Shown here: positions 1 to 64,000 of the stretch, in pieces
Position numbering within the stretch: the first letter of the stretch is position 1
Layout: each line of letters begins with the position of its first letter
IMG/VR virus record: IMGVR_UViG_3300045988_168611
Span: 54,219 to 118,218 of that record
Source of the DNA: a virus
Length of the DNA: 64,000 bases
Direction: 5' to 3' (one strand)
Notes under the pieces: model-generated
Database searches by the model: none
What the model was told of the DNA's origin: nothing
What the model saw: the letters and a program-made list of their open reading frames with translations, nothing else
Position numbers and translations under genes: made by a program

Positions 1-1827
1 ATAGATAAACTCGAAGACCGAGTTATCCTGTACCTCGTCAATGATGAGGTGGCGGATGTTCAACCCAGTAGGCAGCGGCATCTTGTCGATCATCTGGTAA
101 GCCAGGATGATCTCAAGCTCTAGCGATGTCTGCTTGATGAGGTTGAGTGCGTCAACCGTCTGCTCCAGGTGTGACTCGATGAAGTTGTTCAGCGCGGTGT
201 GCGCACCCTCAGAGTTACGACCCTCCAGCCTGCGCAGCTTCTCAGCAAACTGGAACGCGAATGGATCCCCCGGCATATAGATGCCCAAGGAGTTAGCGAT
301 CGTCTCCACAGAGCTGAGCTCATGAGTGGGGAAGTACGTCATGTACAGATCGTGAATCATTCGCGCGATCGTCATGGAGCGAACGTTGGGGTTCTTACGG
401 ATGATGTTGTCTGCTGCCGCGTTGGTGAACGACAAGACAGTGATGTCAGCCGGATTGACACCGCACAGGCTGAGCTGCTGGATGCGCTCAAGAATGACAG
501 TGCTCTTGCCAGCACCTGCGCCCGCCTGAGTCAGGATGAGCGGTTCAGTCGAGCGCACAGCAGCAAGCTGCTGAGGCGAGAGCTGTCGCTGCACAGGAAT
601 AGTCTTGATGGTCTCCGGTGCACGCTCCAGCTGATCACGCTTGCTACCGAGGTCGCTGAGCGTGTCGTTCATCAGCAAGTTCATATTCTGCTTGACCAGG
701 AGCGAAGCGGTCTGGGGATCGCAGAGCATGTTGATGGACGCGTAGATCTTCTTGTATGCAGATAGTGGAACGTTGTACTGCTCCATGTAGCGCAGCTCGT
801 AGACCATCTGAGCCAACTGTTCATCGTCGTACGAGTGCTTCTTCGACACAAGAGCGTCAATGACATCGTGGATGTCATCGGCAATGTCATCGCTGCTCCA
901 GCGCTGTGCACTGTCCGTGACGTTGTCGTAGACGCTGTAGTCGGCATAGAACTCAGCCAGCGTGTCAAGGAAGCCGCGCTTACGCGAGTGGTTGATTCCG
1001 GTGGCTCGGAAGATCTCATCCCACGGCAGATTCTCAGCGTCCTCAGCAGGAGCGTAGCTCCAGTCGGCAATGGCCCACGCCAGGTTGGCAGCGCTCATCC
1101 TGACGGCCTTGTTGGGGAAGGTGCTGATCGTCGTGCTGAGCAACGTAGCGCGAGTGCGGTAGCTCTCGTCCTCTGTGATGATGAGCGTGTCATCGGCTTC
1201 ATCATCGAACAGATCGATGTCATCATCGTCGACCTCAATGAAGTCAGGATCGTCAGGATCGATGGCATCCAGATCATTGATGAGACGGGCGAGCATCTGA
1301 TCGCTGAGATCATCGATGTCTTCGCACCTCTTGGGCGGGACAACATAGAGCACAGTGCGGTAAGAGATCTGCAAGTCCTTGACCTTGGTCTTGCCGCTGT
1401 TGTCCTCACGCATAGCAAGGCCCTGTACGTGGCACGATGCCCAGATGTCAAACGTGTCGGTGTCGTCGGTGAGACGCACAGCGAACTGGTCCATGTCATC
1501 AGGGACAGGCAGGGTCATACGACCGTAGCCCTGCTCGTAGGCGCGCTTCACGATGGTGCCGGTCGGAACGATGCGACTGGTGACTGCGTTGGATGTCTGC
1601 GACACCTTGTAGCGCAGGTCTGTGGTTCCCATGGTGGTGCGATCCAGTCCCATGGGATAGCGGCCTGGGATGACAGAGCTGTTGAGCAAGCCCTGCTTTT
1701 TTCCACGACCGGTCAGATGCGACGAGAAGTACTTGGGCGTCACTGCTTTAATGGTGCGCGCCTTGGTTGCTTCGACGGCGGTGCTGAACTTAGCCGCTTC
1801 GTCGAGGTTATCGAGGAGGATGGGCAT
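1..1827 (-). CDS. UvrD/PcrA-like SF1 helicase, N-terminal 609 aa (C-terminus lies beyond window start)
   Basis: Absent from the ORF track because it runs off the window. Manual translation from ATG at 1827 (GGAGG upstream) stays open to nt 1. Walker A LTQAGAGAGKST (about nt 500-535) and motif II LIIDEVQD (nt 25-48). The first ~425 aa carry no motif I recognise. Confidence 0.75.
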   Translation of the reverse strand, partial: MPILLDNLDEAAKFSTAVEATKARTIKAVTPKYFSSHLTGRGKKQGLLNSSVIPGRYPMGLDRTTMGTTDLRYKVSQTSNAVTSRIVPTGTIVKRAYEQGYGRMTLPVPDDMDQFAVRLTDDTDTFDIWASCHVQGLAMREDNSGKTKVKDLQISYRTVLYVVPPKRCEDIDDLSDQMLARLINDLDAIDPDDPDFIEVDDDDIDLFDDEADDTLIITEDESYRTRATLLSTTISTFPNKAVRMSAANLAWAIADWSYAPAEDAENLPWDEIFRATGINHSRKRGFLDTLAEFYADYSVYDNVTDSAQRWSSDDIADDIHDVIDALVSKKHSYDDEQLAQMVYELRYMEQYNVPLSAYKKIYASINMLCDPQTASLLVKQNMNLLMNDTLSDLGSKRDQLERAPETIKTIPVQRQLSPQQLAAVRSTEPLILTQAGAGAGKSTVILERIQQLSLCGVNPADITVLSFTNAAADNIIRKNPNVRSMTIARMIHDLYMTYFPTHELSSVETIANSLGIYMPGDPFAFQFAEKLRRLEGRNSEGAHTALNNFIESHLEQTVDALNLIKQTSLELEIILAYQMIDKMPLPTGLNIRHLIIDEVQDNSVFEFIY

Positions 1828-1846
1828 ATGAGCCCTCCTTTCTTTT

Positions 1847-1873
1847 TGAATAAAGTGACAAGAATTGAATAAG
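1847..1873 (-). promoter_or_regulatory. TTTATTCA box (plus upstream degenerate copy CTTATTCA) abutting the SD of the helicase gene
   Basis: Minus-strand reading is CTTATTCAattcttgtcacTTTATTCAaaaagaaAGGAGGgctcatATG. The same box occurs at four other genes. Confidence 0.5.
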
Positions 1874-1890
1874 TGTGTGCATGCGCACTA

Positions 1891-1932
1891 TCGATCGGCC
1901 TGTCAGCGTATATTGCCAACAGGCCGACCGAT
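1891..1932 (-). terminator. Hairpin downstream of the 1957-2628 gene
   Basis: TCGGCCTGT (1895-1903) pairs with ACAGGCCGA (1919-1927). There is no clear U-run. Confidence 0.4.
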
Positions 1933-1956
1933 GAGAATGGTGATTGGGATTGGTGA

Positions 1957-2628
1957 TCACACAAGCTTGTAGCCGATGATCTCCATATCGTCGTCAGTGT
2001 CGGGATCGATGAGAGTTCCCACATCGGGCAGATCGCTCAGCGGCTGGTCGTAGAGACAGCCTTTTTCGTCCGTGTAGACGATGTACACCGAGTCAAGGTT
2101 CTTGTGGAGCTTGGGCGCATAGGGCGACAGCAGACCGTAGAGTGCGAGGGTGCTCTCGACCTGCTTTTCCCATGCTGGGGTAAGGGTTGTCTCAATGAGA
2201 CGCGCGAGGCCTTCCTTTGTCTCGATGCCTTCGAGCATGCAGGGTGTCGTGCGTAGATACTGCGCAGCACGGCGTTGGCTCTTATCGGTGATGATGGTGT
2301 TGTGACGATCGTTGGGATCGTCTTCTCGCAGCCAATACCAACCATTGTCAAGTGCGTACATGGGCGCACCAGTTCGTGCATCAGAAAGATGGAGATCGAC
2401 GAGCTGGCGAAGCCACGGGAACGCCTGAAGGATGTGGTCATGGACCATGCCGCAGTCGTCGGGTTCACTGTCGAAGAAGAATCCGTCGTTGTCTTGGCGC
2501 TCGTAATACACCTCGCCAGTAACGCTGATGCGGTCATCGTTAATGCCGTATGTGGCGATGACCTTGATGCGGGTGCCGTTAGATTCAGTGATGATGTCCT
2601 CAACGGTATTCGTGCATGTGTAACGCAT
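1957..2628 (-). CDS. Hypothetical protein (223 aa)
   Basis: Clean ORF bracketed by hairpins, no overlap with neighbours, no motif recognised. Confidence 0.65.
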   Translation of the reverse strand: MRYTCTNTVEDIITESNGTRIKVIATYGINDDRISVTGEVYYERQDNDGFFFDSEPDDCGMVHDHILQAFPWLRQLVDLHLSDARTGAPMYALDNGWYWLREDDPNDRHNTIITDKSQRRAAQYLRTTPCMLEGIETKEGLARLIETTLTPAWEKQVESTLALYGLLSPYAPKLHKNLDSVYIVYTDEKGCLYDQPLSDLPDVGTLIDPDTDDDMEIIGYKLV

Positions 2629-2667
2629 GGAAGCTCCTTATGTGTCAGTGATGAGAAATGTGGGTGT

Positions 2668-2721
2668 GGTTCGCCTACGCAATGAGGTGGGATATACACC
2701 TGTTTGTTGCGTAGGCGAACC
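2668..2721 (-). terminator. 15-bp hairpin downstream of the Clp-like gene
   Basis: GGTTCGCCTACGCAA (2668-2682) pairs with TTGCGTAGGCGAACC (2707-2721). Confidence 0.55.
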
Positions 2722-2729
2722 GTTGCTGG

Positions 2730-4598
2730 TTAGTTACTCGCAGCGGAGAGCAGAGAGTCTTCGATGAAACCTCGAATAGCGCGAACAGCAGGGCGTGCGC
2801 CCTGATCCTTCAAGTATGTCTCTGCCACCAATCGATCGATGGTGTCATCGTCGATGGGATCGAAGCTCATACCTGGGTTCTCAGCGCAAATACGCGCCAC
2901 TTGGCGATCATATTCATCACGCAGAATCTCAGCGTATTCGCTGGTTCCTAGCGGCATGAATGCGATGAGGTCATCGAACCTACCAAGTAGTTCTGCGTCA
3001 AAGCTATTCTGGAGCTCATTGGTGAGGACCTGTTTGGTGATACTCTGCGTATGGTTACCGAACCCCATCTGGGAGCCAGAGAGCTTTTGCCTACCAGCAT
3101 TCGTTGTTGCGATGACAATGCAACGAGACATGTCGACAGCAGGGCCGTTGGCCATCTGGATTTCGCCAGTATCGAGCGCGGAGAGGAACAGTCGCTGTAC
3201 CGACATGTGAGCCTTCTCGAACTCATCCAGAACGATGACTCGATAGGGGTTCGATGCCAACGTGTCAAACGGTCGTTCTCGTGCACTCTCAGACCCAACG
3301 TATCCAGAGGGGGAACCAATGATCCTGTTGATCGTGTGGGCATCGTGGAACTCAGCCATGTTGAGCAAAATAGGTTCCTGTCCCGTGACCATCTGGGAGA
3401 TGATCTTGGCGGTCTCGGACTTGCCCACGCCGGATGCTCCGGCGAAAAGCCACGATGTTGGTCGCGTTTGGGGGAAGATGTTCAGCTCGCGGCGACGCAG
3501 TGCGTCAACGAGACGCGGAAGCACGTCTTCCTGGCCCTTGAGCCTGGAGAGTTCACTCTCCAGAGTCTCGACATCAAGCTGCGGTGGCTGTGACTGGCCG
3601 GTTACAAGCAGCATGGCGATCGTATTGAGGCGCTTGGAGGTCAACGGGATCTGGGTGATTTGCTGAAGCATCTGTGCATACGATGCGTTGCCAGAAGCAA
3701 GTGCTTCCTGGATCGCAGCGTGATGGCTGATCACGCTGTGGCTCAGTGCTCGATCGAGCAGCGTGATGGCCGTATCGGGGCGGTGTCCGGTGCTCATGAG
3801 ACGATCAGCCGTGACAACGATGTCATCGAGGACATCAGATGCCACACTGACCTTGTTCTGGTAGTGCGTGAGCATGCCGGGCAGAACGACATCGAGAATC
3901 GAACGGGTCTGCTCTCGGTTAAGCTCATCGACGATGACAGACGAGAAGCGACGCTTGAATGCCGGATCGTCATCGAGGCGCTTTGCCTCACCCATCGTCG
4001 TTGCTGCGATGACGCGCAGGTATCCTCGGGCCAATGCGGGCTTGAGGATCTGTGCGATTTTTGAGTACGTAGGGTTGCTGTCATCGGCGATGATGTGGAT
4101 CTCATCAATGAAGAGCAGTGCGTCATTGTCTGGATCCTGGGCGAACTTAATAATGTCGGTGATCCTGTTTTCCAGTTCACCGACGATACCAGCGCCTGCA
4201 ACGAGAGTGGCGATCGGCAACTCATAGATGGTGGTGTTCTTGAGTTGCGGAGGCACGGATGCTTCCTGGTTAGCAATGCGCCGGGCGATCTCTTCGACGA
4301 TGGCGGTCTTGCCAACACCTGCTGGTCCGACAAGAAGCGCGTTCGGCTTGCGCGACGATGAGATGATGCTCATCGTCTGAGTGACGATCTCGTCACGGAA
4401 GAGTGCTGGAGAGGACTTCTTGTATTCCTCGTTGTAGTTGATGAGCATGTCATCAATCTCGGAGCCACCGGTGATCGCGTGATTGTGCGATGGCGCAGAC
4501 GGGCCGACGCTGACGATGTTAGGCGCACCAGAGCCAACGCCTGATCCGGTCGGGTTGTTAGCGTCGTCGTCATTGGGCGTGAAGTTGGACAGGCCCAT
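2730..4598 (-). CDS. Hsp100/Clp-family ATPase with two AAA+ modules
   Basis: Module 1 has Walker A GPAGVGKTA and Walker B LLFIDEIH. Module 2 has GASGVGKSE and VIVLDEFEKAH. SD AAGGAGG lies before ATG 4598. Confidence 0.8.
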   Translation of the reverse strand: MGLSNFTPNDDDANNPTGSGVGSGAPNIVSVGPSAPSHNHAITGGSEIDDMLINYNEEYKKSSPALFRDEIVTQTMSIISSSRKPNALLVGPAGVGKTAIVEEIARRIANQEASVPPQLKNTTIYELPIATLVAGAGIVGELENRITDIIKFAQDPDNDALLFIDEIHIIADDSNPTYSKIAQILKPALARGYLRVIAATTMGEAKRLDDDPAFKRRFSSVIVDELNREQTRSILDVVLPGMLTHYQNKVSVASDVLDDIVVTADRLMSTGHRPDTAITLLDRALSHSVISHHAAIQEALASGNASYAQMLQQITQIPLTSKRLNTIAMLLVTGQSQPPQLDVETLESELSRLKGQEDVLPRLVDALRRRELNIFPQTRPTSWLFAGASGVGKSETAKIISQMVTGQEPILLNMAEFHDAHTINRIIGSPSGYVGSESARERPFDTLASNPYRVIVLDEFEKAHMSVQRLFLSALDTGEIQMANGPAVDMSRCIVIATTNAGRQKLSGSQMGFGNHTQSITKQVLTNELQNSFDAELLGRFDDLIAFMPLGTSEYAEILRDEYDRQVARICAENPGMSFDPIDDDTIDRLVAETYLKDQGARPAVRAIRGFIEDSLLSAASN

Positions 4599-4615
4599 AG
4601 GCGTGCCTCCTTTTT

Positions 4616-4641
4616 TGAATAAATGGGAATTGAATGAATAG
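4616..4641 (-). promoter_or_regulatory. TTTATTCA box (plus upstream CTATTCATTCA) abutting the SD of the Clp-like gene
   Basis: Minus-strand reading is cTATTCATTCAattcccaTTTATTCAaaaaAGGAGGcacgcctATG. Confidence 0.5.
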
Positions 4642-4649
4642 TTTGTGGA

Positions 4650-4703
4650 CCCTCCCTCCCTCTCTTTTTCACCAGTAGGTGGTCACAAGAGGGGAGAGAG
4701 GGC
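4650..4703 (-). terminator. CT-rich / GA-rich imperfect hairpin downstream of the vWA gene
   Basis: CCCTCTC (4658-4664) pairs with GAGAGGG (4696-4702), with an inner CACC/GGTG helix. Confidence 0.4.
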
Positions 4704-4709
4704 TCAGTG

Positions 4710-6416
4710 TCACTTGGTCATGCCGAGGATGCGAGAGCCCGTACTGGGGTCGATCGTCTGCATGTGATGAGTGAAACTCTTAGCGCTTTCGCGCAAGGAG
4801 TTGTACCAGTTGTCTGGGACAGAGATTGGTACGTAATAGAGGTTCTCAGGAACCTCAAGGTGGTACGAACCGGGCCACCACTCGAAGTCGGTGATGACCA
4901 GGTTGAGTCGACGCTTGAGCGTCTGGTGTTCGTTAATGAGCTTGTAAATCTGCTCATAATCGGTACCCCCGCTCACCTTGGGCACGGCAGCAAACTGCTT
5001 CCATACCTGAGTGATAGAGCGATTCTTGATGCGAAGGCGCACAGGTGTCGACATGACGTGCGAGAAACTCGTGAAGTACAAATCCACGCCCATTCGCTGA
5101 GCGAACTGGATGAGCATCTTGATCGTGTCCTCGTAGTTCTCCGTGGAAATCGATCCAGACGTATCCAGGTAAATGTGAATGTCTGGCATGTACTTGCGGG
5201 AGACAACCTTGCCTGGCTTATTCGGGTCGTTCGGCTGACGCCTATTGGCTCGAACAAAGCTCGTGCTCACATTCCTGATGGAATTGAGAGACTGATTGAC
5301 CTTCGACATGCGCGTGAGAACTCGCATGACCGACTTGTAGATGTCGACAGGTCTGGTGGGTCGCTTGCGGAACACCACACGACCGCTACGGCCCGCTTGT
5401 TGCTGTGCGTTGGACAGGCTGTTGGCAGCCTGTACAGACGCCTTTTGCTGGGCGCGTGCCAGCGCTGTCAGCTTGCTGAGCTGACCCGGCGTGATGAGCT
5501 TGACCGGGTTGTGGAGGGACTTCATGATGAGATCCCACTCAGCGTTGATCTTGCGCATCGACGCCCTGGCATGAGCTTCGACGTTGATGAGAACCAACGT
5601 ACGAGGCAGTGCCAGCTCAGCGATGCTGAATGGCAGCATGCCGCATGTTTCAGGCGCACCAGGCTGGTTAGTCTGCTGCATATGGGTCCACGTACTGAGA
5701 GCCCACATGAGCACACGTGCGAACGAGTACTCATCGAGGGCCTGCGAGTCATTCGCTCGCAGAATCAGAGACTCAGTGAGGCCGTTCAGGTCAATTTTGT
5801 CGAACTGCTGGAACATCCGGTTGTTAGCCGGAGTAATGTTCGATGCGATCTTGCTGAGCTCGCCACGTAGCCATGTCTTGAAACTGTCGAATTCTGCATC
5901 TGTGCGGAACCAGAAGCCGATTGTGTGCGGATGGAACGTCCATCCCAGGGACACCAACAGGAGGTCCGTACCGGCATTGCCAGCAAGTACATCCTTAGCG
6001 GTAGGCATCACGTCGCTCTGCGTGGTGTACAGAGCCTTGCTGGGATCAGGGAGCTTACAACGCGCAGCTGCCTGGGTGATGAACGCTTCGTCGATAGGCG
6101 ATGATGCGGACGGAATCCATCGAACAAGAGACTGTTCGAAGATCGCACCCATAGTGGCTTGTGCGTCTGCATCGAGGACTTCGCCAACGGCTCGAAGAAG
6201 GAGGTCGTTCACTTCGTCAGAGTCACAGTCGCGTCCGTCGATCGTCAGATCGACATGACCGCCTGGAGTGAGTGGCTCGAAGATGGTCTGTGTGATCATC
6301 GTTTCGAGTGTAGCGAGGGGTTCGCAATCACCCGTGAAAGGGGCGATGGGAACATACTGGTCGATATGATTGGGCTTTTGCCCGGTGAGGGTAATAGATG
6401 GAGAAGCCATCGTCAC
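4710..6416 (-). CDS. vWA (MIDAS) domain protein, presumed partner of the adjacent MoxR ATPase
   Basis: The C-terminal segment IHIYLDTSGSIS is a DxSGS MIDAS motif. It sits next to an AAA_5/MoxR-type gene. The N-terminal ~380 aa are unassigned. Confidence 0.7.
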   Translation of the reverse strand: MTMASPSITLTGQKPNHIDQYVPIAPFTGDCEPLATLETMITQTIFEPLTPGGHVDLTIDGRDCDSDEVNDLLLRAVGEVLDADAQATMGAIFEQSLVRWIPSASSPIDEAFITQAAARCKLPDPSKALYTTQSDVMPTAKDVLAGNAGTDLLLVSLGWTFHPHTIGFWFRTDAEFDSFKTWLRGELSKIASNITPANNRMFQQFDKIDLNGLTESLILRANDSQALDEYSFARVLMWALSTWTHMQQTNQPGAPETCGMLPFSIAELALPRTLVLINVEAHARASMRKINAEWDLIMKSLHNPVKLITPGQLSKLTALARAQQKASVQAANSLSNAQQQAGRSGRVVFRKRPTRPVDIYKSVMRVLTRMSKVNQSLNSIRNVSTSFVRANRRQPNDPNKPGKVVSRKYMPDIHIYLDTSGSISTENYEDTIKMLIQFAQRMGVDLYFTSFSHVMSTPVRLRIKNRSITQVWKQFAAVPKVSGGTDYEQIYKLINEHQTLKRRLNLVITDFEWWPGSYHLEVPENLYYVPISVPDNWYNSLRESAKSFTHHMQTIDPSTGSRILGMTK

Positions 6417-6423
6417 CCCTTTC

Positions 6424-6431
6424 TGAATAAA
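6424..6431 (-). promoter_or_regulatory. TTTATTCA box abutting the SD of the vWA gene
   Basis: Minus-strand reading is cccgTTTATTCAGAAAGGGGtgacgATG. Confidence 0.5.
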
Positions 6432-6451
6432 CGGGAGCTATATGTGGTCGT

Positions 6452-6491
6452 GTCCGGCGTAGCCGAAGGAGAATGAAGTGCTACGCCGGAC
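6452..6491 (-). terminator. 11-bp hairpin downstream of the MoxR gene
   Basis: GTCCGGCGTAG (6452-6462) pairs with CTACGCCGGAC (6481-6491). Confidence 0.55.
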
Positions 6492-6506
6492 ACGATGTCT
6501 GTGAAC

Positions 6507-7757
6507 TCAGTCGATGCCCATGGCTGCGATGACCGTGTTGATCTTGAGCGCGACACCGTCGCTCAGATGCATGAGCGTGTCGCAGTTCTTCTTATGGAGT
6601 GCGTCACTCGACCACAAGACAATGAGATCGTTGATGTGGCTCTGTTCGAGCTTGTCGAGTCGTGCATTCAACGCCTGGATAATCACATGGTTGTCTTCGC
6701 GCTCGTACATAGCGAACACGAGGCAACCGGATGCGTCATTGTCGGTCATGGTTGCAACAACCTGGTTGACAGCATCAACGCTGGTCATCGCGGCCTTCTT
6801 GAGCTCGTTGTAGATGCGAGGCTTGACAACGCGCTGAGCATTGTTGTTACCCGTGCTGCCCTTGCTGAGCTCATCGCTGATGGCGCCCATCAGCAAGGTG
6901 GTGAACGAGGTGTTGCCGGTCATACCTTCGATGACCTCCTGGAGATAGGAGACATGTCGACCGTCTCGGGTCGTCGATGGAGTAGCCATGAGACTGGCAA
7001 TCTCTTCGAATGACAGCACGTTGAGATACTGCGACACACCGTCGATCGTACGCGGAGTAGCGAACGGTCGAATCTCTTCGGTTCCGTCGAAAAGGTCGAA
7101 GACGGACACCGTGGCGTTGTCGTCATCATCGTCGTCTTGACCATCTGCGACAGCCTGCTCGTTGGTGTTCTTGACGAACACCGTCTCAGGGTGCTTTTCG
7201 AGCACAGTTTTCACGCACGGGTGAAGGTTCTTGTCGAGAACCTCGATAAGCGTCGACGCGTCGGGCGCAACGTTGATGATGGCGAATCGGGAGACCGACG
7301 CGTCATCAAGGGCAGTCACGTTGCCCTTGTCATTACCCGCCACGATAATGCGCAGGTTCTTAGGTAGATCCTCGTTACCAATGCGACGCAGCGTCACAAG
7401 GGTGAGAGTTCCCGAAGTCACGTCAGACGTGGTTCGGTTGATCTCGTCAAGAAAGAGAATCGGCTGCTCGTTTGGGTTGTTCTTGGCGTAATTGATTGCC
7501 TGGGAGATGGTGTCATGTGGGAAGAACTTCTGGGACCAGATACCGGTCTTTTCGTCCAGAACAAGACGTGCGCCCGTCAGGTCAGCCTTGTCGGCCAACA
7601 GGTTGCACGGAAGCGTGAAGCACTTCGTGTTGGTGCGTCGTGCCACGTCTTCGACAAACGACGACTTGCCGATACCCGGCTCTCCCATGAGAGCAGGGAC
7701 ACGGTTAGCATCCAGTAGCTTGATCGTGGTGGTGACAAGCATCTCGTTGAATAGCAT
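6507..7757 (-). CDS. MoxR-like (AAA_5) AAA+ ATPase
   Basis: Walker A GEPGIGKSS and Walker B ILFLDEINR in a single AAA+ module, followed by an acidic poly-D insert. Confidence 0.8.
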   Translation of the reverse strand: MLFNEMLVTTTIKLLDANRVPALMGEPGIGKSSFVEDVARRTNTKCFTLPCNLLADKADLTGARLVLDEKTGIWSQKFFPHDTISQAINYAKNNPNEQPILFLDEINRTTSDVTSGTLTLVTLRRIGNEDLPKNLRIIVAGNDKGNVTALDDASVSRFAIINVAPDASTLIEVLDKNLHPCVKTVLEKHPETVFVKNTNEQAVADGQDDDDDDNATVSVFDLFDGTEEIRPFATPRTIDGVSQYLNVLSFEEIASLMATPSTTRDGRHVSYLQEVIEGMTGNTSFTTLLMGAISDELSKGSTGNNNAQRVVKPRIYNELKKAAMTSVDAVNQVVATMTDNDASGCLVFAMYEREDNHVIIQALNARLDKLEQSHINDLIVLWSSDALHKKNCDTLMHLSDGVALKINTVIAAMGID

Positions 7758-7771
7758 GGGGTATTGCCTCC

Positions 7772-7794
7772 TGAATAAAGGTTGGTTGAATAAA
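7772..7794 (-). promoter_or_regulatory. Two TTTATTCA boxes upstream of the MoxR gene
   Basis: Minus-strand reading is cTTTATTCAaccaaccTTTATTCAGGAGGcaatacccATG. Confidence 0.5.
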
Positions 7795-7811
7795 GAAGAA
7801 GAAGAAGATGG

Positions 7812-7843
7812 GAGTCAGACCGCGCCGTGAGGCGGTCTGACTC
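7812..7843. other. 12-bp perfect hairpin between divergent genes
   Basis: GAGTCAGACCGC (7812-7823) pairs with GCGGTCTGACTC (7832-7843). It sits just upstream of the box pair although no minus-strand gene ends here. Confidence 0.5.
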
Positions 7844-7985
7844 TCTATTTCTTGTCTCGGGTCGTACTTTGTACGACCACGCATACGCACAACGTGCAGA
7901 GGGGTGCATAACTCTCACGAAAACCCTGGTGTTCCAGTAGAATAGGTACATACTGTTGAACATACATAGGAAAGGCGAGGGAGTT

Positions 7986-8726
7986 ATGCGGGGTTCGAAT
8001 CACATCATTGCCGGATTGGCGATGCTCGGTATTGGACGCGCTGTTGTTGTGATTGGTGAGAATGCCGATCGTTCACGTGAGATACCGTTGATTGACACAG
8101 AGGCGATAGAGGATAGCTACGGGGTTATCGACTCTGTTACATCGTGGGTATCTGATGGCCTGGATGCGCTTGGCGGGTCTATCGCGTCATGGAGCACGTG
8201 GATCCATAGTTTGTTTGTGAGCGATGATGAACGCTGGTATATCAGTGTTGCGATCGGTCTCCCGCTGTTCATTGTTGGTACGGTGTTGGCGGATGCTGAT
8301 TTGCCACACTCTCTTGCCGGGCGTTTTATGCTATGGGGAACGATGTGGCAGCGCAAGAACGCGAGCCGTTCTGCTGCAACGTCGCCTATCGCCCACAGAG
8401 GTTGGACACATACACTTTGGGTGTTGCTCGGAGTGGGTGTCTTGACTGCGATGGTGTCACCGATCTTTGTGTGGCTGTTGGCCGGTATGATGACCCATGT
8501 TCTGCTCGATGCTATGAGTATGGCTGGGTGGGTGTGGTACTACCCGCTGATACCGTCGACATGGGAGATTATCGAGAGAGGTGACACGCGGATCGTTGTG
8601 TCAACCCGACGACGGAGTGTTGTCGGTGATCGCTTGAGGTATCACGCTGGTGTGCCGTGGCTGGAGCATGTGTATGTTGCAGTGCTCGTTGCTGGAGCTA
8701 TCGGCGCAACGTGGTACACGTGGTGA
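7986..8726 (+). CDS. Polytopic membrane protein, YdjM/DUF457-like membrane-bound metal-dependent hydrolase
   Basis: Motifs HRGWTHTLW and THVLLDAMS plus several hydrophobic spans. Start moved from track position 7956 to ATG 7986, which follows GGCGAGGGAG. Confidence 0.6.
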   Translation: MRGSNHIIAGLAMLGIGRAVVVIGENADRSREIPLIDTEAIEDSYGVIDSVTSWVSDGLDALGGSIASWSTWIHSLFVSDDERWYISVAIGLPLFIVGTVLADADLPHSLAGRFMLWGTMWQRKNASRSAATSPIAHRGWTHTLWVLLGVGVLTAMVSPIFVWLLAGMMTHVLLDAMSMAGWVWYYPLIPSTWEIIERGDTRIVVSTRRRSVVGDRLRYHAGVPWLEHVYVAVLVAGAIGATWYTW

Positions 8727-8739
8727 CAGTGAGTACGGT

Positions 8740-8783
8740 AATAGGCCCTGAGAGCGGTGTGGTAGCCAATCTCAGGGCCTATT
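8740..8783. terminator. Bidirectional 13-bp hairpin between convergent genes
   Basis: AATAGGCCCTGAG (8740-8752) pairs with CTCAGGGCCTATT (8771-8783). Confidence 0.6.
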
Positions 8784-8788
8784 GCTTG

Positions 8789-9211
8789 TTACGAAGAGCT
8801 TTCGCTGGAGTTGACATCGTCAATGATCCAGTCAAGGACGCGATCGCATACCTCGTTGAAGAGTTCCCATGCTCGTTCGTCATTGATTGACGAAATGAGA
8901 GCATTGAGATTGCCATCATCCATGGACTTGATTTTGTCACGGGCATCAAGAACCCGTTTGTTATCGGGGTCACTTGCGTTGAGTGTAGTGATGAGGAATC
9001 CCAGCTTTTCTCGAATGACGGAAGCGTCAATGGTGATGCCTCGGGTGTACTTTTCGGGCTGAAGATCGTATACATCGTAGTCAATTTCATACGGAAAACC
9101 GTAGTCTTCGTCGTAATGAATACGTTCGTTGAGGACTATCTCAGCATTGTCGATAGTGTCAGTGGTGACGGTGACAATAGTGTTGTAGCGGTTCATGTTT
9201 TCAGTCGTCAT
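8789..9211 (-). CDS. Hypothetical acidic protein (140 aa)
   Basis: Clean ORF overlapping the next gene's end by 11 nt, which suggests operon-like coupling. Confidence 0.6.
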   Translation of the reverse strand: MTTENMNRYNTIVTVTTDTIDNAEIVLNERIHYDEDYGFPYEIDYDVYDLQPEKYTRGITIDASVIREKLGFLITTLNASDPDNKRVLDARDKIKSMDDGNLNALISSINDERAWELFNEVCDRVLDWIIDDVNSSESSS

Positions 9212-9527
9212 GGGGATCTCCTAATAGTTTCTTACATACATCGGGTGTGGTGAATTCGTTAAACAACGGCATCATGAGAGCTTTGCGGGCAATATATTCC
9301 AAGACTTCAGGGAGTCTAATATATTTCCATGCTCTGAGACCACCCATGGGGTAGCGTACCGAATGATCTGGCAAGGTGATATAGTCAGGCCCCTTATTGT
9401 CATACCAAGCACGCCAAACACGTAGTTGTGCAGGTGAGATTTCAAGAAATTCAGCTGCTTGTTCGGTAGTCAGTAGATCGGAGTTAGCCAAATTAGCAAA
9501 GTCTTTACCCATTAGTGTTTCTTTCAT
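9201..9527 (-). CDS. Helix-turn-helix DNA-binding protein (excisionase/MerR-like HTH)
   Basis: LTTEQAAEFLEISPAQLRVWR resembles HTH_17/excisionase-type motifs. The start could alternatively be ATG 9512. Confidence 0.5.
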   Translation of the reverse strand: MKETLMGKDFANLANSDLLTTEQAAEFLEISPAQLRVWRAWYDNKGPDYITLPDHSVRYPMGGLRAWKYIRLPEVLEYIARKALMMPLFNEFTTPDVCKKLLGDPHDD

Positions 9528-9536
9528 TTGGTATTT

Positions 9537-10124
9537 TTAGACGATCGGGCGCAACATATCCCTGATGCCGCAGATGAGTGCAGCGAGACCGTCAAGACCC
9601 TTAGCGTTTCGGTCGTAGGTCAAGTGTCGCGTATCTGTCCCGTGGGACAGATAGAGATCCCCAAGGGACCGAGAGCAATGCTCGATCATCACGTAGTCGC
9701 AGTCGTCGGATAGTGAACAGTCGATGTCATCGATCCCAGGAATGGTGTTCAGGAGGGTGACGGTATCTCGGATGCAATCCTTGAAGTTGAGAGTGTCAAC
9801 GTAAGACTGGAATGTCTCAGCGAATTCATCGATGCTCTCCATAATGTCAGGGTGGTTGTGTGCGAGTTCCTTGAGCACGCTGATCATGTTGTGTTGATCG
9901 GCATCCATGAAGCTCTGGGGGTACACCCGAGCTTCGCGCACAGAGAGCAGTTGTGACGGGTGGGTCGCTGTGCTCATCTGTCGGAAATAGTCACAGTTGA
10001 TGATGGCTTCGACCAACGTCGGCGCTTCGATGATTTGACTCTTTGGGGTGTACCTTCCCAGATTCTCATCGTACTGGTCGAGGACGATGATGTACTGTTT
10101 GTTCTTTCGTTCGGAGAGCAGCAT
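9537..10124 (-). CDS. Hypothetical protein (195 aa)
   Basis: Clean ORF in the minus-strand gene train. Confidence 0.6.
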   Translation of the reverse strand: MLLSERKNKQYIIVLDQYDENLGRYTPKSQIIEAPTLVEAIINCDYFRQMSTATHPSQLLSVREARVYPQSFMDADQHNMISVLKELAHNHPDIMESIDEFAETFQSYVDTLNFKDCIRDTVTLLNTIPGIDDIDCSLSDDCDYVMIEHCSRSLGDLYLSHGTDTRHLTYDRNAKGLDGLAALICGIRDMLRPIV

Positions 10125-10150
10125 GTTGCACCTCTTTCTTTGTCGTCGGT

Positions 10151-11176
10151 CTATTCGTTAGTTTCTCGCGTTGCGACAACACGGGTTGCAAGGTTGAGCA
10201 ACAACGGCATGTCACTGCGAGTCTCATCATGCTTGGCGCGATGTTCTAGGTAATGATCAAGAGTCTCGTAAATCAACCATGAGGCTGTTGCGTTGTCGAC
10301 AACGATGCTGTTCATCGCGATGCTGTCACCCGATGGCAAGCTGATCGTCTGTGGACTCACGCGCAACTGCAACAAGTTGTTGTAAATGTATTGCGCATAG
10401 GCCCATTCGTAGCGAGAGTGATCATGCTCGAAATTGTCGAGCGTGCGACCGAAGAAGCGCGAACGAGCAATGAGAGTATGGAGAACCGGTTCATACCAAT
10501 CGTGGTTTGGCCGCTTATCGGTGTTGATGTCAATGCTGTCGTATGTGGCGACCGGTGCATTGTTGATCTCTTCAGCAACAGAACGCCACAGGCTATCCCA
10601 CTTGTCGTAATCAATAGCTGATGCCACGGGCATCGGTGTGGGGTTGCGCGTATAGGTGACGAAATGGTTGCTCTGGAGGATTTCCCACCAGCCGTGTGGA
10701 CCCTTCAAGACTGCTTTGTTGGCTGCGATCGGCAAGCTATGGAACGATCGAGGCAAGGGGAGAATGAGATGGTAGCCCTTACCAGACAGTGACGTTTCTG
10801 CGTAGAGAGCGCCGATGGCGAGAAGCTCATCGCGTACGTCGTCGGGACATGTCTTCTCGATGTCGAGAACGACGCATCCCTGCGAAGGGGCGTCGACAAA
10901 CATAGCACAATTAGCGGCTGTAGGGAGACCAGCGGTGAGTTCATCGAGAGTGACGAGCACGCGTTCATCGCGCGCCCATGCGCCGCGCACAGGGCCTGGG
11001 TGTGAGCATTGTTCGGAGCAACCGGTGAGCAGATGCTTGATGTCGATTGGCATCTTTGAGGTTGGATCTGACACCGTCCAGATGGCACGAGGGCCAAGTA
11101 CATGCGTGATGATCTCGTTGTTATAGAACGAGGGGAACGCAGTACGGGGGTTGAATGTGTCTGAAGACACGGTCAT
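10151..11176 (-). CDS. Putative archaeo-eukaryotic primase (AEP) / prim-pol domain protein
   Basis: VVLDIEK (DxE) and SLSGKGYHL (sGxGxH) resemble AEP motifs I and II. Start trimmed to ATG 11176 because the track extension covers a 14-bp terminator hairpin (about 11241-11294). Confidence 0.5.
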   Translation of the reverse strand: MTVSSDTFNPRTAFPSFYNNEIITHVLGPRAIWTVSDPTSKMPIDIKHLLTGCSEQCSHPGPVRGAWARDERVLVTLDELTAGLPTAANCAMFVDAPSQGCVVLDIEKTCPDDVRDELLAIGALYAETSLSGKGYHLILPLPRSFHSLPIAANKAVLKGPHGWWEILQSNHFVTYTRNPTPMPVASAIDYDKWDSLWRSVAEEINNAPVATYDSIDINTDKRPNHDWYEPVLHTLIARSRFFGRTLDNFEHDHSRYEWAYAQYIYNNLLQLRVSPQTISLPSGDSIAMNSIVVDNATASWLIYETLDHYLEHRAKHDETRSDMPLLLNLATRVVATRETNE

Positions 11177-11324
11177 GAGTAGAGCCCTTTCGTGTCGACA
11201 TGTGATGTTGATGAGAGATGGGAAAGACGGGGAGAACGATGAGACGGATGCTGCTATTACTGCGTGGTGCAGTATGGAAGCAGCATCCGTCTCAATCATG
11301 TGTCGTTGACTCTATGAGCCTCTG

Positions 11325-12353
11325 TCAGATGGCCCAGGGGGAATCGACAGACGCCTCAGGAGCAACCGGCTGAGGCTGAGCCTCGGGGGTCACGCCGAAG
11401 GCAGACGCAGGATCGGCCTGAACGGGAGCCTGCTGCTGCGCGACAGCGTTGAGAATCTGTGCGGCCTGCGGATTAGGCGCAGCCTGTGCAGCAGCCGGAA
11501 CCACAGGAACAGCGGGCGCAACGGGCGCGACAGCCTGGGTCACCGGGGCGGGCATTGCCAGCCCCGAGGTGGCGTCGACCACCGTGTTCTGGGGCGCAGC
11601 CTGCTGAACAATGGGAGCAGCAGCAACAACCGGAACAGCAGGAGAGACAGGCTGGGCAACAGCCGGAGCCACAGGAGCGGCGACGGGTGCGGCAACCTGC
11701 TGGGCAGGCTCGTTCACGACAACGCCTTCCTGGGCGACGATCGGGCCGCTCAGCGTGATGCCGAGAGCCGCGAGTGCGTTGTTGTTAACAGCAGAATTGC
11801 CACCAGTGAACCATTCGGGCTCGCCATCGAAGATGATGGTCTGAAGGCCGATGCCGTTGTTGGCGTTCATACCAGACGAGTAGACGTTGAGAACAACGGT
11901 GACGAGCTGATCTCGTGCTGGCTCCGTTGGCATCGACATGGCCGACGCAGGGATCTCATCGTCCGTAATCTGCACAGCCTTGCCGTCGACAACCTTGAGA
12001 AGAACCGGCAAGCGGTTCCCCTTGTTGTCAATGCTCCAACGATTGCCTAGTTCGGGCTTATCGGGAGTCTGGAACAAACGCTCATAGACGTAGTACTCTT
12101 CCAGATCAGGCTGGCCATCGGGACTCTTGAAGACGACCTCAACGTTAGATAGCGAGAGCCGCGTGAGCGGCTTGTTGCGGTCCAACGGGTAGAACGGTGC
12201 ACCGGGCTTGCGCTTAGCACGACGGGTCTCGTTGAGCTTGTCGATGTCTTCAGGTCCCATGAGACTGCGCACACGGGCGTATTCGATCTTGCCTCGGAGG
12301 ATGATCGTAGAACCAGGGCGGATCTGCGATGCGGAAATCTGATGCTGAGCCAT
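11325..12353 (-). CDS. Possible gp2.5/DUF2815-like ssDNA-binding protein with A/P/V/Q low-complexity tail
   Basis: By recollection only, the N-terminal ~200 aa resemble phage DUF2815-type SSBs. The C-terminal ~130 aa are AP-rich and end in DSPWAI. The CDS itself is solid. Confidence 0.45.
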   Translation of the reverse strand: MAQHQISASQIRPGSTIILRGKIEYARVRSLMGPEDIDKLNETRRAKRKPGAPFYPLDRNKPLTRLSLSNVEVVFKSPDGQPDLEEYYVYERLFQTPDKPELGNRWSIDNKGNRLPVLLKVVDGKAVQITDDEIPASAMSMPTEPARDQLVTVVLNVYSSGMNANNGIGLQTIIFDGEPEWFTGGNSAVNNNALAALGITLSGPIVAQEGVVVNEPAQQVAAPVAAPVAPAVAQPVSPAVPVVAAAPIVQQAAPQNTVVDATSGLAMPAPVTQAVAPVAPAVPVVPAAAQAAPNPQAAQILNAVAQQQAPVQADPASAFGVTPEAQPQPVAPEASVDSPWAI

Positions 12354-12494
12354 AATATTGGTCTCCTTCGTGTTATATGTATGCGGATTGGATTATCCTG
12401 CTACACCAGTATAATCCATCCTTTTCTGACGCATGCGTGTATGATTGTTTGTGAGAGAATCTCACGTACACGTAACATCAGAAAGGAGGGTGTC

Positions 12495-12989
12495 ATGGGA
12501 GAGGATAAGAAGAGTGTTTCTTCAGTGAAGAACCCCAATGCTGTCTTTGTCGCATTGGGTGTCGTAGCTGTGGTGATCTTGGCTGTGTTGATGGCTGTGT
12601 GGTCCCACATCGGGTACCAACGACCAGCAACACAGTCTCAAGCCCACTCTGACCATCAAGTTTCTTCTCAATCACCCTCGGGACGCGGTAGCGTCTCCGA
12701 GAATCAACAATCGGGTGTACCACCGGTGAAACCGGTGGACACTCAAAAACCGTCTGAAACGCCAGGGGATGAGAAAGATCCGGTTCCCCCGGCGGTTCAG
12801 CCTGTCGATGGTAGCAATGTCAACGATGGCAGGGGTGCCAGCATTTATATCGTGCAGCCGGGGGATACGCTGTCGAGTATCTCGGCGGCGACCGGCGTGA
12901 GTGTCGACAAGATCGCTCAGGCTAACAGTCTTGTCGATGTCAATCGCATCTACAAGGATTCGGCCCTGGTGATCCCGCCGTCTCAGTGA
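12495..12989 (+). CDS. Membrane-anchored LysM peptidoglycan-binding protein
   Basis: N-terminal TM segment VFVALGVVAVVILAVLMAVW and C-terminal LysM YIVQPGDTLSSISAATGVSVDKIAQAN. Start at ATG 12495 follows GAAAGGAGGG. Confidence 0.8.
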   Translation: MGEDKKSVSSVKNPNAVFVALGVVAVVILAVLMAVWSHIGYQRPATQSQAHSDHQVSSQSPSGRGSVSENQQSGVPPVKPVDTQKPSETPGDEKDPVPPAVQPVDGSNVNDGRGASIYIVQPGDTLSSISAATGVSVDKIAQANSLVDVNRIYKDSALVIPPSQ

Positions 12990-13010
12990 TCTGATAGCGC
13001 GATGCACCCA

Positions 13011-13045
13011 CCAACACCCAGCCATTTGGCTGGGTGTTGGTTTTT
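13011..13045 (+). terminator. Rho-independent terminator of the LysM gene
   Basis: CCAACACCCAGCC (13011-13023) pairs with GGCTGGGTGTTGG (13028-13040), followed by TTTTT. Confidence 0.75.
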
Positions 13046-14375
13046 ATGCACCCTCATGGGTATCGAGTTGGGTGAGACTTTCGATTGCTTGCAGTCGACG
13101 AGCGATGACTGTTTCATGGCCGATACCTGCGCCATCGAGACGGAAGATCGCAGCGTCTGGCTGACCAATGAGATCATCGGGGAGATACGTCTGAGCCACG
13201 ACATGGTGCGGGTAGTCGTGGGGATACTTGTACCCCACACCGTTGCCGTATAGCTTCTTGGCGTCTTGGTAGTGTGCGTCGGCTAGATGCCCCGGCACAG
13301 GCAATGAGCCTGTGGTTCGCACCAGCTCGATTGCTCGATCGATCGCTTGGTAGGTAGCGTTCGACTTAGGAGCCGTGGCAACTGCGAGTGCTGCCTCAGC
13401 CAGCGGGATGCGCGCTTCTGGTAGTCCGATGAGCGCGACGCACTGTTGTGCAGCAACAGCAAGAGGCAGCACAGATGGGTCTGCGAGGCCCACATCTTCA
13501 GCTGCGTGGATGACGATTCGCCTGGCGATGAATCTAGGGTCTTCGCCTCCTTCAATGAGTCTGGCCAACCAGTACAGCGTTGCATCGGGATCGGAGCCCC
13601 TCATGGACTTGATGAAAGCAGACACGATGTTGTAGTGCTGGTCCCCATCGCGGTCGTAACGCTGGATAGCGTGTGGCGCAAGAGATGTCAGCATGTCGAT
13701 TGTGGCGGGTTGATTGCCACGCACGGCATCGAGAGTCTCCAAAAGCGTGAGCGCTTGTCGGGCATCGCCCGATGCATTCATAGCAATGGTACGAAGAACG
13801 TCATCGGGGATGGATGTGTCCTGTGGATCATGGCCTAGTCCATCTGGATGATGAATGGCCCGCTGGAGGATCTTGTAGATGTCGTCATCGGTGAGCGTTG
13901 ACAGCGTGACGACAATGCACCGGGACAAGAGCGCGCTGTTGACGGAGAAGCTAGGGTTCTCCGTCGTTGCACCGACAAGCCTGATAACGCCGTGTTCGGC
14001 CCCAGGAAGCAGCACGTCTTGCTGCGACTTGGAGAACCGATGGATCTCGTCGATGAAGACGATCGTTGGTGTGCCGTCTTCATTCAGATGATGCTGCGCG
14101 TCGGTGAGAACCTTTCGCACATCTGACACTTTGGCTGAGGTTGCTGATAATTCAACAAAGTGAATTCCGGCTGTTTCAGCCATGATGCGCGCGATCGTCG
14201 TTTTCCCACTTGCCGGAGGGGCGTACATGATGACGCTGATAGGTGGGGCGGATACATCGAGCATGTGGCGAATGATGGATCCTTCACCTAATGCAGCGTC
14301 CTGGCCAATAACGTCATCGATCGATGTCGGTCGAACTCTGACAGCTAAAGGTTGTCTGTGTTGAGGTCGGCTCAT
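13044..14375 (-). CDS. rarA: Replication-associated recombination protein A (RarA/MgsA AAA+ ATPase)
   Basis: VRPTSIDDVIGQD, Walker A APPASGKTT, Walker B IVFIDEIHRF, then GATTENPSFSVNSALLSRC and a MgsA-type C-terminal domain. Start at ATG 14375 follows GAAAGAGG. Confidence 0.85.
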   Translation of the reverse strand: MSRPQHRQPLAVRVRPTSIDDVIGQDAALGEGSIIRHMLDVSAPPISVIMYAPPASGKTTIARIMAETAGIHFVELSATSAKVSDVRKVLTDAQHHLNEDGTPTIVFIDEIHRFSKSQQDVLLPGAEHGVIRLVGATTENPSFSVNSALLSRCIVVTLSTLTDDDIYKILQRAIHHPDGLGHDPQDTSIPDDVLRTIAMNASGDARQALTLLETLDAVRGNQPATIDMLTSLAPHAIQRYDRDGDQHYNIVSAFIKSMRGSDPDATLYWLARLIEGGEDPRFIARRIVIHAAEDVGLADPSVLPLAVAAQQCVALIGLPEARIPLAEAALAVATAPKSNATYQAIDRAIELVRTTGSLPVPGHLADAHYQDAKKLYGNGVGYKYPHDYPHHVVAQTYLPDDLIGQPDAAIFRLDGAGIGHETVIARRLQAIESLTQLDTHEGA

Positions 14376-14405
14376 GGTGATCACCTCTTTCTCGTTGATA
14401 TGGGG

Positions 14406-14451
14406 ACGCAACGGCCCAGATTTACCTGAGTGGTTATCCAGGCCGTTGCGT
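14406..14451 (-). terminator. 11-bp hairpin downstream of the SNF2 gene
   Basis: ACGCAACGGCC (14406-14416) pairs with GGCCGTTGCGT (14441-14451). Confidence 0.5.
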
Positions 14452-14472
14452 GAATGTGATGGTGTTACATCA

Positions 14473-16044
14473 TCACGTCATGATGTCTTCGACGGTCTTC
14501 TCGACAGCATCGATGAGAGATTGCTGCAAGTGCTCTTTCTTCTCTAGGGCACCTGGGAGTTTCTCGTCGATCGTGCCTCGTGTGAGGATCTGATAGACGT
14601 TCACCGGATGTTGCTGACCCACACGATGCAGTCGTTTGTTCGTCTGCATGTAGTGCTCTAGCGACGCCGGAAGCGTGTACCACACGAGGGTGTGACCACC
14701 ATCTTGCAGGTTGAGCCCGTGCCCGGCAGATGCCGGGTGGATGAGCATGACCTGGATCTCACCGCGATTCCATGCTTCGTACATATCACGGGTGCCGTCA
14801 AAGACACGCACGTCATAGCCGTGGAACATGAGGTAGTTCGTGATGATGTCACGATCGCACGTGAAGTAATACGCGATGAGGACAGGGCTATCCTGCTGTC
14901 TGAGTAGATGCAACAGAGCTGTTACCTTGGCATTGTGCACGATCGCATACTGCCTCCCGTTGGGCGCAGTCAGAGACTGTGACGCGGTAGGGAGCATCGA
15001 GACATCGATGCGTACGCCGAACTGTTGGAGTTCTTCTTCGGTCTCTACGTCCTCGGTGTCATCGAGATAGATGGTTCCCGAAGCAAGCTGCACAAGCTTG
15101 GTGCGCAGCACTGCCTTGTTGGTTGCAGACACAGAGCTCAGCGTCCGGTCAGCTTGCGGATCGATACCTGCTGATTGGGCGATGTCGAGGACCAAGGTGT
15201 TGGCCAGCGTTCGGTATGCCTGACGTGAGTTGTTGCTCATGTCGACCATGATGTTGTGGAACGTCATGTCCGGGATCGGCTTGCGAGCAACTGTTGGAGC
15301 ACTCATCACTAGGTGGTTGATACGCTGGTAGATCGCTTCTTTCGCACCAGGGCGAGGTTGCCAGTTGACCTGTGTACCGTTGGCGAGACGCACTTTCGAT
15401 TCGAAGTACGTCATACGGTACTGGGTCATTGTTGGTCCAAGCGCTTGGCCCATATCGAGTAGATAGACTTGCGACCACAGGTCTTCCAGGCTGTTGGGCG
15501 CTGGTGTGCCCGATAGGAGCACCATGCGTGAGATCTGGCTACGTACAGCTCTGACAGCCTTGAATCGCTGCGATGACGCTGATTTGAAGCCCTGGGACTC
15601 GTCAATGATGACGGTCGGGAAGGGCCAGATCGGTGTCGGGAGCTTCTTACGATCGCGTGGATCAAGGGGTGGTAGCCATGTGACGAGATCGTAGATGAGC
15701 TCCTGGTTGATGAACCAAAGCGTTGGGGGTGTCGACGGATCGAGAAGCTCAGCGTAACGACTGAGTCGTTGTTCGCGGGAGAGCTTGCGATCCTTTTCGT
15801 CGACGATCAACGATCGAGCACGAACGTTGACACCCCATTTTTCGATCTCGGAGATCCACGAGAGCCTGGCGATCTTGATGGGTGCAATGATCAGCACATG
15901 CCCTGCTGGTTGGATTTTGGAGAGCGCATGAAGCGTTGCCAGTGACTTGCCACCTGACATATCCAGGAAGACGCCCGCATAGGGCCTCGTCTGGATGAAC
16001 TGGGAAGCAGCGGCTTGCTGATCCATCAGCACAGGGAATCCCAT
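14473..16044 (-). CDS. SNF2-family helicase
   Basis: DMSGGKS, VIIDESQGFKS (DExx), LLSGTPAPNSLEDLW and the C-terminal helicase motif HRVGQQHPV. Confidence 0.85.
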   Translation of the reverse strand: MGFPVLMDQQAAASQFIQTRPYAGVFLDMSGGKSLATLHALSKIQPAGHVLIIAPIKIARLSWISEIEKWGVNVRARSLIVDEKDRKLSREQRLSRYAELLDPSTPPTLWFINQELIYDLVTWLPPLDPRDRKKLPTPIWPFPTVIIDESQGFKSASSQRFKAVRAVRSQISRMVLLSGTPAPNSLEDLWSQVYLLDMGQALGPTMTQYRMTYFESKVRLANGTQVNWQPRPGAKEAIYQRINHLVMSAPTVARKPIPDMTFHNIMVDMSNNSRQAYRTLANTLVLDIAQSAGIDPQADRTLSSVSATNKAVLRTKLVQLASGTIYLDDTEDVETEEELQQFGVRIDVSMLPTASQSLTAPNGRQYAIVHNAKVTALLHLLRQQDSPVLIAYYFTCDRDIITNYLMFHGYDVRVFDGTRDMYEAWNRGEIQVMLIHPASAGHGLNLQDGGHTLVWYTLPASLEHYMQTNKRLHRVGQQHPVNVYQILTRGTIDEKLPGALEKKEHLQQSLIDAVEKTVEDIMT

Positions 16045-16075
16045 ATGAAGCCCTCCTTTCTATTTGCGTTTTGGG

Positions 16076-16846
16076 TTAGATGCCTACTACTTGAGGCTTG
16101 ACCAACGGTGGATGTTCACACAGAGTCATATGCTTCTGTGTGGCTAGGTATCGCCTTGTTTGCTTCTGCTTCCTGTAGGACTGTGCGGCTGCGTAAGTCT
16201 GCGCGGTCCATTGAAGGGCCATGCACGTCCTGACCCATTCGAGTGTGTAGTGCTCACCTGGGGTATTTTCAGGGTCGATGATGTCGCGCATGTCTTCTGA
16301 GTAGCTATAAGGATCGGGGTAGAAGGGGACATCAAGCAACTGTTCAAAAGGATGGCGAGAGTCGTCAAATGAGATAGCTTCGCGAATGGCGTTCATCGTG
16401 AGATCGATACGCTCATCATTGTGTGGATATTCATTGTCGACGTACCATTCTTTGATGAGATTCCTAACGTCCTCGAAGAAAGCATTGGTATCGATAGCCA
16501 TAATGGCTGCGTTCTTTGTGTGCTCGTTCATATCAAGCTTCTCAGCCCAATAACCGATGGCAATACCTTTATCATTGCAGAAGTCGAGCAACATATCCTG
16601 GTCGCCGTAGCGACGAAGTGTGAATGCACTCATCCAATCACCGTAGATGGTGATGGATCCCGGCGCAGTGATGACATCAAACGAGCAGTTGTTAGGTCCG
16701 ATGGGGTCATCGGGCCAATAGCAATGCAGGTGCTTGTATGCTTCTTGATCATGGCGGATGTCCATGACGTACTTGGATAGCCTGTGCGTTATATGATCTT
16801 TATCGGTTTGCGTGACGCGCGGTTCGTAGTAGACCATGGCATCCAC
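16076..16846 (-). CDS. Hypothetical protein (256 aa)
   Basis: Clean ORF, no motif recognised. Confidence 0.65.
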   Translation of the reverse strand: MDAMVYYEPRVTQTDKDHITHRLSKYVMDIRHDQEAYKHLHCYWPDDPIGPNNCSFDVITAPGSITIYGDWMSAFTLRRYGDQDMLLDFCNDKGIAIGYWAEKLDMNEHTKNAAIMAIDTNAFFEDVRNLIKEWYVDNEYPHNDERIDLTMNAIREAISFDDSRHPFEQLLDVPFYPDPYSYSEDMRDIIDPENTPGEHYTLEWVRTCMALQWTAQTYAAAQSYRKQKQTRRYLATQKHMTLCEHPPLVKPQVVGI

Positions 16847-16874
16847 CTTCTCTCTGTGTTCTCTCTGTTGCTTG

Positions 16875-17237
16875 TCAGTCCTGAGTATCGGGAGCGATCG
16901 CCTTGATGAAGTCCGGTCGGAATCCGGTCCAGAACGATGCGTCCATGTAGATAGACGTGTCGATCTCGTTTGTCAGTCGATGGTTCTTGACGAGAACGAC
17001 GGGTGCAGCCTGTGCACCAAGCGTCTGAGTGACGAACTCATACGCAGTCTTGTAACGCTGATCGGTGAGGCGGATCTCTTCGTTCTCAAGGTTCATCTCG
17101 TGGAAATTGATGCTGTTCTTACGCAGCAGTCGCTTGGTCTGGTCGCACTGGACGCATCTGGACTTGGTAAACACGATGACATCATGGTCCATCGTTGCAT
17201 CGAGCAACTCTCGATCGATAGTAATGTTGTCGGTCAT
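16875..17237 (-). CDS. NrdH/glutaredoxin-like redoxin with C-terminal extension
   Basis: VIVFTKSRCVQCDQTKRLL carries a CxxC thioredoxin-fold motif. Start trimmed to ATG 17237, which follows AAGGAGA. Confidence 0.7.
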   Translation of the reverse strand: MTDNITIDRELLDATMDHDVIVFTKSRCVQCDQTKRLLRKNSINFHEMNLENEEIRLTDQRYKTAYEFVTQTLGAQAAPVVLVKNHRLTNEIDTSIYMDASFWTGFRPDFIKAIAPDTQD

Positions 17238-17250
17238 AGGTTGTATCTCC

Positions 17251-17550
17251 TTACGTTGGTTGGTCATTGAGCAGCTGTAGCTCATTGATAATACTGTCGA
17301 CTTCTTCTCGTGTGTACGCGGTGTACACGAGTGCGCCACTACGGCGCATATGGGTGATGACTCGGATTTGTTGGCGTCTGAGGGAGCCGTTGTCGCTCTT
17401 TGTTTCAACGAAACAGGTGGTAGCCGGAGTGACAATGATCTGATCGGGAACACCTCGCATACCGGGGGAGGTGAACTTTGCAGTCCACCACCCCCGGCGT
17501 CGACATTCATCGACAAGATAGCCCTCAACGTAGTGTTCAGGGCGACCCAT
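17251..17550 (-). CDS. VRR-NUC domain nuclease
   Basis: GVPDQIIV...CFVETKS...LRRQQ matches the PD-(D/E)xK pattern of the VRR-NUC type. Start at ATG 17550 follows AGGAGG. Confidence 0.7.
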   Translation of the reverse strand: MGRPEHYVEGYLVDECRRRGWWTAKFTSPGMRGVPDQIIVTPATTCFVETKSDNGSLRRQQIRVITHMRRSGALVYTAYTREEVDSIINELQLLNDQPT

Positions 17551-17767
17551 TGGCGATGACCTCCTGCTTATGAGCAGCGTGCCAACGAATACGGGCTCTG
17601 TCTGACGTGAGGGGGTCAGACATGATCCCGCATGAACACTTGGCACGACCCTTGACGTTGGTCTGGTCATCCGGTCCCACTTCGGGGAAGATTCGATCAC
17701 CCCACTTGGTGAACGGCTTCCCCTCAGCGATGAGGGTATGGCCTCGTACACGTACTTGCTTAGGCAT
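17537..17767 (-). CDS. Hypothetical small basic protein (76 aa)
   Basis: It fills the gap between the polymerase and nuclease genes and overlaps the next start by 14 nt. Confidence 0.4.
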   Translation of the reverse strand: MPKQVRVRGHTLIAEGKPFTKWGDRIFPEVGPDDQTNVKGRAKCSCGIMSDPLTSDRARIRWHAAHKQEVIANGSP

Positions 17768-17789
17768 CGTTGTGCTCCCTTCTGTTGTT

Positions 17790-20700
17790 TTACTCTTGTT
17801 CCGGCTTTTGTTCTGGGATCGTATTCATCCAGTTGGACTCATACGCATCGCAGAACATCTGAGCATAAGTGTCCAGATCCAGTTGCTCGATGAGAGCGCG
17901 GCGCTGATCCTCGCTCAGACACATGAGATCCTCGTTGAGAACCATCATGTGCCAGGTAGGCTCGATACCGGTGATCTTGCGGATGGAAATATCCTGATCA
18001 ACCGGAGCCTGCTGGATGCTGTACTGATGCGCAGTCATTGCATCTGGCGCATAGCCGTTAGCGATCATGATCGCATTGGCGGTTGCGTCAGTGCGCACCA
18101 CAGGAGCGTCGCCGCGCTTCTTGCGAGACTGGGCCACTGTGGCGTTGACTTTCCAGGCTCCAGCAGCACGCAAAGAGACTGCGCCCTCGGTGCCTGGCTT
18201 GACAACGAACACTCGGTTGTAGTGCTGGAGCGCTCGCGGGTTGCGAGCAGCCAGCTCAGGAGAATCCTCCTGATCAGCCGGGATGGGATCAGCCGCGTAG
18301 TGGAAGGTGAGCATACCAGGGGATGCTGCGATCACGTTCTGGAAGAGAAGCAACGCTTCGACGCTGTCCTCCTGATGCGCAATAGCCGTCATGATGTCAC
18401 GCGCAGTATCTAGCTCAACTGGCTTGTTGATCAGCTCTGGATTCGTCACCGCGATAGCTCGTAGATACACAGCCATTGCTCGATCGAGAGCAGCGGGGTG
18501 CGCCAACGAGTTCGTGGGTGATGGCTTACGCCAACATGCCAGAGATGAGCCGGACGCGCTGAGAATCTTCGCATCCTGAGGTTTGGCAGTACCGTCTGCA
18601 TACGCAGGTGGCACAGCCAGCTCGATACGGTTGTTCGAGTCCTTGGAGACCAGAAGGAGCTCTTCGGGTTCAATCAAGACATGGATGCGCTCAGATTGCT
18701 CATCGAGCACTCGGTTGTTTGTCTCTAGGTCGATGTCTGCTGAGTACAGACCGTCGGTGTTCGTGGAGATGATGCGAGCACCTTCAAGAGTCTGAGCCTG
18801 TCCGATCATCCAGGAGAACAACTGGCCGATCAGCCTCATGGAGATGATCATGTTGTTCATGCGGATGGGCGAGCCTTCGAACTCAGTGTCACCTGCACCA
18901 GAAGCGCTGTTGAGCAGTAGCTTGACACCGCTTCGTTTGGAGCTGAACATGTCTCGCTCATCAGCAGTGATGGAGGGATCCTTCATCAGCTGACCGAATC
19001 GTTCTTTGTCGAGGTAGAGCTTGCCATAGCGGTCCTCACCCAACGCCTCGTTGTAAAACGCGGAGAGGTTGGTGAGCAGCAAGGGGTAGTACGACGAGAA
19101 GTCCTCGTGGACGGCCTTTGCGACCGATGTCATCGCGTACTTGGGATCAAGCTTGGTCGACCCGTCGCTACGCTTGACGAAGAGTTCCTTGTTGCGTACC
19201 GGTTTGAAGAACGCACCTCGCTCCGGCTTGGGCGACGACTTGCTCATCAAGACCTGTTGCCAAGGAATGACCTGCCCTCCCTGACTATCTGGCAGAGTGA
19301 CACGAATGCTCTTGCGGATGGCCATGGCTTGCTCTGGTTCGGGTAGATCCCGAACCTGGAGAGTGTCAATGACTGCGTCAATGAGATCTCGCAGAGCATT
19401 TGCCTCAGCGTTGTGATCCTTGAAAAGGATCATATTTGCCTCAGCACCATGGATGCCACCGGTTGAGAACGTCGCGAAACACGATGTCGGTGTACCGTCC
19501 GCTCGGAAGTAGGGGACGTTGGTGGCGCGCTTGGGGATTTCATTAAGCCTGTAGGCTCCGATGACCCCATCGCCGTCGACATTGTTACAGTCTGGATCCA
19601 GGCTGTAATCTTCCGCGTATGCCTTGCTTCCGTTGAAGTTCTTGCCTCGGATGCTCGCGTAGTATTCGTAGACTTCATTGAAAGCAGCGCGAGCACGGTT
19701 GTCTTCGATGTTCTCGTAGAAGAAGCTCTTGGCCAGTTCGAGAACGTCGAACTGTTCGATACCCAGTTCCTGGGCACGCTGCTTGGATGGATACATGAAC
19801 GACACCGTTTTGATGTCCTTCAGCCTCTCGTAGGGCGCGAGAACGCGCGCAACGAACTTGGCTGAGGTTGAGTCAGGGGTGAGGCGATCGCGTCTGACGC
19901 GGTTTGGTCGACAATCTGGCTTTGACTTGGAACCGTCGACAGCCTGATAGACAGTCTCAGGGTAATCGACCATGAGCGCATGCTTGAGGTCGAAACCACC
20001 TGAGTACGTTGGGTGATCAGCCAGATATGCCAGGTTGACGACATCGCTCACGTTGTAAGCGATAAGTTCAACCAGGTCATCGATTGTTTCGATGATCGAG
20101 TCATGCTTCAATCGATCAGATTCGAGGATCTGATAACCCAGCATGCCGAGTAGGCGCTTGAGGCCCACACGTTGCTGCTTCTCATTGAAGCGTGCGATGT
20201 CGAGGTGTCGGCCAGAATGCAGCATGGCCCGCCTGACCTTGTTGGCGGTTCCGTCCCAGCCCTTACCGTTAGCAACAGCAGAAGAGGTGAGGTACGACGG
20301 CATCTGGCGGATGTATTCATCCGTGAAGAGCGCGTCGTTGTGTCGACGGATCTCAGCGGCAGTGACAGGTGTGGTGCGCTGGAACGCAAGCTTGCATGTG
20401 TCCATCATCTCTTCGTAGATACGACGTTTTTCATCGTCTGTCGAGGCGAGCATGGCACGCTCATGGGCCTGGCGGACAGGCTCTTGAATGCTTTCCATGA
20501 CGCTTGCGAGATAGATGGCCATGAGGGTCGTATCGTAGTTGGCGGAGTTGTAGCCACACACGAACGGATGAGTCTCAGGATCGTAGTTCGGATCTGTGTC
20601 ACACACAGGTCGATACTCTCGCAGGTACGTGCTCTGGGAACGTGGGTCGTTCACAGAAGCTGCATCGCTGAGCCCAATGATGTGAGCCAGAGTGTGGTTG

Positions 20701-20981
20701 GCTTGCCACGTACTTAGGTTATGCAACCGTAGGATGGGGTTTTCGTCTGGCTTCCACAGGCGAGCCCATGCCGGATTGCGCTTGAGGATAGCCATGAGCA
20801 CCGTGTGGTGGTCCAGGTCGCGGCGACGCAGCGCATCACCAACGGGGGTGCCCACGTCGACGAGATAGAACACATTGAGAGCGCGGGTTTCACGGTCGAA
20901 GAAAGCGACGGTGAAGACGTTTGTCAGTGACTCGATGTCCCAGAAGACGAATCGAGCTTTTTTATAGGTGGTTCGCTTCAT
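17790..20981 (-). CDS. Family B DNA polymerase with 3'-5' exonuclease domain
   Basis: Exo I FWDIES, Exo II NSANYD, Exo III YNVSDV. Pol A DFSSYYPLLL, Pol B KLLLNSASGA, Pol C TNTDGL. Confidence 0.85.
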   Translation of the reverse strand: MKRTTYKKARFVFWDIESLTNVFTVAFFDRETRALNVFYLVDVGTPVGDALRRRDLDHHTVLMAILKRNPAWARLWKPDENPILRLHNLSTWQANHTLAHIIGLSDAASVNDPRSQSTYLREYRPVCDTDPNYDPETHPFVCGYNSANYDTTLMAIYLASVMESIQEPVRQAHERAMLASTDDEKRRIYEEMMDTCKLAFQRTTPVTAAEIRRHNDALFTDEYIRQMPSYLTSSAVANGKGWDGTANKVRRAMLHSGRHLDIARFNEKQQRVGLKRLLGMLGYQILESDRLKHDSIIETIDDLVELIAYNVSDVVNLAYLADHPTYSGGFDLKHALMVDYPETVYQAVDGSKSKPDCRPNRVRRDRLTPDSTSAKFVARVLAPYERLKDIKTVSFMYPSKQRAQELGIEQFDVLELAKSFFYENIEDNRARAAFNEVYEYYASIRGKNFNGSKAYAEDYSLDPDCNNVDGDGVIGAYRLNEIPKRATNVPYFRADGTPTSCFATFSTGGIHGAEANMILFKDHNAEANALRDLIDAVIDTLQVRDLPEPEQAMAIRKSIRVTLPDSQGGQVIPWQQVLMSKSSPKPERGAFFKPVRNKELFVKRSDGSTKLDPKYAMTSVAKAVHEDFSSYYPLLLTNLSAFYNEALGEDRYGKLYLDKERFGQLMKDPSITADERDMFSSKRSGVKLLLNSASGAGDTEFEGSPIRMNNMIISMRLIGQLFSWMIGQAQTLEGARIISTNTDGLYSADIDLETNNRVLDEQSERIHVLIEPEELLLVSKDSNNRIELAVPPAYADGTAKPQDAKILSASGSSLACWRKPSPTNSLAHPAALDRAMAVYLRAIAVTNPELINKPVELDTARDIMTAIAHQEDSVEALLLFQNVIAASPGMLTFHYAADPIPADQEDSPELAARNPRALQHYNRVFVVKPGTEGAVSLRAAGAWKVNATVAQSRKKRGDAPVVRTDATANAIMIANGYAPDAMTAHQYSIQQAPVDQDISIRKITGIEPTWHMMVLNEDLMCLSEDQRRALIEQLDLDTYAQMFCDAYESNWMNTIPEQKPEQE

Positions 20982-21012
20982 GAGCGATGACCCCCTTTCG
21001 TTGATATGTCGT

Positions 21013-21600
21013 TCAGAAGAGCGTCTCTAGCTGAGGTGGCTCATGCGGGATGTAGTTCTCGATGTAGTGCTTGACGGCACTTTCAGCATCATCAGCGTAG
21101 ATGCCACACAGTGTGTCGTAATCGGGGTGATCGGGGGATACAATCCACACATCGCCTCGTGCCCATGCGGCAAAGGTGTCAATGTTGTCACGAGCTGAAC
21201 CGTAACCCTCCTTGACTGCTGCGATGATAGTGAACCAGCTGGATTGACTGGTGTGAATTGTCATCATCTCGATGTCATATGAGGGGTGATTCAGTTTGGC
21301 GTTGTGGATCCATTCTTCCAACCACGCGCTGTTGATGTCGCTTGGATCATCGATGTCATGTTTCTCCATGGCCTGAAGAAGATCGTTGATGACCGGGTTG
21401 TCATTGTAGTCATTGATGTCGTCGGTTCGCGTGTTGCGATCGGCGTTGATGACAACGAGAGCTGCCTCTTCGTGGGTGAGCCACGACCTGGGATCGTCGG
21501 CGTCAGTGTCCTGGTAGACGGTGTAGTTGACGCCGTTGGGATCTGTATACACATCGTCTTGACGAATGTATCCAGCGTGGGTGGTGTGTTCCAGAATCAT
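21013..21600 (-). CDS. Hypothetical acidic protein (195 aa)
   Basis: Start at ATG 21600 follows AGAAAGGA. A TTTATTCA box lies about 45 nt upstream. Confidence 0.6.
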   Translation of the reverse strand: MILEHTTHAGYIRQDDVYTDPNGVNYTVYQDTDADDPRSWLTHEEAALVVINADRNTRTDDINDYNDNPVINDLLQAMEKHDIDDPSDINSAWLEEWIHNAKLNHPSYDIEMMTIHTSQSSWFTIIAAVKEGYGSARDNIDTFAAWARGDVWIVSPDHPDYDTLCGIYADDAESAVKHYIENYIPHEPPQLETLF

Positions 21601-21645
21601 TGGGGATCCTTTCTGAACACCTGGGGAAATTGCGGTGTTCACGGT

Positions 21646-21653
21646 TGAATAAA
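21646..21653 (-). promoter_or_regulatory. TTTATTCA box upstream of the 21600 gene
   Basis: Minus-strand reading is ccaTTTATTCAaccGTGAACACCgcaatttccccaGGTGTTCAgaaaggatcccaATG. The box is followed by an 8-bp inverted repeat. Confidence 0.45.
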
Positions 21654-21718
21654 TGGATCACGACCCCTGACTCGTCCCAGTTTGTATGTGGGGGAGCAGG
21701 GGTCGTGTGTCTGAATGG

Positions 21719-23476
21719 TTAGTTCACAGCGTTAGTGCGGTTTGGATCGTCTTGATCGTCATCTGTTGATCCAGTAGTGGAGGCAACAGTGGCGCGTAGG
21801 AGTCCTCGTGTGGAGATCGGTATGTTGTGAGGGATACCGATCTTGCGCATAGAGCCTCCGGCCGGTTGGATGTCAATCCAATCGTGGAGATCGTACTCGA
21901 CAGCCAGTGGTTCATCACCAACAATGCGGTTCTTGGTGCGTGTGGCCGTTGGTGTGACGATCCAGTTCTTACCCTCATCGGGCGTGTCTTGAAGCACAAG
22001 TGTCAGCTGCTGGACGAACTTGTTGTAGCCCAAAGGCAGGTTCGATGGCTGATCTTTGACCAACCACGCTCGGTAGAGCGCGTAGAGGAATCGCCACGGG
22101 AGCAGATCCCAGACCATGCGATCGAGGAACTCTTCGACAAACGCTCTGATGGGGTCGTTTTCGATCTTGTACCGATGGAGCGCCATTTTGACGGCAGCGG
22201 GCTCAGACAGCTCGTAGAAGTTGCCGCTCAGTACACGGTGGAGGACATATTCCAACACCTCGGTGCGGTGCATGTAATCTTGCTTGATGTACTTGCGCTC
22301 AGCACCTGTGAATGACTTGTTGAACGGGATGATGAGCTGCCGACGGTAGAGCGATCCAGACTTGTCTCGGAACCGAGGCGTGTCGTTCACGCACTGCACC
22401 ATGAAACCCCTGAATTGGTATGCGATAGGGGTCTTGTTCTTGCGGTTGATCAAGATGACATCATTGGTGATGACAGCCTTGAGATTTGCCGCCTTATCGA
22501 CATATTCACCGACATCGTTCTCATCAACAAGGACCGCGTTGGTCCTGATGAGAGGCTCAAGGTGGAAATCCTTGCCGAAATCGGCAACGGAGATAGAAGT
22601 CCACGCACGCTCACCGCACAGGTTACGCATGAGCGTGAGAAGCGTGCCTTTACCGTTGTTGCCAACTTCGGAGAGAAGCCATGCAGTCTTGTCCCAAGCG
22701 ACGTTTGGCCTGATGATGGCCGACATGATCTCCCACAGGAGGTTCACGATCTCGGGATCGTCGTTGAGATCATCCATCCACGATTCGATGTCCCAGTCGG
22801 TACCGTCTGCATCGTTATGAATGACGGGGTTGACTGGGTTGTCCTTGTAGTCGATCGCAGATTTCGCGGTAAAGACGATCTCAGGTGTGAACGGCAACAG
22901 TTGCTTTGATTTATAGTCAAAGATGCCGTTGTTAACTGCCACGAGATCGCGGTTGGTGTTCACCATGACGCGAGGAGCATTATCCCTGAGCATGTCGATC
23001 ACGTGGTCAAGTTCTTTAGGTGAAATTGAGTAGTTGTATTCACGGGCAAGTACTCGGATAGAGACTTCATCAGTGACGTAAATGCCGGTATCTGGACCGT
23101 GGTTCATGTATACGGCGAGCACGTCGTAATTGGGATCTGTGTTCTTATCCGAGAGCATGATATTTACGACCCGGTTGCGATGGAGCATGCAATCGGCGAT
23201 CACTGCCGGTGAGAGTGCGCTCAGTGTCTGAAAGGCTCGTGTGCCCTTGAGCTCATAGTTCGCGTTTTCTGCGATCAACCGGTTGTTGATGCGGTTGAGT
23301 AGCTGGAACTCAACGCCTTTCGCATCAAGGACTTCTTGGTTCTGTGTGGCAAAAAACAGCTCGACCTCATCAGAGATCAGTTGGTTGCGCGGCGGCAACA
23401 TAGCCTGACTAGGCTTTGCCTGCTTCTGAGCAGGGGCAGAGGTAGTAGAGGCGGTGTTTGTCGTCATTGAAGCCAC
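21719..23476 (-). CDS. D5/P4-type primase-helicase (SF3 NTPase)
   Basis: Walker A EVGNNGKGT, Walker B AVLVDEND, and an overall D5_N plus SF3 helicase layout. Confidence 0.8.
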   Translation of the reverse strand: MASMTTNTASTTSAPAQKQAKPSQAMLPPRNQLISDEVELFFATQNQEVLDAKGVEFQLLNRINNRLIAENANYELKGTRAFQTLSALSPAVIADCMLHRNRVVNIMLSDKNTDPNYDVLAVYMNHGPDTGIYVTDEVSIRVLAREYNYSISPKELDHVIDMLRDNAPRVMVNTNRDLVAVNNGIFDYKSKQLLPFTPEIVFTAKSAIDYKDNPVNPVIHNDADGTDWDIESWMDDLNDDPEIVNLLWEIMSAIIRPNVAWDKTAWLLSEVGNNGKGTLLTLMRNLCGERAWTSISVADFGKDFHLEPLIRTNAVLVDENDVGEYVDKAANLKAVITNDVILINRKNKTPIAYQFRGFMVQCVNDTPRFRDKSGSLYRRQLIIPFNKSFTGAERKYIKQDYMHRTEVLEYVLHRVLSGNFYELSEPAAVKMALHRYKIENDPIRAFVEEFLDRMVWDLLPWRFLYALYRAWLVKDQPSNLPLGYNKFVQQLTLVLQDTPDEGKNWIVTPTATRTKNRIVGDEPLAVEYDLHDWIDIQPAGGSMRKIGIPHNIPISTRGLLRATVASTTGSTDDDQDDPNRTNAVN

Positions 23477-23904
23477 ATCCTCGTCATGTTGGATGCGGCG
23501 TTAGTGGAGTGCAGCATGTGGGACCTTCTTTCAATTCTAAGGAGCACGAGCGGTGGGACTGCCGCGCATGTGGGATACAGGGAAGTACTCGTACGCCAGA
23601 GGAATCGTACATCATATGGGGTTACCGCGCAAGCTGCGCACGGTGTTCAACGACCATGTTACCGGTCGTCATCTTCCGTTGTCTCTCGACGCGCGGTAGC
23701 GCGTTATCCAGAGAGACTACAAGAGTGTGAGGTCTCGTGTGCCCTAGATGCGTCTGTGGGGCTCTGAAATGACCTCAATGCATCTGAGTGCCGGTTTTTG
23801 TCTCCCAGGGCCGTAGAGACGCGCCTGGGGGCCTTCTCGGGGATGTGGAGCCTCTTCAGCGGAGCGCATTGCTCATGAGGGTAGGTTGGCGGATGCTGTG
23901 AGAG

Positions 23905-24430
23905 GGGCCTGTAGCAGTTTTTCTTCTGTATGTAGCAGATGTAGAAAAATATCTGCTACAGGGTTTTTCGGCGGTATTACACGAGAAAGTTCTTATTGAG
24001 AATTACTTTTAATAAATATCTGCTACATATATAACCGTTGGTATTTCAAGGAAAAACCTGATTTGTAGCAGATGTAGCAGATATTTTCCTCGCTATGCAC
24101 GCATGTGCGCACACGCACGTGTGATACCTGGAGAAGCTGTTTCTGTCAACCCTGAGAATCGATGTATTCCGTATCGTGAGATTATTACTTGACTATGTTT
24201 CAGGATGCGTGTATCACGCGCACATACGCGCATGCGCACCTGAAGACTTGGGTCGAAAAAGCTGCTACATCTGCTACGAGCGGTACTTTTCGTTGCAATG
24301 ATGCGCGAAAGTGCCGTAGCGGCTATTTTTGGTTCTGTAGCAGCTTTTGCTACACATGTTGTTTAGCTTGATATTCCAAGGAAAACAGGGGTGTCGTATG
24401 TAGCGGTTTTTGTTGCAACATTTGCTACAG
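23905..24430. repeat. Iteron cluster: about 13 copies of TGTAGCAG(AT) in both orientations in AT-rich non-coding DNA (origin-like)
   Basis: Forward copies at 23910, 23931, 24064, 24073, 24336 and 24398 (variant). Reverse CTGCTACA copies at 23953, 24020, 24262, 24271, 24346 and 24423. Also inverted GC-rich repeats at 24097-24127 and 24207-24239, and direct repeats ATTTCAAGGAAAAAC at 24042 and 24371. Confidence 0.6.
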
Positions 24431-24645
24431 CTTGCTTTTCAGCTGTGCGTTGGTGATCGGGACCACAGTTGGCTGGGCTGTCGTTTTTCAATATATGTCG
24501 GAGATCACAATCGGCCCCATTGTCTCTATGCGCATTGGTGTTGCGTGTATGTGCGATGTTTGTGTATACTTGCGTCGACAGGTTGATTCGGGTTCGTGGA
24601 ACGCACCTCTAAGATCTGGGACGATGTGGGACCGCACAACGTGAG

Positions 24646-24686
24646 ACGAACGGGAGCTGGTGGGACGGCTCCCGTTCGTGTTTTTG
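24646..24686 (+). terminator. Plus-strand rho-independent terminator
   Basis: ACGAACGGGAGC (24646-24657) pairs with GCTCCCGTTCGT (24668-24679), followed by GTTTTTGGGG. Confidence 0.65.
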
Positions 24687-24709
24687 GGGAGAAGTCGCAG
24701 CAAGATAAA

Positions 24710-24740
24710 ACAGGGGCCATCCGGTGAGGATGGCCCCTGT
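24710..24740. terminator. Bidirectional terminator (serves the minus-strand gene ending at 24797)
   Basis: ACAGGGGCCATCC (24710-24722) pairs with GGATGGCCCCTGT (24728-24740). An A-run precedes it and a T-rich run follows. Confidence 0.65.
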
Positions 24741-24796
24741 TCTTTTCGCGAAAGGATCGCTTTTCACGATCCCGAGTCTGTGTGTCTACGGTGATG

Positions 24797-25309
24797 TCAT
24801 GCCGCCTGAGTACGTGCACGGTACTTTGCCTGCTGCTTAGCACGGTGCTTGGCGGGGTTCCACCGTAGAGAATGGCGGTCTGCGAGTCGTTCACGCTGAG
24901 CCTTCTGCTCCGCGAGGAACTCAGCTCGGGTGAGTCCTCCGTGGTTCTGGCGCTGACGCCACAGCTCGAACTCCCAGGAAGACGTGTCAGGCAGCGCGTA
25001 GATGAACTCAGCAGCGTACACGCGAGCTCGCTTCAGGAAGACGATGCGCTCGCGGATGAGGACGCCGCGACGATCGCGGATTCGCCTCTTGGTCTCCCGG
25101 TATTGCCAGTTGCTCAGGAGATCCTGCTTTGTTTCGCTGGGCAGGCGGTTGTACACCACGTGTCGCAGGATTGCGCCAGGGGTACCATCGAATCCTGTGA
25201 TACCTTCTCCTGGCTTCGGAGGATCCCATGGAAGCCCGAGATCCTTTGGCAGATTCGGAATGACGATGTTCTGCTTGTTGTCGTAGATGAGACCACGTTG
25301 GATAATCAT
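24797..25309 (-). CDS. Hypothetical protein with basic C-terminus (170 aa)
   Basis: Start at ATG 25309 follows AAAGGAGGA. The track extension overlaps hairpins. Confidence 0.6.
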   Translation of the reverse strand: MIIQRGLIYDNKQNIVIPNLPKDLGLPWDPPKPGEGITGFDGTPGAILRHVVYNRLPSETKQDLLSNWQYRETKRRIRDRRGVLIRERIVFLKRARVYAAEFIYALPDTSSWEFELWRQRQNHGGLTRAEFLAEQKAQRERLADRHSLRWNPAKHRAKQQAKYRARTQAA

Positions 25310-25377
25310 GGTGATCCTCCTTTCTGAAAGCCTTAGTTTTGAAAGATTTGAAGAAACTTGTTTCTTCACTCCAATCC

Positions 25378-25442
25378 CCGGTTCGTACCGTGTACGAACC
25401 GGGAGGTGTGACGGGGGTACTCCACCCACCGTCACACCTCCC
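25378..25442 (-). terminator. Tandem hairpins downstream of the CPBP gene
   Basis: CCGGTTCGTAC/GTACGAACCGG spans 25378-25402 and GGGAGGTGTGACGG/CCGTCACACCTCCC spans 25401-25442. Confidence 0.55.
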
Positions 25443-25453
25443 ATGTATCTCCA

Positions 25454-26242
25454 TCAACGCTCTTCGATCAACTGATTCACTCGGCGCTTTGCTTGGATGC
25501 GTGGAATGCACATCCATAGTCCGAGCGTGATGACAATGAGCGATGCGGCTGCTACAGCATCCAGTCTTCCGACATGGACGCTTGGTAGCAACAATGCTGT
25601 GGCGTTGAACAGCATGTGCATGCTGATGCACGCAAGGAGATTGTGCGTTCTCTCGTACAGATACCCGAGGGCAATACCTAGTGGGATTGTGAGGATGACC
25701 TGTATGAGATTTCCGTGCAGCATAGCGAACAGTAGTGCCGTGATCACGATTGTCGATGTCACCGATAGCTTTCGCCTGAGGACCGGGTAGATGAACCCTC
25801 GCATGAGAGCTTCTTCACCGATTGGTGCGATGATGAGACTCATGATGACAATGGCGATAGCCGGTGTCGTCTCGCTGAGTTTCTGCATGGGTGATGGTTG
25901 ATTCAACGATTGTTTGACCCACAGGGCAAGAACTGTTGAGCCGAGAGTCATCACGATGGTGATAACGGGCACCATGACGCATTCCACGGTTGGGATGCGT
26001 TGCTTCTTGATCATTGGAGCTGCGCTGTTACGTCGTCTCCAGAAGATGACGCACGTTGCTGCAAATGCGTTGGTATAGGTGACGGCGAATACCGGTCTTC
26101 CAACGATTGTGTAGGCGAGCGCCATGATTCCTGCGTATGCGAAGATGGACATAAAAGCCATGACTACGAGACCTGTTCGGCTCTCTCGGCTTTCTCGTGT
26201 ACCATCCCACATCTCGTAGATGGCATTCTTTAGTGTGATCAT
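25454..26242 (-). CDS. CPBP-family intramembrane glutamic endopeptidase (CAAX protease/Abi)
   Basis: Polytopic membrane protein with EEALMRG (EExxxR), FAMLHG (FxxxH) and HMLFN (HxxxN) motifs. Confidence 0.8.
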   Translation of the reverse strand: MITLKNAIYEMWDGTRESRESRTGLVVMAFMSIFAYAGIMALAYTIVGRPVFAVTYTNAFAATCVIFWRRRNSAAPMIKKQRIPTVECVMVPVITIVMTLGSTVLALWVKQSLNQPSPMQKLSETTPAIAIVIMSLIIAPIGEEALMRGFIYPVLRRKLSVTSTIVITALLFAMLHGNLIQVILTIPLGIALGYLYERTHNLLACISMHMLFNATALLLPSVHVGRLDAVAAASLIVITLGLWMCIPRIQAKRRVNQLIEER

Positions 26243-28134
26243 TACGCCCTTTCTTGTTCGTCTTGATGTTCTGGTTGCTCTACCTCATGGTCGACGATTC
26301 CTTGCAGGGTGGTACGGCCTGCGAAGGTGTTGAGGCCCAACGCCACCCTGAGACGGCACACCATGTCTGCCCCGTCGACGCTGTTTTTCCGTTCAGTGAG
26401 ATGGGGCGCGAGATCCGATCGGTTCCACCACAGCAACGCAACACCTTCAGGCGTGACGATTTTCAGGTGTTGCTTGTGGTCCCCCATCGTGTGGATCGAG
26501 CACATGGACAGGTTGATGACCACATCAACAGGTGGGGCTGGGAACCCGTGCCCGAATGGGGCGAGCTCTTTCACCTTGTCCATGTATTGCGTGATCGCTC
26601 GAATCTCATCGAGTGGTGCGTCTGCATCTGGGGCTGTTCCCAACACGAGAGCTGCCGGATCGGAATGGATGAGCACGCCTGTCTGTGCGATGACAGCATC
26701 ACGCTGCTGCGGCACAAGGGTGGCCAGTGCGTCATAGAGTTGCTGTGGTGAGCGTGCGCGTACACCACAAGCGAACTCGTGACCTTGGGCACCGATGGTC
26801 GGATCTTGCAACGATGAGAGCTGCTCGATGACAGGGAACCATGTGGGGGATCGCATGGAACCCGAGCATGATCCGTCCGCGTGGATACGGACAACTGCAA
26901 CAGGGTGTCCGTGCATGAGCATGAGGTTCTGAGCAATGAGTCCTAGCATGCCTGGTAGCGCATCCGTGGGGAACACGTACGGTGCCCATGGCTGATCCGT
27001 GTCCATGATGGAGTTGAGGATCTCACGGACCTGGTTCTTCCTCTGCACGTTGTACTCAACGAGACGTTGTGCCGCTTCTTGTTGTTCATCAAGAGTGTCA
27101 GCCGTGAAGACTGCGAACCCTGTTCGGTAGTCTCCGTCGACACGCCTGGTGGCGTTGAATGCCGGAGCCACTGAGAATCCATAGAGCTGCTCGTCGACTC
27201 GATCGTGCGTTGTGCCTAGCTCTTGTAGGAGCAGGTACATGCCTTCGAATGCTCGCATGTAAACCGGATGGTGGTTCTGCGAGCGCAGCATGGCCAGTAG
27301 CGTGGGCGTTCGATCAATGTGGATCTCAACGTCATCGAACTCGTCTGGCTCTTCGTACTTGGACTTCACCTTCTTGTAGGTGGGTGCGGGCTCAGGGGTA
27401 GGAACGAGTAGTCTGGTGAACATGAGAGCTTCGCGCACGAGGTTCCTGTTCTCGTATACAAGACTCATCACGTCCGCTACGGTTCCGATGCCTGCGAAGA
27501 CCTTGAGCCACGTGATAGCGGAGAGCTTGTCTGGGTGGTAGAGCGATGCGTATCGTTCCACCACTTGGTACGCCACGTGGGCACCGCATATCTCCCTGTT
27601 GGGGTACGTCTCATCGATCCTGTTGGGGTTGACGAGGATATGTGCAAGCGACTTGCTCTCTTCGACGTGGTGATCGGTTACAAGCGTGATGAGACCGATG
27701 TTGTCTGCGTAGGCGAGAGCATCCCGGCTGTTGGTTCCAGCATCGCAGGTGATAACAGCTTCCGTGTTGGGGAACTGCTGCTTGACTGTGTGTATCACTG
27801 ATGGCTGGATCTCGTGTCCAAGGTGGTAGTCGGGGACATGAAGATTGGTCGTGAGGCCGATCTCGTTGAGTCCTGCGTAGAGAATCATGCCCGCGCAGAT
27901 ACCGTCTGTATCGAAGTCTGGCACGACGGTGATCTCTTTGTCGGTTGATCGCAGGATTTCTAGTGCCATGACCATCTGATCGATGTCCTTGAGCAAGGGA
28001 TGCTGGGCATCGTTGATGCTCTTCAGGTACTGATCGGTCCACCCCATCCTCTCTCGGACACGGGTGAACAGTTCTAGGCCACTGATCTCGAACATTGATT
28101 CATCGATGTCGAGAGGGGGTGATTGTGTCGCCAT
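26242..28134 (-). CDS. recJ: RecJ-like DHH-family single-strand DNA exonuclease
   Basis: DHH motifs VVPDFDTDGICAG, ITCDAGTN and LVTDHHV. The stop shares nt 26242 with the CPBP start. Confidence 0.75.
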   Translation of the reverse strand: MATQSPPLDIDESMFEISGLELFTRVRERMGWTDQYLKSINDAQHPLLKDIDQMVMALEILRSTDKEITVVPDFDTDGICAGMILYAGLNEIGLTTNLHVPDYHLGHEIQPSVIHTVKQQFPNTEAVITCDAGTNSRDALAYADNIGLITLVTDHHVEESKSLAHILVNPNRIDETYPNREICGAHVAYQVVERYASLYHPDKLSAITWLKVFAGIGTVADVMSLVYENRNLVREALMFTRLLVPTPEPAPTYKKVKSKYEEPDEFDDVEIHIDRTPTLLAMLRSQNHHPVYMRAFEGMYLLLQELGTTHDRVDEQLYGFSVAPAFNATRRVDGDYRTGFAVFTADTLDEQQEAAQRLVEYNVQRKNQVREILNSIMDTDQPWAPYVFPTDALPGMLGLIAQNLMLMHGHPVAVVRIHADGSCSGSMRSPTWFPVIEQLSSLQDPTIGAQGHEFACGVRARSPQQLYDALATLVPQQRDAVIAQTGVLIHSDPAALVLGTAPDADAPLDEIRAITQYMDKVKELAPFGHGFPAPPVDVVINLSMCSIHTMGDHKQHLKIVTPEGVALLWWNRSDLAPHLTERKNSVDGADMVCRLRVALGLNTFAGRTTLQGIVDHEVEQPEHQDEQERA

Positions 28135-28180
28135 GAGTAACGCCCCTTTCTTGGTTTGTATTTACTTCTTATGATGACGA

Positions 28181-28221
28181 AGCCCCGTAGCGGGTTAAGA
28201 ACCACGCTACGGGGCTTTTTG
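28181..28221. terminator. 12-bp hairpin with T-run between the RecJ start and the preceding gene's end
   Basis: AGCCCCGTAGCG (28181-28192) pairs with CGCTACGGGGCT (28205-28216), followed by TTTTT on the plus strand. Confidence 0.5.
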
Positions 28222-28240
28222 TGATCGTTAGATCAGAAGA

Positions 28241-29368
28241 TCAGCAGACGGTGCGGCCTTCAATGACCACGCAACCGGGACGGTCTGCCTGGCCGGGGCC
28301 GAAGTCAATGCGACCGTCAGAAGAACCCGAGCCAGAGTTGTTGGCCGGAGGTGCCGGAGCGGGCGCAGGCGGATTGTAGGCAGGCGGCGTGTAGGAGTTG
28401 CCACCAGAATACGAGGAGCCACCGGAGTAGCTGGAACCGTTGCTGTTGCCGCTACCGCCGTTGTCGTAGCCGTACGACGGCGCAGAGGTGTTGTTCTGGT
28501 TAGCTCCAGTGTCGCCAGACGCAGCAGGGGCACTGCCAGCCTTTGCCTCCTGGTAGGTGGTAATAGCCTCCTGTAGCGGTGCTACGGAAGCCGTCACCTC
28601 AGCAGCCTTCTGCTCAACGGTCTTCGCCTTCTCGATGGAGGCCACAGCCTCATCGTAGGTGGTCACCGTGATCGTGGTCGACAGCTTGTGAGACTCGTCG
28701 TTCACAGCCTTGAGGGCATCATACGCAGCCTTCACGGATGCATCAGACTCCATGCTGGGGTCGGCCTCAACAGCGGCGATCTGCTCTGCCGCGCTCTGCT
28801 GCGCGCTTGCAAGGTTCGACTTCGCAGTGTCCATCAGCTCGTTGGCCTCATCGGTCGCCTTGGTCAGACGGTAGGCGTCGCGCACGTCGATGAACGACTG
28901 CGTCTGACCCTCGATGGCCTTGATGGCAGCGTCAATAGAGGTGGTGTCCTGATCCTTGGAGCACTGCTTGTTCTTCTTGTCGGTAGCAGCAGCGTTCACC
29001 TTGGCGTCCTCAGTCTCCTTGGCCTTCTTAGCAGCGTCGACGGCCTTGCTCAGGTCGTTGATCGCACTCTGGCCCTCAGAGGACAGAGGGAAGCCGTCCG
29101 TGTGCGCGAGGCGGGTGCCTTCACCGGGCTTCAGGGATGCGTCGACAGTGGCGAGAGCATCCTTGGCGTCCTGGATCGCCTGATCCAGCTGAGCGGTCTT
29201 GCCGGTGATGAGCTCCTGGTAAGACGTGCAGTCCTTCGCATTGTTGGAATGCGAGCCGAGGATTGCGACAGTGATGCCGGTGAGAGCGAGGATTACAGCG
29301 ATCGCTGCGGCGATGATCTTGTTGCGGGTCGACCACGTACGGGGGTCGATGTTCTTGGTGGTAGTCAT
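28241..29368 (-). CDS. Membrane-anchored extracellular coiled-coil protein with G/S/Y/N/P-rich C-terminal region
   Basis: N-terminal TM segment IIAAAIAVILALTGITVAIL, then an Ala/Lys/Asp-rich helical region, a GSSYSGG repeat and a Cys-containing terminus. Start at ATG 29368 follows AAGGAGA. Confidence 0.6.
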   Translation of the reverse strand: MTTTKNIDPRTWSTRNKIIAAAIAVILALTGITVAILGSHSNNAKDCTSYQELITGKTAQLDQAIQDAKDALATVDASLKPGEGTRLAHTDGFPLSSEGQSAINDLSKAVDAAKKAKETEDAKVNAAATDKKNKQCSKDQDTTSIDAAIKAIEGQTQSFIDVRDAYRLTKATDEANELMDTAKSNLASAQQSAAEQIAAVEADPSMESDASVKAAYDALKAVNDESHKLSTTITVTTYDEAVASIEKAKTVEQKAAEVTASVAPLQEAITTYQEAKAGSAPAASGDTGANQNNTSAPSYGYDNGGSGNSNGSSYSGGSSYSGGNSYTPPAYNPPAPAPAPPANNSGSGSSDGRIDFGPGQADRPGCVVIEGRTVC

Positions 29369-29468
29369 TGTTGTTTCTCCTTGATTGATGGTGATGAATA
29401 TGTGGTTCGGGTGTGGGGCGATTACCTTTTCCTTGGCCACATGGTCACCATCATCAAGGGTTGTTGAT

Positions 29469-30071
29469 TTAGGCGTCCTTGTTGGCCTCGGGATCTTGGT
29501 CTGCGAGGTGGACGTAGGTGGGCATCGCCACGACACGGATGTATGTGTCGGGGTCGATGTTGGACGGCGTCATTCGATATTCCGGTGGAAGCATCAACGC
29601 GATAAACGTGTCGTGAATGCGCTTACCGTCATTATCGCGGCGCAGGATCTCGTCTTGCACGCGAACGAGGATGTTGTTCTCGTCGGGCGGTAGCGAGATG
29701 TTGCCTTCTTCTGCGTTGATTGCTAGGTTCTCGGCAGCTGGGACGACGATCGTCGTCATGATGTCCTCGTTTTCGAGGACGTTCAGGATGCCCTCATCGT
29801 CAACGAGGCGGGTGTTGCGCCCGTTCTTCTTGAGCCACCCATTCAGGTAGGCATTGTTCGTGACGACATTGACCTCGACATGGGGGATGTCGATGAGAGT
29901 ACTGATGTCGTTATCATTGCCGATTGGCTGCTTGGTGTCGCTTGCGACGTGTGGGAGAAGTGCAAGATTCATCTGCGCGATAGTCTCCGCTACGGTTTCC
30001 CCGAGCTGGAACACTTTGGTGGTGGGCTCGGTCGCAACAGCGATGGTAATCGTGTTGTTGGTGTCGGTCAT
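29469..30071 (-). CDS. Hypothetical protein (200 aa)
   Basis: Start trimmed to ATG 30071, which follows ACAGGAG. Confidence 0.6.
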   Translation of the reverse strand: MTDTNNTITIAVATEPTTKVFQLGETVAETIAQMNLALLPHVASDTKQPIGNDNDISTLIDIPHVEVNVVTNNAYLNGWLKKNGRNTRLVDDEGILNVLENEDIMTTIVVPAAENLAINAEEGNISLPPDENNILVRVQDEILRRDNDGKRIHDTFIALMLPPEYRMTPSNIDPDTYIRVVAMPTYVHLADQDPEANKDA

Positions 30072-30104
30072 ATAGATGGCTCCTGTCTGTCGTTTTCTAT
30101 GGTT

Positions 30105-30134
30105 CTTATCTGGCCATGTATTGGCCACGATAAG
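30105..30134. promoter_or_regulatory. Palindromic operator-like site CTTATCTGGCCA-n5-TGGCCACGATAAG
   Basis: Lies about 35 nt upstream of the 30071 start. It belongs to the same CCAGATAAG family as the sites at 32417-32548 and 50668-50791. Confidence 0.45.
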
Positions 30135-30661
30135 ACTCTTCTCAACTGCTCGGCTCGCCAGCGGCGAGCTGATCTGTTGGGACGAAATCATTGCAGGAAT
30201 CATTTTTTGAAATGATTTCCATCTTTCGATGAAAAGCCCGGTGCCACCTGCGGTGGCACTCGATGTATCGGAGCATGTGGAACAGACAGCCCGAGGCAGG
30301 GGTGGGTTGTTCCACATGCGATCCAGCGATTCTTATTGATCCGACTGATTATGCACTCGTGTTGAGACTTGTGAGAGTCTCAGTGGGATACGTTTGCGCC
30401 ATGTCGGATGGGATCTGGCGTTTATTACTGCTTGCTGTTGCTCGTATGAGGTTGTTGAGACCTACCGTGTATTCTGTTTGTTATGTACGGGTCGCATATT
30501 GCGTGCATATTTGGTTGCACACTAGATGTTAATAACCTTATGAGCAGTGTTGGTACGGGGTGCATCCACCCCTGTATTTCCAGTCACTGTATTTCCTGTG
30601 ATGGAACCTGTGGTGACCGTAGTGACACTCGGTACAGCCTGTGGATGTACGGTTACCGAAT

Positions 30662-30742
30662 CCTGTTGCTCTCTATTGTGTGTAACTCTTACGTTTTTGC
30701 GCGAAGCATCAAAAACGTAAGAGTTAGGTGACGAGCAACAGG
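30662..30742. repeat. Nested inverted repeat (10-bp outer and 16-bp perfect inner arms)
   Basis: Inner arms TAACTCTTACGTTTTT (30683-30698) and AAAAACGTAAGAGTTA (30711-30726). Outer arms CCTGTTGCTC (30662-30671) and GAGCAACAGG (30733-30742). Confidence 0.7.
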
Positions 30743-30899
30743 TGTTTCTTAGGGTCTGAGTGATGAGACCGTGAATCGTATATGTTGATGAGGCAGGTGT
30801 GATTTTATCTTGTGCCTCCCTCAGCGACATATACGACCAAGGTGGTTTGTAGTCATCGACTTGTGAATCGTAGATTAGGGTCGATGATTTGTTTCCCAT

Positions 30900-31640
30900 C
30901 GCCTTGGGACACGGGACTCATCGCGAAGACCCGATGGCACAGATGCATCAACAATGCGTCTGTGCCGTGTTTCAAGCGTCTGGAACAGACGCGCAGAGGG
31001 CACCCGAGACAGCCCCAGTGGGGCTGTGGAGGGCAAGCCTGTGAAGCGATAGCGAAACAGGCGCAGTAAGAGCCCCAAGGAGCAACGCGACGCAGGGGTG
31101 AGGGAGGGGTCGAAGCGGAGCGAGACCACGACCGAAGGGCTGTCGGCTATGCCGACCGAAGGAGTACGCGTAGCGTACGACTGAGCCAGCCCCTCTTATG
31201 CCCTTTTTTACCTGATCCACCGCCAGCGACCATTAGGGAGCGTAAGGTGGGCAAAGTGGCGTAACGAAGGGGAAAACAGGCGATACCACCCCCGGTGGGA
31301 CCACGGGTCGTTGAGGCGGTACCGCCTCCGAGACGTGGTACCACGGGTGCCTGTTTTCCCTGTTAAGACGGGGTTTAGGTGAGACCATGGTCCGAGCTTG
31401 CTTGGCACCGTGGTCTCACCATGCGGCACAGCCGCTGTAACAGGGTGACGAACCGAGCGAGCGCAGGTTTGGCACACTGCCCTGACCCCCGTCTTGCCGG
31501 GTCGTGAAACGGCCCGTCAGCGCCGTGAAGGAGCGCAGTGCAACTGGGCTCCGTTGACACTCTGTAAGGCCCTGAGACAGGCTGTTGTGGCACCGTATGG
31601 TGATATGGCAGCCTGGTTCAGGGCCGATTGTTTCTGTGCT
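30900..31640. ncRNA. Candidate large structured ncRNA (GC-rich, helix-dense island in a gene desert); family unknown
   Basis: No credible ORF. Many perfect local and nested helices, for example 31270-31281 with 31349-31360, and 31378-31390 with 31408-31420. One T-G pair weakly favours the plus strand. Confidence 0.3.
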
Positions 31641-32407
31641 CTTCAGACATTGAGACAGCAGCTGTTACGGCAGCTGCTGGTGAGTACACCAGATGGAGTT
31701 CCATCTGGTGTCTGAGTACCCTGTTTCAGTACCTGTTAGAAGAGCGCAGAAACATGTTGGCGAAGCCTCCATTAACAGTCCACCGGATAACACGCCATTG
31801 GCTGATACACATGCATCTGAGCAGGTGAATCAGCCAATGTTTCAGAGCGTTTATATAGAGTTATTCGGTGGCATATTTCAGCCACATGTCACAGGGCTAT
31901 AACAACGCTGTTTTCGAAGCAGTGGAGAGCCCTGTTACATGTGTGAATACCGTGTTGTTGCGTGGTTGTTGTATGGCTGCCTATTCCCCATCTGAGACTA
32001 TCTCTCTTTTCGAGCGTGTCTCAGATGGGGGTACAACAGATAAAACAGAACGTGAATCACCACATGTGACAGCCTTCGTATAAACGCTTGCGTAGCAACG
32101 TTGTAGATGTGGTGTGCAGCAGCTTTGTATTCGTTGTTTTGCCTAGAGGCTGAGAACCCATTTATCTGTGCCTCGTATCAACGTCTTGAAACAGCCCAGT
32201 AACAGCGCTGTAGCGCTGTTGTAGCATGCGTCCGTATCACGGTTGTGACCATCGATCGATACAGCCTAAATAAACGTTGTGATGCATGGTTATGCGTGTC
32301 TGTGACAGCCTTTAGCCCCGGTTGATGACTGCCTGAATGCGCAGCTGCAACCGGGGCTGTGATGCAGCGTGGCTGCGTATCTGGCTGTGCTTAGACGTTT
32401 GTAGCTG

Positions 32408-32775
32408 GCGCAATGGTGACCAGATAATGGCCAATGAAAGACCAATAAGTGGTCAATGGTGACCAGTTTGGAGCCGGATAAGCGCCAGAGGATAGTAAGA
32501 GGCAGCAGCAGGTCTTTATCTGGTCCAATGATGGCCAGATAAAGGCGCTTTGTTGGCCGCTCTATGACCGGTGGTACCCTATGGTCGTTATCGGGTTCTT
32601 TGTTGGCCTCATAACGGCCCATTATTAGACCATGTAAGAGCCAGGAGACAGCCCGGATCAATGATGGGTCAACAATGGGCGGAAGATGCGCCAGTGTATG
32701 GCGCAATGGTGACCATAGTGTGGCGCTTTCCGGGTCAGGAAAAGCCTAGTAGATGCTGGTGCAATGGTGGTCATG
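32408..32775. repeat. Iteron array: 6-7 copies of CAATGGTGACCA interleaved with CCAGATAAG-type sites
   Basis: Copies at 32411, 32455, 32526 (CAATGATGGCCA), 32659 (variant), 32704 and 32762 (CAATGGTGGTCA). CCAGATAA/TTATCTGG sites at 32420, 32474, 32516 and 32534. Confidence 0.6.
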
Positions 32776-33029
32776 AAAGCGCCAGGTGGCTGCCAGCATC
32801 AACGCAGCATTGCCAGCGTCGAATGAAAAACCCCCGGACACAGGAGCCTGTGTCCGGGGGTTTGCGTGTTGCTGCTGTGGTCAACATGTATGTGGTTTCT
32901 GCTTCGGTTGAGGGACTGAATACGGTATAATGCTGTGGGCCTACGCACACTGACTACCTGCTCAGTTTTAGTACGTAGAAGCCAATCGATCAAGATCAAT
33001 GACAAGACCGAAAGAGAGGTGTGATCTCT

Positions 33030-34757
33030 ATGAAGATCCCTCGTCAATCCAACAAGCAGCTCATTCGACCTGGCTTGCGTCGGCTGCCTGTGATGGCAGC
33101 CCTGACTGTAGCGATGGGCGCATCTGTTGCAGTGATGCCGACTACCGCTGCAACCGCCGCGCCTGCCAGCGCAGAAAGTACTGCGAGCACTGCCGGGCTA
33201 CCGGCTGCTGTCGCAAGTGGCTACAAGATGACGTTCCACGATGAGTTCGACGGCGACAAGCTCGATACCTCTAAATGGGGTTATCAGTACGGCTGTTTCG
33301 ATCCTGCGCAGCGATCGCAAGCGCAGTACACCGACTCTCCCGATAACGTCTCTGTGCGAGATGGTTATCTGAATCTGACGGCCAGGTACTCGCCCATGAA
33401 GACCAAGTGGGACGGCTCGCAGATCGCGCGCACCTGCAAGGACGGCAGCACGACCTATGATGCCCCGTTCACGTCGGGCATGGTCACCACAAAAACAAAA
33501 GACGGCAAGGTGTTGTATGCCGCGCCAGGAACCGGCTTCTATGCCGAGGCGCGCGTCAAGCTTCCGACCGCACGTTCGTCCTGGTCTGCTTTCTGGGGTA
33601 CCGGTACCAAGGGTGGCTGGCCCGGTAACGGTGAGATCGACGTGTTCGAGTCCAAGGGCTACGACCCGAGCTTCTTGATGAGCAACATCCACACTCCCAG
33701 GGTCGGCAACCCCAAGAAGACCCAGCAACACCAGGGCATGATGAAGGGCGACACTGCGACTTCTCAGAGCGAGTTCCATACCTACGGTGTCTTGAAGACC
33801 GCTGATGCCATTGAGTTCTACTTCGATGGGAACATGACTCACCGCGTGAAGATGCAGGATATGAAGGGCGCGAGCAACCCCTTCGCGGATCCAGAGAACG
33901 GTCTGGTGTTGAAGCTCAACCAGATGGTGGGCGGCAGCTACTTGGCCAAGCACGACAACTGGTCGGATAAGACCTTTGTCGATGCAAGCAAGTACGCGGA
34001 TGACTACAAGAGCGCTGATGGCGCGGGTTCGACCATGTATGTCGACTACGTGCGTGTGTATGAGCCGAAAACCCAGGCAGATCAGCCTGCCCAGCCTGCT
34101 CCTGCCCCTGAGCAACCGACTCCGACGCCTGCTCCCGAGCAGCCCGCGCAGCCTTCTGAGCCTACGCCCACCCCTGCTCCAGAACAGCCTGCACCTGAGC
34201 AGCCAACTCAGCCTGAGACCCCGGCCCAGCCTGAACAACCTGCGGTTCCAGAAACGCCTGCTGCACCTGAGACTCCGGCTCAACCCGAGCAACCTTCTCA
34301 GCCAGAGACTCCTGCCCAGCCTGAGCAGCCCGCTCCTGCTCCGACTCCAGAGCAGCCAGCACCTACGCCTGCCCCTGAGCCCTCTCAGCCTGCGCCTGTG
34401 ACTCCGGCACCTGCGAAGCCCACCCCTGAGCAGCCTGTTCCGGCCAAGCCAACGCCTGCACCGGCGAAGCCAACTCCGGCCAAGCCTCAACCAGCACAGC
34501 CTGTTCCGTCTCAGCCGTCTCAGCCGTCCGATAACCAGACTGACCAGAACAGCCAGCAGTCTGGACAGGCAGAGCAGAACAGCCAGCGGTCTGAACAGGA
34601 GGGGCAGAGCAAGCAGACCAAGCCAGAGCAGCCCAAGAAGTCACAGAAGCCTAGTGCTGATCGTTTGGCGAACACGGGTATGACCTCGTGGTATCGCCCG
34701 ATCGTTGTCATGTGGCGAAGCTTCTGTGGCTGGATCACCAGCTGGTGGTTCTGGTGA
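33030..34757 (+). CDS. Secreted GH16 glycoside hydrolase with Pro-rich stalk and LANTG sorting-like signal
   Basis: Signal peptide with AAPASA. The GH16 catalytic motif GEIDVFE (ExDxxE). A ~190-aa PEQPA/PTPAP repeat stalk. C-terminal LANTG followed by a W-rich hydrophobic tail. Start at ATG 33030 follows AAAGAGAGG. Confidence 0.85.
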   Translation: MKIPRQSNKQLIRPGLRRLPVMAALTVAMGASVAVMPTTAATAAPASAESTASTAGLPAAVASGYKMTFHDEFDGDKLDTSKWGYQYGCFDPAQRSQAQYTDSPDNVSVRDGYLNLTARYSPMKTKWDGSQIARTCKDGSTTYDAPFTSGMVTTKTKDGKVLYAAPGTGFYAEARVKLPTARSSWSAFWGTGTKGGWPGNGEIDVFESKGYDPSFLMSNIHTPRVGNPKKTQQHQGMMKGDTATSQSEFHTYGVLKTADAIEFYFDGNMTHRVKMQDMKGASNPFADPENGLVLKLNQMVGGSYLAKHDNWSDKTFVDASKYADDYKSADGAGSTMYVDYVRVYEPKTQADQPAQPAPAPEQPTPTPAPEQPAQPSEPTPTPAPEQPAPEQPTQPETPAQPEQPAVPETPAAPETPAQPEQPSQPETPAQPEQPAPAPTPEQPAPTPAPEPSQPAPVTPAPAKPTPEQPVPAKPTPAPAKPTPAKPQPAQPVPSQPSQPSDNQTDQNSQQSGQAEQNSQRSEQEGQSKQTKPEQPKKSQKPSADRLANTGMTSWYRPIVVMWRSFCGWITSWWFW

Positions 34758-34808
34758 TCATGTGAACACATGAGCTCAGTGTCCCAAGAATAAGCACCGA
34801 AAAAGAAA

Positions 34809-34870
34809 GCCCCTGCGGGCGTCAACGCTGCGTCATTAAGACTGAGCAGCGAAGACCCGCAGGGGCTTTC
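34809..34870 (+). terminator. Terminator of the GH16 gene
   Basis: GCCCCTGCGGG (34809-34819) pairs with CCCGCAGGGGC (34856-34866), followed by TTTC. The loop is long. Confidence 0.5.
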
Positions 34871-34966
34871 AGGGTTTAGAGAGAGGAAAGGTGGGGTTAG
34901 GGGGACTAGGTGAGCTTAGAGAGGCTAGGCAGGTTTAGCTGCGTGGGCAGACAGAGCGAACAGAGC

Positions 34967-35107
34967 TCAGCCCACGAAGTAATCGATGGTGTTGGTGGTC
35001 AGGAAGATTGCGAACCACACGACGAGCGTGACACTCAGCAGCCTGAGGCCAGGGGTGGTGTCAGCGTAGATCCATTCATAGAGGTTGGTGAGCTTGTTCT
35101 TCAGCAT
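34967..35107 (-). CDS. Small membrane protein (46 aa), below the ORF-track size cut-off
   Basis: Manual translation gives MLKNKLTNLYEWIYADTTPGLRLLSVTLVVWFAIFLTTNTIDYFVG. AAAGGAAAG precedes the ATG, and the conserved 60-bp element lies upstream. Confidence 0.4.
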   Translation of the reverse strand: MLKNKLTNLYEWIYADTTPGLRLLSVTLVVWFAIFLTTNTIDYFVG

Positions 35108-35137
35108 GGTTGCTTTCCTTTGCGGATTGAGAGAGGT

Positions 35138-35205
35138 GTGAGACAGAGAGTTCTGTCAATTCAGGATTCGGGGCATCGATAGATGCCCTGTTAACAAGAG
35201 GGAGA
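35138..35205 (-). promoter_or_regulatory. Conserved upstream element copy A (hairpin GGGCATC/GATGCCC)
   Basis: About 80 percent identical to copy C at 38044-38105. Hairpin arms at 35171-35177 and 35182-35188. Confidence 0.5.
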
Positions 35206-35265
35206 GGTATCCTTGTTGTGGCGTGAGCCAAGCAACAAGAATCCAAGAATCAAGGAGGATGAATC

Positions 35266-36111
35266 ATGAGAATTATGAGCGAGATTGTGGATCCGGAGGG
35301 ATGGCTTGCACTACTCCCCAGACGAATTGATTGGTCAATGAACAGCTATACTCACCCGAAGTGGCTCAAGGTTCCACCTTTTGACGATAATGAGGAAGGC
35401 TCTGATGTGTTGAACCCAGTGGAGAATGTCAGCTCTGCTTTGGTTGATGCGGTTGTTGACTGTATGGCTCGCTTTGCGTTGGGAGTTTCTGTAGAAAAGG
35501 CATTTTCGATGCCTTTGAGGTATTTCCAAGCGCACAGGGGGCGTAGCGAGGCATCGGACCTTATGAATGCCATCAAAGGTCTGGACGACGGATCCATCAT
35601 CAACGCTGTGAAGCTGTTTAGGTTTGCTGACTATGATGATCGTTTTGGTATCGGGCACCTTCCATTTAATGAGGGTATTGAGCCCGATGAAGCGACGATC
35701 CAGAACGTGAGAATGATGGTCGAACGCTCGCTTCGTTTCTTCAAACCGCGTGGCCCAGAGTGGTGGAATGGGAAGATGCCTGAGGGGTTCACGCTCGCGC
35801 GTGAGAGCTTTGTCCCTGTTCGTATACCTGACGGAGACGCTATGTTGCCTGATACCTGTTGGGATCTCAAGGCATCAGAGTCATGCCCGACGACGTATGA
35901 TGTGCTTCGATTGATCATGTACCGTTTTATAGGGATTTGTTCGAATTGCCCATGGTTGTTCCGAGATATTCCCTATCTAGGTGTCTACAACCCCCGTCTG
36001 GATGAAGCCTATCGGATCAACGTTGGCGACATCTCTGAGGATATGATTGCCGAGGTTGAGGGATGTGTGATCTACCACGCTTTGCGTCGATTGCGATCAT
36101 ACCTGATTTAG
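35266..36111 (+). CDS. Hypothetical protein (281 aa)
   Basis: Isolated plus-strand ORF. CAAGGAGGA precedes the ATG and a convergent hairpin lies downstream. Confidence 0.6.
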   Translation: MRIMSEIVDPEGWLALLPRRIDWSMNSYTHPKWLKVPPFDDNEEGSDVLNPVENVSSALVDAVVDCMARFALGVSVEKAFSMPLRYFQAHRGRSEASDLMNAIKGLDDGSIINAVKLFRFADYDDRFGIGHLPFNEGIEPDEATIQNVRMMVERSLRFFKPRGPEWWNGKMPEGFTLARESFVPVRIPDGDAMLPDTCWDLKASESCPTTYDVLRLIMYRFIGICSNCPWLFRDIPYLGVYNPRLDEAYRINVGDISEDMIAEVEGCVIYHALRRLRSYLI

Positions 36112-36115
36112 AAAC

Positions 36116-36182
36116 ATAGCCCCTCTGAGACAGCGCCAACGCCTGTTTATTAACAAGCGAGGCTACGTCCCAGAGGGGCTAT
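36116..36182. terminator. Bidirectional hairpin between convergent genes
   Basis: ATAGCCCCTCTG (36116-36127) pairs with CAGAGGGGCTAT (36171-36182). Confidence 0.55.
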
Positions 36183-36213
36183 CTGTGTTGTTGGGCTAGG
36201 ATCTCATCACAGA

Positions 36214-37077
36214 TCACAGATCGACAGGACGGAAGTCCTGCGTGATGAGGTGCTTCGCGCACTGCAACGGCGAGCACTTATCGAAGTACTCCCACTGTGT
36301 CATACCACTCATGATCTGGCAGGCTGCCCTCAGGACGATCGGCGGCCTGTAATCCCATGACGTTTCATCGCACAGCTTTTCCGGTGTGAGATCCTCCAGC
36401 GGGGTGGGCCACACATCCAAACAGTCAATCCTGTTGATGTTCACGCCATACACCGTTGCACAGTCCTGGATGTAACCCGGCATGATGAGCGACGGGAAAT
36501 CCCACGATGTGTCGCGGCGCTCCGCATCAGCTTCAGCTGCCTTCTTGTGAGCCCACTTGCCCTTGGTGAGACCAGGCAAGTTGATCTGATCCACGGGTGC
36601 CATGACAGCCATCTTACCCAGCTTGTCTGCGTTGTCATCGGACTGGGCAGAGTCGACAGTGCATGCCACAGGACGGCACTCGGCGGGCGAGTGTACAGTC
36701 TTCATCTTTGTCGCATGCGCGAGAGCACACTCAGCTGCCCATTCACCGAGAATACGGGGAATGATGACACAGCCATCTGTGTTCCAGCCCCAGAAGAGCG
36801 CACCCTGAACAGGCTCGTCCTGGTACGCCGCCGACTTGTAGATCAGCCTGTCGCGCCTCGACGGGATGAGCACAGAGCCTTCCCAGTAATGGTCGCCGTC
36901 TGAGTCTTCGTCGAATGCTTCGACGAGAATGCCGCCGTAACCGAGGTCGTAGACATCTGCCGCTCGGTGGTAGTAGCGGATGTCTTCAAGTTCCTTGATG
37001 AGATCGCTTCCCGCTTCTGTCATGGACAGAGCCTGGATCATGGTGTGGGCCGCTTCATGGTTGACTTGGTTCAACAT
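36214..37077 (-). CDS. Hypothetical protein with N-terminal HExxH motif (paralog of 55572-56732)
   Basis: N-terminus HEAAHTMIQALSMTEAGSDLIKELEDIRYYHR aligns with HEFTHNMIAGLSFTKEGRALVENLEAMRYYHR of the other gene. Confidence 0.6.
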   Translation of the reverse strand: MLNQVNHEAAHTMIQALSMTEAGSDLIKELEDIRYYHRAADVYDLGYGGILVEAFDEDSDGDHYWEGSVLIPSRRDRLIYKSAAYQDEPVQGALFWGWNTDGCVIIPRILGEWAAECALAHATKMKTVHSPAECRPVACTVDSAQSDDNADKLGKMAVMAPVDQINLPGLTKGKWAHKKAAEADAERRDTSWDFPSLIMPGYIQDCATVYGVNINRIDCLDVWPTPLEDLTPEKLCDETSWDYRPPIVLRAACQIMSGMTQWEYFDKCSPLQCAKHLITQDFRPVDL

Positions 37078-37102
37078 GGTTGTTTCCTTTGAGTGTGAAT
37101 TG

Positions 37103-37165
37103 TGGATGAGAGTAGGACTCAGTTCTGCGATCGGGACATCGCAGATGTCCTGCTAACAAGACACA
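37103..37165 (-). promoter_or_regulatory. Conserved upstream element copy B (hairpin GGACATC/GATGTCC)
   Basis: A diverged copy. The stem carries compensatory changes relative to copies A and C (37134-37140 and 37144-37150). Confidence 0.45.
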
Positions 37166-37285
37166 GTGGTGAGAGAAGAAAAAAATAGCTCCCCCACCCC
37201 GCCTCATTCTCTGTCGAGCGTGTGTCACCACACTGCTCTGAGAGAGGGTGGGGGTAGGGGAGCTATCTGGAGACGGTGTTACTGC

Positions 37286-37555
37286 TCAGTCTTCGTACTC
37301 GTAGTACTCGCGAGCACTACGGTAGTAGCCCTTGAGCGAGTTCCTGAGTTCCTGACGCTTGCTACGCTTCTTAGCACGACGAGCAGCAACCCTGGCCTTG
37401 CCGGGTGCATCGCCGCAGCAGACACAGTCACGGCCACCAGGGCCGTACGGGCACGTGCACCCAATCATGGTCACGTGAGTGGGGCTCGCCAGAGCCAGAG
37501 CGTCGAGCATAGTAGATATGTCAGTGTTGTGGGAACGCTTGTTACGACGAGGCAT
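37286..37555 (-). CDS. Small Cys-rich basic protein (paralog of 45697-45897)
   Basis: The shared pattern is a CxC and CxCC cysteine cluster followed by GKAR(V/I)AARRA.KR.KRQEL. A long hairpin (about 37185-37270) lies downstream. Confidence 0.55.
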   Translation of the reverse strand: MPRRNKRSHNTDISTMLDALALASPTHVTMIGCTCPYGPGGRDCVCCGDAPGKARVAARRAKKRSKRQELRNSLKGYYRSAREYYEYED

Positions 37556-37614
37556 GATTCATCCTTGTGTGTGTAGTTGTTGGTTGAGTGGGTAGTGGGT
37601 GAAAGTGGGTTGGT

Positions 37615-38013
37615 TCAGAGCTCGATGGGATCGTCGCCCCAGTACGTAACGTTCTCGTCGCGTAGAGTCTGGATAGCCTTCTGGTCGGAGTTAGGCGATG
37701 TGGCGACATAGAGCGCGTTGATGAGTTTGCGCAGACGTGCTGATGTCGTCTCGTCGTGATTGAATGCGCCCGGTACAATGAAGACCTTCGGGGGCTTGTT
37801 TCGAGACGGGTCGTAATCAGGACGAAGCCGCACTGTCGCGATGAAGGTTCGGGAGGCGAAAACCCTGTAGTCGATCGCCGTAGGAGTGAGTCGGGTCATC
37901 TGTACGATGGTGAAATCCCCTGCGATCGGAATGATCATGGGTTGGTCGCGCAGCAGCTCCTGCGCTGCTGCGTCGATGTCAGCGAGGATGGTAGACGACT
38001 GTGACTGAGTCAT
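37615..38013 (-). CDS. Hypothetical protein (paralog of 46029-46421)
   Basis: ILADIDAAAQELLRDQPMIIPIAGDFTIV aligns with ILTRIDKAARELLYDQPDGIIPVSGNFTIV. Confidence 0.6.
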   Translation of the reverse strand: MTQSQSSTILADIDAAAQELLRDQPMIIPIAGDFTIVQMTRLTPTAIDYRVFASRTFIATVRLRPDYDPSRNKPPKVFIVPGAFNHDETTSARLRKLINALYVATSPNSDQKAIQTLRDENVTYWGDDPIEL

Positions 38014-38043
38014 GGTTTTGTTCCTTCTGGAGATAAAGAGTGG

Positions 38044-38105
38044 TGACAGAGAGTATCTATCAGTTCAAGATTCGGGGCATTGATAAATGCCCTATATATA
38101 GGAGA
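38044..38105 (-). promoter_or_regulatory. Conserved upstream element copy C (hairpin GGGCATT/AATGCCC)
   Basis: Hairpin arms at 38075-38081 and 38086-38092. Lies upstream of the 38013 start. Confidence 0.5.
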
Positions 38106-38118
38106 GGGAGGAAAAGAG

Positions 38119-38221
38119 AAAAAAAAAGGGGGGGGGTAGGCGAGAGATCAGAAAACTAACCCCTCTGAGACGTACCTGCGATCGTGCTGATCACATACTG
38201 TCTCTATCCCCCCGGGGGGGG
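38119..38221. repeat. Homopolymer tracts A9G9 (38119-38136) and C6G8 (38208-38221)
   Basis: Read directly from the sequence. They lie in the intergenic region downstream of the gene ending at 38231. Confidence 0.8.
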
Positions 38222-38230
38222 TGCTGTTAC

Positions 38231-38788
38231 TCAGATCGAGATCTTGTACCGATCGAAGCGAGGATCTCGGTTCGGGTAGAACCTGAGAGGCGTGATCGTC
38301 TCATAGAGATTCCAATCCCACAGCACCCTGTTCAGTGCGTAGGTCGTGTTTCGCGCTTCCTGTCGAGTTTTGTGATCAAGCGATGTATCGTCCTTCATCT
38401 CATAGCATCGATCAAGAAGCGCATCGATCTGCTCTCGTGTGGGTTGCTTGTTGAGAGTCTCTCGGACAAGTCCAGAGAGCTTGTCCCATGCAATGATGAC
38501 CTTTTCGCAGCGAATACGATCATGCTTATCTGCGATTGCCATCGCGTGAACGTCCGGTTCCACCTTATTGATCATCTGCTCGAACTCAGTATCGCTACGA
38601 GCAATTTCGGCAACCTGAGGGTAGATGTGGGTGAGCATGATCGTCTCAAAGCGATGCGCTCGCTCCATCCAGTCAGCCATCTCGTCGACGGCCTTGTGGT
38701 GGTAGACGAGACATGAGGTCCAGTCGTTCCAAGGGGTGTTTGTTGCGGAGAGGATCCTGTGAAGGAGAGGGTGAGCGGGTGCACCCAT
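38231..38788 (-). CDS. Hypothetical protein (185 aa)
   Basis: Start at ATG 38788 follows AAAGGAGA. Confidence 0.6.
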   Translation of the reverse strand: MGAPAHPLLHRILSATNTPWNDWTSCLVYHHKAVDEMADWMERAHRFETIMLTHIYPQVAEIARSDTEFEQMINKVEPDVHAMAIADKHDRIRCEKVIIAWDKLSGLVRETLNKQPTREQIDALLDRCYEMKDDTSLDHKTRQEARNTTYALNRVLWDWNLYETITPLRFYPNRDPRFDRYKISI

Positions 38789-38816
38789 GGTGTTGTCTCC
38801 TTTTCTGTGTTGTGAT

Positions 38817-39008
38817 TTATATTGATAGCGCCAGGTTGAGGACAACAGGTGTCATGACGATCGCCATGATCGCGCTTGCAACGAGCACAGACTTACCGAT
38901 GCAGATCATGTCCTGCTTCGTGATCGTGAGAGCACTTGCTTCAGCCGGATCGAGATGCCTGGTTTGATGGGTGTCACCAAGGATCCAGCCGGTGATTGCG
39001 TTCAGCAT
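38817..39008 (-). CDS. Small C-terminally anchored membrane protein (63 aa)
   Basis: Start trimmed to ATG 39008, which follows AAGGCAGGA. TM segment VLVASAIMAIVMTPVVLNLAL. Confidence 0.45.
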   Translation of the reverse strand: MLNAITGWILGDTHQTRHLDPAEASALTITKQDMICIGKSVLVASAIMAIVMTPVVLNLALSI

Positions 39009-39036
39009 ATTTCCTGCCTTGTCTTGTGATGTCTGG

Positions 39037-39927
39037 TTAGTATCCGATGCCGAGCATCTGCTCGACACGGCGGTTGTTGCGTGGCATACCGACGCCTCGC
39101 AGGTAGTCGTCGACCATGTTCTTCGTCGCATGGGCCCGAGAGAGCACATCGCGTGGAACATACGGATCTCGCATGGGTCCGTATTCTGCCCAGGTCTTGC
39201 CGGTTCCTTCCTGCACGAGGTAGAAATCGTAATGGCGATTTAGAGTGGGAATATCAGCATACGTGTTACCCCAGGTGTAACTCACGCCAGAGCCTCTGGT
39301 GGGGTTCTGCGAGTAACACGTGCCTTCGACATGTCCGGGGCAGATGTCTTCCAACCCGATGCATTCGATGTAGTCATCGAATCCCTGGAAGCCGGTCATA
39401 CCGAGGACGATGGCGTGACCGACGCAGCTTTCTGCACTTTCATGAGACTTACCTCGTCGAGCCAGCAGTACGCTACCAACTGTGAGCTGTGCTAGATCAT
39501 CAACCGGCACCATCTGCCGGATAACATCTGCAACCTTACTCTTGCGAGCAGGCTCCGACACCTTCCACTCAATCTTGTTGAGCGCTTCGTAGAACTCATT
39601 GTTGAGCTCATAACGGATGGTGCCGCTGTAGGTACGATCGTTGTCGTAGCATTCCTTGGTGGCATCGTGGATGTCCATCTCAGCATGGGTGTTGTACACA
39701 CGCAGAGGTCCGCACGCGAGTGCGTTGTGCACGCACTGGACCTCATTGTGTCGGTACTCAGTGTGGTCGGGGTGCACGATCTTGGTGGGATTCTCGTACA
39801 ATCCGTCGAAGAAACGGAACTTCGAGATGTGTGCCCACGTGACGAACATGTCACGCTTCTCCTGCTTGTTCTTGGGTTCGGATCCGGGAGCAGGCGTAAA
39901 CGTTGCTCCGGGGAATGAGGTGGTCAT
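39037..39927 (-). CDS. Hypothetical protein (296 aa)
   Basis: Clean ORF, no motif recognised. Confidence 0.65.
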   Translation of the reverse strand: MTTSFPGATFTPAPGSEPKNKQEKRDMFVTWAHISKFRFFDGLYENPTKIVHPDHTEYRHNEVQCVHNALACGPLRVYNTHAEMDIHDATKECYDNDRTYSGTIRYELNNEFYEALNKIEWKVSEPARKSKVADVIRQMVPVDDLAQLTVGSVLLARRGKSHESAESCVGHAIVLGMTGFQGFDDYIECIGLEDICPGHVEGTCYSQNPTRGSGVSYTWGNTYADIPTLNRHYDFYLVQEGTGKTWAEYGPMRDPYVPRDVLSRAHATKNMVDDYLRGVGMPRNNRRVEQMLGIGY

Positions 39928-39990
39928 GATGGTTCTTTCTATTGTTGGGGTTTGACGGTAGCGATCAGTGTTGGCGTGCTACATGTGCGC

Positions 39991-40287
39991 TTAGTTGCGA
40001 CCACGGATACGCTTGCATATTGCCTCAGTGGCGACGTAGGCCAAGAGGGCTGATAGTGTGAATGTGGCTGCTGACATTGCGGTGTGGTGCCATGCGCGCG
40101 GCGCGACGGTGGGTGCATCTTCAGCGTTGTTGCTGTTGTTGTTGTTGGTAGGGGTGCCGTCGGTGACGGGTGTGCGGATCTCGTCGACGAGGGGTGTGTA
40201 CCCTGCGTTGCATCCGGTTGAAGACTGCTCTTCGAGTTCGTCATCGTCCAGCATGCGCATCCACATCATGGCAGGAAGCCAGCTCAT
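39991..40287 (-). CDS. Small tail-anchored membrane protein (98 aa)
   Basis: Acidic N-terminus, an N-rich linker and the C-terminal TM segment AATFTLSALLAYVATEAI. Confidence 0.45.
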   Translation of the reverse strand: MSWLPAMMWMRMLDDDELEEQSSTGCNAGYTPLVDEIRTPVTDGTPTNNNNSNNAEDAPTVAPRAWHHTAMSAATFTLSALLAYVATEAICKRIRGRN

Positions 40288-40318
40288 AATGTTGTGTTCT
40301 TTCTACTCTGTTCTGTTG

Positions 40319-40969
40319 TTATGCAGGAAGCTCGCCTTCGTAGAGATCGATGATCCGTGTCGATGACATAGCGCCGTTGTATTCGACTGACGCCTTCGGG
40401 TGCTTCAACTGAGCGATACTGTACGTGATCTCCTTACATGTGATAATTTCTTCGCTGGCGAAGCCGTAAGCCCTGAGCGAGCCCCAATCGCCCGCGAAGA
40501 ACGTGAACAGATTGCTATCGAGATCCCACAAGTACGACACTGCGTCCTGTGCATGTCGGTGCTCCTTGACGAACTGCTCGGCAGAGCGTCGCGTATGGAA
40601 TGTGTTCGCATTGCCTGTCAGTGCGAACGTACCGTCACCATGGTCGAGACCGAGACGGTACTCCTTGTTGCTGTCCTCGTGGTTGTGAGCCACGATGCTG
40701 TAGCCGCCTTCCATGGGGCGAGAACGGTTGTAGAATCTGTAGTCTTCGTCCATGAGATCGAACGCACTGATGTGCGACATGCTCCGAACCGTCTTTTCGA
40801 GACAGTTGAGGAACTCAGTCTGGCTGTATCCGTCCTTGCCCGCGTGCTGCAACGCGAACTTGATGATCTCAGCGATGTGCAGACTCCACTGGACAGTGGT
40901 GAGGTGGACGACGAAACGACCTGTGTTTTCGTCTTTGTTGATCGTGGCGTGTACGCCGCGCTGGCCCAT
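40319..40969 (-). CDS. Hypothetical protein (216 aa)
   Basis: Start at ATG 40969 follows AAGGAG. The upstream track extension covers a terminator hairpin (about 41011-41050). Confidence 0.6.
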   Translation of the reverse strand: MGQRGVHATINKDENTGRFVVHLTTVQWSLHIAEIIKFALQHAGKDGYSQTEFLNCLEKTVRSMSHISAFDLMDEDYRFYNRSRPMEGGYSIVAHNHEDSNKEYRLGLDHGDGTFALTGNANTFHTRRSAEQFVKEHRHAQDAVSYLWDLDSNLFTFFAGDWGSLRAYGFASEEIITCKEITYSIAQLKHPKASVEYNGAMSSTRIIDLYEGELPA

Positions 40970-41075
40970 GGTGTGTACTCCTTCTTTTTTATCTTTGTGC
41001 TGTGTATATGAGAGGGGGAAGGGTAGCATTTATCCGCCCTTCCCCCTCTCCTGCTCTATGACCCTTGATCAGCCC

Positions 41076-41639
41076 TCACCACGTGAGGTGGAACATGATC
41101 GGGTCAGGGTACAACCGATCGAGCTTCAGGATCGGCTCAACGAAGCTAACCGTGCGTTCCAAGAACGCGCGGTAATCTTTGAAGTCAACCTGCTTGAGCA
41201 TCTCGAAAGGAACCGGGAGATTCATCTCGATCGCGCGCAGGATGACATCAGCCGACTTGTCGTTGTCTGCGTATGCAGCGTTGTTGAGCACGCGCCGCAT
41301 GGCCTGGCAGCTAGAGATGAGATCATCGAGCTGACCAAGATCGCTGATTCGGTAGCCCTGGTACAGATCAGCCTGGTCAGGTTCATCCATGTAGTTCGCA
41401 GCAGTCTTCTTGAAGAAATGGGACAGGGCGTTAGCCTCTGCACCATTCCACTGAGCGAGCAGTTCCTCATAAGGAAGCTGCTCGATGACGTCACGCATGT
41501 CTCCCAGCTTCATCGATGCAGCAAGATGTGCAGTCATCGACGGGTACATGTTCGCAAGTGCGATCTGACGCAGTTCCATCTGCGTGTTAGGCGGGACATC
41601 CGAAATGTCTCGGAGGTAAACAAGCTGTGCTCCGTTCAT
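41076..41639 (-). CDS. Hypothetical protein (187 aa)
   Basis: Clean ORF. Confidence 0.6.
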   Translation of the reverse strand: MNGAQLVYLRDISDVPPNTQMELRQIALANMYPSMTAHLAASMKLGDMRDVIEQLPYEELLAQWNGAEANALSHFFKKTAANYMDEPDQADLYQGYRISDLGQLDDLISSCQAMRRVLNNAAYADNDKSADVILRAIEMNLPVPFEMLKQVDFKDYRAFLERTVSFVEPILKLDRLYPDPIMFHLTW

Positions 41640-41674
41640 GATGAGGGCACTCCTTCCTATGATTGTATGAGGGG

Positions 41675-42346
41675 TTAGTCAGTGATAGTGGTCGATTCTG
41701 TGTTCCTGATCAGATCAATGATGCGATCCAGACCGAGACGTAGGAAGGATGTTTCCTGACTTTCCGGGACGCCGTGCGTGCGCATCTCGTTGACAGTGTC
41801 GCTATTGAGTCTGCGATTCTTAGCAGCCAACGAGATGCCCATCTGGATGGCAAGGGATCGCATCGTAGCGATGGCAACGCCCCTGGTGATCCTGATCTCG
41901 CGGATCTTATCAACCCTGTTACGCGGCTGTCCGCCAACCAGGTAAGTCGTACGATCACTACCCCCAGAAAAGATTGGCGTTGTAGCGATCGTGAGTTTCC
42001 AGCCGATCGGGATGTACCGAGTGTGGTACTGCGTGTAGAGATGTCCTAGCTCCACAGATACAGTAAGAGTCTTCGTGTCGGAGCCGTTCGTGTCTGTGAC
42101 AGACATCGTGAGATGTGTGTGATCTCCGTTGCCCCATCCCGAGTCCGGGGTGAACTCAGTGTTGATTGTGTGCGTCTTATCATCCCAGTCGAGCTCGGCC
42201 ATGTACTGCACATCGTTGAAGATGCTATGACCGACGATCGGGATGGACCCGAGCGTTTCCAGAAGCATCTCGGTGTTGTCTCGCGAGAGCTGTTCCATCT
42301 GTGTGAAGAGATCGTAACCACGATCGTAAGAGTGCCTGAGTCGCAT
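41675..42346 (-). CDS. Hypothetical protein, LDWDD.TH family member 1
   Basis: Shares ELDWDDKTH and its overall length with the genes at 43134-43772 and 43793-44398. Start trimmed to ATG 42346. Confidence 0.6.
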   Translation of the reverse strand: MRLRHSYDRGYDLFTQMEQLSRDNTEMLLETLGSIPIVGHSIFNDVQYMAELDWDDKTHTINTEFTPDSGWGNGDHTHLTMSVTDTNGSDTKTLTVSVELGHLYTQYHTRYIPIGWKLTIATTPIFSGGSDRTTYLVGGQPRNRVDKIREIRITRGVAIATMRSLAIQMGISLAAKNRRLNSDTVNEMRTHGVPESQETSFLRLGLDRIIDLIRNTESTTITD

Positions 42347-42390
42347 GGCTATGTCTTTCTTTTTGTGGGTTGGGTGTAAGTGAGAATGTG

Positions 42391-42597
42391 TCAGTACGGA
42401 CGCCGAACGACGGTGATGCGTGTGGCCCAGGCGCGGATCTGGTCTGCGTCGATGACAGCACCGTCTCCGTGACGATGCCATTTCTTGTCGAGCTTTTTGC
42501 CCAGTGTGACGACGTACGATCCGGTGTCATCAATGTGCATGACATCGATGACTGTGCCGATCGGCAAAGTGTTGAGGTTGATCTTCTGGTATGCCAT
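42391..42597 (-). CDS. Hypothetical small protein (68 aa)
   Basis: Fits the gap exactly and lies on the same strand as its neighbours. Confidence 0.5.
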   Translation of the reverse strand: MAYQKINLNTLPIGTVIDVMHIDDTGSYVVTLGKKLDKKWHRHGDGAVIDADQIRAWATRITVVRRPY

Positions 42598-42602
42598 GGT
42601 TC

Positions 42603-42962
42603 TCAGCTTTCGGGTACATGGATGATCATGAGCTCAGCGGCGTGCTCGAAGATGGTATCGTCGATAGAAATAGGCATGCGAGGGTACGGGTATTCACTCT
42701 CGATGGGCACGCGCATCCATCCCTTGTTCTCCTTGCGGAAGTACAATGGATTCGCATAGAAGTGTCCTGGGTTAATCTTGGGATCAACCTTGAGAACAGT
42801 ACCCTCAGGGAGACTGCCCAGATCGTTTGGATCGATGTCAATCTCTTCGAACAGAGGCTGGTCATCGTTGTCCCAGAATGGACCAAAGTAGGGAAGTTCT
42901 GGGACGATGCCCTTTTCGGAGATCTCGCGACCGATGTCGGTCTGCATCTTGATGACGTGCAT
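42603..42962 (-). CDS. Hypothetical protein (119 aa)
   Basis: Start trimmed to ATG 42962, which follows GAAAGG. The track extension covers hairpins at 43024-43043 and 43068-43106. Confidence 0.55.
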   Translation of the reverse strand: MHVIKMQTDIGREISEKGIVPELPYFGPFWDNDDQPLFEEIDIDPNDLGSLPEGTVLKVDPKINPGHFYANPLYFRKENKGWMRVPIESEYPYPRMPISIDDTIFEHAAELMIIHVPES

Positions 42963-43133
42963 GACGATGCACCTTTCTGTTTGTGATAGTAAGAGAGGGA
43001 GAATTCTTCTCAGTGTGATTATCGGAGCATCATCAGATGCTCCAGATATATTCAAGAAAAGAAACAACCCCTCATCCATATCATTAGGTATGTATGCGGA
43101 TGAGGGGTCTATCAAAGAGAAGAGCACAGCATG

Positions 43134-43772
43134 TCAGTTATCGTTACACGCCTGTTGCATCTTCGCGATGTGAGGTCGGATGGCGTTCTCCAGGAGGTTC
43201 CTGAAGTATTCTGCGCCGAATCGCACGAAAAGCTTCTCGGTGCTGTCCAGCATGCCGTAGTCCTTCGCTTCTTCGATGAACGTCCCACCAATGTAGTCAT
43301 TGTCAATGGCCAGTTGGATACCTCGCTGGATAGCAAGTCCTCGAAGGATAACGAGAACAAGACTTTCATGGACGGGTAGTTCATTGATCGATCGCTCGTC
43401 GCTTCCATCGAATAGCTTGATGTCCCAGCTTACGGGGATGTACGCGAAGGAAGGGTGTCCAAGGCTCTGAACAGCGAAGAGCACAGACATGTTGAGCGTG
43501 ATGTTGAAACCGGTGACAGTAATCGTCAACCGCACACGGGTTCTGCCCGTTTCTGGGTCAATCACGGTGTTGGCGTGGACCTGATGAGTCGTATCGTCCC
43601 AGTCGAGATCGAGAATGGTCGTCATATTCTTATGGACGTAGTATCCATCGTACGGGAGCATGCCGAGCATTCCCAGAATCATCTTGGAGGTGTGGCGCGA
43701 GAGTTCTTTCATCTGCGTTGTGAAGAAGTCTTTGTACGCGATGTATTTGTCGCGTTTGTGATAGAGCTGCAT
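43134..43772 (-). CDS. Hypothetical protein, LDWDD.TH family member 2
   Basis: Carries LDLDWDDTTH. Paralog of 41675-42346 and 43793-44398. Confidence 0.65.
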   Translation of the reverse strand: MQLYHKRDKYIAYKDFFTTQMKELSRHTSKMILGMLGMLPYDGYYVHKNMTTILDLDWDDTTHQVHANTVIDPETGRTRVRLTITVTGFNITLNMSVLFAVQSLGHPSFAYIPVSWDIKLFDGSDERSINELPVHESLVLVILRGLAIQRGIQLAIDNDYIGGTFIEEAKDYGMLDSTEKLFVRFGAEYFRNLLENAIRPHIAKMQQACNDN

Positions 43773-43792
43773 AAGTGAAGTCTCCCTGTGAT

Positions 43793-44398
43793 TTATTGAT
43801 TGTTCTGCTTATATTTCTCTGGGTTCATGACGTTTTCGATGAGGTCAATCAATCCAAGTTTGGCCCACGTATCTTCCTGTGTCTTGAATGCATTGTTCTG
43901 TGTGTAATCACGCGGCTGAACGATCTTACCCTGAGCAATGGTTCGTTCGTTGTCACGGAAGATGTATCGTTGGATGAGCAGTTCTCGGAGCACGGCAGCC
44001 ATGATTCCCCACGTGATGGTGAATTCCTTGAGAACGCGCCCCTTCTTGGTGATGGTGATTGCCCATGCCATGGGTTCGTAATACAGGGCAACCTGTTGCG
44101 TGCAGTCGAAATCAACTGTCATGTCAACACAGGTATCGACATCAGACTCCACAGAGATGTGCAACGTAGTGGTTCCATTGCTACCACTCAGATCTGGTGT
44201 GTATGTGACATCGAGTGAATGCGTCGCATCGCTCCAATCCAGTGTGATCGCATCATTGATGATGTCGTGGATTTGCTGACCCCTTTTCTGGGGAGTGATG
44301 AGCGTCAGTGCTGATAGGAGCATGCGCCCCGTTGTGCGGTTGATGCACATGATGTCACGCTTGAAGTCGAACTTTTCTGGATGGGGTTTGTAGTCCAT
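43793..44398 (-). CDS. Hypothetical protein, LDWDD.TH family member 3
   Basis: Carries TLDWSDATH. Paralog of the two genes above. Confidence 0.65.
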   Translation of the reverse strand: MDYKPHPEKFDFKRDIMCINRTTGRMLLSALTLITPQKRGQQIHDIINDAITLDWSDATHSLDVTYTPDLSGSNGTTTLHISVESDVDTCVDMTVDFDCTQQVALYYEPMAWAITITKKGRVLKEFTITWGIMAAVLRELLIQRYIFRDNERTIAQGKIVQPRDYTQNNAFKTQEDTWAKLGLIDLIENVMNPEKYKQNNQ

Positions 44399-44507
44399 GA
44401 TTTATCCTTTTTTCTTGGTTGGTAGATAAGTAGGTAGAGATACACAAACCCCTCCAACACACAGTGTTTCTATGCGCTGAAGGGGCTGGCGTGAGATCAG
44501 ACTGCGA

Positions 44508-45041
44508 TCACCACGATGCTTCGTAGATGATCGGGTCCGTGTAGAGTTCTGCGTGCTCAACGATAGGCTTGAGAGCCTTGACGGTCTTCTTGAGATCCTC
44601 GATGTACCAGTCATCGTAGTCGGTGGAACCGAAGAAGAAGCCTGACTGTGAGGGCAAGAGCTCCATTGCCGTCTTCGGGTCAACAAGCGCTCCGTTGTCG
44701 TCAACTTCTCCCTGAAGGATTGTCTCACAACGATCAACGAGATCCTTGAGGACATCGATCGTGACTTGGACGGGCTCACAGTCATCAACACCGTGAGCAG
44801 CGTTGTCGACGAAGAACTTGTGAATTGCATTGGCCTTGCGCCAGTACATGAGTTCTTCTTCGTAAGGATCGTCGCGCTCGACGTGATGGTCGATGATGGT
44901 ATCGAGCTTACCTTCCTTATCGAGATGCTCGGCAAGGTACGGATACCTGTCGGTATATGCCTGCTTACGCATTGCGCGCTGAATCGTTTCGGGAATGCCG
45001 TCCAGGTTACGGCGGTACGACAGGTACATATCAAGTCCCAT
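44508..45041 (-). CDS. Conserved phage-type hypothetical protein (177 aa)
   Basis: The MGLDMYL N-terminus and YWRKANAIHKFF motif recall a widespread phage family of unknown function. This is recollection only. Confidence 0.6.
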   Translation of the reverse strand: MGLDMYLSYRRNLDGIPETIQRAMRKQAYTDRYPYLAEHLDKEGKLDTIIDHHVERDDPYEEELMYWRKANAIHKFFVDNAAHGVDDCEPVQVTIDVLKDLVDRCETILQGEVDDNGALVDPKTAMELLPSQSGFFFGSTDYDDWYIEDLKKTVKALKPIVEHAELYTDPIIYEASW

Positions 45042-45094
45042 GGTTGTTTCTCCTTTGTGTAGGTGTGGGTATGAGTGTTCCAGTGCGACGAGCT

Positions 45095-45646
45095 TCAGTC
45101 GCGCACCATCTTGATGAGCTGGTGAGCAACAGCGTTGATGCCGTTGCGATCCAACGGGTAGGTCTCACCGCGCGAGCCTTCTCCGTCACCGAAGAAGTTG
45201 CTCTCGTAGAGGTAGATCTCACGGGTCGTGAGGTCAATGACCGGGAATTTCGGATAGTTGCTATCCGTCAGCACCGGCTGTACCTGCTTATCGTTCGTGA
45301 AGAGAGGTGCGTCGTGAGCCACAACGAACGACACGGGCTTGATACCCGAGCCGGTCTCTTCGTCGTCGCCCCTGGTGAACGCACGCGCGAGGATCCTTAC
45401 GAAGTAGGATTCTTGCGACGCACGCTGAAGACCGTACGTGTAGCACGCGCGCAGCGCGTCCAGCACTGCGTTCATGCCGCCCCAGTGGGAGTACATGACA
45501 ACGCCGGTCACCAGATCGAGGCTGTGCGGCAACAGCTGTTCATCGGGAGCGATCTCTCGATCGCGATCCCACAGCGGCGTGCTGTTGATAACGTGCTCGA
45601 TCTGAACGCGATCGGTGATGATCACAAGGTTGGAACGGTTGCCCAT
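45095..45646 (-). CDS. Hypothetical protein (183 aa)
   Basis: Clean ORF. Confidence 0.65.
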   Translation of the reverse strand: MGNRSNLVIITDRVQIEHVINSTPLWDRDREIAPDEQLLPHSLDLVTGVVMYSHWGGMNAVLDALRACYTYGLQRASQESYFVRILARAFTRGDDEETGSGIKPVSFVVAHDAPLFTNDKQVQPVLTDSNYPKFPVIDLTTREIYLYESNFFGDGEGSRGETYPLDRNGINAVAHQLIKMVRD

Positions 45647-45696
45647 GATTGGGCTCCTTTCAGGGATTGGGAGAGAAAGTAGTGGTGAGAGAATGG

Positions 45697-45897
45697 TTAG
45701 CTGTAGTTGTCGCGGATAGCGTGCTTGAGTTCTTGTCGTTTCCGACGTTTCGCCGCACGCCTGGCTGCGATACGTGCTTTGCCGGTGGGCTCAGGGTTGC
45801 AGCATGCGCAGCCCCCATCATTAGGCGAACGCGGATGTGTTCGACTAAGCATGGGAGCGTGTTGAGCGAGTGCCAATGCTTCGTTGTTTGTTGCCAT
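45697..45897 (-). CDS. Small Cys-rich basic protein (paralog of 37286-37555)
   Basis: GGCACCNPEPTGKARIAARRAAKRRKRQEL. Start trimmed to ATG 45897. Confidence 0.5.
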   Translation of the reverse strand: MATNNEALALAQHAPMLSRTHPRSPNDGGCACCNPEPTGKARIAARRAAKRRKRQELKHAIRDNYS

Positions 45898-46028
45898 CTG
45901 TATTCTCACTTCTGACGAAAGTCGATGATGAGCTTTGCTATCATCGCTGCGATGAGTGATAGGGCAGAAATTCCTTCGATCACGTACCACGCAACAATGA
46001 GGTAGAAAAAGACAGTATCGACGTTCAA

Positions 46029-46421
46029 TCAGATCACCGGAACGATGACGGTTTCTGTTCCGTCTGCCTTGCTCTCGTCGCACAGCTGCTTGAGGGCATC
46101 CCAGTCAACACGTCGATGTTCCATCAGCGCAGTGATGAAACGGTGGAGATGCCGCGACGTGGTGTGGGTGTGGTCGAACGCATTGTTGCAGATGCGTACA
46201 ACTGGACGTGTATGAGGGGCAGAGAACGAAACGTATGCGACGACAGTCCTGTAAGAGTAGACCTCGTATTCGTATTTACCACCCAGATGTAGATGTGTAC
46301 AGCAGACGATGGTGAAGTTCCCCGAGACGGGGATGATGCCATCGGGCTGATCATAGAGTAGTTCTCGCGCGGCTTTGTCGATGCGTGTGAGAATGGGTTC
46401 TTTTTGTTGCTTGACCATCAT
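46029..46421 (-). CDS. Hypothetical protein (paralog of 37615-38013)
   Basis: Start trimmed to ATG 46421, which follows AAGGACGG, right after the end of the preceding small gene. Confidence 0.55.
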   Translation of the reverse strand: MMVKQQKEPILTRIDKAARELLYDQPDGIIPVSGNFTIVCCTHLHLGGKYEYEVYSYRTVVAYVSFSAPHTRPVVRICNNAFDHTHTTSRHLHRFITALMEHRRVDWDALKQLCDESKADGTETVIVPVI

Positions 46422-46428
46422 GGTGTGT

Positions 46429-46623
46429 TTAGCCGTCCTTCTTGTGAGAATGTTTTTCAATGGGTGCGAGGATGACAGCAGCGATGACAACGATGCTGAT
46501 AAGAGCCAGTGTAGCTGCCACGTAGTCATCGTCGACGGTTGCTCCGATCCAGTATCCAGCCACCATCGACATGATGATCGCAAGAGTGAATCGGATGATG
46601 TGGTGGAGGTTCAGCGTGCGCAT
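46429..46623 (-). CDS. Small two-TM membrane protein (64 aa)
   Basis: Hydrophobic spans FTLAIIMSMVAGYWIGA and ATLALISIVVIAAVILAPI. Confidence 0.5.
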   Translation of the reverse strand: MRTLNLHHIIRFTLAIIMSMVAGYWIGATVDDDYVAATLALISIVVIAAVILAPIEKHSHKKDG

Positions 46624-46639
46624 AGTCGGTAGTCACCGT

Positions 46640-46756
46640 TCAGTCTTCTCCGCAGGCATCGCAGTACACAGCCTCGGTGAGGCCCAGGTATGCGATAGCC
46701 TTGTCGGTGATGTTGGCGAAGACGTGAGTGCCGCATTCCGTGCAGTCGATGAACAT
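46640..46756 (-). CDS. Possible 38-aa zinc-ribbon micro-protein (below the ORF-track cut-off)
   Basis: Manual translation gives MFIDCTECGTHVFANITDKAIAYLGLTEAVYCDACGED, with two CxxC pairs. TAGGAG precedes the ATG. Confidence 0.35.
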   Translation of the reverse strand: MFIDCTECGTHVFANITDKAIAYLGLTEAVYCDACGED

Positions 46757-47132
46757 AGTAAGCTCCTATAAGTTTCTGTTTCCAGCTGGTCACAATCTAC
46801 GGCATGTCTCATAGAACCAGGGAAAGTGATCAATCTGTTTATCGGCGCTGCGAGCAGCGCCTTATTCAAACCCTTCAAGAAAGAGTAAAAGAGACAGTAA
46901 AGAACCGTAGAGAGATGCACGATATACTGGTAATCGAGCCGATTTATCGCGTTACTGCGTATATGTGTGTTACTATGGGTACTGCCTTCTCAGGCTCAGA
47001 CTGTGCGATCGTCCCAGTCAACCGTGCATCATGCGTTGACCTGTTGCGAGAAGGTTGTAGTGGTACCTGCAAGCAGGGACCACTAGCAGCAGGTCTGTTT
47101 TTTAGCTCAACAACAACAGAAAGCGAGGTACG

Positions 47133-49775
47133 ATGACTTCTCGTACGACTAAGCACAAGGGTCGCAAGGCTGTTGCTACTGCCGCGTTGATGGCGTTTGC
47201 TGGCGCGGCCCTCGTGGGTGCAAATCCCGCGTTTGCCGATAACGGCGGCTCTGGCGGTACCACCGGTGGCAACCTGGGTGCTGCCGGAAATTTGGGCATC
47301 CGCTACGCGTTTTTCGATGATGCTGTGGCGAACCCGCAGGGTGGCCAGGCTCTGGTTTCCCAGGGATGGGGCCAGGACAGTATCAACTGGTTCATGGATA
47401 AGGCCGGTATCACTGGTACCTACATGGCCAACCAGTTCCAGACTTCGTGTGGCGAGGCTCTGAACGAGGCTATCTCTCGTGGCCAGGCTGCTGGTGGATC
47501 CAACGTCACGGCTCGTGTGGTCGGCATCATGTATGCCACCAACAACGGCAACAACGGTGGCGCTGCTGCGCGCTCTGCGCAGTACTTCTACGACAAGGCC
47601 GAGGAATGGCGCACGGACGGCTACCCCGGCATGTACAACCGTTCGGCTGAGATCGCAGGTTTCATCTACAACCTTGCGCAGACCGGTGTCGGCAAGGCGT
47701 CTGGTTTGCCGAATGATGGCAACGCCTACGGTGAGCCGTATGTGTCCACTGCCTGTGTGGCCGTCAACAGTGAAGAGCCTGTGGGCATCTCCGCTCCGCC
47801 TCCGCCGCCTACCTACGACTTGACGGTGACGACCGATCATGCGTCGACCGTGACCGAGGCTGGCAGCACTGTGCCGGTCTACGACACGATCCATGCATCG
47901 CGTGGTGGCAAGGGCGTGGATGAGAACGTCGACGCTGAGGTTGTTCTGACCTACGAAGGCCCTGAGGGCAACAAGTCTGTGACCAAGACTGTGTCGATCG
48001 CTAACAACGGTGATACGAAGTCGCCTGAGTTCACTCCGGCTGACTTTGGCTGGACCTCGTGGCCTGCCACCGGCGAGGGCAAGAGCTTCTGGTTCGACGT
48101 GAAGGTCGCCAAGCAGGGCAACATGAACGAAGCGGTGGACACCGCCGATCGTGAGCCGTCTGAGTCTTGGACGGTTAAGCCCAAGAACCCTGTGAAGGTT
48201 CTGACCAACGGTGAAACCGGTTCTGGTCTGACCGAGAAGGACGTGTTGGCCAACAACATGTTCTACAACGCGAACATCACGGCCCACTCCAACGGTTACG
48301 CCTCGCAGCTGACCATCACTGATACGGTGAACACCGCCGATGTCACGATCGGTGGTAAGGATGCAGACGACGCTGGTCGCGTGCAGGTGCTCGGCCCCGA
48401 TGGTCAGCGCATTAAGGCTGATGTCACCATTGATCGTTCGATCGAGGGCAAGGTTGTCATCTCCGGTACTGTGAAGGACATGGAGAAGCAGGGCAACTAC
48501 ACCCTGATGGTTCCGACCTACACGAAGGCGACTGGTGCTGACTACCGTATCCCGGATGACTCCAAGGTGTGCTACACCGAGGCCCAGGATCACTGCCTGG
48601 CTGGTAACTCTGCTGAGACCGGCAAGGTGACCCCGGATCCTGACAAGGTGTGGACTGCTGATGAGACCGAGGCGCGTACGACTGCTGACCCCGAGCGCAC
48701 GAACCAGAAGGGTGTGGACCAGAAGTCCTTCCTGCCCGGTGACAAGGTCTCGGCTGTGGTCAACGATCACATCGCCGCGTACCTCCAGTACGGCCTCGAA
48801 GAGTACAGCATCACTGATGACTGGTCGGATGGCCTGACCTACGTCACGATGGACGGTGCTCCGAAGGTCTACTTCCAGGGCAACGATGTCACGGATCTGT
48901 TCGAGATCACCAACGACATCGAGAAGGGTGTGACCACCGCGAAGGCGAAGCCTGAGTTCCTGGCCAAGACTGCTCGTATGACTGAGCCCGGTGAGGTCAA
49001 GCTGGTTATTTCTGGTCAGTTCCGTCGTGACTACGACACGGACGGGGAGACGAAGCAGCTTATCAACAAGGGTTCTGTCACGTGGAACAACGAGTCTAAG
49101 GTCACCAATGAGCCGCCTATCTTCACGGTGACTCCCAAGCCCGCGATCGACGTGGAGAAGTTCACGCTGTCTGAGGGTCTTGAGGCTGGTGACCGCGACG
49201 AGGCCGATAACGCTCTGACTCTCGCGTCTGCGAAGGACGAGACTCAGATCGGCTTCCTGGTGAAGAACACCGGCGAGGCTGACCTCGTGAACGTCTCGCT
49301 CACCGATGCGACGCATGAGGGCACCACCGGTAACGTCACCGGTATCGTTTGTGAGATTCCGGCTGAGCAGGCTGCTGCTGATCCGGCGAATGCCGGTGTG
49401 ACCGGTGGCGCGACTGCGCAGACTGTGAAGGTTGCTGGTGACAAGATCGGTACCCTGAAGGTCGGTCAGTCTGTGTCCTGTGTCGGTACTCTGACCGGCG
49501 TTGAAGAGGGCACGCTGCACTCTGACACTGCCACTGTGGTTGGCGAGTCCATCCACAACGGGAAGAAGGTCTCTGACTCTGACGACTGGCACGCGAAGGT
49601 GGACTCTCCTGAGCAGCCCGCTCCGAAGGGCGCTGTGACCGGTGAGGCCGCAGGTGCAAACACTGGTCTGCTGGGCGTTCTCGGCGCTCTGATGGCCGCG
49701 ATCGGTCTGGGTGGCGGCGCTACTTACCTGAACAAGGCGCGCCGCAACAAGGCTCAGGTTGCCGTGAAGCACTGA
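47133..49775 (+). CDS. Large secreted surface protein (880 aa) with C-terminal sorting-type signal
   Basis: Signal peptide ends ANPAFA. Beta-rich repeats. The C-terminus is KGAVTGEAAGANTG, then the TM segment LLGVLGALMAAIGLGGGA, then the basic tail KARRNK. Confidence 0.8.
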   Translation: MTSRTTKHKGRKAVATAALMAFAGAALVGANPAFADNGGSGGTTGGNLGAAGNLGIRYAFFDDAVANPQGGQALVSQGWGQDSINWFMDKAGITGTYMANQFQTSCGEALNEAISRGQAAGGSNVTARVVGIMYATNNGNNGGAAARSAQYFYDKAEEWRTDGYPGMYNRSAEIAGFIYNLAQTGVGKASGLPNDGNAYGEPYVSTACVAVNSEEPVGISAPPPPPTYDLTVTTDHASTVTEAGSTVPVYDTIHASRGGKGVDENVDAEVVLTYEGPEGNKSVTKTVSIANNGDTKSPEFTPADFGWTSWPATGEGKSFWFDVKVAKQGNMNEAVDTADREPSESWTVKPKNPVKVLTNGETGSGLTEKDVLANNMFYNANITAHSNGYASQLTITDTVNTADVTIGGKDADDAGRVQVLGPDGQRIKADVTIDRSIEGKVVISGTVKDMEKQGNYTLMVPTYTKATGADYRIPDDSKVCYTEAQDHCLAGNSAETGKVTPDPDKVWTADETEARTTADPERTNQKGVDQKSFLPGDKVSAVVNDHIAAYLQYGLEEYSITDDWSDGLTYVTMDGAPKVYFQGNDVTDLFEITNDIEKGVTTAKAKPEFLAKTARMTEPGEVKLVISGQFRRDYDTDGETKQLINKGSVTWNNESKVTNEPPIFTVTPKPAIDVEKFTLSEGLEAGDRDEADNALTLASAKDETQIGFLVKNTGEADLVNVSLTDATHEGTTGNVTGIVCEIPAEQAAADPANAGVTGGATAQTVKVAGDKIGTLKVGQSVSCVGTLTGVEEGTLHSDTATVVGESIHNGKKVSDSDDWHAKVDSPEQPAPKGAVTGEAAGANTGLLGVLGALMAAIGLGGGATYLNKARRNKAQVAVKH

Positions 49776-49813
49776 TGTGCTAATATGGTCACTGTTCTGA
49801 GAAGGTGATCAGT

Positions 49814-49864
49814 ACGTAACCCCCGTGGTAGCTCTTCGCTGCTGCGGGGGTTACGTGTATTTTG
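49814..49864 (+). terminator. Terminator of the surface-protein gene
   Basis: ACGTAACCCCCG (49814-49825) pairs with CGGGGGTTACGT (49845-49856), followed by GTATTTTG. Confidence 0.65.
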
Positions 49865-49941
49865 CGCATGGATGGACAGTGCCATATGTAGTAGAATGGC
49901 TCGTGTACCAGTAGAATCGCCTAAGAAAAGAGGTCTTATTG

Positions 49942-50643
49942 ATGACTGTCCCTGTGATTATGATGCCTGATGTTGACGCCGTTCCTGCTCTGATCGATCG
50001 CCGTGATGTGCCTACCTCGTTGGTCGGTTTCGTCGGTCTCAAGCGATCGGGCAAAGACACTGCTGCGCAGGGTCTTATTGCACGAGGTTGGAAGCGTATG
50101 GCGTTTGCCGATCCGCTCAAAGAGATGAGCATGAAGCTACGCGGCGTGTGGGTCGAAGTGCCAGAAGAAGCGCGTCTTGATAGCACTATTACCGTGGTGG
50201 GCGGTTTCGCCAAGTATCACGAGGTGGTCGACGCTCTGGGTATGGAGAAGGCGAAGGATCTCGTGCCTGATGTGCGCACTGTGCTCCAAACGCTGGGCAC
50301 GGACTGCGTGCGCGACACACTGGGCGAGCGAACGTGGACGGACCTGACCGGCCAGCGCGTCCAGGAAGAGCTCGCTCGTGGTGAAGCTGTGGCGCTCACT
50401 GATGTCCGGTTTGATGAAGAGTTTAACCTCGTGCATGATCTCGGAGGCATCGTCATTGGCGTGTGGCGAGGGGATCAGGATTCCCTCGATCGAGCACTGG
50501 TTGACGCATCTGTCGGGGCGCTGGGTGCTGATCACGTGTCGGAAACCAACGCGTACAGCCTGTTGCAGCGTGCCGATGTCGTGATCTGCAACTGTGGGTC
50601 TGTTGATGATCTGCATCGTGCTGTCTGGGACATTGTTGGCTAA
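49942..50643 (+). CDS. P-loop protein resembling phage deoxynucleoside monophosphate kinase
   Basis: GFVGLKRSGKDT Walker A followed by FADPLK, as in dNMP-kinase-like phage proteins. ATG 49942 follows AAAAGAGG. Confidence 0.5.
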   Translation: MTVPVIMMPDVDAVPALIDRRDVPTSLVGFVGLKRSGKDTAAQGLIARGWKRMAFADPLKEMSMKLRGVWVEVPEEARLDSTITVVGGFAKYHEVVDALGMEKAKDLVPDVRTVLQTLGTDCVRDTLGERTWTDLTGQRVQEELARGEAVALTDVRFDEEFNLVHDLGGIVIGVWRGDQDSLDRALVDASVGALGADHVSETNAYSLLQRADVVICNCGSVDDLHRAVWDIVG

Positions 50644-50667
50644 TAGTTGGTCCCAGCACTGCGCATG

Positions 50668-50791
50668 TGGCGCTTATCTGGTCATAACGTGACCTGGTAA
50701 GCGCCGTTTTGCTTGATGTATGAGGCGAATGGGTGTATCATGGCCTATAGATGACCAGATAAGAACCACTCGTCATCTGGTTATGTGGTCC
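50668..50791. promoter_or_regulatory. Two CCAGATAAG-type palindromes flanking the presumed promoter of the RHH-ParM-sortase operon (parC-like or operator)
   Basis: GGCGCTTATCTGGTCA-n5-TGACCTGGTAAGCGCC spans 50669-50705 and is followed by GTTTTG, so it may also terminate the upstream gene. ACCAGATAAG...ATCTGGTTAT spans 50753-50785. Confidence 0.45.
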
Positions 50792-50821
50792 ACTATCAAG
50801 ATCGAGAAGAGAGAGGTGTTT

Positions 50822-51280
50822 ATGCCTAAGCGTTTCACTGGGTCTGTCCCACGCCCGACGGCGCGCCGTTTCCGGGTCTCTGTGCCCGATGCTGATGAGT
50901 CTGTGCTGGCTTGGATCGGCGCGCAGTCGGATCTCAGCGCGTCTGTGCGCAGCCTGATCCGAGAGGCGATCGAGCGACACGGGTACCGTGACGCGACGTG
51001 CTATCCGGTGGTTCAGCAGCCGCGTCGAGGCCGTCCGCCTAAATCAACAGAGCAGCTTACAGAACAGGCAGAACAGCTTGAGACTGTCGACGGTCACCCG
51101 ATCGCTCAGTCGATCGGCATACTGATGCCGAAGCCGGAGCTGGATCACGAGCTTCTCATGGTTCCTGCGTCGCATGAAGATGTCACCGATGAGCCTGAGA
51201 TTCTTGATGATTCTGACGGTTCCGATGATGCTGTCAACCCCCTGAACGATATGGAAGATGTGCTTGGCGCACTGCGTTGA
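50822..51280 (+). CDS. Putative ribbon-helix-helix DNA-binding protein with acidic tail (ParR/CopG-like adaptor candidate)
   Basis: RRFRVSVPDADESVLAWIGAQSDLSASVRSLIREAIERHG fits a beta-strand/helix/helix RHH pattern. Sits immediately upstream of the ParM-like gene. Start at ATG 50822 follows GAGAGAGG. Confidence 0.5.
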   Translation: MPKRFTGSVPRPTARRFRVSVPDADESVLAWIGAQSDLSASVRSLIREAIERHGYRDATCYPVVQQPRRGRPPKSTEQLTEQAEQLETVDGHPIAQSIGILMPKPELDHELLMVPASHEDVTDEPEILDDSDGSDDAVNPLNDMEDVLGALR

Positions 51281-51309
51281 GTCCAGACAACAAAGAAAGT
51301 GAGTAACCT

Positions 51310-52635
51310 ATGACTTCTGCAATCCCTGCCTCTCTGAACACGATGTCGCTTCTTGGCGGTATCGATGTCGGTAACGGCTACGTTAAGGGTCTGGTGCGGG
51401 GGACGCGCACCGATAAGGCTGGTAAGCCTGTGATCGACACGATCGATCTCCCCAGCGGCGTGACGCGGGTGACTCGGCCTAACTCTCTACCAAAGGAGGA
51501 TACTGAGGCCGAAGACGTGTGCGCCAATGATCTGTATAACCACCTCGATGTGTCGTTCTCGTCCTCAATGGTCTCAAACTCGTACCGACACCTGTTTGGT
51601 AAGCGAGCTCTGACCGCGAACGGCGCGTTCGATGAGTTCAACGTTGTGGGCAGACGGTCGAAGGCCGAGCAGGAGCTATCTAAGGTGCTGATCCTTGGTG
51701 TGTTCGCTGCGAAGGCTCTGCGTGACTATGTGGCTGTTGCTAAGACGCTGCCTGTATCGGAGCTTATTGTCGACGCGTGCGTGGCTGTTGCTCTGCCGAT
51801 CGATGAGTACATGCGTCACCGCACCAGCTACAGTGCTGAGTTCATGAACGGTACGCACCTGGTCACCGTGCACAACTTCGAGACGCCTGTCGTGGTGCGC
51901 ATTACGTTCCGTGATGTGGTGGTGATGGCCGAAGGTGCATCTGCGCAGTGGGCCATCACGGAGAAGGGTGTGCCGCTCATGCAAGCGATGCTTGCTGACG
52001 TGCGTTCTCGTGGTCTCGCACTGGAAGGTGTCACGGCAGAAGATGTCCTGGCAGCTCGTAATACGATCGGTATCGACATCGGTGAGGGAACGATTAACTT
52101 CCCGGTGTTTACCAACGGCAAGTTCAACGCAGACGCCTCTGTGACGTTCGGTGAAGGCTACGGCACTGTGCTGACCCGTGCGTTGGAGTCCATGGACGCG
52201 GAAGGCTTCCACACTGGTTTCACCAGCCGGAAGCAGCTGGCGGATTTCCTCCAGCGTGAGCCCTCGCCGTTGAAGTGGCACTTCTACAACAAGGTGCGTG
52301 CCTACGTCGACCGTGAGATCGAGTTCTTCGCACGAGCTGCGTCTGACCAGTTCGGTCGTGTTCTCGGCGTTGTTGGTGCGACGACTGAGGTCGTATTCGT
52401 GTTCGGCGGTGGCTCTGGCCCTGTGAAGGACGCGCTGTATCCGCTCTTGCTGAGCAAGGTGGCAGAAATGAACACCGAGGACGCAATGCCGGTCTTGTAC
52501 TTGGATGCGTCTTATTCTCGCTCTCTGAACCGTGAGGGTCTGTACTCGATCGCTCAGGCGTCTGCTGCGCAGTCCAGCAAGGCTGCGAAGCCTGCTAAGC
52601 GTGCTGCCAAGAACAGCACGAAGAACGGAGAGTGA
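51310..52635 (+). CDS. ParM/StbA-like actin-fold ATPase
   Basis: Phosphate-1 GGIDVGNGYVKG, phosphate-2 IGIDIGEGTINF and adenosine motif VFVFGGGSG. Confidence 0.75.
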   Translation: MTSAIPASLNTMSLLGGIDVGNGYVKGLVRGTRTDKAGKPVIDTIDLPSGVTRVTRPNSLPKEDTEAEDVCANDLYNHLDVSFSSSMVSNSYRHLFGKRALTANGAFDEFNVVGRRSKAEQELSKVLILGVFAAKALRDYVAVAKTLPVSELIVDACVAVALPIDEYMRHRTSYSAEFMNGTHLVTVHNFETPVVVRITFRDVVVMAEGASAQWAITEKGVPLMQAMLADVRSRGLALEGVTAEDVLAARNTIGIDIGEGTINFPVFTNGKFNADASVTFGEGYGTVLTRALESMDAEGFHTGFTSRKQLADFLQREPSPLKWHFYNKVRAYVDREIEFFARAASDQFGRVLGVVGATTEVVFVFGGGSGPVKDALYPLLLSKVAEMNTEDAMPVLYLDASYSRSLNREGLYSIAQASAAQSSKAAKPAKRAAKNSTKNGE

Positions 52636-52639
52636 GCAG

Positions 52640-53851
52640 ATGTCTACGTCTACGAGTCCATGGGATGATGCTTTGCGCCGTTACAGCGCGCGCGAGCACA
52701 CGCATGATGACATCGTGACTGAGTCTGGTGTGGCGGCAGCTGATGTGACAGCTGCCGCCACCGGCGCTGCTCTGCCTAGTTTCGATGACATCGTGAATGG
52801 CGATGGGACTAGCCCTGACAAGACCGAGTCTTTGGTCGTTCCATCGAGTCTCGATGAGGTGCTGCACGATGCTGGGGTTGCCCACGGTAAGCAAGGCACG
52901 CAGAACCCGAAGAACAAGCGGAGCAAATGGCGCGCTGCTCTGACAGCGATCGTGTGGCTTATCGTCACGAGTCTCATCTGTGGCGGTCTTTACCTGATCT
53001 ATCGCGCACATGATGAGGCTCAGGTCGAGGAAGAGCTTCCGGTGCCTGCTCAGACATATCAGGATGAGGAAATCTCTACTGCGCCTGTTGAGGCTACTGA
53101 TGATGTGCTCACCCATGAGTGGCCGGTCGTGAACGCGGATTCGGACCAAGGCTCGAACACGTGGGAGATTAACACTGAGGATTACAGGATTAGCACGATG
53201 TCGGTTGCTCGTATGGCTCCTGGGTCTGTGTTCATCCCGGAGTCCGGCATCTACATGGAGCTTCAGGGGTCTGATTCGTTCGAGGCGTCAAATTACGGTG
53301 ATCTTCAGACGATCCATGTGCCGACTAACGTGCACCGAGGTGTTTGGTACTCAGCTGGAGCGCCTCTCACCGCATCCGATACTGGAGTTCTCACCGGCGT
53401 TCGTCCGGGGTTTGATACACCACAGTCTTCTCGTGCTGTCTCACCCGCTTCGTCCCCCTCCCTGTCTTCTTCCGATACCGTGCAGTCGGGAACACAAACA
53501 AGCTCATCACGCGCAGTGAGTATGACGGGTGGCGAGGGAACGACGTTCATCGCCTCCCATGTGGCGTGGACAAAACGGCATCGTGGGGCTCTGTACACCA
53601 TGGCGACGGATGTCTCTCAGAATGAGTTGATCTGGGTGAAAGGCTTTGATGGATCGCTGTCCACGTGGCGCGTGAGCGGCATGTGGGTGGCTGAGCATCA
53701 GGCGTTCCCGGAGGACTATTTCAGCGCTACTGGTCCGCGTCGGTTGGTGCTGACGACCTGTGGTGGCCGTGTGAACAGCTACGGTTACTACCAGCAGAAC
53801 GTGTTTCTGGTGGCAGAGCCTGTGGCTTTGGAATCAGCGATGCAGCAGTGA
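52640..53851 (+). CDS. Membrane-anchored sortase-like transpeptidase (actinobacterial class E/F type)
   Basis: TM segment ALTAIVWLIVTSLICGGLYLIY. The catalytic-domain pattern is VGVWYS..., FIASHV (His) and RLVLTTCGG (TxxTC Cys) ...NVFLVAEP. A Ser-rich insert lies between the WY and His regions. The start is 4 nt after the ParM stop. Confidence 0.65.
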   Translation: MSTSTSPWDDALRRYSAREHTHDDIVTESGVAAADVTAAATGAALPSFDDIVNGDGTSPDKTESLVVPSSLDEVLHDAGVAHGKQGTQNPKNKRSKWRAALTAIVWLIVTSLICGGLYLIYRAHDEAQVEEELPVPAQTYQDEEISTAPVEATDDVLTHEWPVVNADSDQGSNTWEINTEDYRISTMSVARMAPGSVFIPESGIYMELQGSDSFEASNYGDLQTIHVPTNVHRGVWYSAGAPLTASDTGVLTGVRPGFDTPQSSRAVSPASSPSLSSSDTVQSGTQTSSSRAVSMTGGEGTTFIASHVAWTKRHRGALYTMATDVSQNELIWVKGFDGSLSTWRVSGMWVAEHQAFPEDYFSATGPRRLVLTTCGGRVNSYGYYQQNVFLVAEPVALESAMQQ

Positions 53852-53865
53852 TCGCTGTGTAAAGC

Positions 53866-53902
53866 AATACCCCGTAGCAGCGTAATGCTGCTACGGGGTA
53901 TT
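53866..53902. terminator. Bidirectional 16-bp hairpin between the convergent sortase and ssb genes
   Basis: AATACCCCGTAGCAGC (53866-53881) pairs with GCTGCTACGGGGTATT (53887-53902). Confidence 0.7.
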
Positions 53903-53959
53903 GGTGTTGTTTGTGAATATTCAGTTGTGATTGTTGATCAGAATCCTACCATGTTCTTC

Positions 53960-54526
53960 TCAGAAAGGCGGGTTACCCTGATCGAACCCGTCACCGAACG
54001 GATCGGACGCGTTGAGCGCGTCGTCCGCGAAGACGGGAGCCTGGGAAACAGGAGCGGCCTGAGAAACAGGCGCAGGAGCGGCAACCTGCTGGACGGGCGC
54101 AGCAACAGGCTGAGCAGCCTGAGCAGCGCGGTTCCGCGCATCCTGCTCGGCGGCGCGTCGGGCAAGACGTGCGGTGGTCACTTCACGCTTCTCATCCATC
54201 TGAACGTCATCGACGATGTTCTTTGGGATGTAGTGGGTTTCCCCGGTATCGGGATCCGTGTACACATCAGTAGTCGGGTGGTGCATGACGGTCACCAGGT
54301 CACCCTGATGAATCATGTCAAAGACGCCGTTTCCACGGTCGTTGGGGATGAAGCGCTCGACGGACACCGCGTCGGTTCCGCGCTCGCCGTTTCGCTTGGT
54401 GAAGTTCTGGTCGGCCAGAACGGTGAAGCGAACCGTGCGCGAACCGTCCTTGTTGGTGAAGAAACGCGGATCAGAGGCCAGGCGACCCTTGATAACAGCG
54501 AAGTTCTTGGGGTTGATGTTTGCCAT
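53960..54526 (-). CDS. ssb: Single-stranded DNA-binding protein (OB-fold, bacterial type)
   Basis: N-terminus MANINPKNFAVIKGRLASDPRFF, a Q/A/P-rich linker and the acidic tip DPFGDGFDQGNPPF. Start at ATG 54526 follows GAAGGAGAA. Confidence 0.85.
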   Translation of the reverse strand: MANINPKNFAVIKGRLASDPRFFTNKDGSRTVRFTVLADQNFTKRNGERGTDAVSVERFIPNDRGNGVFDMIHQGDLVTVMHHPTTDVYTDPDTGETHYIPKNIVDDVQMDEKREVTTARLARRAAEQDARNRAAQAAQPVAAPVQQVAAPAPVSQAAPVSQAPVFADDALNASDPFGDGFDQGNPPF

Positions 54527-54640
54527 GTTTATTTTCTCCTTCGTATGGCTAGGTGTAGATCGTCTGACGATCTCTATCAATAATTATCTTAGTACATCTG
54601 TGATGTACGGATTCTTAGTCTTCGAAGAAGACTCTTTCTC

Positions 54641-54976
54641 TTAGAACTGGGTGAACTTGAATTCACCAGTCAGTTCGTCGGTGATGAACTCGACCATCTC
54701 TTCCATGTCTTTTTCAACACCGGAATCGCCAACCCAGTGGTTCGGTTTGCCGTTCTTGAAAACCAGGAAGAAGCATCCGCATCCGTCGTCAGTCATATCA
54801 ATGACTGTCGGTCTACGGAGAAGTTCGAGAAGGTTGTAGTGGTTTCCCAGACCATCGATGAATCCATGTCGACCTAGTTCTGTTTGATATGCATGGGGCG
54901 GTTTAGTTGGTTGTTCATTCGAGAGAATCTGAGCAACCTTCTGTGCGATTTGGTTGATGTCCTTATCATCAAGCAT
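54641..54976 (-). CDS. Hypothetical protein (111 aa)
   Basis: Start at ATG 54976 follows AAAGGAGAG and overlaps the upstream gene's end by 8 nt. Confidence 0.55.
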   Translation of the reverse strand: MLDDKDINQIAQKVAQILSNEQPTKPPHAYQTELGRHGFIDGLGNHYNLLELLRRPTVIDMTDDGCGCFFLVFKNGKPNHWVGDSGVEKDMEEMVEFITDELTGEFKFTQF

Positions 54977-55256
54977 CTGAGCTCTCCTTTGCTTCGTTGT
55001 GATTGTCGATGATGATACCGATGAGCGTGTCAGCAACAATGTCAGGTGCGTTACCGTAGCTGGGGTACATACTTTCGATGCCGAACATGCATGAGCCAGG
55101 AGCGTCGACGTTCATGTCGTACAGGTTCTTGATGACTTCGTTTTCAAGAAGTTCTCTGAGGCGTTCTTCGGTGACGGTGAACTTACCGTCACCGATGCAT
55201 TCGATGCCGTTCACGGCATCATCGATGTACTCGATGCTCTTTGTCACGGCTGTCAC
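54969..55256 (-). CDS. Hypothetical protein (95 aa)
   Basis: Coupled to both neighbours by short overlaps. Confidence 0.55.
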   Translation of the reverse strand: MTAVTKSIEYIDDAVNGIECIGDGKFTVTEERLRELLENEVIKNLYDMNVDAPGSCMFGIESMYPSYGNAPDIVADTLIGIIIDNHNEAKESSDA

Positions 55257-55471
55257 GGGATGACCTTCCAGCCCTTACCGTCACCGATGTCGCGCTTCAT
55301 CGTGCTATCGAGCACGGATTCGGCAGTGATGGCGTCAGTGGCTGTGACCCAGCAGAACTCTGCGTCGTCGGTGAGCGACTTGAGGTAACGGGTATCGTTC
55401 GGGCTGATCAGGATGGCTCCGAGGCCGAGCCTGTGGAACGGGATAGAGAGATTCTTCAGTTTGATGATCAT
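55253..55471 (-). CDS. Hypothetical protein (72 aa)
   Basis: 4-nt overlap with the next gene. Confidence 0.5.
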   Translation of the reverse strand: MIIKLKNLSIPFHRLGLGAILISPNDTRYLKSLTDDAEFCWVTATDAITAESVLDSTMKRDIGDGKGWKVIP

Positions 55472-55571
55472 CGGAGGTACCTTTCTGTGTTGTGTTTAGA
55501 TACTAAAGTGACCCCCGACATAGAGCGAATTATGCCTATGCCAGGAGCCACTTATGCGTTGGGTTGTGAGC

Positions 55572-56732
55572 TCAGAGCTCGATGTCGTGAGGACGGTAAT
55601 CGTCCATCACGAGATGTACGAGTGCTTGGACTGGAGAGATGTTGTTGAAGTATTCCTGGTTCTGGTAGTTCGTCACCAGGTTCAGGATCTTCTTCATCCT
55701 CACCAACAGCTCGGAGACCATCGTGTACGTCATGTCGAAAATGATAGATTTTTGCTTCGTTTCGTCAAGTTCGATTGCTTCTCGCAAACGGTCCATGTCA
55801 TGCGAACGCACGTGTTCAATGGTTCGAGCAGTATTGATGAGGTCTCGCATCATAACTCCGTCGCCCATGTGAACGAACTTGCAATAGCTCTCTGAGAGCT
55901 CTTGGATGACGGCTTCCCATCGGGTCATGTTGCCGTCAAGGAGCATGAGCTCCCAGTCAGCAAACAGCTGGTTGATGATCCCTGCGGAGTGGTACTTACC
56001 TTCTCGCCAGATTCGCCTTTCCTGGTTCAGCTTGCGAGCAAACAGGACACGAGAATCGTTGGATACAACGGGGATCGCACGGACCTGTTCAAGATCGTCA
56101 TCAAGGGTAGTCAGATACAGGTTAAGTTCTTCGCTGGGGATCTTGACGAGCGTGCGGATGAAGCTGTCGTCGAGATCATCTGGGTACTTAACAATGACTT
56201 CGCGCCAGACTGGACGGCACTGGTCGACAGGGATTTCCTCCCAGTCGGAGTTGTCGACGATAAGCTCAGAGGCCCATTCTGCCAGCTCGTAGGGCACGAG
56301 AACAGGCGCGTGTGCGGTGCGCATCAGCTGCTGGACGACATAGCCCGTGCTGATGCAAGAAGCACCCTGGTACTCGGGACGGTTCATGATGGGCTCCCAC
56401 ACTGTGTCCATGTCCTTCGGGAAAGACCAATACAGCGCAGCTTCGATCTTGTCACCGAGGTAGCAAGCTTCGTCGATGAACATATTCTCGTGGCCGAGCT
56501 TACCGTTCTTGTTACCAGGTAGGTACAGTGCTCCGATGATCTTGTTGTCCTCCATGTATTCGGGGGACTCGTTGTACGAGACAATAAGGCGAGCTCCGTC
56601 GCCAAGGTAGAACGTCTTGCCGTCGCGATGGTAGTACCGCATCGCTTCAAGATTTTCAACAAGAGCGCGTCCTTCCTTGGTGAAAGACAGCCCAGCGATC
56701 ATGTTGTGTGTGAATTCATGATCGATATACAT
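55572..56732 (-). CDS. Hypothetical protein with N-terminal HExxH motif (paralog of 36214-37077)
   Basis: HEFTH at residues 5-9. The first ~170 aa align with the 287-aa paralog. Confidence 0.65.
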   Translation of the reverse strand: MYIDHEFTHNMIAGLSFTKEGRALVENLEAMRYYHRDGKTFYLGDGARLIVSYNESPEYMEDNKIIGALYLPGNKNGKLGHENMFIDEACYLGDKIEAALYWSFPKDMDTVWEPIMNRPEYQGASCISTGYVVQQLMRTAHAPVLVPYELAEWASELIVDNSDWEEIPVDQCRPVWREVIVKYPDDLDDSFIRTLVKIPSEELNLYLTTLDDDLEQVRAIPVVSNDSRVLFARKLNQERRIWREGKYHSAGIINQLFADWELMLLDGNMTRWEAVIQELSESYCKFVHMGDGVMMRDLINTARTIEHVRSHDMDRLREAIELDETKQKSIIFDMTYTMVSELLVRMKKILNLVTNYQNQEYFNNISPVQALVHLVMDDYRPHDIEL

Positions 56733-56767
56733 GATGATCCTTCCGATCGATTGTTGTTTGTTATTGA

Positions 56768-56859
56768 GTGCTGCTACAGGAATTGAACCTGTATCTCCCT
56801 ATTCGCAGATAAAGCAAAGACAGGTGCGGATAGAAGCTCTACCGTTGAGCTAAGCAGCT
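56768..56859 (-). tRNA. tRNA-like gene with expanded anticodon arm (possible pseudo-tRNA or insert-containing tRNA)
   Basis: Canonical D arm (GCTC/GAGC), T arm (ACAGG-TTCAATT-CCTGT) and 6 of 7 acceptor pairs. The TCTAT/ATAGG anticodon stem encloses 27 nt instead of 7, extendable to a 9-bp stem with a 17-nt loop. Confidence 0.45.
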
Positions 56860-56942
56860 TGTCACCCCACCCTTCTGACAAGGGTGACGAGGCGGGTGAC
56901 CCATAGTCAACACCAGAAAGGAAACAAATATGTGTTGACTAG

Positions 56943-57013
56943 CTCCCAAACCAGGATTCGAACCTAGATTACCGGAACCAAAATCCGGGGTGCTACCATT
57001 ACACCATTTGGGA
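56943..57013 (-). tRNA. tRNA-Gln (anticodon UUG)
   Basis: Manual cloverleaf: TCCCAAA/TTTGGGA acceptor, GTGT/GCAC D stem, CCGGA-TTTTGGT-TCCGG anticodon arm, CTAGG-TTCGAAT-CCTGG T arm. 71 nt, no encoded CCA. Confidence 0.8.
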
Positions 57014-57087
57014 TAAAGCCAAGTGGGTTACTTGGCCGAGTGAGTAAGACTCAGATTGCATGGCTTGGTATCACCACACGCAGTGTC

Positions 57088-57333
57088 TCAGTTGGTCTCG
57101 TACATGATGTCGACTCCGAAAGCGAGCGCGGCCTGGTGCTCCAGGGTGCATCCTCGCGTCGTGTCCCATCCGTCGCACATGTAGATCACGTGCGCCTTCG
57201 AGAGACGCATCAGCGCGAGGCCCATGTGCCACAGGGCAGGGTTGACGACATCGTTGTTTACACTATTCGAGATAGAGCCAATTGTGTTACTTGGCCGAGT
57301 AGGTGGGGTTATGTCACTGTCCTTTGTGAATAA
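57088..57333 (-). pseudogene. Truncated DUF4406 / nucleoside 2-deoxyribosyltransferase-like remnant
   Basis: Minus-strand frame reads ...NPALWHMGLALMRLSKAHVIYMCDGWDTTRGCTLEHQAALAFGVDIMYETN*. This resembles the C-terminal half of DUF4406 proteins. There is no start codon or N-terminal half, and 15-nt direct repeats flank it. Confidence 0.35.
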
Positions 57334-57379
57334 TCATGACATTGTTGCCGTTGTGGCTTCCTGCCTCTTTAGTAGCTTT

Positions 57380-57736
57380 TCAGGAAGCATTCGAACTTGA
57401 GAGTGACCAGTAGATGACCCTTGGTAGTGTGCGTCGGCCACGCATTGTCTGAGCAAACGTCTCATAGGACATTTTAAGACCGGTGTTCAATACCCACGGC
57501 TTTTCGTCATCGCCATCGTCAAAGACGAGCACGCGAAATGCTTCCCAACAGTCACCCCCGATAAGTGTGCCAGATGGGATTTGCTTACTATCCAAGATGG
57601 CAACCTCACCATCGGTGTCGATGCATAGGAACTTCGTAGATTCGGTCGGAAGAAGTTCATTTTCGAGCATCTGTCGAAACTCGTTGACAATATTGTCGAT
57701 CGTCTTCTGCATGTTCATCTTCTGAATGTCGTTCAT
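57380..57736 (-). CDS. Hypothetical protein (118 aa)
   Basis: Start trimmed to ATG 57736. The track extension overlaps the tRNA-like gene. Confidence 0.55.
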   Translation of the reverse strand: MNDIQKMNMQKTIDNIVNEFRQMLENELLPTESTKFLCIDTDGEVAILDSKQIPSGTLIGGDCWEAFRVLVFDDGDDEKPWVLNTGLKMSYETFAQTMRGRRTLPRVIYWSLSSSNAS

Positions 57737-57778
57737 TGCTGTTCCCGTCTTTCGTGGTAGTTTGTGGAACGTCAGTTG

Positions 57779-57868
57779 TGGGCCAGGCAGGAGTTGAACC
57801 TGCAATGTTTCTTATGTGTCCGACGTAGCGCTCCGCCGGGTGTCTTCACCAATTCGACGCACTGACCC
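57779..57868 (-). tRNA. tRNA-like gene (type II length) with non-canonical anticodon arm
   Basis: GGGTCAG/CTGGCCC acceptor, a Leu/Ser-like D arm (GTC-GAATTGGTGAA-GAC) and a GCAGG-TTCAACT-CCTGC T arm. The only anticodon-arm fold is CCGGCG/CGTCGG with the 8-nt loop GAGCGCTA, which lacks U33. Confidence 0.45.
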
Positions 57869-57984
57869 TTGTATGACTATGGCCCCATACGTGCTTGTCA
57901 TTAAACGTATGGGGCCTTTGGCTGGAGTCATCAATTAGCCGCGAGTAGTCACCCGCAACACAAGCCGCTCTCGTGCCTGTATCG

Positions 57985-58058
57985 TCGGAATGGCGGGATT
58001 CGAACCCGCGACCCCCTGCTCCCAAAGCAGGTGCGCTACCAAGCTGCGCCACATTCCG
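57985..58058 (-). tRNA. tRNA-Pro (anticodon UGG)
   Basis: CGGAATG/CATTCCG acceptor, GCGC-AGCTTGGTA-GCGC D arm, CCTGC-TTTGGGA-GCAGG anticodon arm, GCGGG-TTCGAAT-CCCGC T arm. 74 nt. Confidence 0.85.
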
Positions 58059-58417
58059 TGCTGTTGTATGTTGTGTTGCAGGTTTGCTCTCCAGGCCCCA
58101 GATCACCTCTGTTAGTAGATAGGCCCGAAGAGCAAACCAGATGCGGTAAGTCATTAGAAAGGTGATTTCTAATGGGTCCGCTACCGTCCTCAAGATTATC
58201 TCCCTGGACGGGGTTATGTGGGGGATGCTGTTCTGCTATCTATCATCGTAGTAGAACTTGACCAACAGAAACTCACACACAAACGCCCAATGGCGCAATT
58301 GTTGGTCCTCGGAGTGCTACCCCGTACGCGATCCCCCGATCGCGGTGTCCAGTGCATCCGCTTGATCAGAGCGGCAGGAACTGAGTCCTAATCATCCAGC
58401 ATTGCCCGGACACATGG

Positions 58418-58501
58418 TGGTCCCCTCGGTGGGATTCGAACCCACAAGCCAAAGGCGGCGCATTTTGAGTGCGCTGTGTTTGCCACTTTCACCACGAGGG
58501 G
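58418..58501 (-). tRNA. tRNA-Leu (anticodon CAA), type II, CCA encoded
   Basis: CCCCTCG/CGAGGGG acceptor, GCGCA-CTCAAAA-TGCGC anticodon arm, 12-nt variable arm, GTGGG-TTCGAAT-CCCAC T arm, then ACCA. Confidence 0.85.
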
Positions 58502-58627
58502 TTAGTGGTTGGTATTTGTACCAGTGTACATTACCTCCCCCGGTACATCTGTGATGTACAAGGGGTACACACAAATATACACAGGGGAGGCAACATGAAT
58601 TGGCTGACTGACTGTCTGGACTGTCAG

Positions 58628-58891
58628 TTATCGATGAGCAGGGTAAATGGGGATGTACGTGGCGATAGCCCTACGCCCCATCTCGATTTGCTCGACCAGA
58701 TCCTCAGCGAGAGACTCATCAGTCCAGTGGCCACCGTCAGGGCTGATCCAGTGACGCTGGCACTTCATGTACTGACGGTCCTCATGAGTCACCTGCTCAG
58801 TTGGGCCGACAGTGATGATCAGCGTTCCCACTGGGAGAGAACTCAGATCGGTTTCACCGTTTCTATCAAGAAACGCAACAGTAGTAGACAT
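58628..58891 (-). CDS. Hypothetical protein (87 aa)
   Basis: Clean ORF downstream of lsr2. Confidence 0.55.
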   Translation of the reverse strand: MSTTVAFLDRNGETDLSSLPVGTLIITVGPTEQVTHEDRQYMKCQRHWISPDGGHWTDESLAEDLVEQIEMGRRAIATYIPIYPAHR

Positions 58892-58903
58892 GTGCCGTTC
58901 CTG

Positions 58904-59287
58904 TCAGTTCTCGGAGTTCTCAGTGCTCTCGGCAGTGGGCGCAGCGTGTGCAGCCTCGTAGGCAGCGATGGTGTCCTGACCCAGCTGGCCTCGCTTGGAG
59001 ACGGTCACACCGTTCTCCAGCGCCCAGGCGCGGATCTCGGCGTTTCGCTGACGCTTGATGCGAGCAGCTTCGCTGGAGCTGCGTGCCTTGCGCTTGTTGG
59101 CCGGTGCACGGCGAGCACGGCGAGCGTGTTCAATATAAGGCGCGAGTGCTGCATTAAACGCAGCCGCGTTGGCCTCAGAGAGATCGATGATGTAGTTCTT
59201 GCCGCCCACACCGAACTCGATGGTGGCGGTAGCGGGCGAACCGTCGATGTCATCGACGAGCTCGACGCTCTTGTATTCCTTGCGCAT
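58904..59287 (-). CDS. lsr2: Lsr2-like nucleoid-associated protein
   Basis: The N-terminal dimerisation pattern VELVDDIDGSPATATIEFGVGGKNYIIDLSEANA, a basic linker, and the C-terminal IRAWALENGVTVSKRGQL DNA-binding motif. Start at ATG 59287 follows ACAGGAGAA. Confidence 0.8.
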   Translation of the reverse strand: MRKEYKSVELVDDIDGSPATATIEFGVGGKNYIIDLSEANAAAFNAALAPYIEHARRARRAPANKRKARSSSEAARIKRQRNAEIRAWALENGVTVSKRGQLGQDTIAAYEAAHAAPTAESTENSEN

Positions 59288-59403
59288 TGTTTTCTCCTGT
59301 TTCTCTTTCTGTTGTTCTTGAAAAGAGAGAGGCTCCAGAGAGTATTGCATCTCCAGAGCCTCTCTCCTTGTTCCTATGTCACAGCTACTGACTCACGTCA
59401 GTG

Positions 59404-61185
59404 TCAGTTGTTGTTCTGACGACGACGCAGCAGAAGCGCAATGCCGCCAGCCGTGACGAGTGCAGTAGCACCCGCGATCATCAGGCCCATGTCGCTGGCA
59501 CCGGTCTGAGCTAGACCCGTGACAGCACCCTTGTGCTCAGTCGTGCTGTTACCCGGCTTGTCCGGGGTAGACGGAGCAGGTGGGGTCTGCTTAGAGGGCT
59601 GAGAAGGGGTTTCCTTGGGAGCCGGGGTCTCCTTGGGCTTCTCAGCGGGCTTTTCGGGAGTCGGAGTCACGCTGGGCTCCGAAGGCTTGGGATCCGGCGT
59701 AGGAGCAGGGTCCGTAGGCTCCGAGGGCTTCGAAGGCTCCGGCTTGGGCTTCTCAGGCGTAGACGGCTGAGACGGCTCAGGCTCAGGAGTGGGCGCAGGC
59801 GGCGTCACGGGCGGAGTACTGGGCTCCGGCGTGGGCTTCGGATCAGGGTTAGGAGTCGGCTGCTCCGGGGTCGGCTTGGGATCCGGCTTCGGGGTGTCCG
59901 GGGTCGGATCTGGCGTAGGAGCAGGCTTCTCGGGTTCCGGGGTGACAGGAGGCGTAGACGGCTCCGGCGTGGGAGTTGGCGCAGGCGGAGTCGACGGCTC
60001 GGGAGTCGGGTCCGGGGTCGGAGCGGGCTTGGGATCCTCAGGCGTCACCGGGGGAGTCACAGGAGGCTCAGACGGCTTGGGGTCCGGCGTAGGCTCAGGA
60101 GTGGGCGCAGGTGTCGGCGTGACCGGCTTCGCGTCCTCGCCAGTCTCGGCACCGGAAGAGCCCTTGGCTCGCCAAGTAGCAGTGGTGCTGACTTCCTTGT
60201 TGTTGACCGTCGCCTTGTTCGTCATCTCCTTCTCGGGAGTGACGACTACAACGCGGATACGAGCCATGTGGTCACCCTTCAGTTCGTTAGGGATCGTGAA
60301 GGTAGCAGACTTCCCGTCTGCACTCTTCGTGACCTTAGGCTTGGTAACACCGATGTTGTTCCAGTCGATGGGGTTGGCCCAGTCACCGTCGACAGTCGTC
60401 ATGGTGACACCGCCCTGGTAGGTGGCATCGTCACGAGTCTCCGTGATCGTGATGGTCTGGCCCGGCTGGCCCTGGGCCTGAACCCAGCATCCGAACTTGT
60501 AGAGGCCCTCTGGGGTCTTGCCATCAGACCAGCAGAACTTGCCGTCGCCCTTGGTGACGGGCTCACCGACGACGCCTCGGCCCAGACCGACGGTGTACTT
60601 CGTACCGTCGACGACGACGTTGGTCGTGGTCTTGCCGACGCTGGACTTGGTCAGCACGGCTTCGAGCTTGACGAAGCCGTTCTTGAGCGACCCATTGCCG
60701 CCAAGAGTCTGGGCGATGTCCTCGGTGACGACACACTTGAATGCGCCGTTCTCGGCGGTGCACTTACCGATCTTCTTCTCAGAGCCATCCAAGGCGGTGG
60801 CCTTGAGATCGACACTGTTGAATCCGTTCGGAACCTGGAGGCCGTCCCCGAGGCCCACGGAGAAGGTGGCACCCTTTTCGACCTTGTCACCCGTGTAATC
60901 GACGCGGATGTCGAGCGTGGCGTTCACGGAGTACTTGTCTCCGTAACGGCCCTTAACATCGGTCTTGACGATCTTGATGCCGCCCGTGGCGGTGGACGCA
61001 CCGGGCTCGGTGCCGATGATGCCGTTGTTGCCATCAGCAGACGCAGAAGTTGCGCCGTTGGTGTCAGCAGCGTTGTCGGTCCCGGTGGTAGCGGCCTGAG
61101 CAGCCACGGGGGCTGCGAAGAGAAGCGTGGTAGCGACCACAAGAGTGAGGCCGGACTTTCGCTTCTTGAAAATGTTGAGATTCAT
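59404..61185 (-). CDS. Cell-wall-anchored surface protein with LAQTG sorting signal and P/T-rich stalk
   Basis: Signal peptide ends PVAAQA. A beta-rich adhesin-like N-terminal half. A ~200-aa PTPEP/PKP repeat stalk. The C-terminus is KGAVTGLAQTG, a TM segment, then RRRQNNN. Confidence 0.8.
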   Translation of the reverse strand: MNLNIFKKRKSGLTLVVATTLLFAAPVAAQAATTGTDNAADTNGATSASADGNNGIIGTEPGASTATGGIKIVKTDVKGRYGDKYSVNATLDIRVDYTGDKVEKGATFSVGLGDGLQVPNGFNSVDLKATALDGSEKKIGKCTAENGAFKCVVTEDIAQTLGGNGSLKNGFVKLEAVLTKSSVGKTTTNVVVDGTKYTVGLGRGVVGEPVTKGDGKFCWSDGKTPEGLYKFGCWVQAQGQPGQTITITETRDDATYQGGVTMTTVDGDWANPIDWNNIGVTKPKVTKSADGKSATFTIPNELKGDHMARIRVVVVTPEKEMTNKATVNNKEVSTTATWRAKGSSGAETGEDAKPVTPTPAPTPEPTPDPKPSEPPVTPPVTPEDPKPAPTPDPTPEPSTPPAPTPTPEPSTPPVTPEPEKPAPTPDPTPDTPKPDPKPTPEQPTPNPDPKPTPEPSTPPVTPPAPTPEPEPSQPSTPEKPKPEPSKPSEPTDPAPTPDPKPSEPSVTPTPEKPAEKPKETPAPKETPSQPSKQTPPAPSTPDKPGNSTTEHKGAVTGLAQTGASDMGLMIAGATALVTAGGIALLLRRRQNNN

Positions 61186-61333
61186 TGAGTAACTCTTCCT
61201 TTCGTGAAGGGTGTGCTGGGGATAATGGGTTCATCCCCAGAGAAGACTCTTGCGCATCTGTGATGAGCAGGAGTACGTTCTGGTCTCAGTTTACTTGATA
61301 ACTGAGGATATTGACAGCCAAACGTGTGAGAAA

Positions 61334-61705
61334 TTAAGTGAAGAACACGCAGTCACCGCCAAACATTTGGATACGATCGTCATCGATAAGTGCGATTGGT
61401 GCATCTTCGGGCACAAGGCATTTGATGACGATCTTGTTACGAGACGTAGAGGATGCCCTCAGAACTGGAATGATCGTCCCACGCAGCTGCTTGGGTGTGA
61501 TGCCGTATGTGTTGACGAGAATCGTGTAGACAGCGAGCGTCTTGCTTTCGATCTCGTCGCTGAACGCGCGTAAGAGATCCGTGTGGGAGTACTCGTCAAA
61601 GGAGAAATTACACGGAAGCATGATGGGGAATTCAACGCGCAGCGTTGTGTAGCGACGCGGTTTGAAACGTTTGATAAGTGTGGTGAGAGCGGAGATGGGA
61701 GACAT
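61334..61705 (-). CDS. Hypothetical protein (123 aa)
   Basis: Start trimmed to ATG 61705, which follows ACAGGAC. Confidence 0.55.
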   Translation of the reverse strand: MSPISALTTLIKRFKPRRYTTLRVEFPIMLPCNFSFDEYSHTDLLRAFSDEIESKTLAVYTILVNTYGITPKQLRGTIIPVLRASSTSRNKIVIKCLVPEDAPIALIDDDRIQMFGGDCVFFT

Positions 61706-61736
61706 GTTGGTCCTGTCTGTTGTATCTGCTGTTTTG

Positions 61737-62180
61737 TTAGATGTGGGTGGATAGCCCAAGAAGGATATGCATCAATAGAGGAATGCTGATCATTGCACCG
61801 ATGATGCCGATGGCAATGAAGAGACCCTTTTGGGCATTAGTAGCTTTTAATTTTCCGTGACGACGGAGAAAGTTGATGTATTCATTTTTGCGCTGTGTGT
61901 ATGCGCTGTATGCTGGCGTGTACGGGTCAAAGTTACTTTTACTCGACCAGTTGGCTGCTCCCATGTATCGCCAATAGCGCATACGTTCTTCGTTTTCATA
62001 GGTGGGATTGGCACGGTATTCCATTTCGTATGCATTTGCCAGATCATATGCAATACCTTCAAGTTTGTCGATGGCGGGAATCGTCCGGTTGATGTAGATT
62101 TCGCGCTGCTGACGTTCGTATGCTTCGAGCAAATTGTCGATATTGTTAGATTTTGACGGGTGTTCGCACATGGTGCACAT
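61737..62180 (-). CDS. Hypothetical C-terminally membrane-anchored protein (147 aa)
   Basis: TM segment GLFIAIGIIGAMISIPLLMHILLGL. TAGGAGAA precedes the ATG. Confidence 0.55.
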   Translation of the reverse strand: MCTMCEHPSKSNNIDNLLEAYERQQREIYINRTIPAIDKLEGIAYDLANAYEMEYRANPTYENEERMRYWRYMGAANWSSKSNFDPYTPAYSAYTQRKNEYINFLRRHGKLKATNAQKGLFIAIGIIGAMISIPLLMHILLGLSTHI

Positions 62181-62287
62181 TGGTTTCTCCTATTGTTGAA
62201 GAGCATGAGGTATAGCAAAGTCCGCCCCTACCAATAGCAAGCGTATGTGCTACGGGTAGAGGCGGACTGTTACTAAGAGATTAGCGA

Positions 62288-62581
62288 TCAGATCTCATCA
62301 AGCGAGTATTCTCGACCAGCGCGGATGCGCATGATTTCGAAATCAGCCACGTCGCTCACAGTGCGGCAACCAGCCTTGTGTGCAAGGTTGTAGCGATCGA
62401 TGTAGTTATTAACGAGATCAACTGTGGCGGTGAAACCGATGGGCTCGGAGTCGGGGTTATTCAGTTCGAGGATCTCAGTCAGGATCTTCGCTTCGAAGAG
62501 ATTCTTTAGGATCGTCTCGTCGTTGATCCAGTATCGGTCGCCAAGGATGTCCTTGAATTCAATGTTGTTGTGGTCGGCCAT
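62288..62581 (-). CDS. Hypothetical protein (97 aa)
   Basis: GAAGGAGAA precedes the ATG. A hairpin (about 62219-62267) lies downstream. Confidence 0.6.
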   Translation of the reverse strand: MADHNNIEFKDILGDRYWINDETILKNLFEAKILTEILELNNPDSEPIGFTATVDLVNNYIDRYNLAHKAGCRTVSDVADFEIMRIRAGREYSLDEI

Positions 62582-62614
62582 GTGTGTTTCTCCTTCTTTT
62601 TTGGGTGGGTTCTG

Positions 62615-62776
62615 TCAGTGTTCTGGGATTAGCAATATAACTATTGACATACAAGCCGTTACTAGGATGGCAATGTCAATCGTGATAGCGATGGGTTTGT
62701 GTTTCTCAATATCTCCGGGGAGCATTAAAAGGGCCAGGATGATAGTGATGACGTTTATGATGATCCATGAGGACAT
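62615..62776 (-). CDS. Small two-TM membrane protein (53 aa), below the ORF-track cut-off
   Basis: Manual translation gives MSSWIIINVITIILALLMLPGDIEKHKPIAITIDIAILVTACMSIVILLIPEH. AAGGAAA precedes the ATG. Confidence 0.4.
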   Translation of the reverse strand: MSSWIIINVITIILALLMLPGDIEKHKPIAITIDIAILVTACMSIVILLIPEH

Positions 62777-62827
62777 GCCAGTGTTTCCTTTTTGGTTTTC
62801 GATTGTAGTGGTGTATGGAATTGTGCG

Positions 62828-63046
62828 TCATTTAATCGGCTCGATCAATGCCGCGATGTCAATCATGATGATGACGAGTAAGAAGCTCATGAGAACAGAG
62901 CTACTGATGAGAAATGCGATATGGCGTTTGCGGTGTGTGGGTTGCGCTGTTGCCATGTTGCGTGGCAGTGCCATAAGAGTGACAAGCAGCAACACAGTGA
63001 GTACAAATCCTGCGACATGGGTAGGGATAATAGATGTAATGTTCAT
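62828..63046 (-). CDS. Small two-TM membrane protein (72 aa)
   Basis: Start trimmed to ATG 63046, overlapping the stop of the upstream gene (TGACATG). Confidence 0.45.
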   Translation of the reverse strand: MNITSIIPTHVAGFVLTVLLLVTLMALPRNMATAQPTHRKRHIAFLISSSVLMSFLLVIIMIDIAALIEPIK

Positions 63047-63047
63047 G

Positions 63048-63272
63048 TCAGACCCAGATGAGCCACGAGTCGGGCTTTGCATTGATGCGCTCCAGCATCC
63101 ATGCGTCATTATGTGCACATTCGATGTTGTTGCTATCGATCCAGAGATTGAAGCCGTCGCAATACGTCTTCATGTATCGATTGCCCTCGCTGTCCTCGAT
63201 GACAGTACCGATGGCAAGACGGTTAAACGGCGTGGTGAGTGTACTGAAGATAACGGGCGGGTGAATAGACAT
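63048..63272 (-). CDS. Hypothetical protein (74 aa)
   Basis: Start trimmed to ATG 63272, which follows AGAAAGG. The track extension overlaps tRNA-Lys. Confidence 0.5.
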   Translation of the reverse strand: MSIHPPVIFSTLTTPFNRLAIGTVIEDSEGNRYMKTYCDGFNLWIDSNNIECAHNDAWMLERINAKPDSWLIWV

Positions 63273-63317
63273 GTGTGCGGCCTTTCTTCTTGTAAGTGGT
63301 TGTTGATGAGATGTGTT

Positions 63318-63391
<74 letters not shown>

Positions 63392-63412
63392 TGTGTTCTT
63401 TTTGTTTCTGCG

Positions 63413-63497
63413 TCCCCTCGGTGGGATTCGAACCCACATACCCGTGATGAGTACTGGAACCTAAATCCAGCGCGTCTGCCTGTTTCGCCACGAGGGG
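63413..63497 (-). tRNA. tRNA-Leu (anticodon UAG), type II
   Basis: Acceptor and T arm are identical to those of the Leu-CAA gene. CTGGA-TTTAGGT-TCCAG anticodon arm and a 16-nt variable arm. 85 nt. Confidence 0.85.
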
Positions 63498-63567
63498 TGG
63501 GCTCTCTGATTAGCGGTGTTGATGCTTGTACGTATCAGAGAGCTTTGTGATGATGGGTGAGAACTGT

Positions 63568-63765
63568 TCACCACTCGTCTGTTAGGGTGAAGATAAAGCC
63601 CTCGAATTCAACGCGTTTGATGAGATCATCGAGCATCCTGATGTTCTCGTTCAGAATGTCAGTCAGGATCGGTTGATCGTCGGCTCTCTTCTCACCCTCC
63701 AGCTGATCACGCAGCAACTTCATGCTGCGCGTGATGAGGGATTGCGCCTTGTCATTGAGTTCCAT
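63568..63765 (-). CDS. Hypothetical protein (65 aa)
   Basis: GAAAGGAGAA precedes the ATG. Confidence 0.55.
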   Translation of the reverse strand: MELNDKAQSLITRSMKLLRDQLEGEKRADDQPILTDILNENIRMLDDLIKRVEFEGFIFTLTDEW

Positions 63766-63808
63766 GGTGTTCTCCTTTCTTATTGGTCATCAGTTTTTGG
63801 TGGTGCTT

Positions 63809-64000
63809 TTACCACACAAAGCGCGAGTTCCCCATAATACTGCCTTTGATGATCTTGGTAGTATCGGAGCTATCTGCGGCATTACAGCGTCGAACGATTT
63901 CTGCGAGCTCATCATTAGTGTGATAATCGTTCCATGGGTCCACCCACACGCAAAAAGGTTCATTGGGGTTGTGTGGTCGATGGACGTGATAGAACGTATT
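63809..64000 (-). CDS. Hypothetical protein, C-terminal 63 aa (start beyond window end)
   Basis: Manual translation stays open from nt 64000 to the stop at 63809-63811 (...CVWVDPWNDYHTNDELAEIVRRCNAADSS...RFVW*). Not in the track because it is partial. Confidence 0.45.
   Translation of the reverse strand, partial: NTFYHVHRPHNPNEPFCVWVDPWNDYHTNDELAEIVRRCNAADSSDTTKIIKGSIMGNSRFVW

Follow-up and report, generated by a model that had tools for sequence, protein, structure and literature searches.

Positions 30896-31578 of the window, by which we mean the whole 64,000-nt stretch of viral DNA analyzed here, are probably the core of a stand-alone gene for a structured non-coding RNA. Judging from the sequences of the window and its relatives, this RNA would belong to a family that is not in Rfam 15, would span about 0.7-1.0 kb with its 3' extension and would most likely be made from the plus strand. 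We give roughly even weight to a fuller reading, in which this is an undescribed class of very large ornate RNA (~0.7-1.0 kb, possibly within a ~1.3-kb structured transcript) that is exchanged among the mobile elements of human oral Actinomycetota as a cassette with a protein-binding repeat array, and that serves either as an RNA-only or ribonucleoprotein machine (a GOLLD/ROOL-like assembly or a ribozyme) or as the RNA part of a new replication/maintenance module. The original prediction, of a large structured non-coding RNA and possibly a new class, is supported by the fold, by covariation and by the lack of an Rfam match.

The non-coding gap and its conservation

There is no credible gene between positions 30072 and 33029, a gap flanked by a 200-aa gene that ends at 30071 on the minus strand and a GH16 gene that starts at 33030 on the plus strand. 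The longest ORF in the gap is only 138 aa and ORFs overlap in every frame, which bears out the gene desert of the original prediction. The GC-rich island that had been described inside it is also real, with a GC content (200-nt windows) of 0.60-0.645 over 30900-31600 and 0.45-0.48 on either side. On the same 200-nt scale, the coding flanks are less structured than nearly all of the gap.

Relatives were first reached through the neighboring proteins, which led to ~105-126-kb contigs in IMG/VR and ENA, one of them labelled as human oral metagenome. Further copies were located with two degenerate DNA patterns drawn from the invariant junctions of the RNA. In a second clade, from IMG/VR, blastn aligns only 30896-31578 out of the entire gap, at 80-84% identity, and the pattern search of metagenomes added more subclades as well as a third clade at ~60-68% identity. 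There are at least 39 distinct homologous sequences, which fall into at least three clades. The RNA was found mostly in metagenomes of the human mouth, and all homologs with a stated source are human-oral; the single genome match, a contig of 32.5 kb, belongs to the bin of an uncultured Actinomyces MAG. With all sequences drawn from a narrow group of related elements, phylogenetic depth is limited. Searching with a profile of the core (nhmmer), we detected one copy per element, and no remoter homolog among the ~80 chance pattern matches listed from soil and water metagenomes.

Among close relatives the whole gap is 82-89% identical, but 30580-31480 is 95-100% identical. Within clade 1, identity is 93-98% in the core versus 60-88% in its flanks. 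When clades 1 and 2 are compared over 7 kb to either side, the core is the best-conserved DNA, at 82-83% versus 66-79% for the genes. The RNA is the slowest-evolving DNA of its neighborhood. Its unpaired junction sequence is nearly invariant among relatives, and entire hairpins are exchanged, shortened or lengthened at constant position.

Coding potential

The chance that the region holds one or more hidden protein-coding genes, possibly with a recoded stop codon, appears vanishingly small. What could be said for such a gene is that TAA is absent from one plus-strand frame of 30900-31720, in which TAG occurs once and TGA four times, and that the gene calls of one relative include a 241-aa ORF at this place. 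However, the ORFs that annotation pipelines call in the relatives disagree with one another in both frame and length, the neighboring genes are read with the standard code, and substitutions in the region compensate for pairing. Translation under recoded stop codons had been proposed as a check, and it speaks against a hidden gene: every frame of 30900-31720 contains stops of at least two kinds, and the longest stop-free run is 78-143 codons and differs between relatives. Variable core columns show no 3-nt periodicity (118, 128 and 124 by codon phase; p = 0.81). Of 128 indel events, 117 have a length that is not divisible by three, and most are single bases. We rejected the hidden or recoded gene on the stop, periodicity and indel tests.

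Predicted fold and covariation

The minimum free energy of 30900-31720 on the plus strand is -429.6 kcal/mol. Dinucleotide shuffles give -329 +/- 7.8, corresponding to z = -12.85, and none of the 20 shuffles folded as well. The minus strand of the same interval reaches -380.7 (z = -11.4). The candidate RNA folds into ~35-45 helices arranged in multi-helix junctions; the junctions are A-rich, and the fold contains GAA/GNA triloops and tandem G-A motifs.

All of the helices named in the original prediction can be found in the sequence. GTCGGC/GCCGAC (31142-31156), GTACGC/GCGTAC (31164-31178), GGGAAAACAGGC/GCCTGTTTTCCC (31270-81 with 31349-60), a palindrome at 31313-31328 and a 13-bp helix (31378-90 with 31408-20) are exactly where they had been placed, and CAGCCCC/GGGGCTG is present at 31010-31026, shifted by one base from its predicted site. 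Among relatives, GGUGAGACCAUGG/CCGUGGUCUCACC of the 13-bp helix gives way to GGUGGUACCACGG/CCGUGGUACCACC, and the clade-3 form is GGUGUUAACACGG/CCGUGUUAACACC. The lone T-G pair of this helix had been offered as a sign of the plus strand; that position varies among the relatives, being U-G, G-G, C-G or A-G, and so tells little about strand by itself.

Substitutions in the homologs support the pairing strongly, as the covariation check proposed with the original prediction asked of them. An RNAalifold structure for 21 sequences from two clades has 228 pairs, 96.8% of them canonical, with two-sided changes in 26 pairs versus 3-9 in slid controls, in which the pairing partners are displaced by 1-3 columns. 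With 35 sequences from three clades, over positions 30856-31908, there are 312 pairs (94.0% canonical) and compensatory two-sided changes in 95 of them, versus 26-39 in slid controls and 52 in shuffled ones; 0 of 500 shuffles reach 95. Because the sequences are related, the shuffle control overstates significance, and the slid controls, which retain the relatedness and lie threefold below the observed count, are the fairer comparison. The supported helices include long-range ones such as 31257-65 with 31516-25, which occurs with U-A, C-G and U-G pairs, and 31362-77 with 31483-98. Helices are kept by compensatory substitutions in at least three clades.

Extent and parts of the RNA

The core was delimited by blastn between clades and by covariation. 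It consists, on the plus strand, of two multi-helix domains closed by long-range helices, which pair 30993-31001 with 31200-06, 31066-72 with 31193-99, 31257-65 with 31516-25 and 31362-77 with 31483-98. Directly 5' of it is a plus-strand hairpin (30853-30889) whose sequence differs by clade and whose pairing is kept; its helix joins 30856-66 to 30875-84, and two-sided changes affect 5 of the 9 pairs. By eye, the hairpin reads TCATCGAC/GTCGATGA in the window, AGTCGGT/ACCGACT in relative L026 and GTTGCTTTG/CAAAGCAAC in clade 2.

Farther upstream, at 30662-30836, are structured modules to which we assign no strand (inverted repeats I1, I3 and I20): a helix of 30662-71 with 30733-42 around a 17-bp hairpin at 30683-30726, a hairpin at 30753-75, and a stem of 30776-97 with 30815-36. 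Clade 2 has the same upstream hairpins in other sequence, with the counterpart of 30683-30726 followed by TTCTTTTT. The modules are missing where the RNA lies in a serine-recombinase context, and there the shared sequence begins ~100 nt before the core. They may be part of the same transcript, or they may be separate elements.

At the 3' edge of the core there is a plus-strand hairpin of variable length (31568-31625), the apex of which is deleted or extended in relatives while its base pairs are kept. The U-rich run after it was considered as a terminator and rejected, because it forms the 5' side of a covarying helix. That long-range plus-strand helix (31629-31754) pairs 31629-40 with 31743-54, has two-sided changes in 10 of its 12 pairs, and contains hairpins 31656-79 and 31686-711 (inverted repeats I2 and I16), both of which were on the original list. 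It is followed by a conserved plus-strand 3' block, AACAUGUUGGCGAAGCCUCCAUUAACAGUCCACC (31750-31784), with a GGC-GAA-GCC hairpin. The block is common to clades 1 and 2 and L132, and in clade 3 it comes directly after the core as UGUYGGCGAAGCCUCCAUY. The last element with clear covariation (31780-31871, plus strand) is the helix CCACCGGAUAA/UUAUUCGGUGG, which pairs 31780-90 with 31861-71 (11 pairs, 6 compensatory; CCACCAGAUGAG/CUCAUCUGGUGG in clade 2), together with the hairpin inside it at 31796-31841 (18 pairs, 11 compensatory).

Since covarying helices continue to ~31871, the RNA is longer than the GC island. The limits first proposed for it, 30900-31640, agree with the core and end too early for the RNA, the length of which we estimate at ~0.7-1.0 kb. 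In relative L063, an IS3 element is inserted ~60 nt after the conserved 3' block; a putative terminator after the block in that relative was discarded as a weak palindrome beside the insertion. We also discarded a telomere or other physical end, as contigs that end near the region do so at differing positions.

The rest of the gap contains further repeats, none of which we assign to a strand. A 16-bp hairpin, CACATGTCACAGGGCT/AGCCCTGTTACATGTG (31883-31943, inverted repeat I8), opens a run of ACAGCC...TAAACG repeats, and ACAGCC is enriched around it. An iteron-like repeat array (GCGCAATGGTGACCAG...; direct repeats D1 and D3) occupies 32397-32782. A perfect 17-bp palindrome at 32828-32863 (inverted repeat I4), preceded by an A-tract, followed by a T-tract and conserved in clade 1, is a predicted bidirectional terminator that closes the non-coding region before the GH16 gene.

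Strand of the predicted transcript

The functional transcript is probably on the plus strand. For the three-clade alignment, the alifold energy is -641.7 on the plus strand versus -596.0 on the minus strand, and at the helix positions that are common to both strand folds there are 250 G-U cells versus 106 A-C cells. Our own count of intermediates from the 35-sequence pair table gives ~40 G-U versus ~11 A-C, and four internal wobble positions carry mainly G-U when read on the plus strand, versus two with a minority of A-C. The unpaired bases of the plus strand are 39% A, 26% G, 18% U and 17% C, a composition typical of ribosomal RNA and of folded RNAs, as its U- and C-rich complement is not, and the hairpin loops are GAA, GUA, GCA and similarly purine-rich. 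In the two-clade set of 21 sequences, the strand folds share 178 pairs and have no G-U/A-C asymmetry. The argument that one-sided changes go to G-U was dropped as circular, and the two-clade strand folds are symmetric. Promoter scans of the plus strand gave no convincing sigma-70-type promoter.

It seems quite unlikely that the functional transcript is instead on the minus strand, either as a long structured leader of the replication operon (from the 200-aa gene onward) or as an RNA that runs from the repeat array to the left boundary. In its favor, the scan of relative L136 calls a terminator at the hairpin on the 5' boundary of the RNA; this terminator, a canonical one with a 12-bp GC stem and UUUUCGUU, has its U-tract on the minus strand and coincides exactly with the left edge of the conserved unit. 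L058 and L047 have the homologous boundary hairpin, by eye in the same orientation and with an A-tract before it, and the scan made no call in L047. Folding of the minus strand is very good as well (z = -11.4), the majority of helices consist of Watson-Crick pairs on either strand, and the repeat array would be upstream on this strand, in an operator-like position. However, the minus strand is higher in both alifold and single-sequence energy, and the 250 to 106 ratio of G-U to A-C cells favors the plus strand. A minus-strand RNA would have 39% U and 26% C among its unpaired bases and UUC, UAC and UGC in its loops, features that are atypical of folded RNAs, and in the recombinase contexts there is no gene downstream for it to lead.

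The helices being nearly all Watson-Crick and about equally stable on both strands would also suit a structure at the DNA level, either a folded single-stranded element (for example, a single-strand origin, or a single-strand promoter that serves after transfer) or protein-bound cruciforms. GAA/GNA triloops are very stable in DNA too, and one host backbone carries ArdA, which is typical of transferred leading regions. We nevertheless regard a DNA-level structure as very unlikely. We know of no single-stranded origin with a ~700-nt multi-junction architecture and long-range helices up to 260 nt apart; moreover, the unpaired junction sequence is nearly invariant and invariant internal G-U pairs occur on one strand. 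The minus-strand leader, the DNA-level structure and the hidden gene are, in that order, progressively less likely.

Genomic context and the repeat array

The window encodes a D5/P4-type primase, a polymerase-like protein of 1063 aa, a RecJ-like nuclease, SNF2 and MgsA ATPases, an actin-like ALP, a sortase and an adhesin-like protein. Its tRNA genes are at 56.7-63.5 kb, ~25 kb from the RNA, so the proximity to tRNA genes that the original prediction implied does not hold. IMG/VR classes the host element as viral. The 1063-aa replication protein has relatives at 35-43% identity in Streptomyces, Gordonia and Rhodococcus megaplasmids, and its homologs are found only in actinobacterial megaplasmids, with no relative in 50,697 phage records, which suggests that the host element may be a plasmid or phage-plasmid. 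As a whole, the element has as much the look of a plasmid or an integrative element as of a phage. A neighboring 375-aa protein has 728 database relatives, from which we take it that RNA-carrying elements are common. Both this protein and the 200-aa neighbor were considered as partners of the RNA and set aside: neither has a relative in Pfam, PHROG or PDB, and other backbones lack them.

The RNA is carried both by ~105-126-kb phage/plasmid-like elements, beside the replication module, and by serine-recombinase/ArdA elements. In L132 it comes directly after a large serine recombinase, with ArdA nearby, and L136, L047 and L058 are similar to L132 upstream of the RNA. For the clade-3 loci and for L058, the RNA is all that they have in common with the window. 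L047 joins an L132-like upstream side to the GH16 downstream side of the window, which places the RNA at a recombination boundary and indicates that it is mobile as a unit. Across the backbones no protein gene is constant beside the RNA, and its occurrence in otherwise unrelated backbones argues that it is an autonomous module.

What does accompany the RNA, in every backbone with downstream sequence, is the repeat array. Related repeats are downstream of it in L031, L047 and L132, clade 2 included, with one copy each in L136 and L106, and in all backbones the plus-strand orientation faces the iteron-like array 0.5-0.8 kb downstream. This constant link hints at a role in cis or at an origin rather than at a free trans-acting particle. 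It is the starting point of the main competing explanation, which we consider unlikely, that the RNA and the array together are a portable replication/partition module in which the RNA is transcribed toward the iterons as a pre-primer, transcriptional activator or copy-number regulator, broadly like ColE1 RNA II. RNA and iteron-like repeats do stay together in clades 1 and 2, L047 and L132, and as a single copy in clade-3 L136 and L106, despite differing upstream genes. In the large elements, genes for the primase, the polymerase-like protein, RecJ and a helicase directly adjoin the module, and the element has plasmid-type genes, namely the actin-like ALP and the 1063-aa protein with its megaplasmid homologs. 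On the other hand, GC skew does not switch at the gap, no initiator gene is constant beside the RNA, the core is more conserved than every neighboring gene, and the repeats could be operators and not an origin. Primer RNAs are not known to require near-invariant sequence or multi-junction folds with A-rich loops.

Our best guess, by analogy, remains that the candidate is a trans-acting ornate RNA of the GOLLD/ROOL kind and a member of neither family, and we infer that it is not a cis-regulatory leader. Its A-rich junctions, GAA/GNA triloops and tandem G-A motifs suggest action in trans by way of a compact three-dimensional fold. It might then benefit the mobile element as an RNA particle or a ribonucleoprotein, as has been proposed for GOLLD and ROOL.

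Known RNA families and prior description

Scanning the whole window with the 4227 families of Rfam 15 (cmscan) at the gathering score gave tRNAs only, and 30000-33100 matched no family at E<=10. In four to five relatives, representatives of the other clades included, nothing matched the RNA at E<=0.1; the sole Rfam match was the ALIL (frameshift) pseudoknot of the IS3 element in L063. The models without a match include GOLLD, ROOL, OLE, HEARO, ARRPOF, group I and II introns, RNase P and tmRNA. This outcome of the Rfam check fits the new class that had been suggested. The neighboring genes lack the domains of IscB/TnpB nucleases, the partners of HEARO and omega-RNA.

With blastn against isolate collections, neither the gap nor the RNA has a match in the 50,697 phage records or in 72,556 plasmids. 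We found no description of the RNA in the searchable literature. In the first 200 of the 408 supplementary files of a human-microbiome catalog of structured RNAs, none of its characteristic strings occurs. In the accessible part of a catalog of viral structured RNAs, which comes without a searchable supplement, the motifs average 67 nt, so fragments of the RNA could be there unnamed.

Comparison with known large RNAs

Bacterial and phage RNAs of such size and complexity are few (GOLLD, ROOL, OLE, raiA and HEARO), and each of them has opened a line of research. The candidate RNA makes it possible to test directly what mobile elements gain from large RNAs, including whether some of them are tied to replication or maintenance modules. 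Given the well-sampled human habitat, the common host elements, the high conservation and the mobility, it should be tractable for structure determination. Recent work revealed RNA-only assemblies without precedent, formed by GOLLD, ROOL and OLE (PMC12286853).

Like GOLLD, which forms RNA-only homo-oligomers (PMC12286853), the candidate is several hundred nucleotides long, has many helices and multi-helix junctions, and is free-standing on phage-like mobile elements. In contrast to GOLLD, it fails to match the Rfam model at a threshold as lax as E<=10, and it is found in elements of oral Actinomycetota type, away from tRNA genes and tied to a repeat array. GOLLD and ROOL reside in phage or prophage DNA, in many cases next to tRNA genes. 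With ROOL (Rumen-Originating, Ornate, Large), which forms an RNA-only oligomeric complex (PMC12286853), it shares being a large ornate mobile-element RNA of host-associated microbiomes with strongly conserved junction sequence. It differs in lacking a match to the Rfam model and in its genomic setting. ROOL is roughly 0.6 kb, and the candidate is longer at ~0.7-1.0 kb.

OLE is likewise an ornate bacterial non-coding RNA of ~600 nt or more with highly conserved sequence. OLE is chromosomal in extremophilic Firmicutes, whereas the candidate RNA is on mobile elements, has no OLE-associated protein genes nearby and does not match the OLE model of Rfam. ColE1 RNA II resembles the candidate in being a long folded transcript (a predicted one in our case) from the non-coding control region of a replicon that is directed toward a downstream cis element. 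The two have no sequence or structural similarity, and the candidate RNA is far more conserved, and its fold more complex, than would be expected of a primer like ColE1 RNA II.

Repeats and motifs within and after the RNA

In the core of the large structured non-coding RNA, the invariant motif CGACCGAAGG is found in two copies that are 21 nt apart (window 31131-31163), with an invariant hairpin, GUCGGCUAUGCCGAC, sitting between both copies. The duplicated motif may serve in tertiary contacts or in protein binding.

Two types of repeat follow on the 3' side of the RNA: five direct copies of a ~22-nt motif, ACAGCC-N4-5-TAAACGYTG (31880-32320), and 4-6 copies of an iteron-like repeat, GCGCAATGGTGACCAG (32397-32782), which contains the near-palindrome TGGT-N-ACCA. 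Repeats related to the GCGCAATGGTGACCAG array were found after the RNA in all of the backbones, the host elements of the RNA, for which downstream sequence was available. The 3-kb gene-free desert holds 14 of the 62 matches to ACAGCC in the window, and the copies of the ~22-nt motif may be protein-binding sites or unusual promoters.

On the other side of the desert, the DNA preceding the 200-aa gene that starts the replication operon (30080-30330) is 94-100% conserved among close relatives and has strong structure (z about -7 to -8), and it may be a leader or control region of that operon.

Other loci carrying the RNA

A second type of backbone, seen in locus L132 (1863-3524 and 4212-4745), has ArdA close by and a gene for a large serine recombinase immediately ahead of the RNA. 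At L136, a clade-3 locus, there is a GC-rich hairpin between the serine recombinase gene and the RNA (2493-2519), with its U-tract on the opposite strand from the RNA model. The L136 copy of the RNA is without the segment corresponding to window 31044-31117, and it may be decaying. Just downstream of the clade-3 RNA copies in L136 and L063 we observed insertions of IS3-family elements with rve domains (L136 299-1000; L063 5834-8300), and the L063 element has an ALIL frameshift pseudoknot. The public metagenome contig of a further locus, L106, terminates in Nextera adapter sequence, AGATGTGTATAAGAGACAG, joined to the RNA (~3540-3587), and this fusion is an assembly artefact.

Nature of the host element

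Two Rfam tRNA matches of ~90 nt each were detected on the minus strand of the window, at 56768-56859 (41 bits) and 57779-57868 (34.7 bits), and ARAGORN made no call for either; by eye, the first has ~20 nt of additional sequence in the anticodon region.

The "viral" element of the window may be a plasmid or phage-plasmid. A search of 50,697 phage records gave no relative for its 1063-aa polymerase-like protein (17790-20981, minus strand), which is 35-43% identical to megaplasmid proteins of Streptomyces, Gordonia, and Rhodococcus; in the Streptomyces record, the one whose neighbourhood was viewed, the homologue adjoins a P4-type primase. The element also has plasmid-like cargo (47133-53851): an AgI/II-type C2-domain protein, a dNMP kinase, a sortase-domain protein, and, at 51310-52635, an actin-like ALP.

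Follow-up and report, generated by a model that had tools for sequence, protein, structure and literature searches.

The operon considered here lies in a 64,000-nucleotide stretch (the window) of an IMG/VR virus record (IMGVR_UViG_3300045988_168611, positions 54,219 to 118,218). Its three open reading frames, encoding an adaptor protein, an actin-like protein (ALP) and a membrane sortase, were all confirmed on the plus strand. They are listed with the surrounding features in Table 1.

Table 1. Features of the operon and its surroundings (window coordinates)
Feature	Position	Strand	Details
AgI/II-like secreted surface protein, candidate sortase substrate	47133-49775	+	880 aa, signal peptide
Terminator-like hairpin 3' of the adhesin gene	49813-49857	+	20-bp stem followed by a T-run
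Deoxynucleotide monophosphate kinase	49942-50643	+	Pfam DNMK, E 4e-15; phrog_139, E 2e-35
Control region, candidate adaptor-binding site (alpS/parC-like) and operator	50667-50800	.	Repeats, hairpin, promoter scan
Promoter-like site TTGATG-17-TATCAT upstream of the operon	50713-50741	.	Promoter scan
Adaptor (AlpA/ParR-like)	50822-51280	+	152 aa
ALP, ParM-like actin-type ATPase, apparent AlpC-clade member	51310-52635	+	441 aa
Membrane sortase, class-F-like	52640-53851	+	403 aa
Terminator-like hairpin ending the operon	53865-53903	+	18-bp stem
SSB gene, convergent with the operon-end hairpin	53960-54580	-	Pfam
Second candidate substrate, secreted, Pro-rich stalk	59404-61185	-	593 aa

Operon structure and control region

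The ATG start of the adaptor gene is preceded by the ribosome-binding site GAGAGAGG, and the co-oriented ALP gene follows directly after a gap of 29 nt. The ATG of the sortase gene is only 4 nt past the TGA of the ALP gene and has GGAG upstream. The promoter/terminator scan found no terminator, and nothing else separating, between these two genes. With a single promoter-like site upstream and strong terminator-like hairpins on both sides, the three genes are as tightly coupled as the first-pass annotation had proposed. In all 22 phage loci measured, the ALP-sortase junction is either a gap of +4 nt (one phage clade) or a 4-nt overlap (the other clade).

An inverted-repeat search identified a hairpin in the control region (50669-50705). 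The same region contains three copies of the repeats ATCTGGTYAT / ATGACCAGAT, starting at positions 50676, 50751 and 50775. The exact pattern ATCTGGTYAT occurs three times in the whole 64 kb, and all three sites fall within 109 bp (50676-50784) of the promoter region 5' of the adaptor gene. The control region is kept in both phage clades, and its hairpin shows compensatory change. Relatives have iterated TGG(T/C)C-type motifs 5' of their adaptor genes.

The adaptor and the actin-like protein

The adaptor has no match in Pfam, NCBIfam or PHROG, and none in the PDB by profile search. The family alignment contains a conserved RFRVSVP motif followed by two successive helices, a pattern compatible with the ribbon-helix-helix (RHH) fold. 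A low-confidence single-sequence model (pLDDT 43) has helices predicted at residues 26-35 and 40-53. Given the lack of library and PDB matches, the RHH label is drawn entirely from this pattern and the two predicted helices, and the N-terminal domain is described here as a putative RHH-like DNA-binding domain. The acidic tail noted in the first-pass annotation is real. It consists of a variable acidic linker ending in a conserved C-terminal peptide, LNDMEDVLGALR in the window and of the type D(V/I)ND(I/V)F..LR in the family. Most relatives have a homologous small ORF, sharing the N-terminal domain, directly upstream of the ALP gene. The adaptor of plasmid pGKT2 has the same architecture, and its sequence similarity to the window adaptor is weak (35% identity over 40 aa, E 0.26).

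The second protein had been described as an actin-fold ATPase with phosphate-1, phosphate-2 and adenosine motifs. This agrees with the matches to Pfam ALP_N (E 1.2e-8, 35.7 bits, cut-off 26.3) and PHROG 691 (phrog_691, 'partition protein', E 4e-20). It also agrees with the motif residues D19/G21, D256/G258 and G366-G368, which are invariant in an alignment of 18 family sequences. The ALP is 51% identical to the ALP of pGKT2 (E 6e-142), and its search matches include the same plasmid records that were listed by Donovan et al. as AlpC homologues. Judging by the pGKT2 homologue and these shared records, it appears to belong to the AlpC clade. No meaningful match, including any solved ParM structure, was found in the PDB with either the single sequence or the family profile. 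There was no match in GenBank phages (tblastn).

The sortase

The assignment of the third gene to membrane sortases stands. The protein scores 31.0 bits against Pfam Sortase (cut-off 26.6), and residues 1-96, a predicted cytoplasmic tail, precede a hydrophobic or transmembrane segment beginning near residue 99. The AlphaFold model of residues 151-403 (pLDDT 79.5) confirms the sortase fold for the window protein at the level of predicted structure, as all 50 of the 50 PDB matches listed by Foldseek are sortases. The single sequence had no meaningful match in the PDB.

The catalytic residues H307 and C374 are invariant in 146 of 146 and 150 of 150 relatives, respectively. The catalytic Arg of SrtA, at the start of strand beta-8, aligns with N387 in a weak match of the family profile to SrtA in the PDB (E 0.002); this position is Asn in 143 of the 149 family members. 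With Asn in place of the catalytic Arg, activity of the family is not assured. R367, R368 or R377 might serve as a substitute.

Of the NCBIfam models, class F (NF033748) fits best, both for the window sortase and for each of the 41 family members examined. The window protein matches it partially, at 37.6-39.6 bits, which is below the cut-off of 166, and is thus called class-F-like here. Its relatives carry class F names at NCBI. The window protein also has a disordered insert of 50 residues.

Cytoplasmic tails of 38-98 aa with conserved short motifs are present in all eight ALP-linked sortase lineages. The motifs are SPWD..R.Y and FD[DE]I[VM] in phages and [FWY]T.PPS.L.G..F in plasmid-like elements; outside these islands the tails are variable and of low complexity. 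Among sortases without an ALP, the one from locus L074, which adjoins an adhesin gene, has no tail, and the one from L050 has a tail of 77 aa.

No sortase homologue was found among 50,697 GenBank phages (tblastn), and a literature search found no published description of a phage-encoded sortase. Searching genome contigs with the sortase yielded two phage contigs only, both binned in an 'Actinomyces' MAG.

Candidate sortase substrates

The probable substrates of the sortase are encoded in the same island and were overlooked in the first-pass annotation. The gene of the 880-aa adhesin is located two genes upstream. The protein matches Pfam AgI_II_C2 just under the cut-off (E 9e-6, 26.5 bits, cut-off 27.1), with a further weak match to TIGR04226, and its C-terminus consists of KGAVTGEAAGANTG, a hydrophobic segment and KARRNK. 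The C-terminus of the 593-aa protein consists of KGAVTGLAQTG, a transmembrane segment and RRRQNNN. Thus both proteins have an N-terminal signal peptide and, at the C-terminus, KGAVTG followed by a hydrophobic stretch and basic residues. The sorting pentapeptide in both is GAVTG, neither LPXTG nor LAXTG. A six-frame scan of the window for GA[VI]TG found two sites only, both at the sorting signals of these two unrelated secreted proteins.

The sorting signal of the adhesin is kept in 21 viral loci from both phage clades. In each relative with enough flanking sequence, a related sortase is accompanied nearby by an AgI/II-like protein that bears a sorting signal; the motifs are GAVTG (L071, L074), VAVTG (L076), LAVTG (L077) and GAMTG (L142). 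The L074 adhesin is 44% identical to the window adhesin over 660 aa, and a related sortase gene lies directly 3' of it. From these sequence patterns, the adhesin-like proteins encoded by the element are likely to be the substrates of its sortase. Both window proteins contain a second xAxTG (GANTG and LAQTG). Cleavage may instead take place there, and a host sortase might carry it out.

As a conserved motif GANTG was rejected: clade 2 has GANTA in its place, and L071, L074, L076, L077 and L142 lack it. An ORF of 942 aa antisense to the adhesin gene was rejected as a real gene. Sequence searches of the PDB with both surface proteins were uninformative.

Conservation of the ALP-sortase adjacency

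The first-pass annotation had suggested checking relatives for parM-sortase synteny. The adjacency was found in both phage clades and recurs in another six lineages, including plasmid-like elements of 150 kb. It spans divergence down to approximately 64% identity in the ALPs and approximately 31-35% over the whole protein in the sortases. As the synteny is kept well beyond close relatives, it does not represent random packing.

On the other hand, each module also occurs alone, the outcome that the first-pass annotation had named as refuting its proposal. Adaptor-ALP pairs without a sortase were found at four loci (L022, L023, L024, L078) whose ALPs are 62-67% identical. Another 18 more distant viral loci (L051-L068) have the pair with no linked sortase; a special case is L060, which has an unrelated class-A-like sortase near the ALP, 540 nt downstream and in opposite orientation. 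No sortase is present beside the pair in the two plasmid records examined, pGKT2 and plasmid p5 of Rhodococcus sp. DN22. Conversely, L074 contains an adhesin-sortase pair without an ALP, the sortase gene directly following that of the adhesin. In the ALP tree, sortase-less copies are interspersed among sortase-linked ones. Thus the adjacency is dispensable. Of the two possibilities left in the first-pass annotation, coincidence and a functional link, the synteny in eight lineages goes beyond the former, and the independent occurrence of both modules speaks against the latter.

The element and its host

The element is a large uncultured phage-like genome, and its host is probably an oral Rothia. 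The survey covered 48 ORFs of the window and approximately 27 kb walked beyond it. Neither an integrase nor a confident virion gene was among them. The sole virion-type lead is a Lon-like protein of 933 aa with weak terminase-like P-loop matches. In the absence of a confident virion gene, the phage identity derives from the IMG/VR listing, the 'Herelleviridae sp.' label and the phage-type replication genes. The label belongs to a sortase homologue. Neither the island (megablast) nor the DNA polymerase (tblastn) had a match in GenBank phages.

Extrachromosomal persistence, for which the actin-like system had been taken as an argument, is not established. The approximately 91 of 119 kb examined contain no recognisable integrase or repressor, database searches found no plasmid or isolate-genome copy of the element, and the AlpC protein of prophage CGP3 has a replicative role.

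Possible roles of the operon

The arrangement is probably, though by no means certainly, explained by two modules, an AlpA/AlpC-type module for DNA positioning and a dedicated sortase, which are co-transcribed and inherited as one block. An adaptor dimer would bind the ATCTGGTYAT repeats overlapping its own promoter, and its expression would thus be self-limiting. If the adaptor behaves like those of ParR-ParM and AlpA-AlpC, its conserved C-terminal peptide would dock on ALP filaments. Once polymerised, these would move or hold copies of the DNA of the element, so that it is inherited in the manner of a plasmid or, alternatively, so that phage DNA is positioned as it replicates. The sortase may cleave the unusual (G/L/V)A(V/I/M)TG signal of the element's own AgI/II-like proteins and link them to the host cell wall. 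The biological pay-off would be a change in the adhesion or other surface properties of the carrier cell. Because the sortase gene comes last on the transcript that starts with the adaptor and ALP genes, the enzyme would be produced at a low and steady level in any cell carrying the element, and it would act without a physical link to the filament.

The persistence of the adjacency counts to some extent against two independent modules, as selection for more than co-expression could be behind it. In particular, the cytoplasmic tail of the sortase could dock directly on ALP filaments, thereby tethering filament and DNA to the membrane, or the filament could position the sortase and adhesin anchoring at a defined site, such as beside a pilus or transfer apparatus. 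Such a link would account for adjacency with translational coupling in the two phage clades and six further lineages and for the tails with conserved islands in every ALP-linked sortase, as opposed to the tailless sortase of L074. It would also fit the role that Donovan et al. proposed for AlpC, the guidance of phage DNA to the membrane (PMC4446434). However, sortase-less pairs persist nested among the linked ones, L050 has a tail without an ALP, the tails vary and have low complexity beyond their islands, and common ancestry of the block accounts for the synteny with no need for interaction. We therefore consider a direct link unlikely, and we give slightly less credence still to the specific proposal that coupling through the tail ties the DNA-positioning machinery to the membrane site of adhesin anchoring. 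In a weaker form, an orthogonal sortase-substrate system with the GAVTG signal may rewire the surface of oral Rothia.

A different explanation, rather unlikely but deserving consideration, is that the element is a large phage with a strictly lytic cycle, in which the adaptor-ALP pair serves replication and placement of phage DNA during lytic growth, as in CGP3, rather than inheritance. The adhesins and sortase would then modify the surface of the infected cell, for example by blocking superinfection or aggregating cells. The element encodes its own replisome, tRNAs and homing endonucleases; more distant ALP loci adjoin homologues of the window's polymerase and primase (L055, L057) and lie near SSB genes. 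These observations, the precedent of AlpC (PMC4446434) and the failure to find a plasmid or isolate-genome copy are consistent with lytic growth. However, the sortase-linked block also occurs on the 150-kb elements, which carry ParA and Tad-like genes, and ALP homologues are found on true plasmids. Moreover, the island and the replication genes are transcribed in opposite directions, an arrangement often seen for lysogeny-expressed genes, and a lysogeny module could be located in the remaining approximately 28 kb of the genome.

Finally, the gene order might reflect coincidental packing with neither shared regulation nor shared history. Phage accessory genes are often mosaic, and the dNMP kinase gene between the adhesin gene and the operon, which belongs to neither module, is an example of an unrelated gene in the same island. 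However, the exact spacing of the ALP-sortase junction in every locus measured and the recurrence of the adjacency in six other lineages, with ALPs approximately 64% identical, make coincidence highly improbable.

The sortase subfamily comes with candidate substrates and the distinctive (G/L/V)AxTG signal, and its specificity is therefore directly testable. Carried by an abundant oral phage-like element, a sortase-adhesin set would give a virus or phage-plasmid a novel means of altering host adhesion. With the adaptor-ALP pair, the AlpAC family now also includes members from phages, plasmid-like elements and chromosomes of Micrococcales. The recurring ALP-sortase operon provides a cheap test case for a bacterial actin communicating with cell-surface assembly.

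Comparison with known systems

The adaptor-ALP pair is an AlpA/AlpC-type module, and its arrangement has already been published. In the Corynebacterium glutamicum prophage CGP3 and in the Gordonia plasmid pGKT2 the gene order is AlpA-AlpC, adaptor first, with repeats in the promoter (Donovan et al. 2015, PMC4446434; for alpACS, see also Forde et al. 2017, PMC5539076). The pGKT2 ALP is listed there as an alpC homologue with alpA-first order, and the role of CGP3 AlpC is in viral DNA replication, not in partition (PMC4446434). The window shares with both systems the adaptor gene in first position, the ALP gene in second position and the promoter repeats 5' of the adaptor gene, and with CGP3 also the setting, a viral element in an actinobacterial host. 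The similarity to AlpAC is drawn through the pGKT2 homologues, not through the sequences of Cg1890 or Cg1891. The repeats differ, being ATCTGGTYAT and TGG(T/C)C-type in the window and its relatives and TTAAnnG in CGP3. No sortase is mentioned in the CGP3 paper (PMC4446434) or annotated by the pGKT2 genes, whereas the window has one.

A further point in common with Corynebacterium is that Rothia is not known to have MreB. The features in common with ParMRC systems of type II (R1, pSK41) are an actin-fold motor, a putative RHH-type adaptor with a candidate C-terminal motor-binding peptide, and centromere-like repeats overlapping the promoter. Compared with the classical order parC-parM-parR, the window order is reversed, with the adaptor before the motor. 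This difference had been recorded in the first-pass annotation, and the same order is the published one for CGP3 and pGKT2 (PMC4446434).

Class F sortases are common in Actinobacteria, and their substrates and roles are largely unknown; SrtF of P. acnes recognises LPXTG (PMC13251363). In comparison with SrtF, the window sortase has in addition the disordered insert and the long cytoplasmic tail.

Among the relatives, the adhesin genes of L076, L077 and L142 lie beside pilus- or secretion-type ATPase genes. Gram-positive conjugative plasmids carry dedicated sortase-substrate pairs and aggregation-substance adhesins such as PrgB of pCF10. The window resembles these systems in encoding a candidate wall-anchored AgI/II-like adhesin on a mobile element. 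It differs from them in having a class-F-like sortase encoded by the element itself, a (G/L/V)AxTG signal in place of LPXTG, and a phage-like genome as the carrier.

Gene order and candidate signals

The window genes lie mostly on the minus strand and encode a phage-type replisome (polymerase, primase, helicase, clamp loader, RecJ-like nuclease, SSB); five tRNA genes are also present. A plus-strand island breaks into the replisome genes. It contains the genes of an AlpA/ParR-like adaptor, an actin-like protein (ALP) and a sortase, found at the positions listed in the table, and thus the first-pass annotation was correct in describing a three-gene operon with this content, order and ALP-sortase spacing. 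Two copies of a direct repeat, AGTAGAAT(G/C)GC, lie 20 nt apart (49890-49920) shortly before the dNMP kinase gene and are a possible promoter element. The 942-aa ORF antisense to the adhesin gene (46944-49772, minus strand) arises from sequence composition and is not a real gene.

Features of the plus-strand island and other window genes considered
Feature	Position	Strand	Remarks
DNA polymerase, 1063 aa	17790-20981	-	
AgI/II-like surface protein, 880 aa	47133-49775	+	first in island
Strong terminator-like hairpin	49813-49857		between surface protein and dNMP kinase
dNMP kinase	49942-50643	+	
Promoter-like site TTGATG-17-TATCAT	50713-50741		with hairpin, upstream of adaptor
Adaptor	50822-51280	+	
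ALP	51310-52635	+	
Sortase	52640-53851	+	begins 4 nt past ALP stop
Second strong terminator-like hairpin	53865-53903		downstream of sortase
Secreted protein with Pro-rich stalk, 593 aa	59404-61185	-	C-terminus KGAVTGLAQTG, TM segment, RRRQNNN

The adaptor-ALP pair

The ALP scores above the Pfam ALP_N cut-off and also matches a PHROG family named 'partition protein'; its actin motifs do not vary among family members. It shares 51% identity (E 6e-142) with its counterpart on the Gordonia plasmid pGKT2, a protein that Donovan et al. (PMC4446434) count among the AlpC homologues and describe as likewise encoded after its adaptor. The other AlpC homologues listed there are plasmid records that were retrieved with the window ALP. 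In most relatives, the gene immediately before that of the ALP encodes a member of the adaptor family, which combines an RFRVSVP-helix-helix domain at the N-terminus with a variable linker and, at the C-terminus, a short acidic-hydrophobic peptide; this is also the architecture of ParR/AlpA. The sequence pattern fits the RHH identity proposed in the first-pass annotation; no library or structure search confirmed this identity, which we infer from the pattern. ATCTGGTYAT has three exact copies in the 64 kb, all of them in 109 bp around the promoter. This repeat/promoter region is conserved in both phage clades, and iterated TGG(T/C)C-type motifs occupy the equivalent position in relatives. Judged by sequence, the pair appears to be a module of the AlpAC type, a kind already known.

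Sortase and candidate substrates

The sortase scores above the Pfam cut-off, retains the invariant His and Cys, and has a predicted sortase fold (pLDDT 79.5); all 50 listed Foldseek matches are sortases. Its best family is class F, at a score far under the NCBI cut-off, and relatives bear the NCBI name of class F. In this class-F-like family, the canonical catalytic Arg position is occupied by Asn in 143 of 149 representatives (N387 in the window, 53798-53800), and conserved Arg residues (R367, R368) lie instead shortly ahead of the TC motif. The cytoplasmic tail (residues 1-96, 52640-52927) is otherwise variable, with two islands, SPWD[DN]xxR[RQ]Y and [ST]FD[DE]I[VM], kept between the phage clades. 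In sortases of plasmid-like relatives the N-terminus has another motif in common, [FWY]T.PPS.L.G..F.

Two secreted window proteins (880 and 593 aa) end with KGAVTG followed by a hydrophobic segment and a basic tail. Both are likely substrates of the sortase, the 593-aa protein being the second candidate. In all six frames of the window, GA[VI]TG occurs nowhere except in these two sorting signals. Clade-1 relatives keep the 593-aa protein; no counterpart was detected in the flanks of the clade-2 loci. Wherever a relative has enough flank, its related sortase is found together with an AgI/II-like protein that bears a comparable sorting signal; the motifs are GAVTG in loci L071 and L074, VAVTG in L076, LAVTG in L077 and GAMTG in L142. 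In L074 an adhesin 44% identical to the 880-aa protein is directly followed by the sortase, with no ALP nearby. As sorting-signal adhesins accompany the sortase in the window and in relatives with enough flank, L074 included, they are its consistent genomic partner.

A secreted GH16-domain protein with a long Pro-rich linker (33021-34757, plus strand, Pfam E 2.5e-12) ends with RLANTG and a hydrophobic stretch but lacks a basic tail. This is possibly a third protein anchored to the wall, or one with a degraded signal.

Linkage of ALP and sortase in relatives

Exactly 4 nt separate the ALP and sortase genes in 13 clade-1 loci; in 9 clade-2 loci they overlap by 4 nt, although sortase identity between the clades is only about 55%. 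The adaptor-ALP-sortase order also occurs in six further lineages with ALPs about 64% identical (L071, L073, L076, L077, L142, L143). In the last four, with GC content of 62-69%, Tad-like pilus genes adjoin the block; after the block come genes for two T2SSE ATPases, T2SSF and a prepilin peptidase. A ParA pair and an AgI/II adhesin lie upstream of the block in L076, L077 and L142, the last being a 150-kb contig with about 1600x coverage; the L143 record begins at the adaptor gene, and therefore its upstream side is not visible. Coincidental operon packing, one of the explanations offered earlier, is thus rejected: adjacency is found in both phage clades and six lineages, 22 phage loci keep the 4-nt gap or overlap, and the coupling is not due to chance.

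The coupling is nevertheless dispensable: adaptor-ALP pairs occur without a sortase and the L074 sortase occurs without an ALP, a pattern that the first-pass annotation had named as evidence against a functional link. In L023 (Sinomonas mesophila), L024 (Paenarthrobacter sp.) and L078, with ALPs 62-65% identical, the pair sits among housekeeping genes (urease; dxr/rseP/ispG; LysR and isocitrate dehydrogenase), with no mobile-element genes in view, which suggests a chromosomal role of this actin family in Micrococcaceae. The pair also stands alone in locus L022, in pGKT2, in plasmid p5 of Rhodococcus sp. DN22, and in 18 more distant viral loci, the sole exception being L060. In this low-GC 230-kb viral contig (5022-7548), an unrelated class-A-like sortase (motifs LASHH, TLITC, RGRIIV) is encoded 540 nt beyond an ALP of 40% identity, downstream and on the other strand, probably an independent coincidence. 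On the neighbour-joining ALP tree, sortase-unlinked proteins are scattered among linked ones. This pattern of linked and unlinked loci also shows that the block has long been retained.

Nature of the element

Close relatives (ALP identity 85-99%) are viral contigs in IMG/VR, about 105-126 kb long. Metagenome assemblies contain hundreds of near-identical sortase variants, one labelled 'MAG TPA: Sortase [Herelleviridae sp.]', and one member of the 90% identity ALP cluster is labelled 'uncultured Rothia sp.'. A tblastn search of 50,697 GenBank phage records gave no match to the DNA polymerase (E <= 1e-5); the nearest relative seen shares 32% identity and is encoded, as is an ALP, on viral contig L055. 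Neither a virion gene nor an integrase was recognised in about 91 of the 119 kb of the element. Thus the phage label and lifestyle come partly from classification by others.

A pooled scan of 48 otherwise unannotated window ORFs revealed, at the level of the pool and not of single ORFs, an Lsr2-like protein, a glutaredoxin and an Rce1-like CAAX protease. A 568-aa ORF (4710-6416, minus strand) matches an HNH endonuclease family, and relatives have a MazF-like gene (L081, 14801-15493) just beyond the window edge.

Possible mechanism

We propose that two modules would be inherited and co-transcribed as a single block: a self-regulated AlpAC-type system that would position or segregate the DNA of the element, and a sortase that, co-expressed constitutively at a low level, would anchor the element's own adhesins. 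A direct link between ALP and sortase is possible, as every ALP-linked sortase has a cytoplasmic tail of 38-98 aa with short conserved motifs. The unlinked L074 sortase has no tail, although that of locus L050 has one without an ALP. The ALP may serve lytic replication or plasmid-like inheritance. More distant ALP loci adjoin homologues of the window's polymerase, primase and SSB, which favours a replication role like that of AlpC of prophage CGP3, which serves lytic replication (PMC4446434). The existence of plasmid-like relatives favours partition, that is, plasmid-like inheritance.

Comparison with known systems

The adaptor-first order was initially noted as a departure from classical parMRC. 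The order stands; its novelty does not: this order, common to the window operon and AlpAC of the Corynebacterium glutamicum prophage CGP3, had already been described (Donovan et al. 2015, PMC4446434). In the literature searched, we found no element-borne class-F-like sortase with cognate non-canonical substrates recurrently fused to a partition operon. Such a sortase with its substrates merits modest follow-up; the adaptor-ALP part is already known in kind.

Follow-up and report, generated by a model that had tools for sequence, protein, structure and literature searches.

A phage-encoded class-F-like sortase and co-inherited secreted proteins with a conserved GAVTG tail, a candidate enzyme-substrate pair

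Results

We found that a 64,000-nucleotide stretch of viral DNA from a metagenome (the window) encodes a membrane-anchored protein with a modeled sortase fold and conserved catalytic residues, that its carrier is a tailed phage, and that the gene is co-inherited with genes for secreted proteins sharing a GAVTG motif near their C-termini. It is fairly probable, in our judgment, that this class-F-type sortase anchors the phage's own GAVTG-tailed adhesin, and probably also a second protein of 593 aa, on the host cell wall. The sequence-only reading of this DNA had proposed a mobile element that carries a class E/F sortase together with three substrates bearing LAxTG-type signals. An enzyme with its own substrates is still the best reading; the phage carries a sortase-fold protein and co-encodes two proteins (880 and 593 aa) with sorting-type tails; however, the third proposed substrate, a GH16 glycoside hydrolase, is doubtful, and the conserved motif is GAVTG.

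The sortase gene (52640..53851, + strand) has an ATG start codon with GGAGAG just 5' of it and encodes 403 aa. As read earlier from the sequence, the protein has a cytoplasmic N-terminus (residues 1 to 95), a single transmembrane (TM) helix and a catalytic domain: a basic stretch, KNKRSKWR, precedes the TM helix at approximately residues 99 to 121 (52934-53002; a helix at residues 93 to 126 in the AF2 model), and the extracellular domain spans approximately residues 130 to 398. Both the profile and the structure searches identified a sortase. Pfam PF04203 (Sortase, peptidase C60) matched residues 291 to 395 with 31.0 bits (cutoff, 26.6), and the AF2 model, in which 157 residues had a pLDDT of at least 90 and most of the domain was at that level, returned sortases for all of the best 50 matches listed by Foldseek against the PDB (E of about 5e-5, probability 1.00), class E structures being among them. 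The model and these matches indicate the eight-stranded β-barrel of sortases. By sequence, neither phmmer nor a 21-sequence profile found a sortase in the PDB, and structure comparison alone succeeded; there was also no match to the sortase in PHROGs, PADLOC, INPHARED (tblastn), PLSDB (tblastn) or BFVD (fold search). The open reading frame is real and, judged from the modeled structure, encodes a sortase-fold enzyme.

The only sortase class matched in NCBIfam was class F (NF033748), with 37.6 bits, which is far under the subfamily cutoff of 166, and with the match confined to the C-terminal half (model positions 55 to 153 of 155). No other NCBIfam family, the class E model included, matched at an E value of ≤0.1. 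The nearest relatives found with HMMER are sortases named class F by NCBI, from Micropruina, Promicromonospora, Streptomyces, Nocardioides and Mariniluteicoccus, and in alignments the phage enzyme has the signature TCGG ... Y..N[VI].V.A.P. By these comparisons, it is a divergent class-F-like sortase whose relatives lie in class F, not in class E. LAxTG is indeed the motif of class E sortases, and Actinomyces has a class E enzyme, SrtA, but this does not bind the LAxTG-type motifs to the phage enzyme, since its relatives belong to class F and their substrates are unknown. In the literature, class F sortases are said to have no known physiological role, and Actinoplanes showed no phenotype when four class F genes were deleted together. 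All four chromosomal class F sortases that we sampled adjoin a gene for a secreted protein with a TM segment and an Arg tail and with neither LPXTG nor LAXTG; their short motifs (AILSG, GVAAG and GVPAG) differ, so that no single motif can yet be assigned to class F in general.

Three secreted proteins with signal peptides and with LANTG (at 34665), GANTG (at 49653) and LAQTG (at 59514) are encoded in the window, as had been pointed out. The one with GANTG is an 880-aa adhesin candidate (47133..49775, +) with an AgI/II-C2-like domain, its score against Pfam AgI_II_C2 (26.5 bits) being slightly under the cutoff of 27.1. Its tail, KGAVTG-EAAGANTG-TM-NKARRNK, matched no anchor model in NCBIfam or Pfam and has the tripartite architecture of a sorting signal. 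Comparison among groups of related phages (clades 1 to 3, with clade 2 as the sister clade) showed that GANTG (49653..49667, +) is not the conserved element, being GANTA in 8 of 8 clade-2 phages and missing in distant elements. GAVTG (49629..49643, +), three residues upstream, is conserved in 17/17 clade-1 tails read, 8/8 clade-2 tails and four distant elements, and we propose it as the true sorting motif. On this evidence from sequence, the 880-aa protein is the most likely cognate substrate.

The protein with LAQTG is the second candidate (593 aa; 59404..61185, −). It consists of an all-β N-terminal region, a Pro/Thr-rich linker that may span the wall, and the tail KGAVTG-LAQTG-TM-RRRQNNN, again a tripartite sorting signal in a protein with a signal peptide; it scored 19.9 bits against TIGR01167 (LPXTG_anchor), over the cutoff of 15.9. 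A single-sequence AF2 model of its N-terminal region had a pLDDT of 50 and was not used for a fold search. GAVTG stands immediately ahead of LAQTG (59500..59529, −), and this tandem is kept in every relative read, the second-substrate genes conserving LAQTG in clade 1 and LAHTG in clade 2. The 593-aa protein is probably a substrate of the phage sortase as well.

The two proteins thus have in common [KR]GA[VI]TG followed by a TM segment and a basic tail, a pattern that is present in all clade-1 and clade-2 tails. Over the C-terminal 60 aa of open reading frames in all six frames of the window, GA[VI]TG is expected 0.03 times and was observed twice. The pairing extends to distant elements whose sortases are 33 to 42% identical to the window's: in four of them (L118, L120, L123 and L124), large secreted proteins of the form ..GAVTG..TM..RRR are encoded beside or near the sortase and have no LAxTG at all, whereas a fifth (L122) has ..GIVSG.. 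instead. The adhesins are homologous across elements, and some adjoin the distant sortases. GAVTG, and not GANTG or LAxTG, is the motif that accompanies the sortase from clade to clade and in the distant elements. In the papers searched, neither a sortase encoded by a phage nor GAVTG as a sorting signal was described.

The motif data also bear on whether the host, instead of the phage, does the anchoring. A class E housekeeping sortase of the host would then read LAxTG (LAQTG, LAHTG and perhaps LANTG), and the phage sortase would have another job, e.g., a different substrate or the remodeling of host surface proteins. LAQTG in clade 1 and LAHTG in clade 2, whose genes adjoin the sortase gene, fit the class E motif perfectly, and such an enzyme, known from Actinomyces, could read them just as well; both are kept in the second-substrate genes, and no substrate of a class F sortase has been proven. 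On the other hand, the adhesin keeps GAVTG only, its partners in the four distant elements have no LAxTG, and GAVTG was retained in clade 2 where GANTG decayed to GANTA. Moreover, the sortase gene is inherited together with the adhesin gene, and the two often lie side by side. We therefore regard anchoring by the host enzyme as unlikely; if it were nevertheless the case, the finding would shrink to a phage that carries adhesin morons and an enzyme whose role is unknown.

The third secreted protein, a 578-aa GH16 glycoside hydrolase (33021..34757, +; Pfam GH16, 47 bits), has a signal peptide, a Pro-rich linker and LANTG (34665-34679) exactly at the junction of the linker with a Trp-rich 25-aa tail. 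This tail lacks the basic C-terminus of a tripartite sorting signal and matches no anchor model. It is not the product of a frameshift, since 12 relatives keep it at the protein level and 8 more have a variant form of it. LANTG is conserved in clade 1, but the clade-2 phages, which retain the sortase, have KVTTI in its place within the homologous tail. The atypical tail and the absence of LANTG from the sister clade make this protein a doubtful third substrate, and LANTG is hard to regard as a sorting signal here. The clade-3 homologues, from loci in which the synteny is not conserved, carry LPSTG, a TM segment and a basic tail instead, indicating that surface retention of the GH16 enzyme is selected.

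It follows that the original three-signal proposal, in which a class E/F enzyme acts on LANTG, GANTG and LAQTG and the GH16 glycanase is wall anchored too, has little to commend it as it stands: three such pentapeptides do lie near the C-termini of proteins with signal peptides, LANTG does sit at a conserved junction, and the clade-3 GH16 homologues do have a canonical anchor, but the GH16 tail is not of the sorting type, clade 2 has lost LANTG while keeping the sortase, GANTG is not conserved, and the enzyme is not of class E. A role of the secreted proteins in the virion is also unlikely, given their Sec signal peptides and membrane anchors.

The active site was examined by aligning the phage enzyme with S. 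aureus SrtA using hhalign. The His of FIASHV (His307; 53558..53560, +) and the TLxTC-type Cys of LVLTTCGG (Cys374, in LTTCGG; 53759..53761, +), both picked out previously, align with His120 and Cys184 of SrtA, and Asn387 (53798..53800, +) aligns with Arg197. All three residues are kept in 133 phage homologues, and His307 and Cys374 are also invariant in distant relatives. According to reviews, all sortases use a His-Cys-Arg triad; the phage enzyme instead has Asn at the position of the catalytic Arg on strand β8, and Asn is found likewise at this position in the NCBI-named class F sortases. Two arginines were considered as substitutes and rejected: R377, at Cys+3, is conserved solely within the phage clade, and R367, 7 residues ahead of the Cys, is located at the opposite end of the strand. 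The atypical Ser-rich insert noticed before (residues 254 to 296; 53399..53527, +; approximately 45 aa) directly precedes the strand bearing the catalytic His and is disordered in the AF2 model (pLDDT < 50); it varies among the phage homologues and is missing from most relatives. Across the 133 phage homologues, the catalytic domain is 96 to 100% conserved and the insert and N-terminus are variable, which suggests purifying selection on the catalytic domain as an active enzyme.

The Asn in place of Arg197, the score well under the class F cutoff and the deletion without a phenotype could all be taken to mean that the protein, despite its sortase fold, is no wall-anchoring transpeptidase, being rather a hydrolase or processing protease by which the GAVTG proteins are released or matured, or an inactive binding module, yet we find this improbable given the strict conservation of His and Cys, the apparent purifying selection, the full tripartite sorting-signal architecture of the partners and a class F enzyme of P. 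acnes that is reportedly an active transpeptidase.

Directly upstream of the sortase gene lies a gene for an actin-like ALP/ParM-type protein (51310..52635, +; Pfam ALP_N, 35.7 bits), which ends 4 nt ahead of the sortase start codon; the order of these two genes is the same in the distant elements L118 and L123. Further upstream, a deoxynucleotide monophosphate kinase gene (Pfam DNMK) and a 186-aa open reading frame (49939..51280, +) belong to the same apparent transcription unit, and the synteny around the sortase is kept in clades 1 and 2. Terminator-like hairpins follow directly after the sortase gene (53865..53903, +; 18-bp stem) and after the adhesin gene (49813..49857, +; 20-bp stem). 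The apparent transcription unit of the sortase includes replication and segregation genes and excludes the adhesin, which counts against the pairing of the two.

The carrier is a tailed phage of 105 to 126 kb, the size of related IMG/VR contigs, and its family is known from metagenomes only. A packaging hallmark of tailed double-stranded DNA phages, the terminase large subunit (phrog_19299, 2e-67), is encoded on a related contig, IMGVR_UViG_3300045988_166195, whose sortase is 95% identical. There were no PHROG matches in the first two flanks examined, the terminase having come from the third walk outward, and no capsid, portal or tail genes were identified in the flanks and related contigs walked. 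No similarity to any INPHARED phage was found, and megablast of the sortase region against phages and plasmids gave no match. The window itself contains a replication module, five tRNAs and Lsr2, the last of which points to an actinobacterial host. The host genus may be Actinomyces, to which a single CONCOCT MAG bin is the sole lead. Together, this suggests that the carriers are a family of large tailed phages with mouth-dwelling actinobacteria as putative hosts.

Discussion

Sortases are regarded as cellular enzymes. In the mechanism that we favor, the phage sortase would be a type II membrane protein with an extracellular, divergent class-F-type domain, and the 880-aa and 593-aa proteins would be exported by the Sec route and then held in the membrane by their C-terminal TM segment and basic tail. 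The sortase would recognize the shared [KR]-G-A-[VI]-T-G and cleave it, presumably after the Thr by analogy with other sortases, and pass the cleaved protein to a peptidoglycan precursor. An infected or phage-carrying cell would thereby display phage adhesins covalently on its wall. We infer the activity of the enzyme, the linkage to the wall and the timing of expression; likewise, the benefit to the phage may be adhesion or co-aggregation in the host niche, or the masking of receptors. The wider proposal, that a His-Cys-Asn class-F-type sortase, co-evolving AgI/II-like adhesins and a hitherto unrecognized GAVTG signal form a self-contained cassette for surface display in a widespread group of large phages of actinobacteria, is more tentative, and we put it slightly short of an even chance.

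Should it hold, it would give the first description of a sortase encoded by a virus and the first assignment of a substrate and motif to the class-F-type branch, the function of which is unknown in Streptomyces and Actinoplanes. It would also imply that phages are able to re-surface their hosts covalently without recourse to the sortases of the host. The class-F-like enzyme, the homologous adhesin and the fixed GAVTG tail make up a concrete enzyme-motif pair that is cheaply testable. An active enzyme could let the phages of multispecies biofilms, dental plaque for example, alter the adherence of their hosts to surfaces, other bacteria or other phages. A sortase of new specificity, with GAVTG as its motif and an active-site Asn, could also serve in protein ligation.

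Among known systems, the class F sortases (NF033748; IPR042001) are the closest. The phage enzyme shares with them the ..H.., LV(L/V)(T/V)TCGG and Y..N(V/I)(V/F)V.A.P motifs, Asn at the Arg position and an N-terminal membrane anchor, and like the four chromosomal members sampled it neighbors a secreted protein with a TM segment and an Arg tail but no LPXTG. It differs from them in its score far under the family cutoff (37.6 versus 166), its 95-aa cytoplasmic N-terminal extension, the larger N-terminal half of its domain with the Ser-rich insert, and its location on a virus. The motif of its partner is GAVTG, whereas the one characterized class F enzyme reportedly uses LPXTG. With the class E enzymes (Streptomyces SrtE1/E2, Corynebacterium SrtF/Cg-SrtE and Actinomyces oris SrtA), it has in common the actinobacterial setting and a motif resembling LAxTG, with Ala at position 2 and T-G at positions 4 and 5, and the 593-aa protein bears LAQTG as well. 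In contrast to them, it has no class E family match and has Asn for Arg, the conserved motif begins with Gly and not Leu, and it is phage encoded, class E sortases being housekeeping enzymes of the chromosome.

The 880-aa protein resembles streptococcal antigen I/II (SspA/B and SpaP) in its C2-like domain and in its predicted layout of signal peptide, large extracellular region and C-terminal wall anchor, and its homologues beside the distant sortases match both AgI_II_C2 and Antigen_C. It differs in its sub-cutoff Pfam score, in that A-repeats, P-repeats and a V-region were not found, in having GAVTG rather than LPxTG, and in being encoded by a phage.

Mobile elements that bring wall adhesins are known: the LPXTG protein SasX is carried on an S. 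aureus prophage, and sortase-adhesin cassettes occur on plasmids, as in the bee locus of E. faecalis and srtD-cnaC on C. perfringens pCW3. The prophage examples depend on the host sortase, and the plasmid examples have class A, C or D-type enzymes with LPXTG-type signals, the sortase adjoining its substrate. The phages described here would resemble both in bringing adhesins predicted to be wall anchored, and the plasmids also in carrying a dedicated sortase, but they differ in that the virus itself encodes a sortase, one of class F type, paired with a motif other than LPXTG.

RESULTS

A divergent class-F-like sortase encoded by the phage

The open reading frame at 52640-53851 (+) is a real gene, encoding a 403-aa protein from an ATG preceded by GGAGAG. 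An alternative, longer GTG start at 52532 overlaps the upstream gene and lacks a comparable ribosome-binding site. The protein consists of an N-terminus of ~95 aa that has no hydrophobic segments and ends in KNKRSKWR, a single transmembrane (TM) helix at about residues 99-121 (93-126 in the AlphaFold2 model), and a C-terminal domain of ~270 aa. From the positive charges ahead of the helix, an N-in topology is predicted that places the sortase domain outside the membrane, the same orientation as in other sortases. A sequence-only reading of the stretch had proposed this architecture together with an atypical Ser-rich insert, and both were recovered: the insert (residues 254-296) is disordered in the model, is the most variable part among the homologues, and is missing in most relatives.

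The Pfam Sortase model matched residues 291-395 at 31.0 bits, above its gathering score of 26.6. The only model reported by NCBIfam was the class F sortase, which scored 37.6 bits where the cutoff is 166 and matched through its C-terminal half alone. No sortase was found in the PDB by searching with the phage sequence or with a profile. In the AlphaFold2 model of the phage protein, for which 31 sequences were aligned, 157 residues reach pLDDT >= 90, and the best 50 matches listed by Foldseek against the PDB were all sortases (classes A, C, D, and E; E about 5e-5, probability 1.00). When 1.84 billion representative proteins were searched exhaustively with HMMER, 499 relatives were returned at E <= 0.001, only 13 of them at E <= 1e-30; the distant relatives that bear names, from Micropruina, Promicromonospora, Mariniluteicoccus, Streptomyces, and Nocardioides, are class F sortases according to NCBI. 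We file the phage protein as a divergent class-F-like sortase, neither a certified class F member nor class E, so that only the class F half of the earlier class E/F assignment is retained.

The sortase gene lies 4 nt downstream of an actin-like ALP/ParM-type gene (51310-52635, +). Strong terminator-like hairpins follow the adhesin gene described below (49813-49857) and the sortase gene (53865-53903), delimiting two apparent transcription units, the adhesin alone and dNMP kinase-orf186-ALP/ParM-sortase, and this order is kept in both phage clades, i.e., the phages like that of the window (clade 1) and a sister clade (clade 2). The ALP-then-sortase order also occurs in two distant elements, L118 (ALP at 8429-9769) and L123 (4024-5367), whose sortases are only about 33-34% identical; common descent, rather than a link in function, may explain it, and it could also be a hint that the phage is maintained like a plasmid.

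GAVTG as the candidate signal of the phage sortase

Three secreted proteins had been proposed as substrates, namely an 880-aa AgI/II-C2-like adhesin (47133-49775, +), a 593-aa protein (59404-61185, -), and a GH16 protein (33021-34757, +). All three exist and have Sec-type signal peptides, but judging from their tails, two rather than three are convincing candidates. The adhesin ends in ...PKGAVTG-EAAGANTG-LLGVLGALMAAIGLGGGATYL-NKARRNK..., and [KR]GA[VI]TG was present in all 17 clade-1 relatives read. In eight clade-2 phages, with sortases about 56% and ParM about 86% identical to those of the window phage, GANTA stands in place of GANTG and RGAVTG is intact, which argues against GANTG as the adhesin signal. 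The 593-aa protein ends in ...KGAVTG-LAQTG-ASDMG-TM-RRRQNNN, with GAVTG directly ahead of LAQTG, a tandem found in every relative read. Within the last 60 aa of the six-frame open reading frames of the window, GA[VI]TG was observed twice against 0.03 expected, both times in the tail of a secreted protein.

More distant sortases (33-42% identical) belong to different elements, each encoded next to or not far from a large secreted protein that has a tail of the same kind. Immediately upstream of the sortase are a 907-aa AgI_II_C2 and Antigen_C protein in L120/L121 (..MGAVTGEAVSSTNP-TM-RRRN) and a 1403-aa AgI_II_C2 protein in L124 (..NGAVTGVGVADIDP-TM-RRRKARK); the other partners are a 1744-aa protein in L118, a 258-kb contig (..KGAVTGEAVTQQNP-TM-SRKRR), and secreted proteins in L123 (..RGAVTGEAVSETNP-TM-RRR) and L122 (47% GC; ..KGIVSG..-TM-SRRQEGKK). 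None of these tails contains LAxTG. The window adhesin is homologous to the partners in L124 (44% identity over 660 aa) and L118 (50% over 410 aa). Taken together, the clade, distant-element, and chance comparisons indicate that GAVTG is the motif inherited with the phage sortase, and it is most likely the cognate motif, in place of the LAxTG-type signals proposed earlier. We consider the sortase and the AgI/II-like adhesin to form a conserved cassette. In L118 (Logan contig SRR32661517_185), the sortase is directly followed at 11336-15526 by genes for two T2SSE ATPases, a T2SSF platform protein, and a prepilin peptidase (Peptidase_A24), with several proteins with prepilin-like N-termini beyond, so that a type IV pilus or Tad-like system adjoins the sortase-adhesin pair.

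The main rival explanation is that a class E housekeeping sortase of the host reads the LAxTG motifs and that the phage enzyme has another job. Class E sortases recognize LAxTG, and Actinomyces has such an enzyme. The GAVTG-LAQTG tandem leaves room for this explanation, as do one or two extra clade-2 genes (390-530 aa; L088-L095, about 11200-14060, -) that are convergent with the sortase gene and end in LAHTG, a TM segment, and RKR, a clear-cut signal of class E type; the window phage lacks a counterpart at that position. However, this applies to those proteins only, and for the core cassette the GAVTG-only adhesins speak against it.

The GH16 protein carries LANTG at the junction of a Pro-rich linker and a 25-aa Trp-rich tail (MTSWYRPIVVMWRSFCGWITSWWFW; 34680-34754, +), which is conserved (..WYRPVVVMWRSFCGWITSWWFW) in the comparison across L019-L034. 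This tail has no basic end and no match to anchor models. A sequencing frameshift as its source was ruled out by its conservation at the protein level. The homologous tail in clade 2, where the sortase is retained, starts with KVTTI and has no LAxTG, and in a third clade the entire tail is swapped for a canonical LPSTGG + TM + SRKSKRG anchor. Surface retention of the enzyme seems to be under selection, it is doubtful whether this depends on the phage sortase, and the Trp-rich tail may be an unrecognized type of C-terminal surface or membrane anchor.

An active site with Asn in place of Arg

His307, Thr373-Cys374, and Asn387 are invariant in alignments of the phage proteins and their distant relatives. 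A profile-sequence alignment with S. aureus SrtA had a low overall hhalign probability (22.6%), though the catalytic residues line up: His307 with His120, Cys374 with Cys184, and Asn387 with Arg197, the Asn and the Arg each lying 13 residues from the Cys. The catalytic Arg is described in reviews as universal in sortases. The NCBI-named class F enzymes have Asn at the same position as the phage sortases; this branch, which takes in both, therefore has Asn where that Arg is expected.

Among 133 close phage homologues examined, H307, C374, N387, R367, and R377 were kept in all, and conservation of the catalytic domain was 96 to 100% per 20-residue window, with a variable N-terminus and insert, the pattern that would be expected of a functional enzyme. 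A third option, a hydrolase or pseudo-enzyme, would fit the replacement of Arg by Asn, but the strict conservation of His and Cys speaks against it.

The carrier phage and its host

The window encodes a phage-type replication module (a PolIII-like polymerase, clamp loader, primase, helicase, and RecJ-like nuclease), as well as the dNMP kinase and an SSB. It also has five tRNA genes (Gln, Pro, Leu-CAA, Lys, and Leu-TAG; 56942-63497, all -); a mechanically called open reading frame at 62424-63380 overlaps tRNA-Lys and is probably no gene. A Clp-type double AAA+ ATPase (2730-4598, -; AAA_2, AAA, AAA_lid_9; phrog_4871 "ATP-dependent protease," 1e-114) and a YdjM-type inner-membrane protein (7956-8726, +; PF04307, 40.7 bits), another phage-carried membrane protein, are present.

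About 250 close sortase homologues were found in metagenomes on contigs of up to about 125 kb, and those in IMG/VR sit on viral contigs of 105 to 126 kb. A contig with a 95%-identical sortase (L096, IMGVR_UViG_3300045988_166195) has a 1257-aa open reading frame (2909-6682) strongly matching a terminase large subunit (phrog_19299, 2e-67), which identifies the element as a tailed phage. This unusually long frame also matches PHROGs for an ATP-dependent protease, a DnaC-like loader, and a primase, suggesting intein(s) or a composite gene. The element has no detectable similarity to any INPHARED phage or PLSDB plasmid.

The gene that directly follows that of the 593-aa surface protein, in the same orientation, encodes the nucleoid protein Lsr2 (58904-59350, -), with dimerization and DNA-binding domains. 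Lsr2 is not known outside actinobacteria, and the gene marks an actinobacterial host; a regulatory role is possible. One contig binned in an "uncultured Actinomyces sp." MAG is a weak pointer to Actinomyces. The samples are presumably of human oral origin, as their accessions (ERR589xxx series, HMP-type IMG ids) suggest.

DISCUSSION

The sequence-only reading is largely borne out as an observation and partly as an interpretation. The best-supported model is anchoring through GAVTG, in which only the architecture, the conservation, and the co-inheritance were observed and all catalytic steps are inferred. The adhesin, and probably also the 593-aa protein, would be exported and then kept in the membrane by their TM segment and basic tail. 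Cys374 of the adjacent, membrane-anchored sortase would then attack GAVTG, cutting after Thr by analogy with other sortases, and the cleaved protein would be handed to the lipid II cross-bridge amine to become part of the wall. The phage genome also encodes a CPBP/Rce1-like intramembrane protease (25454-26242, -; Pfam PF02517, 80 bits); any part it might play in processing tail peptides embedded in the membrane is purely speculative.

Class F sortases are described as having unknown physiological roles. All four chromosomal class F sortases sampled adjoin a secreted protein with a TM segment and an Arg tail, and the neighbors carry short Gly/Ala/Val-rich motifs (AILSG, GVAAG, GVPAG, and VINAG), never LPXTG or LAXTG. 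This fits a class F branch that works with dedicated neighbors and noncanonical signals, the four motifs being different from each other. In Promicromonospora (L129, 3108-6193), a gene for a DUF4397 protein with a TM segment and an Arg tail has its stop codon overlapped by the class F sortase gene. An ECF sigma factor and an RskA-type anti-sigma factor come next, an arrangement that has the look of a recurrent chromosomal cassette for class F sortases.

No phage sortase was found in PHROGs, INPHARED, or BFVD, and our literature search turned up no publication describing a sortase encoded by a phage or a sorting role for GAVTG; one relative already bears the label "Sortase" in an automated GenBank annotation (DAG98597.1, "MAG TPA: Sortase [Herelleviridae sp.]"). 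The finding could provide class-F-type sortases with a first assigned signal. Sortase-substrate systems are already well known, adhesin-carrying mobile elements are known, and some plasmids carry sortase-adhesin pairs; what we rate as new is a class-F-like sortase that is carried by a virus, has the Asn variant in its active site, and appears to be paired with adhesins by a new motif.
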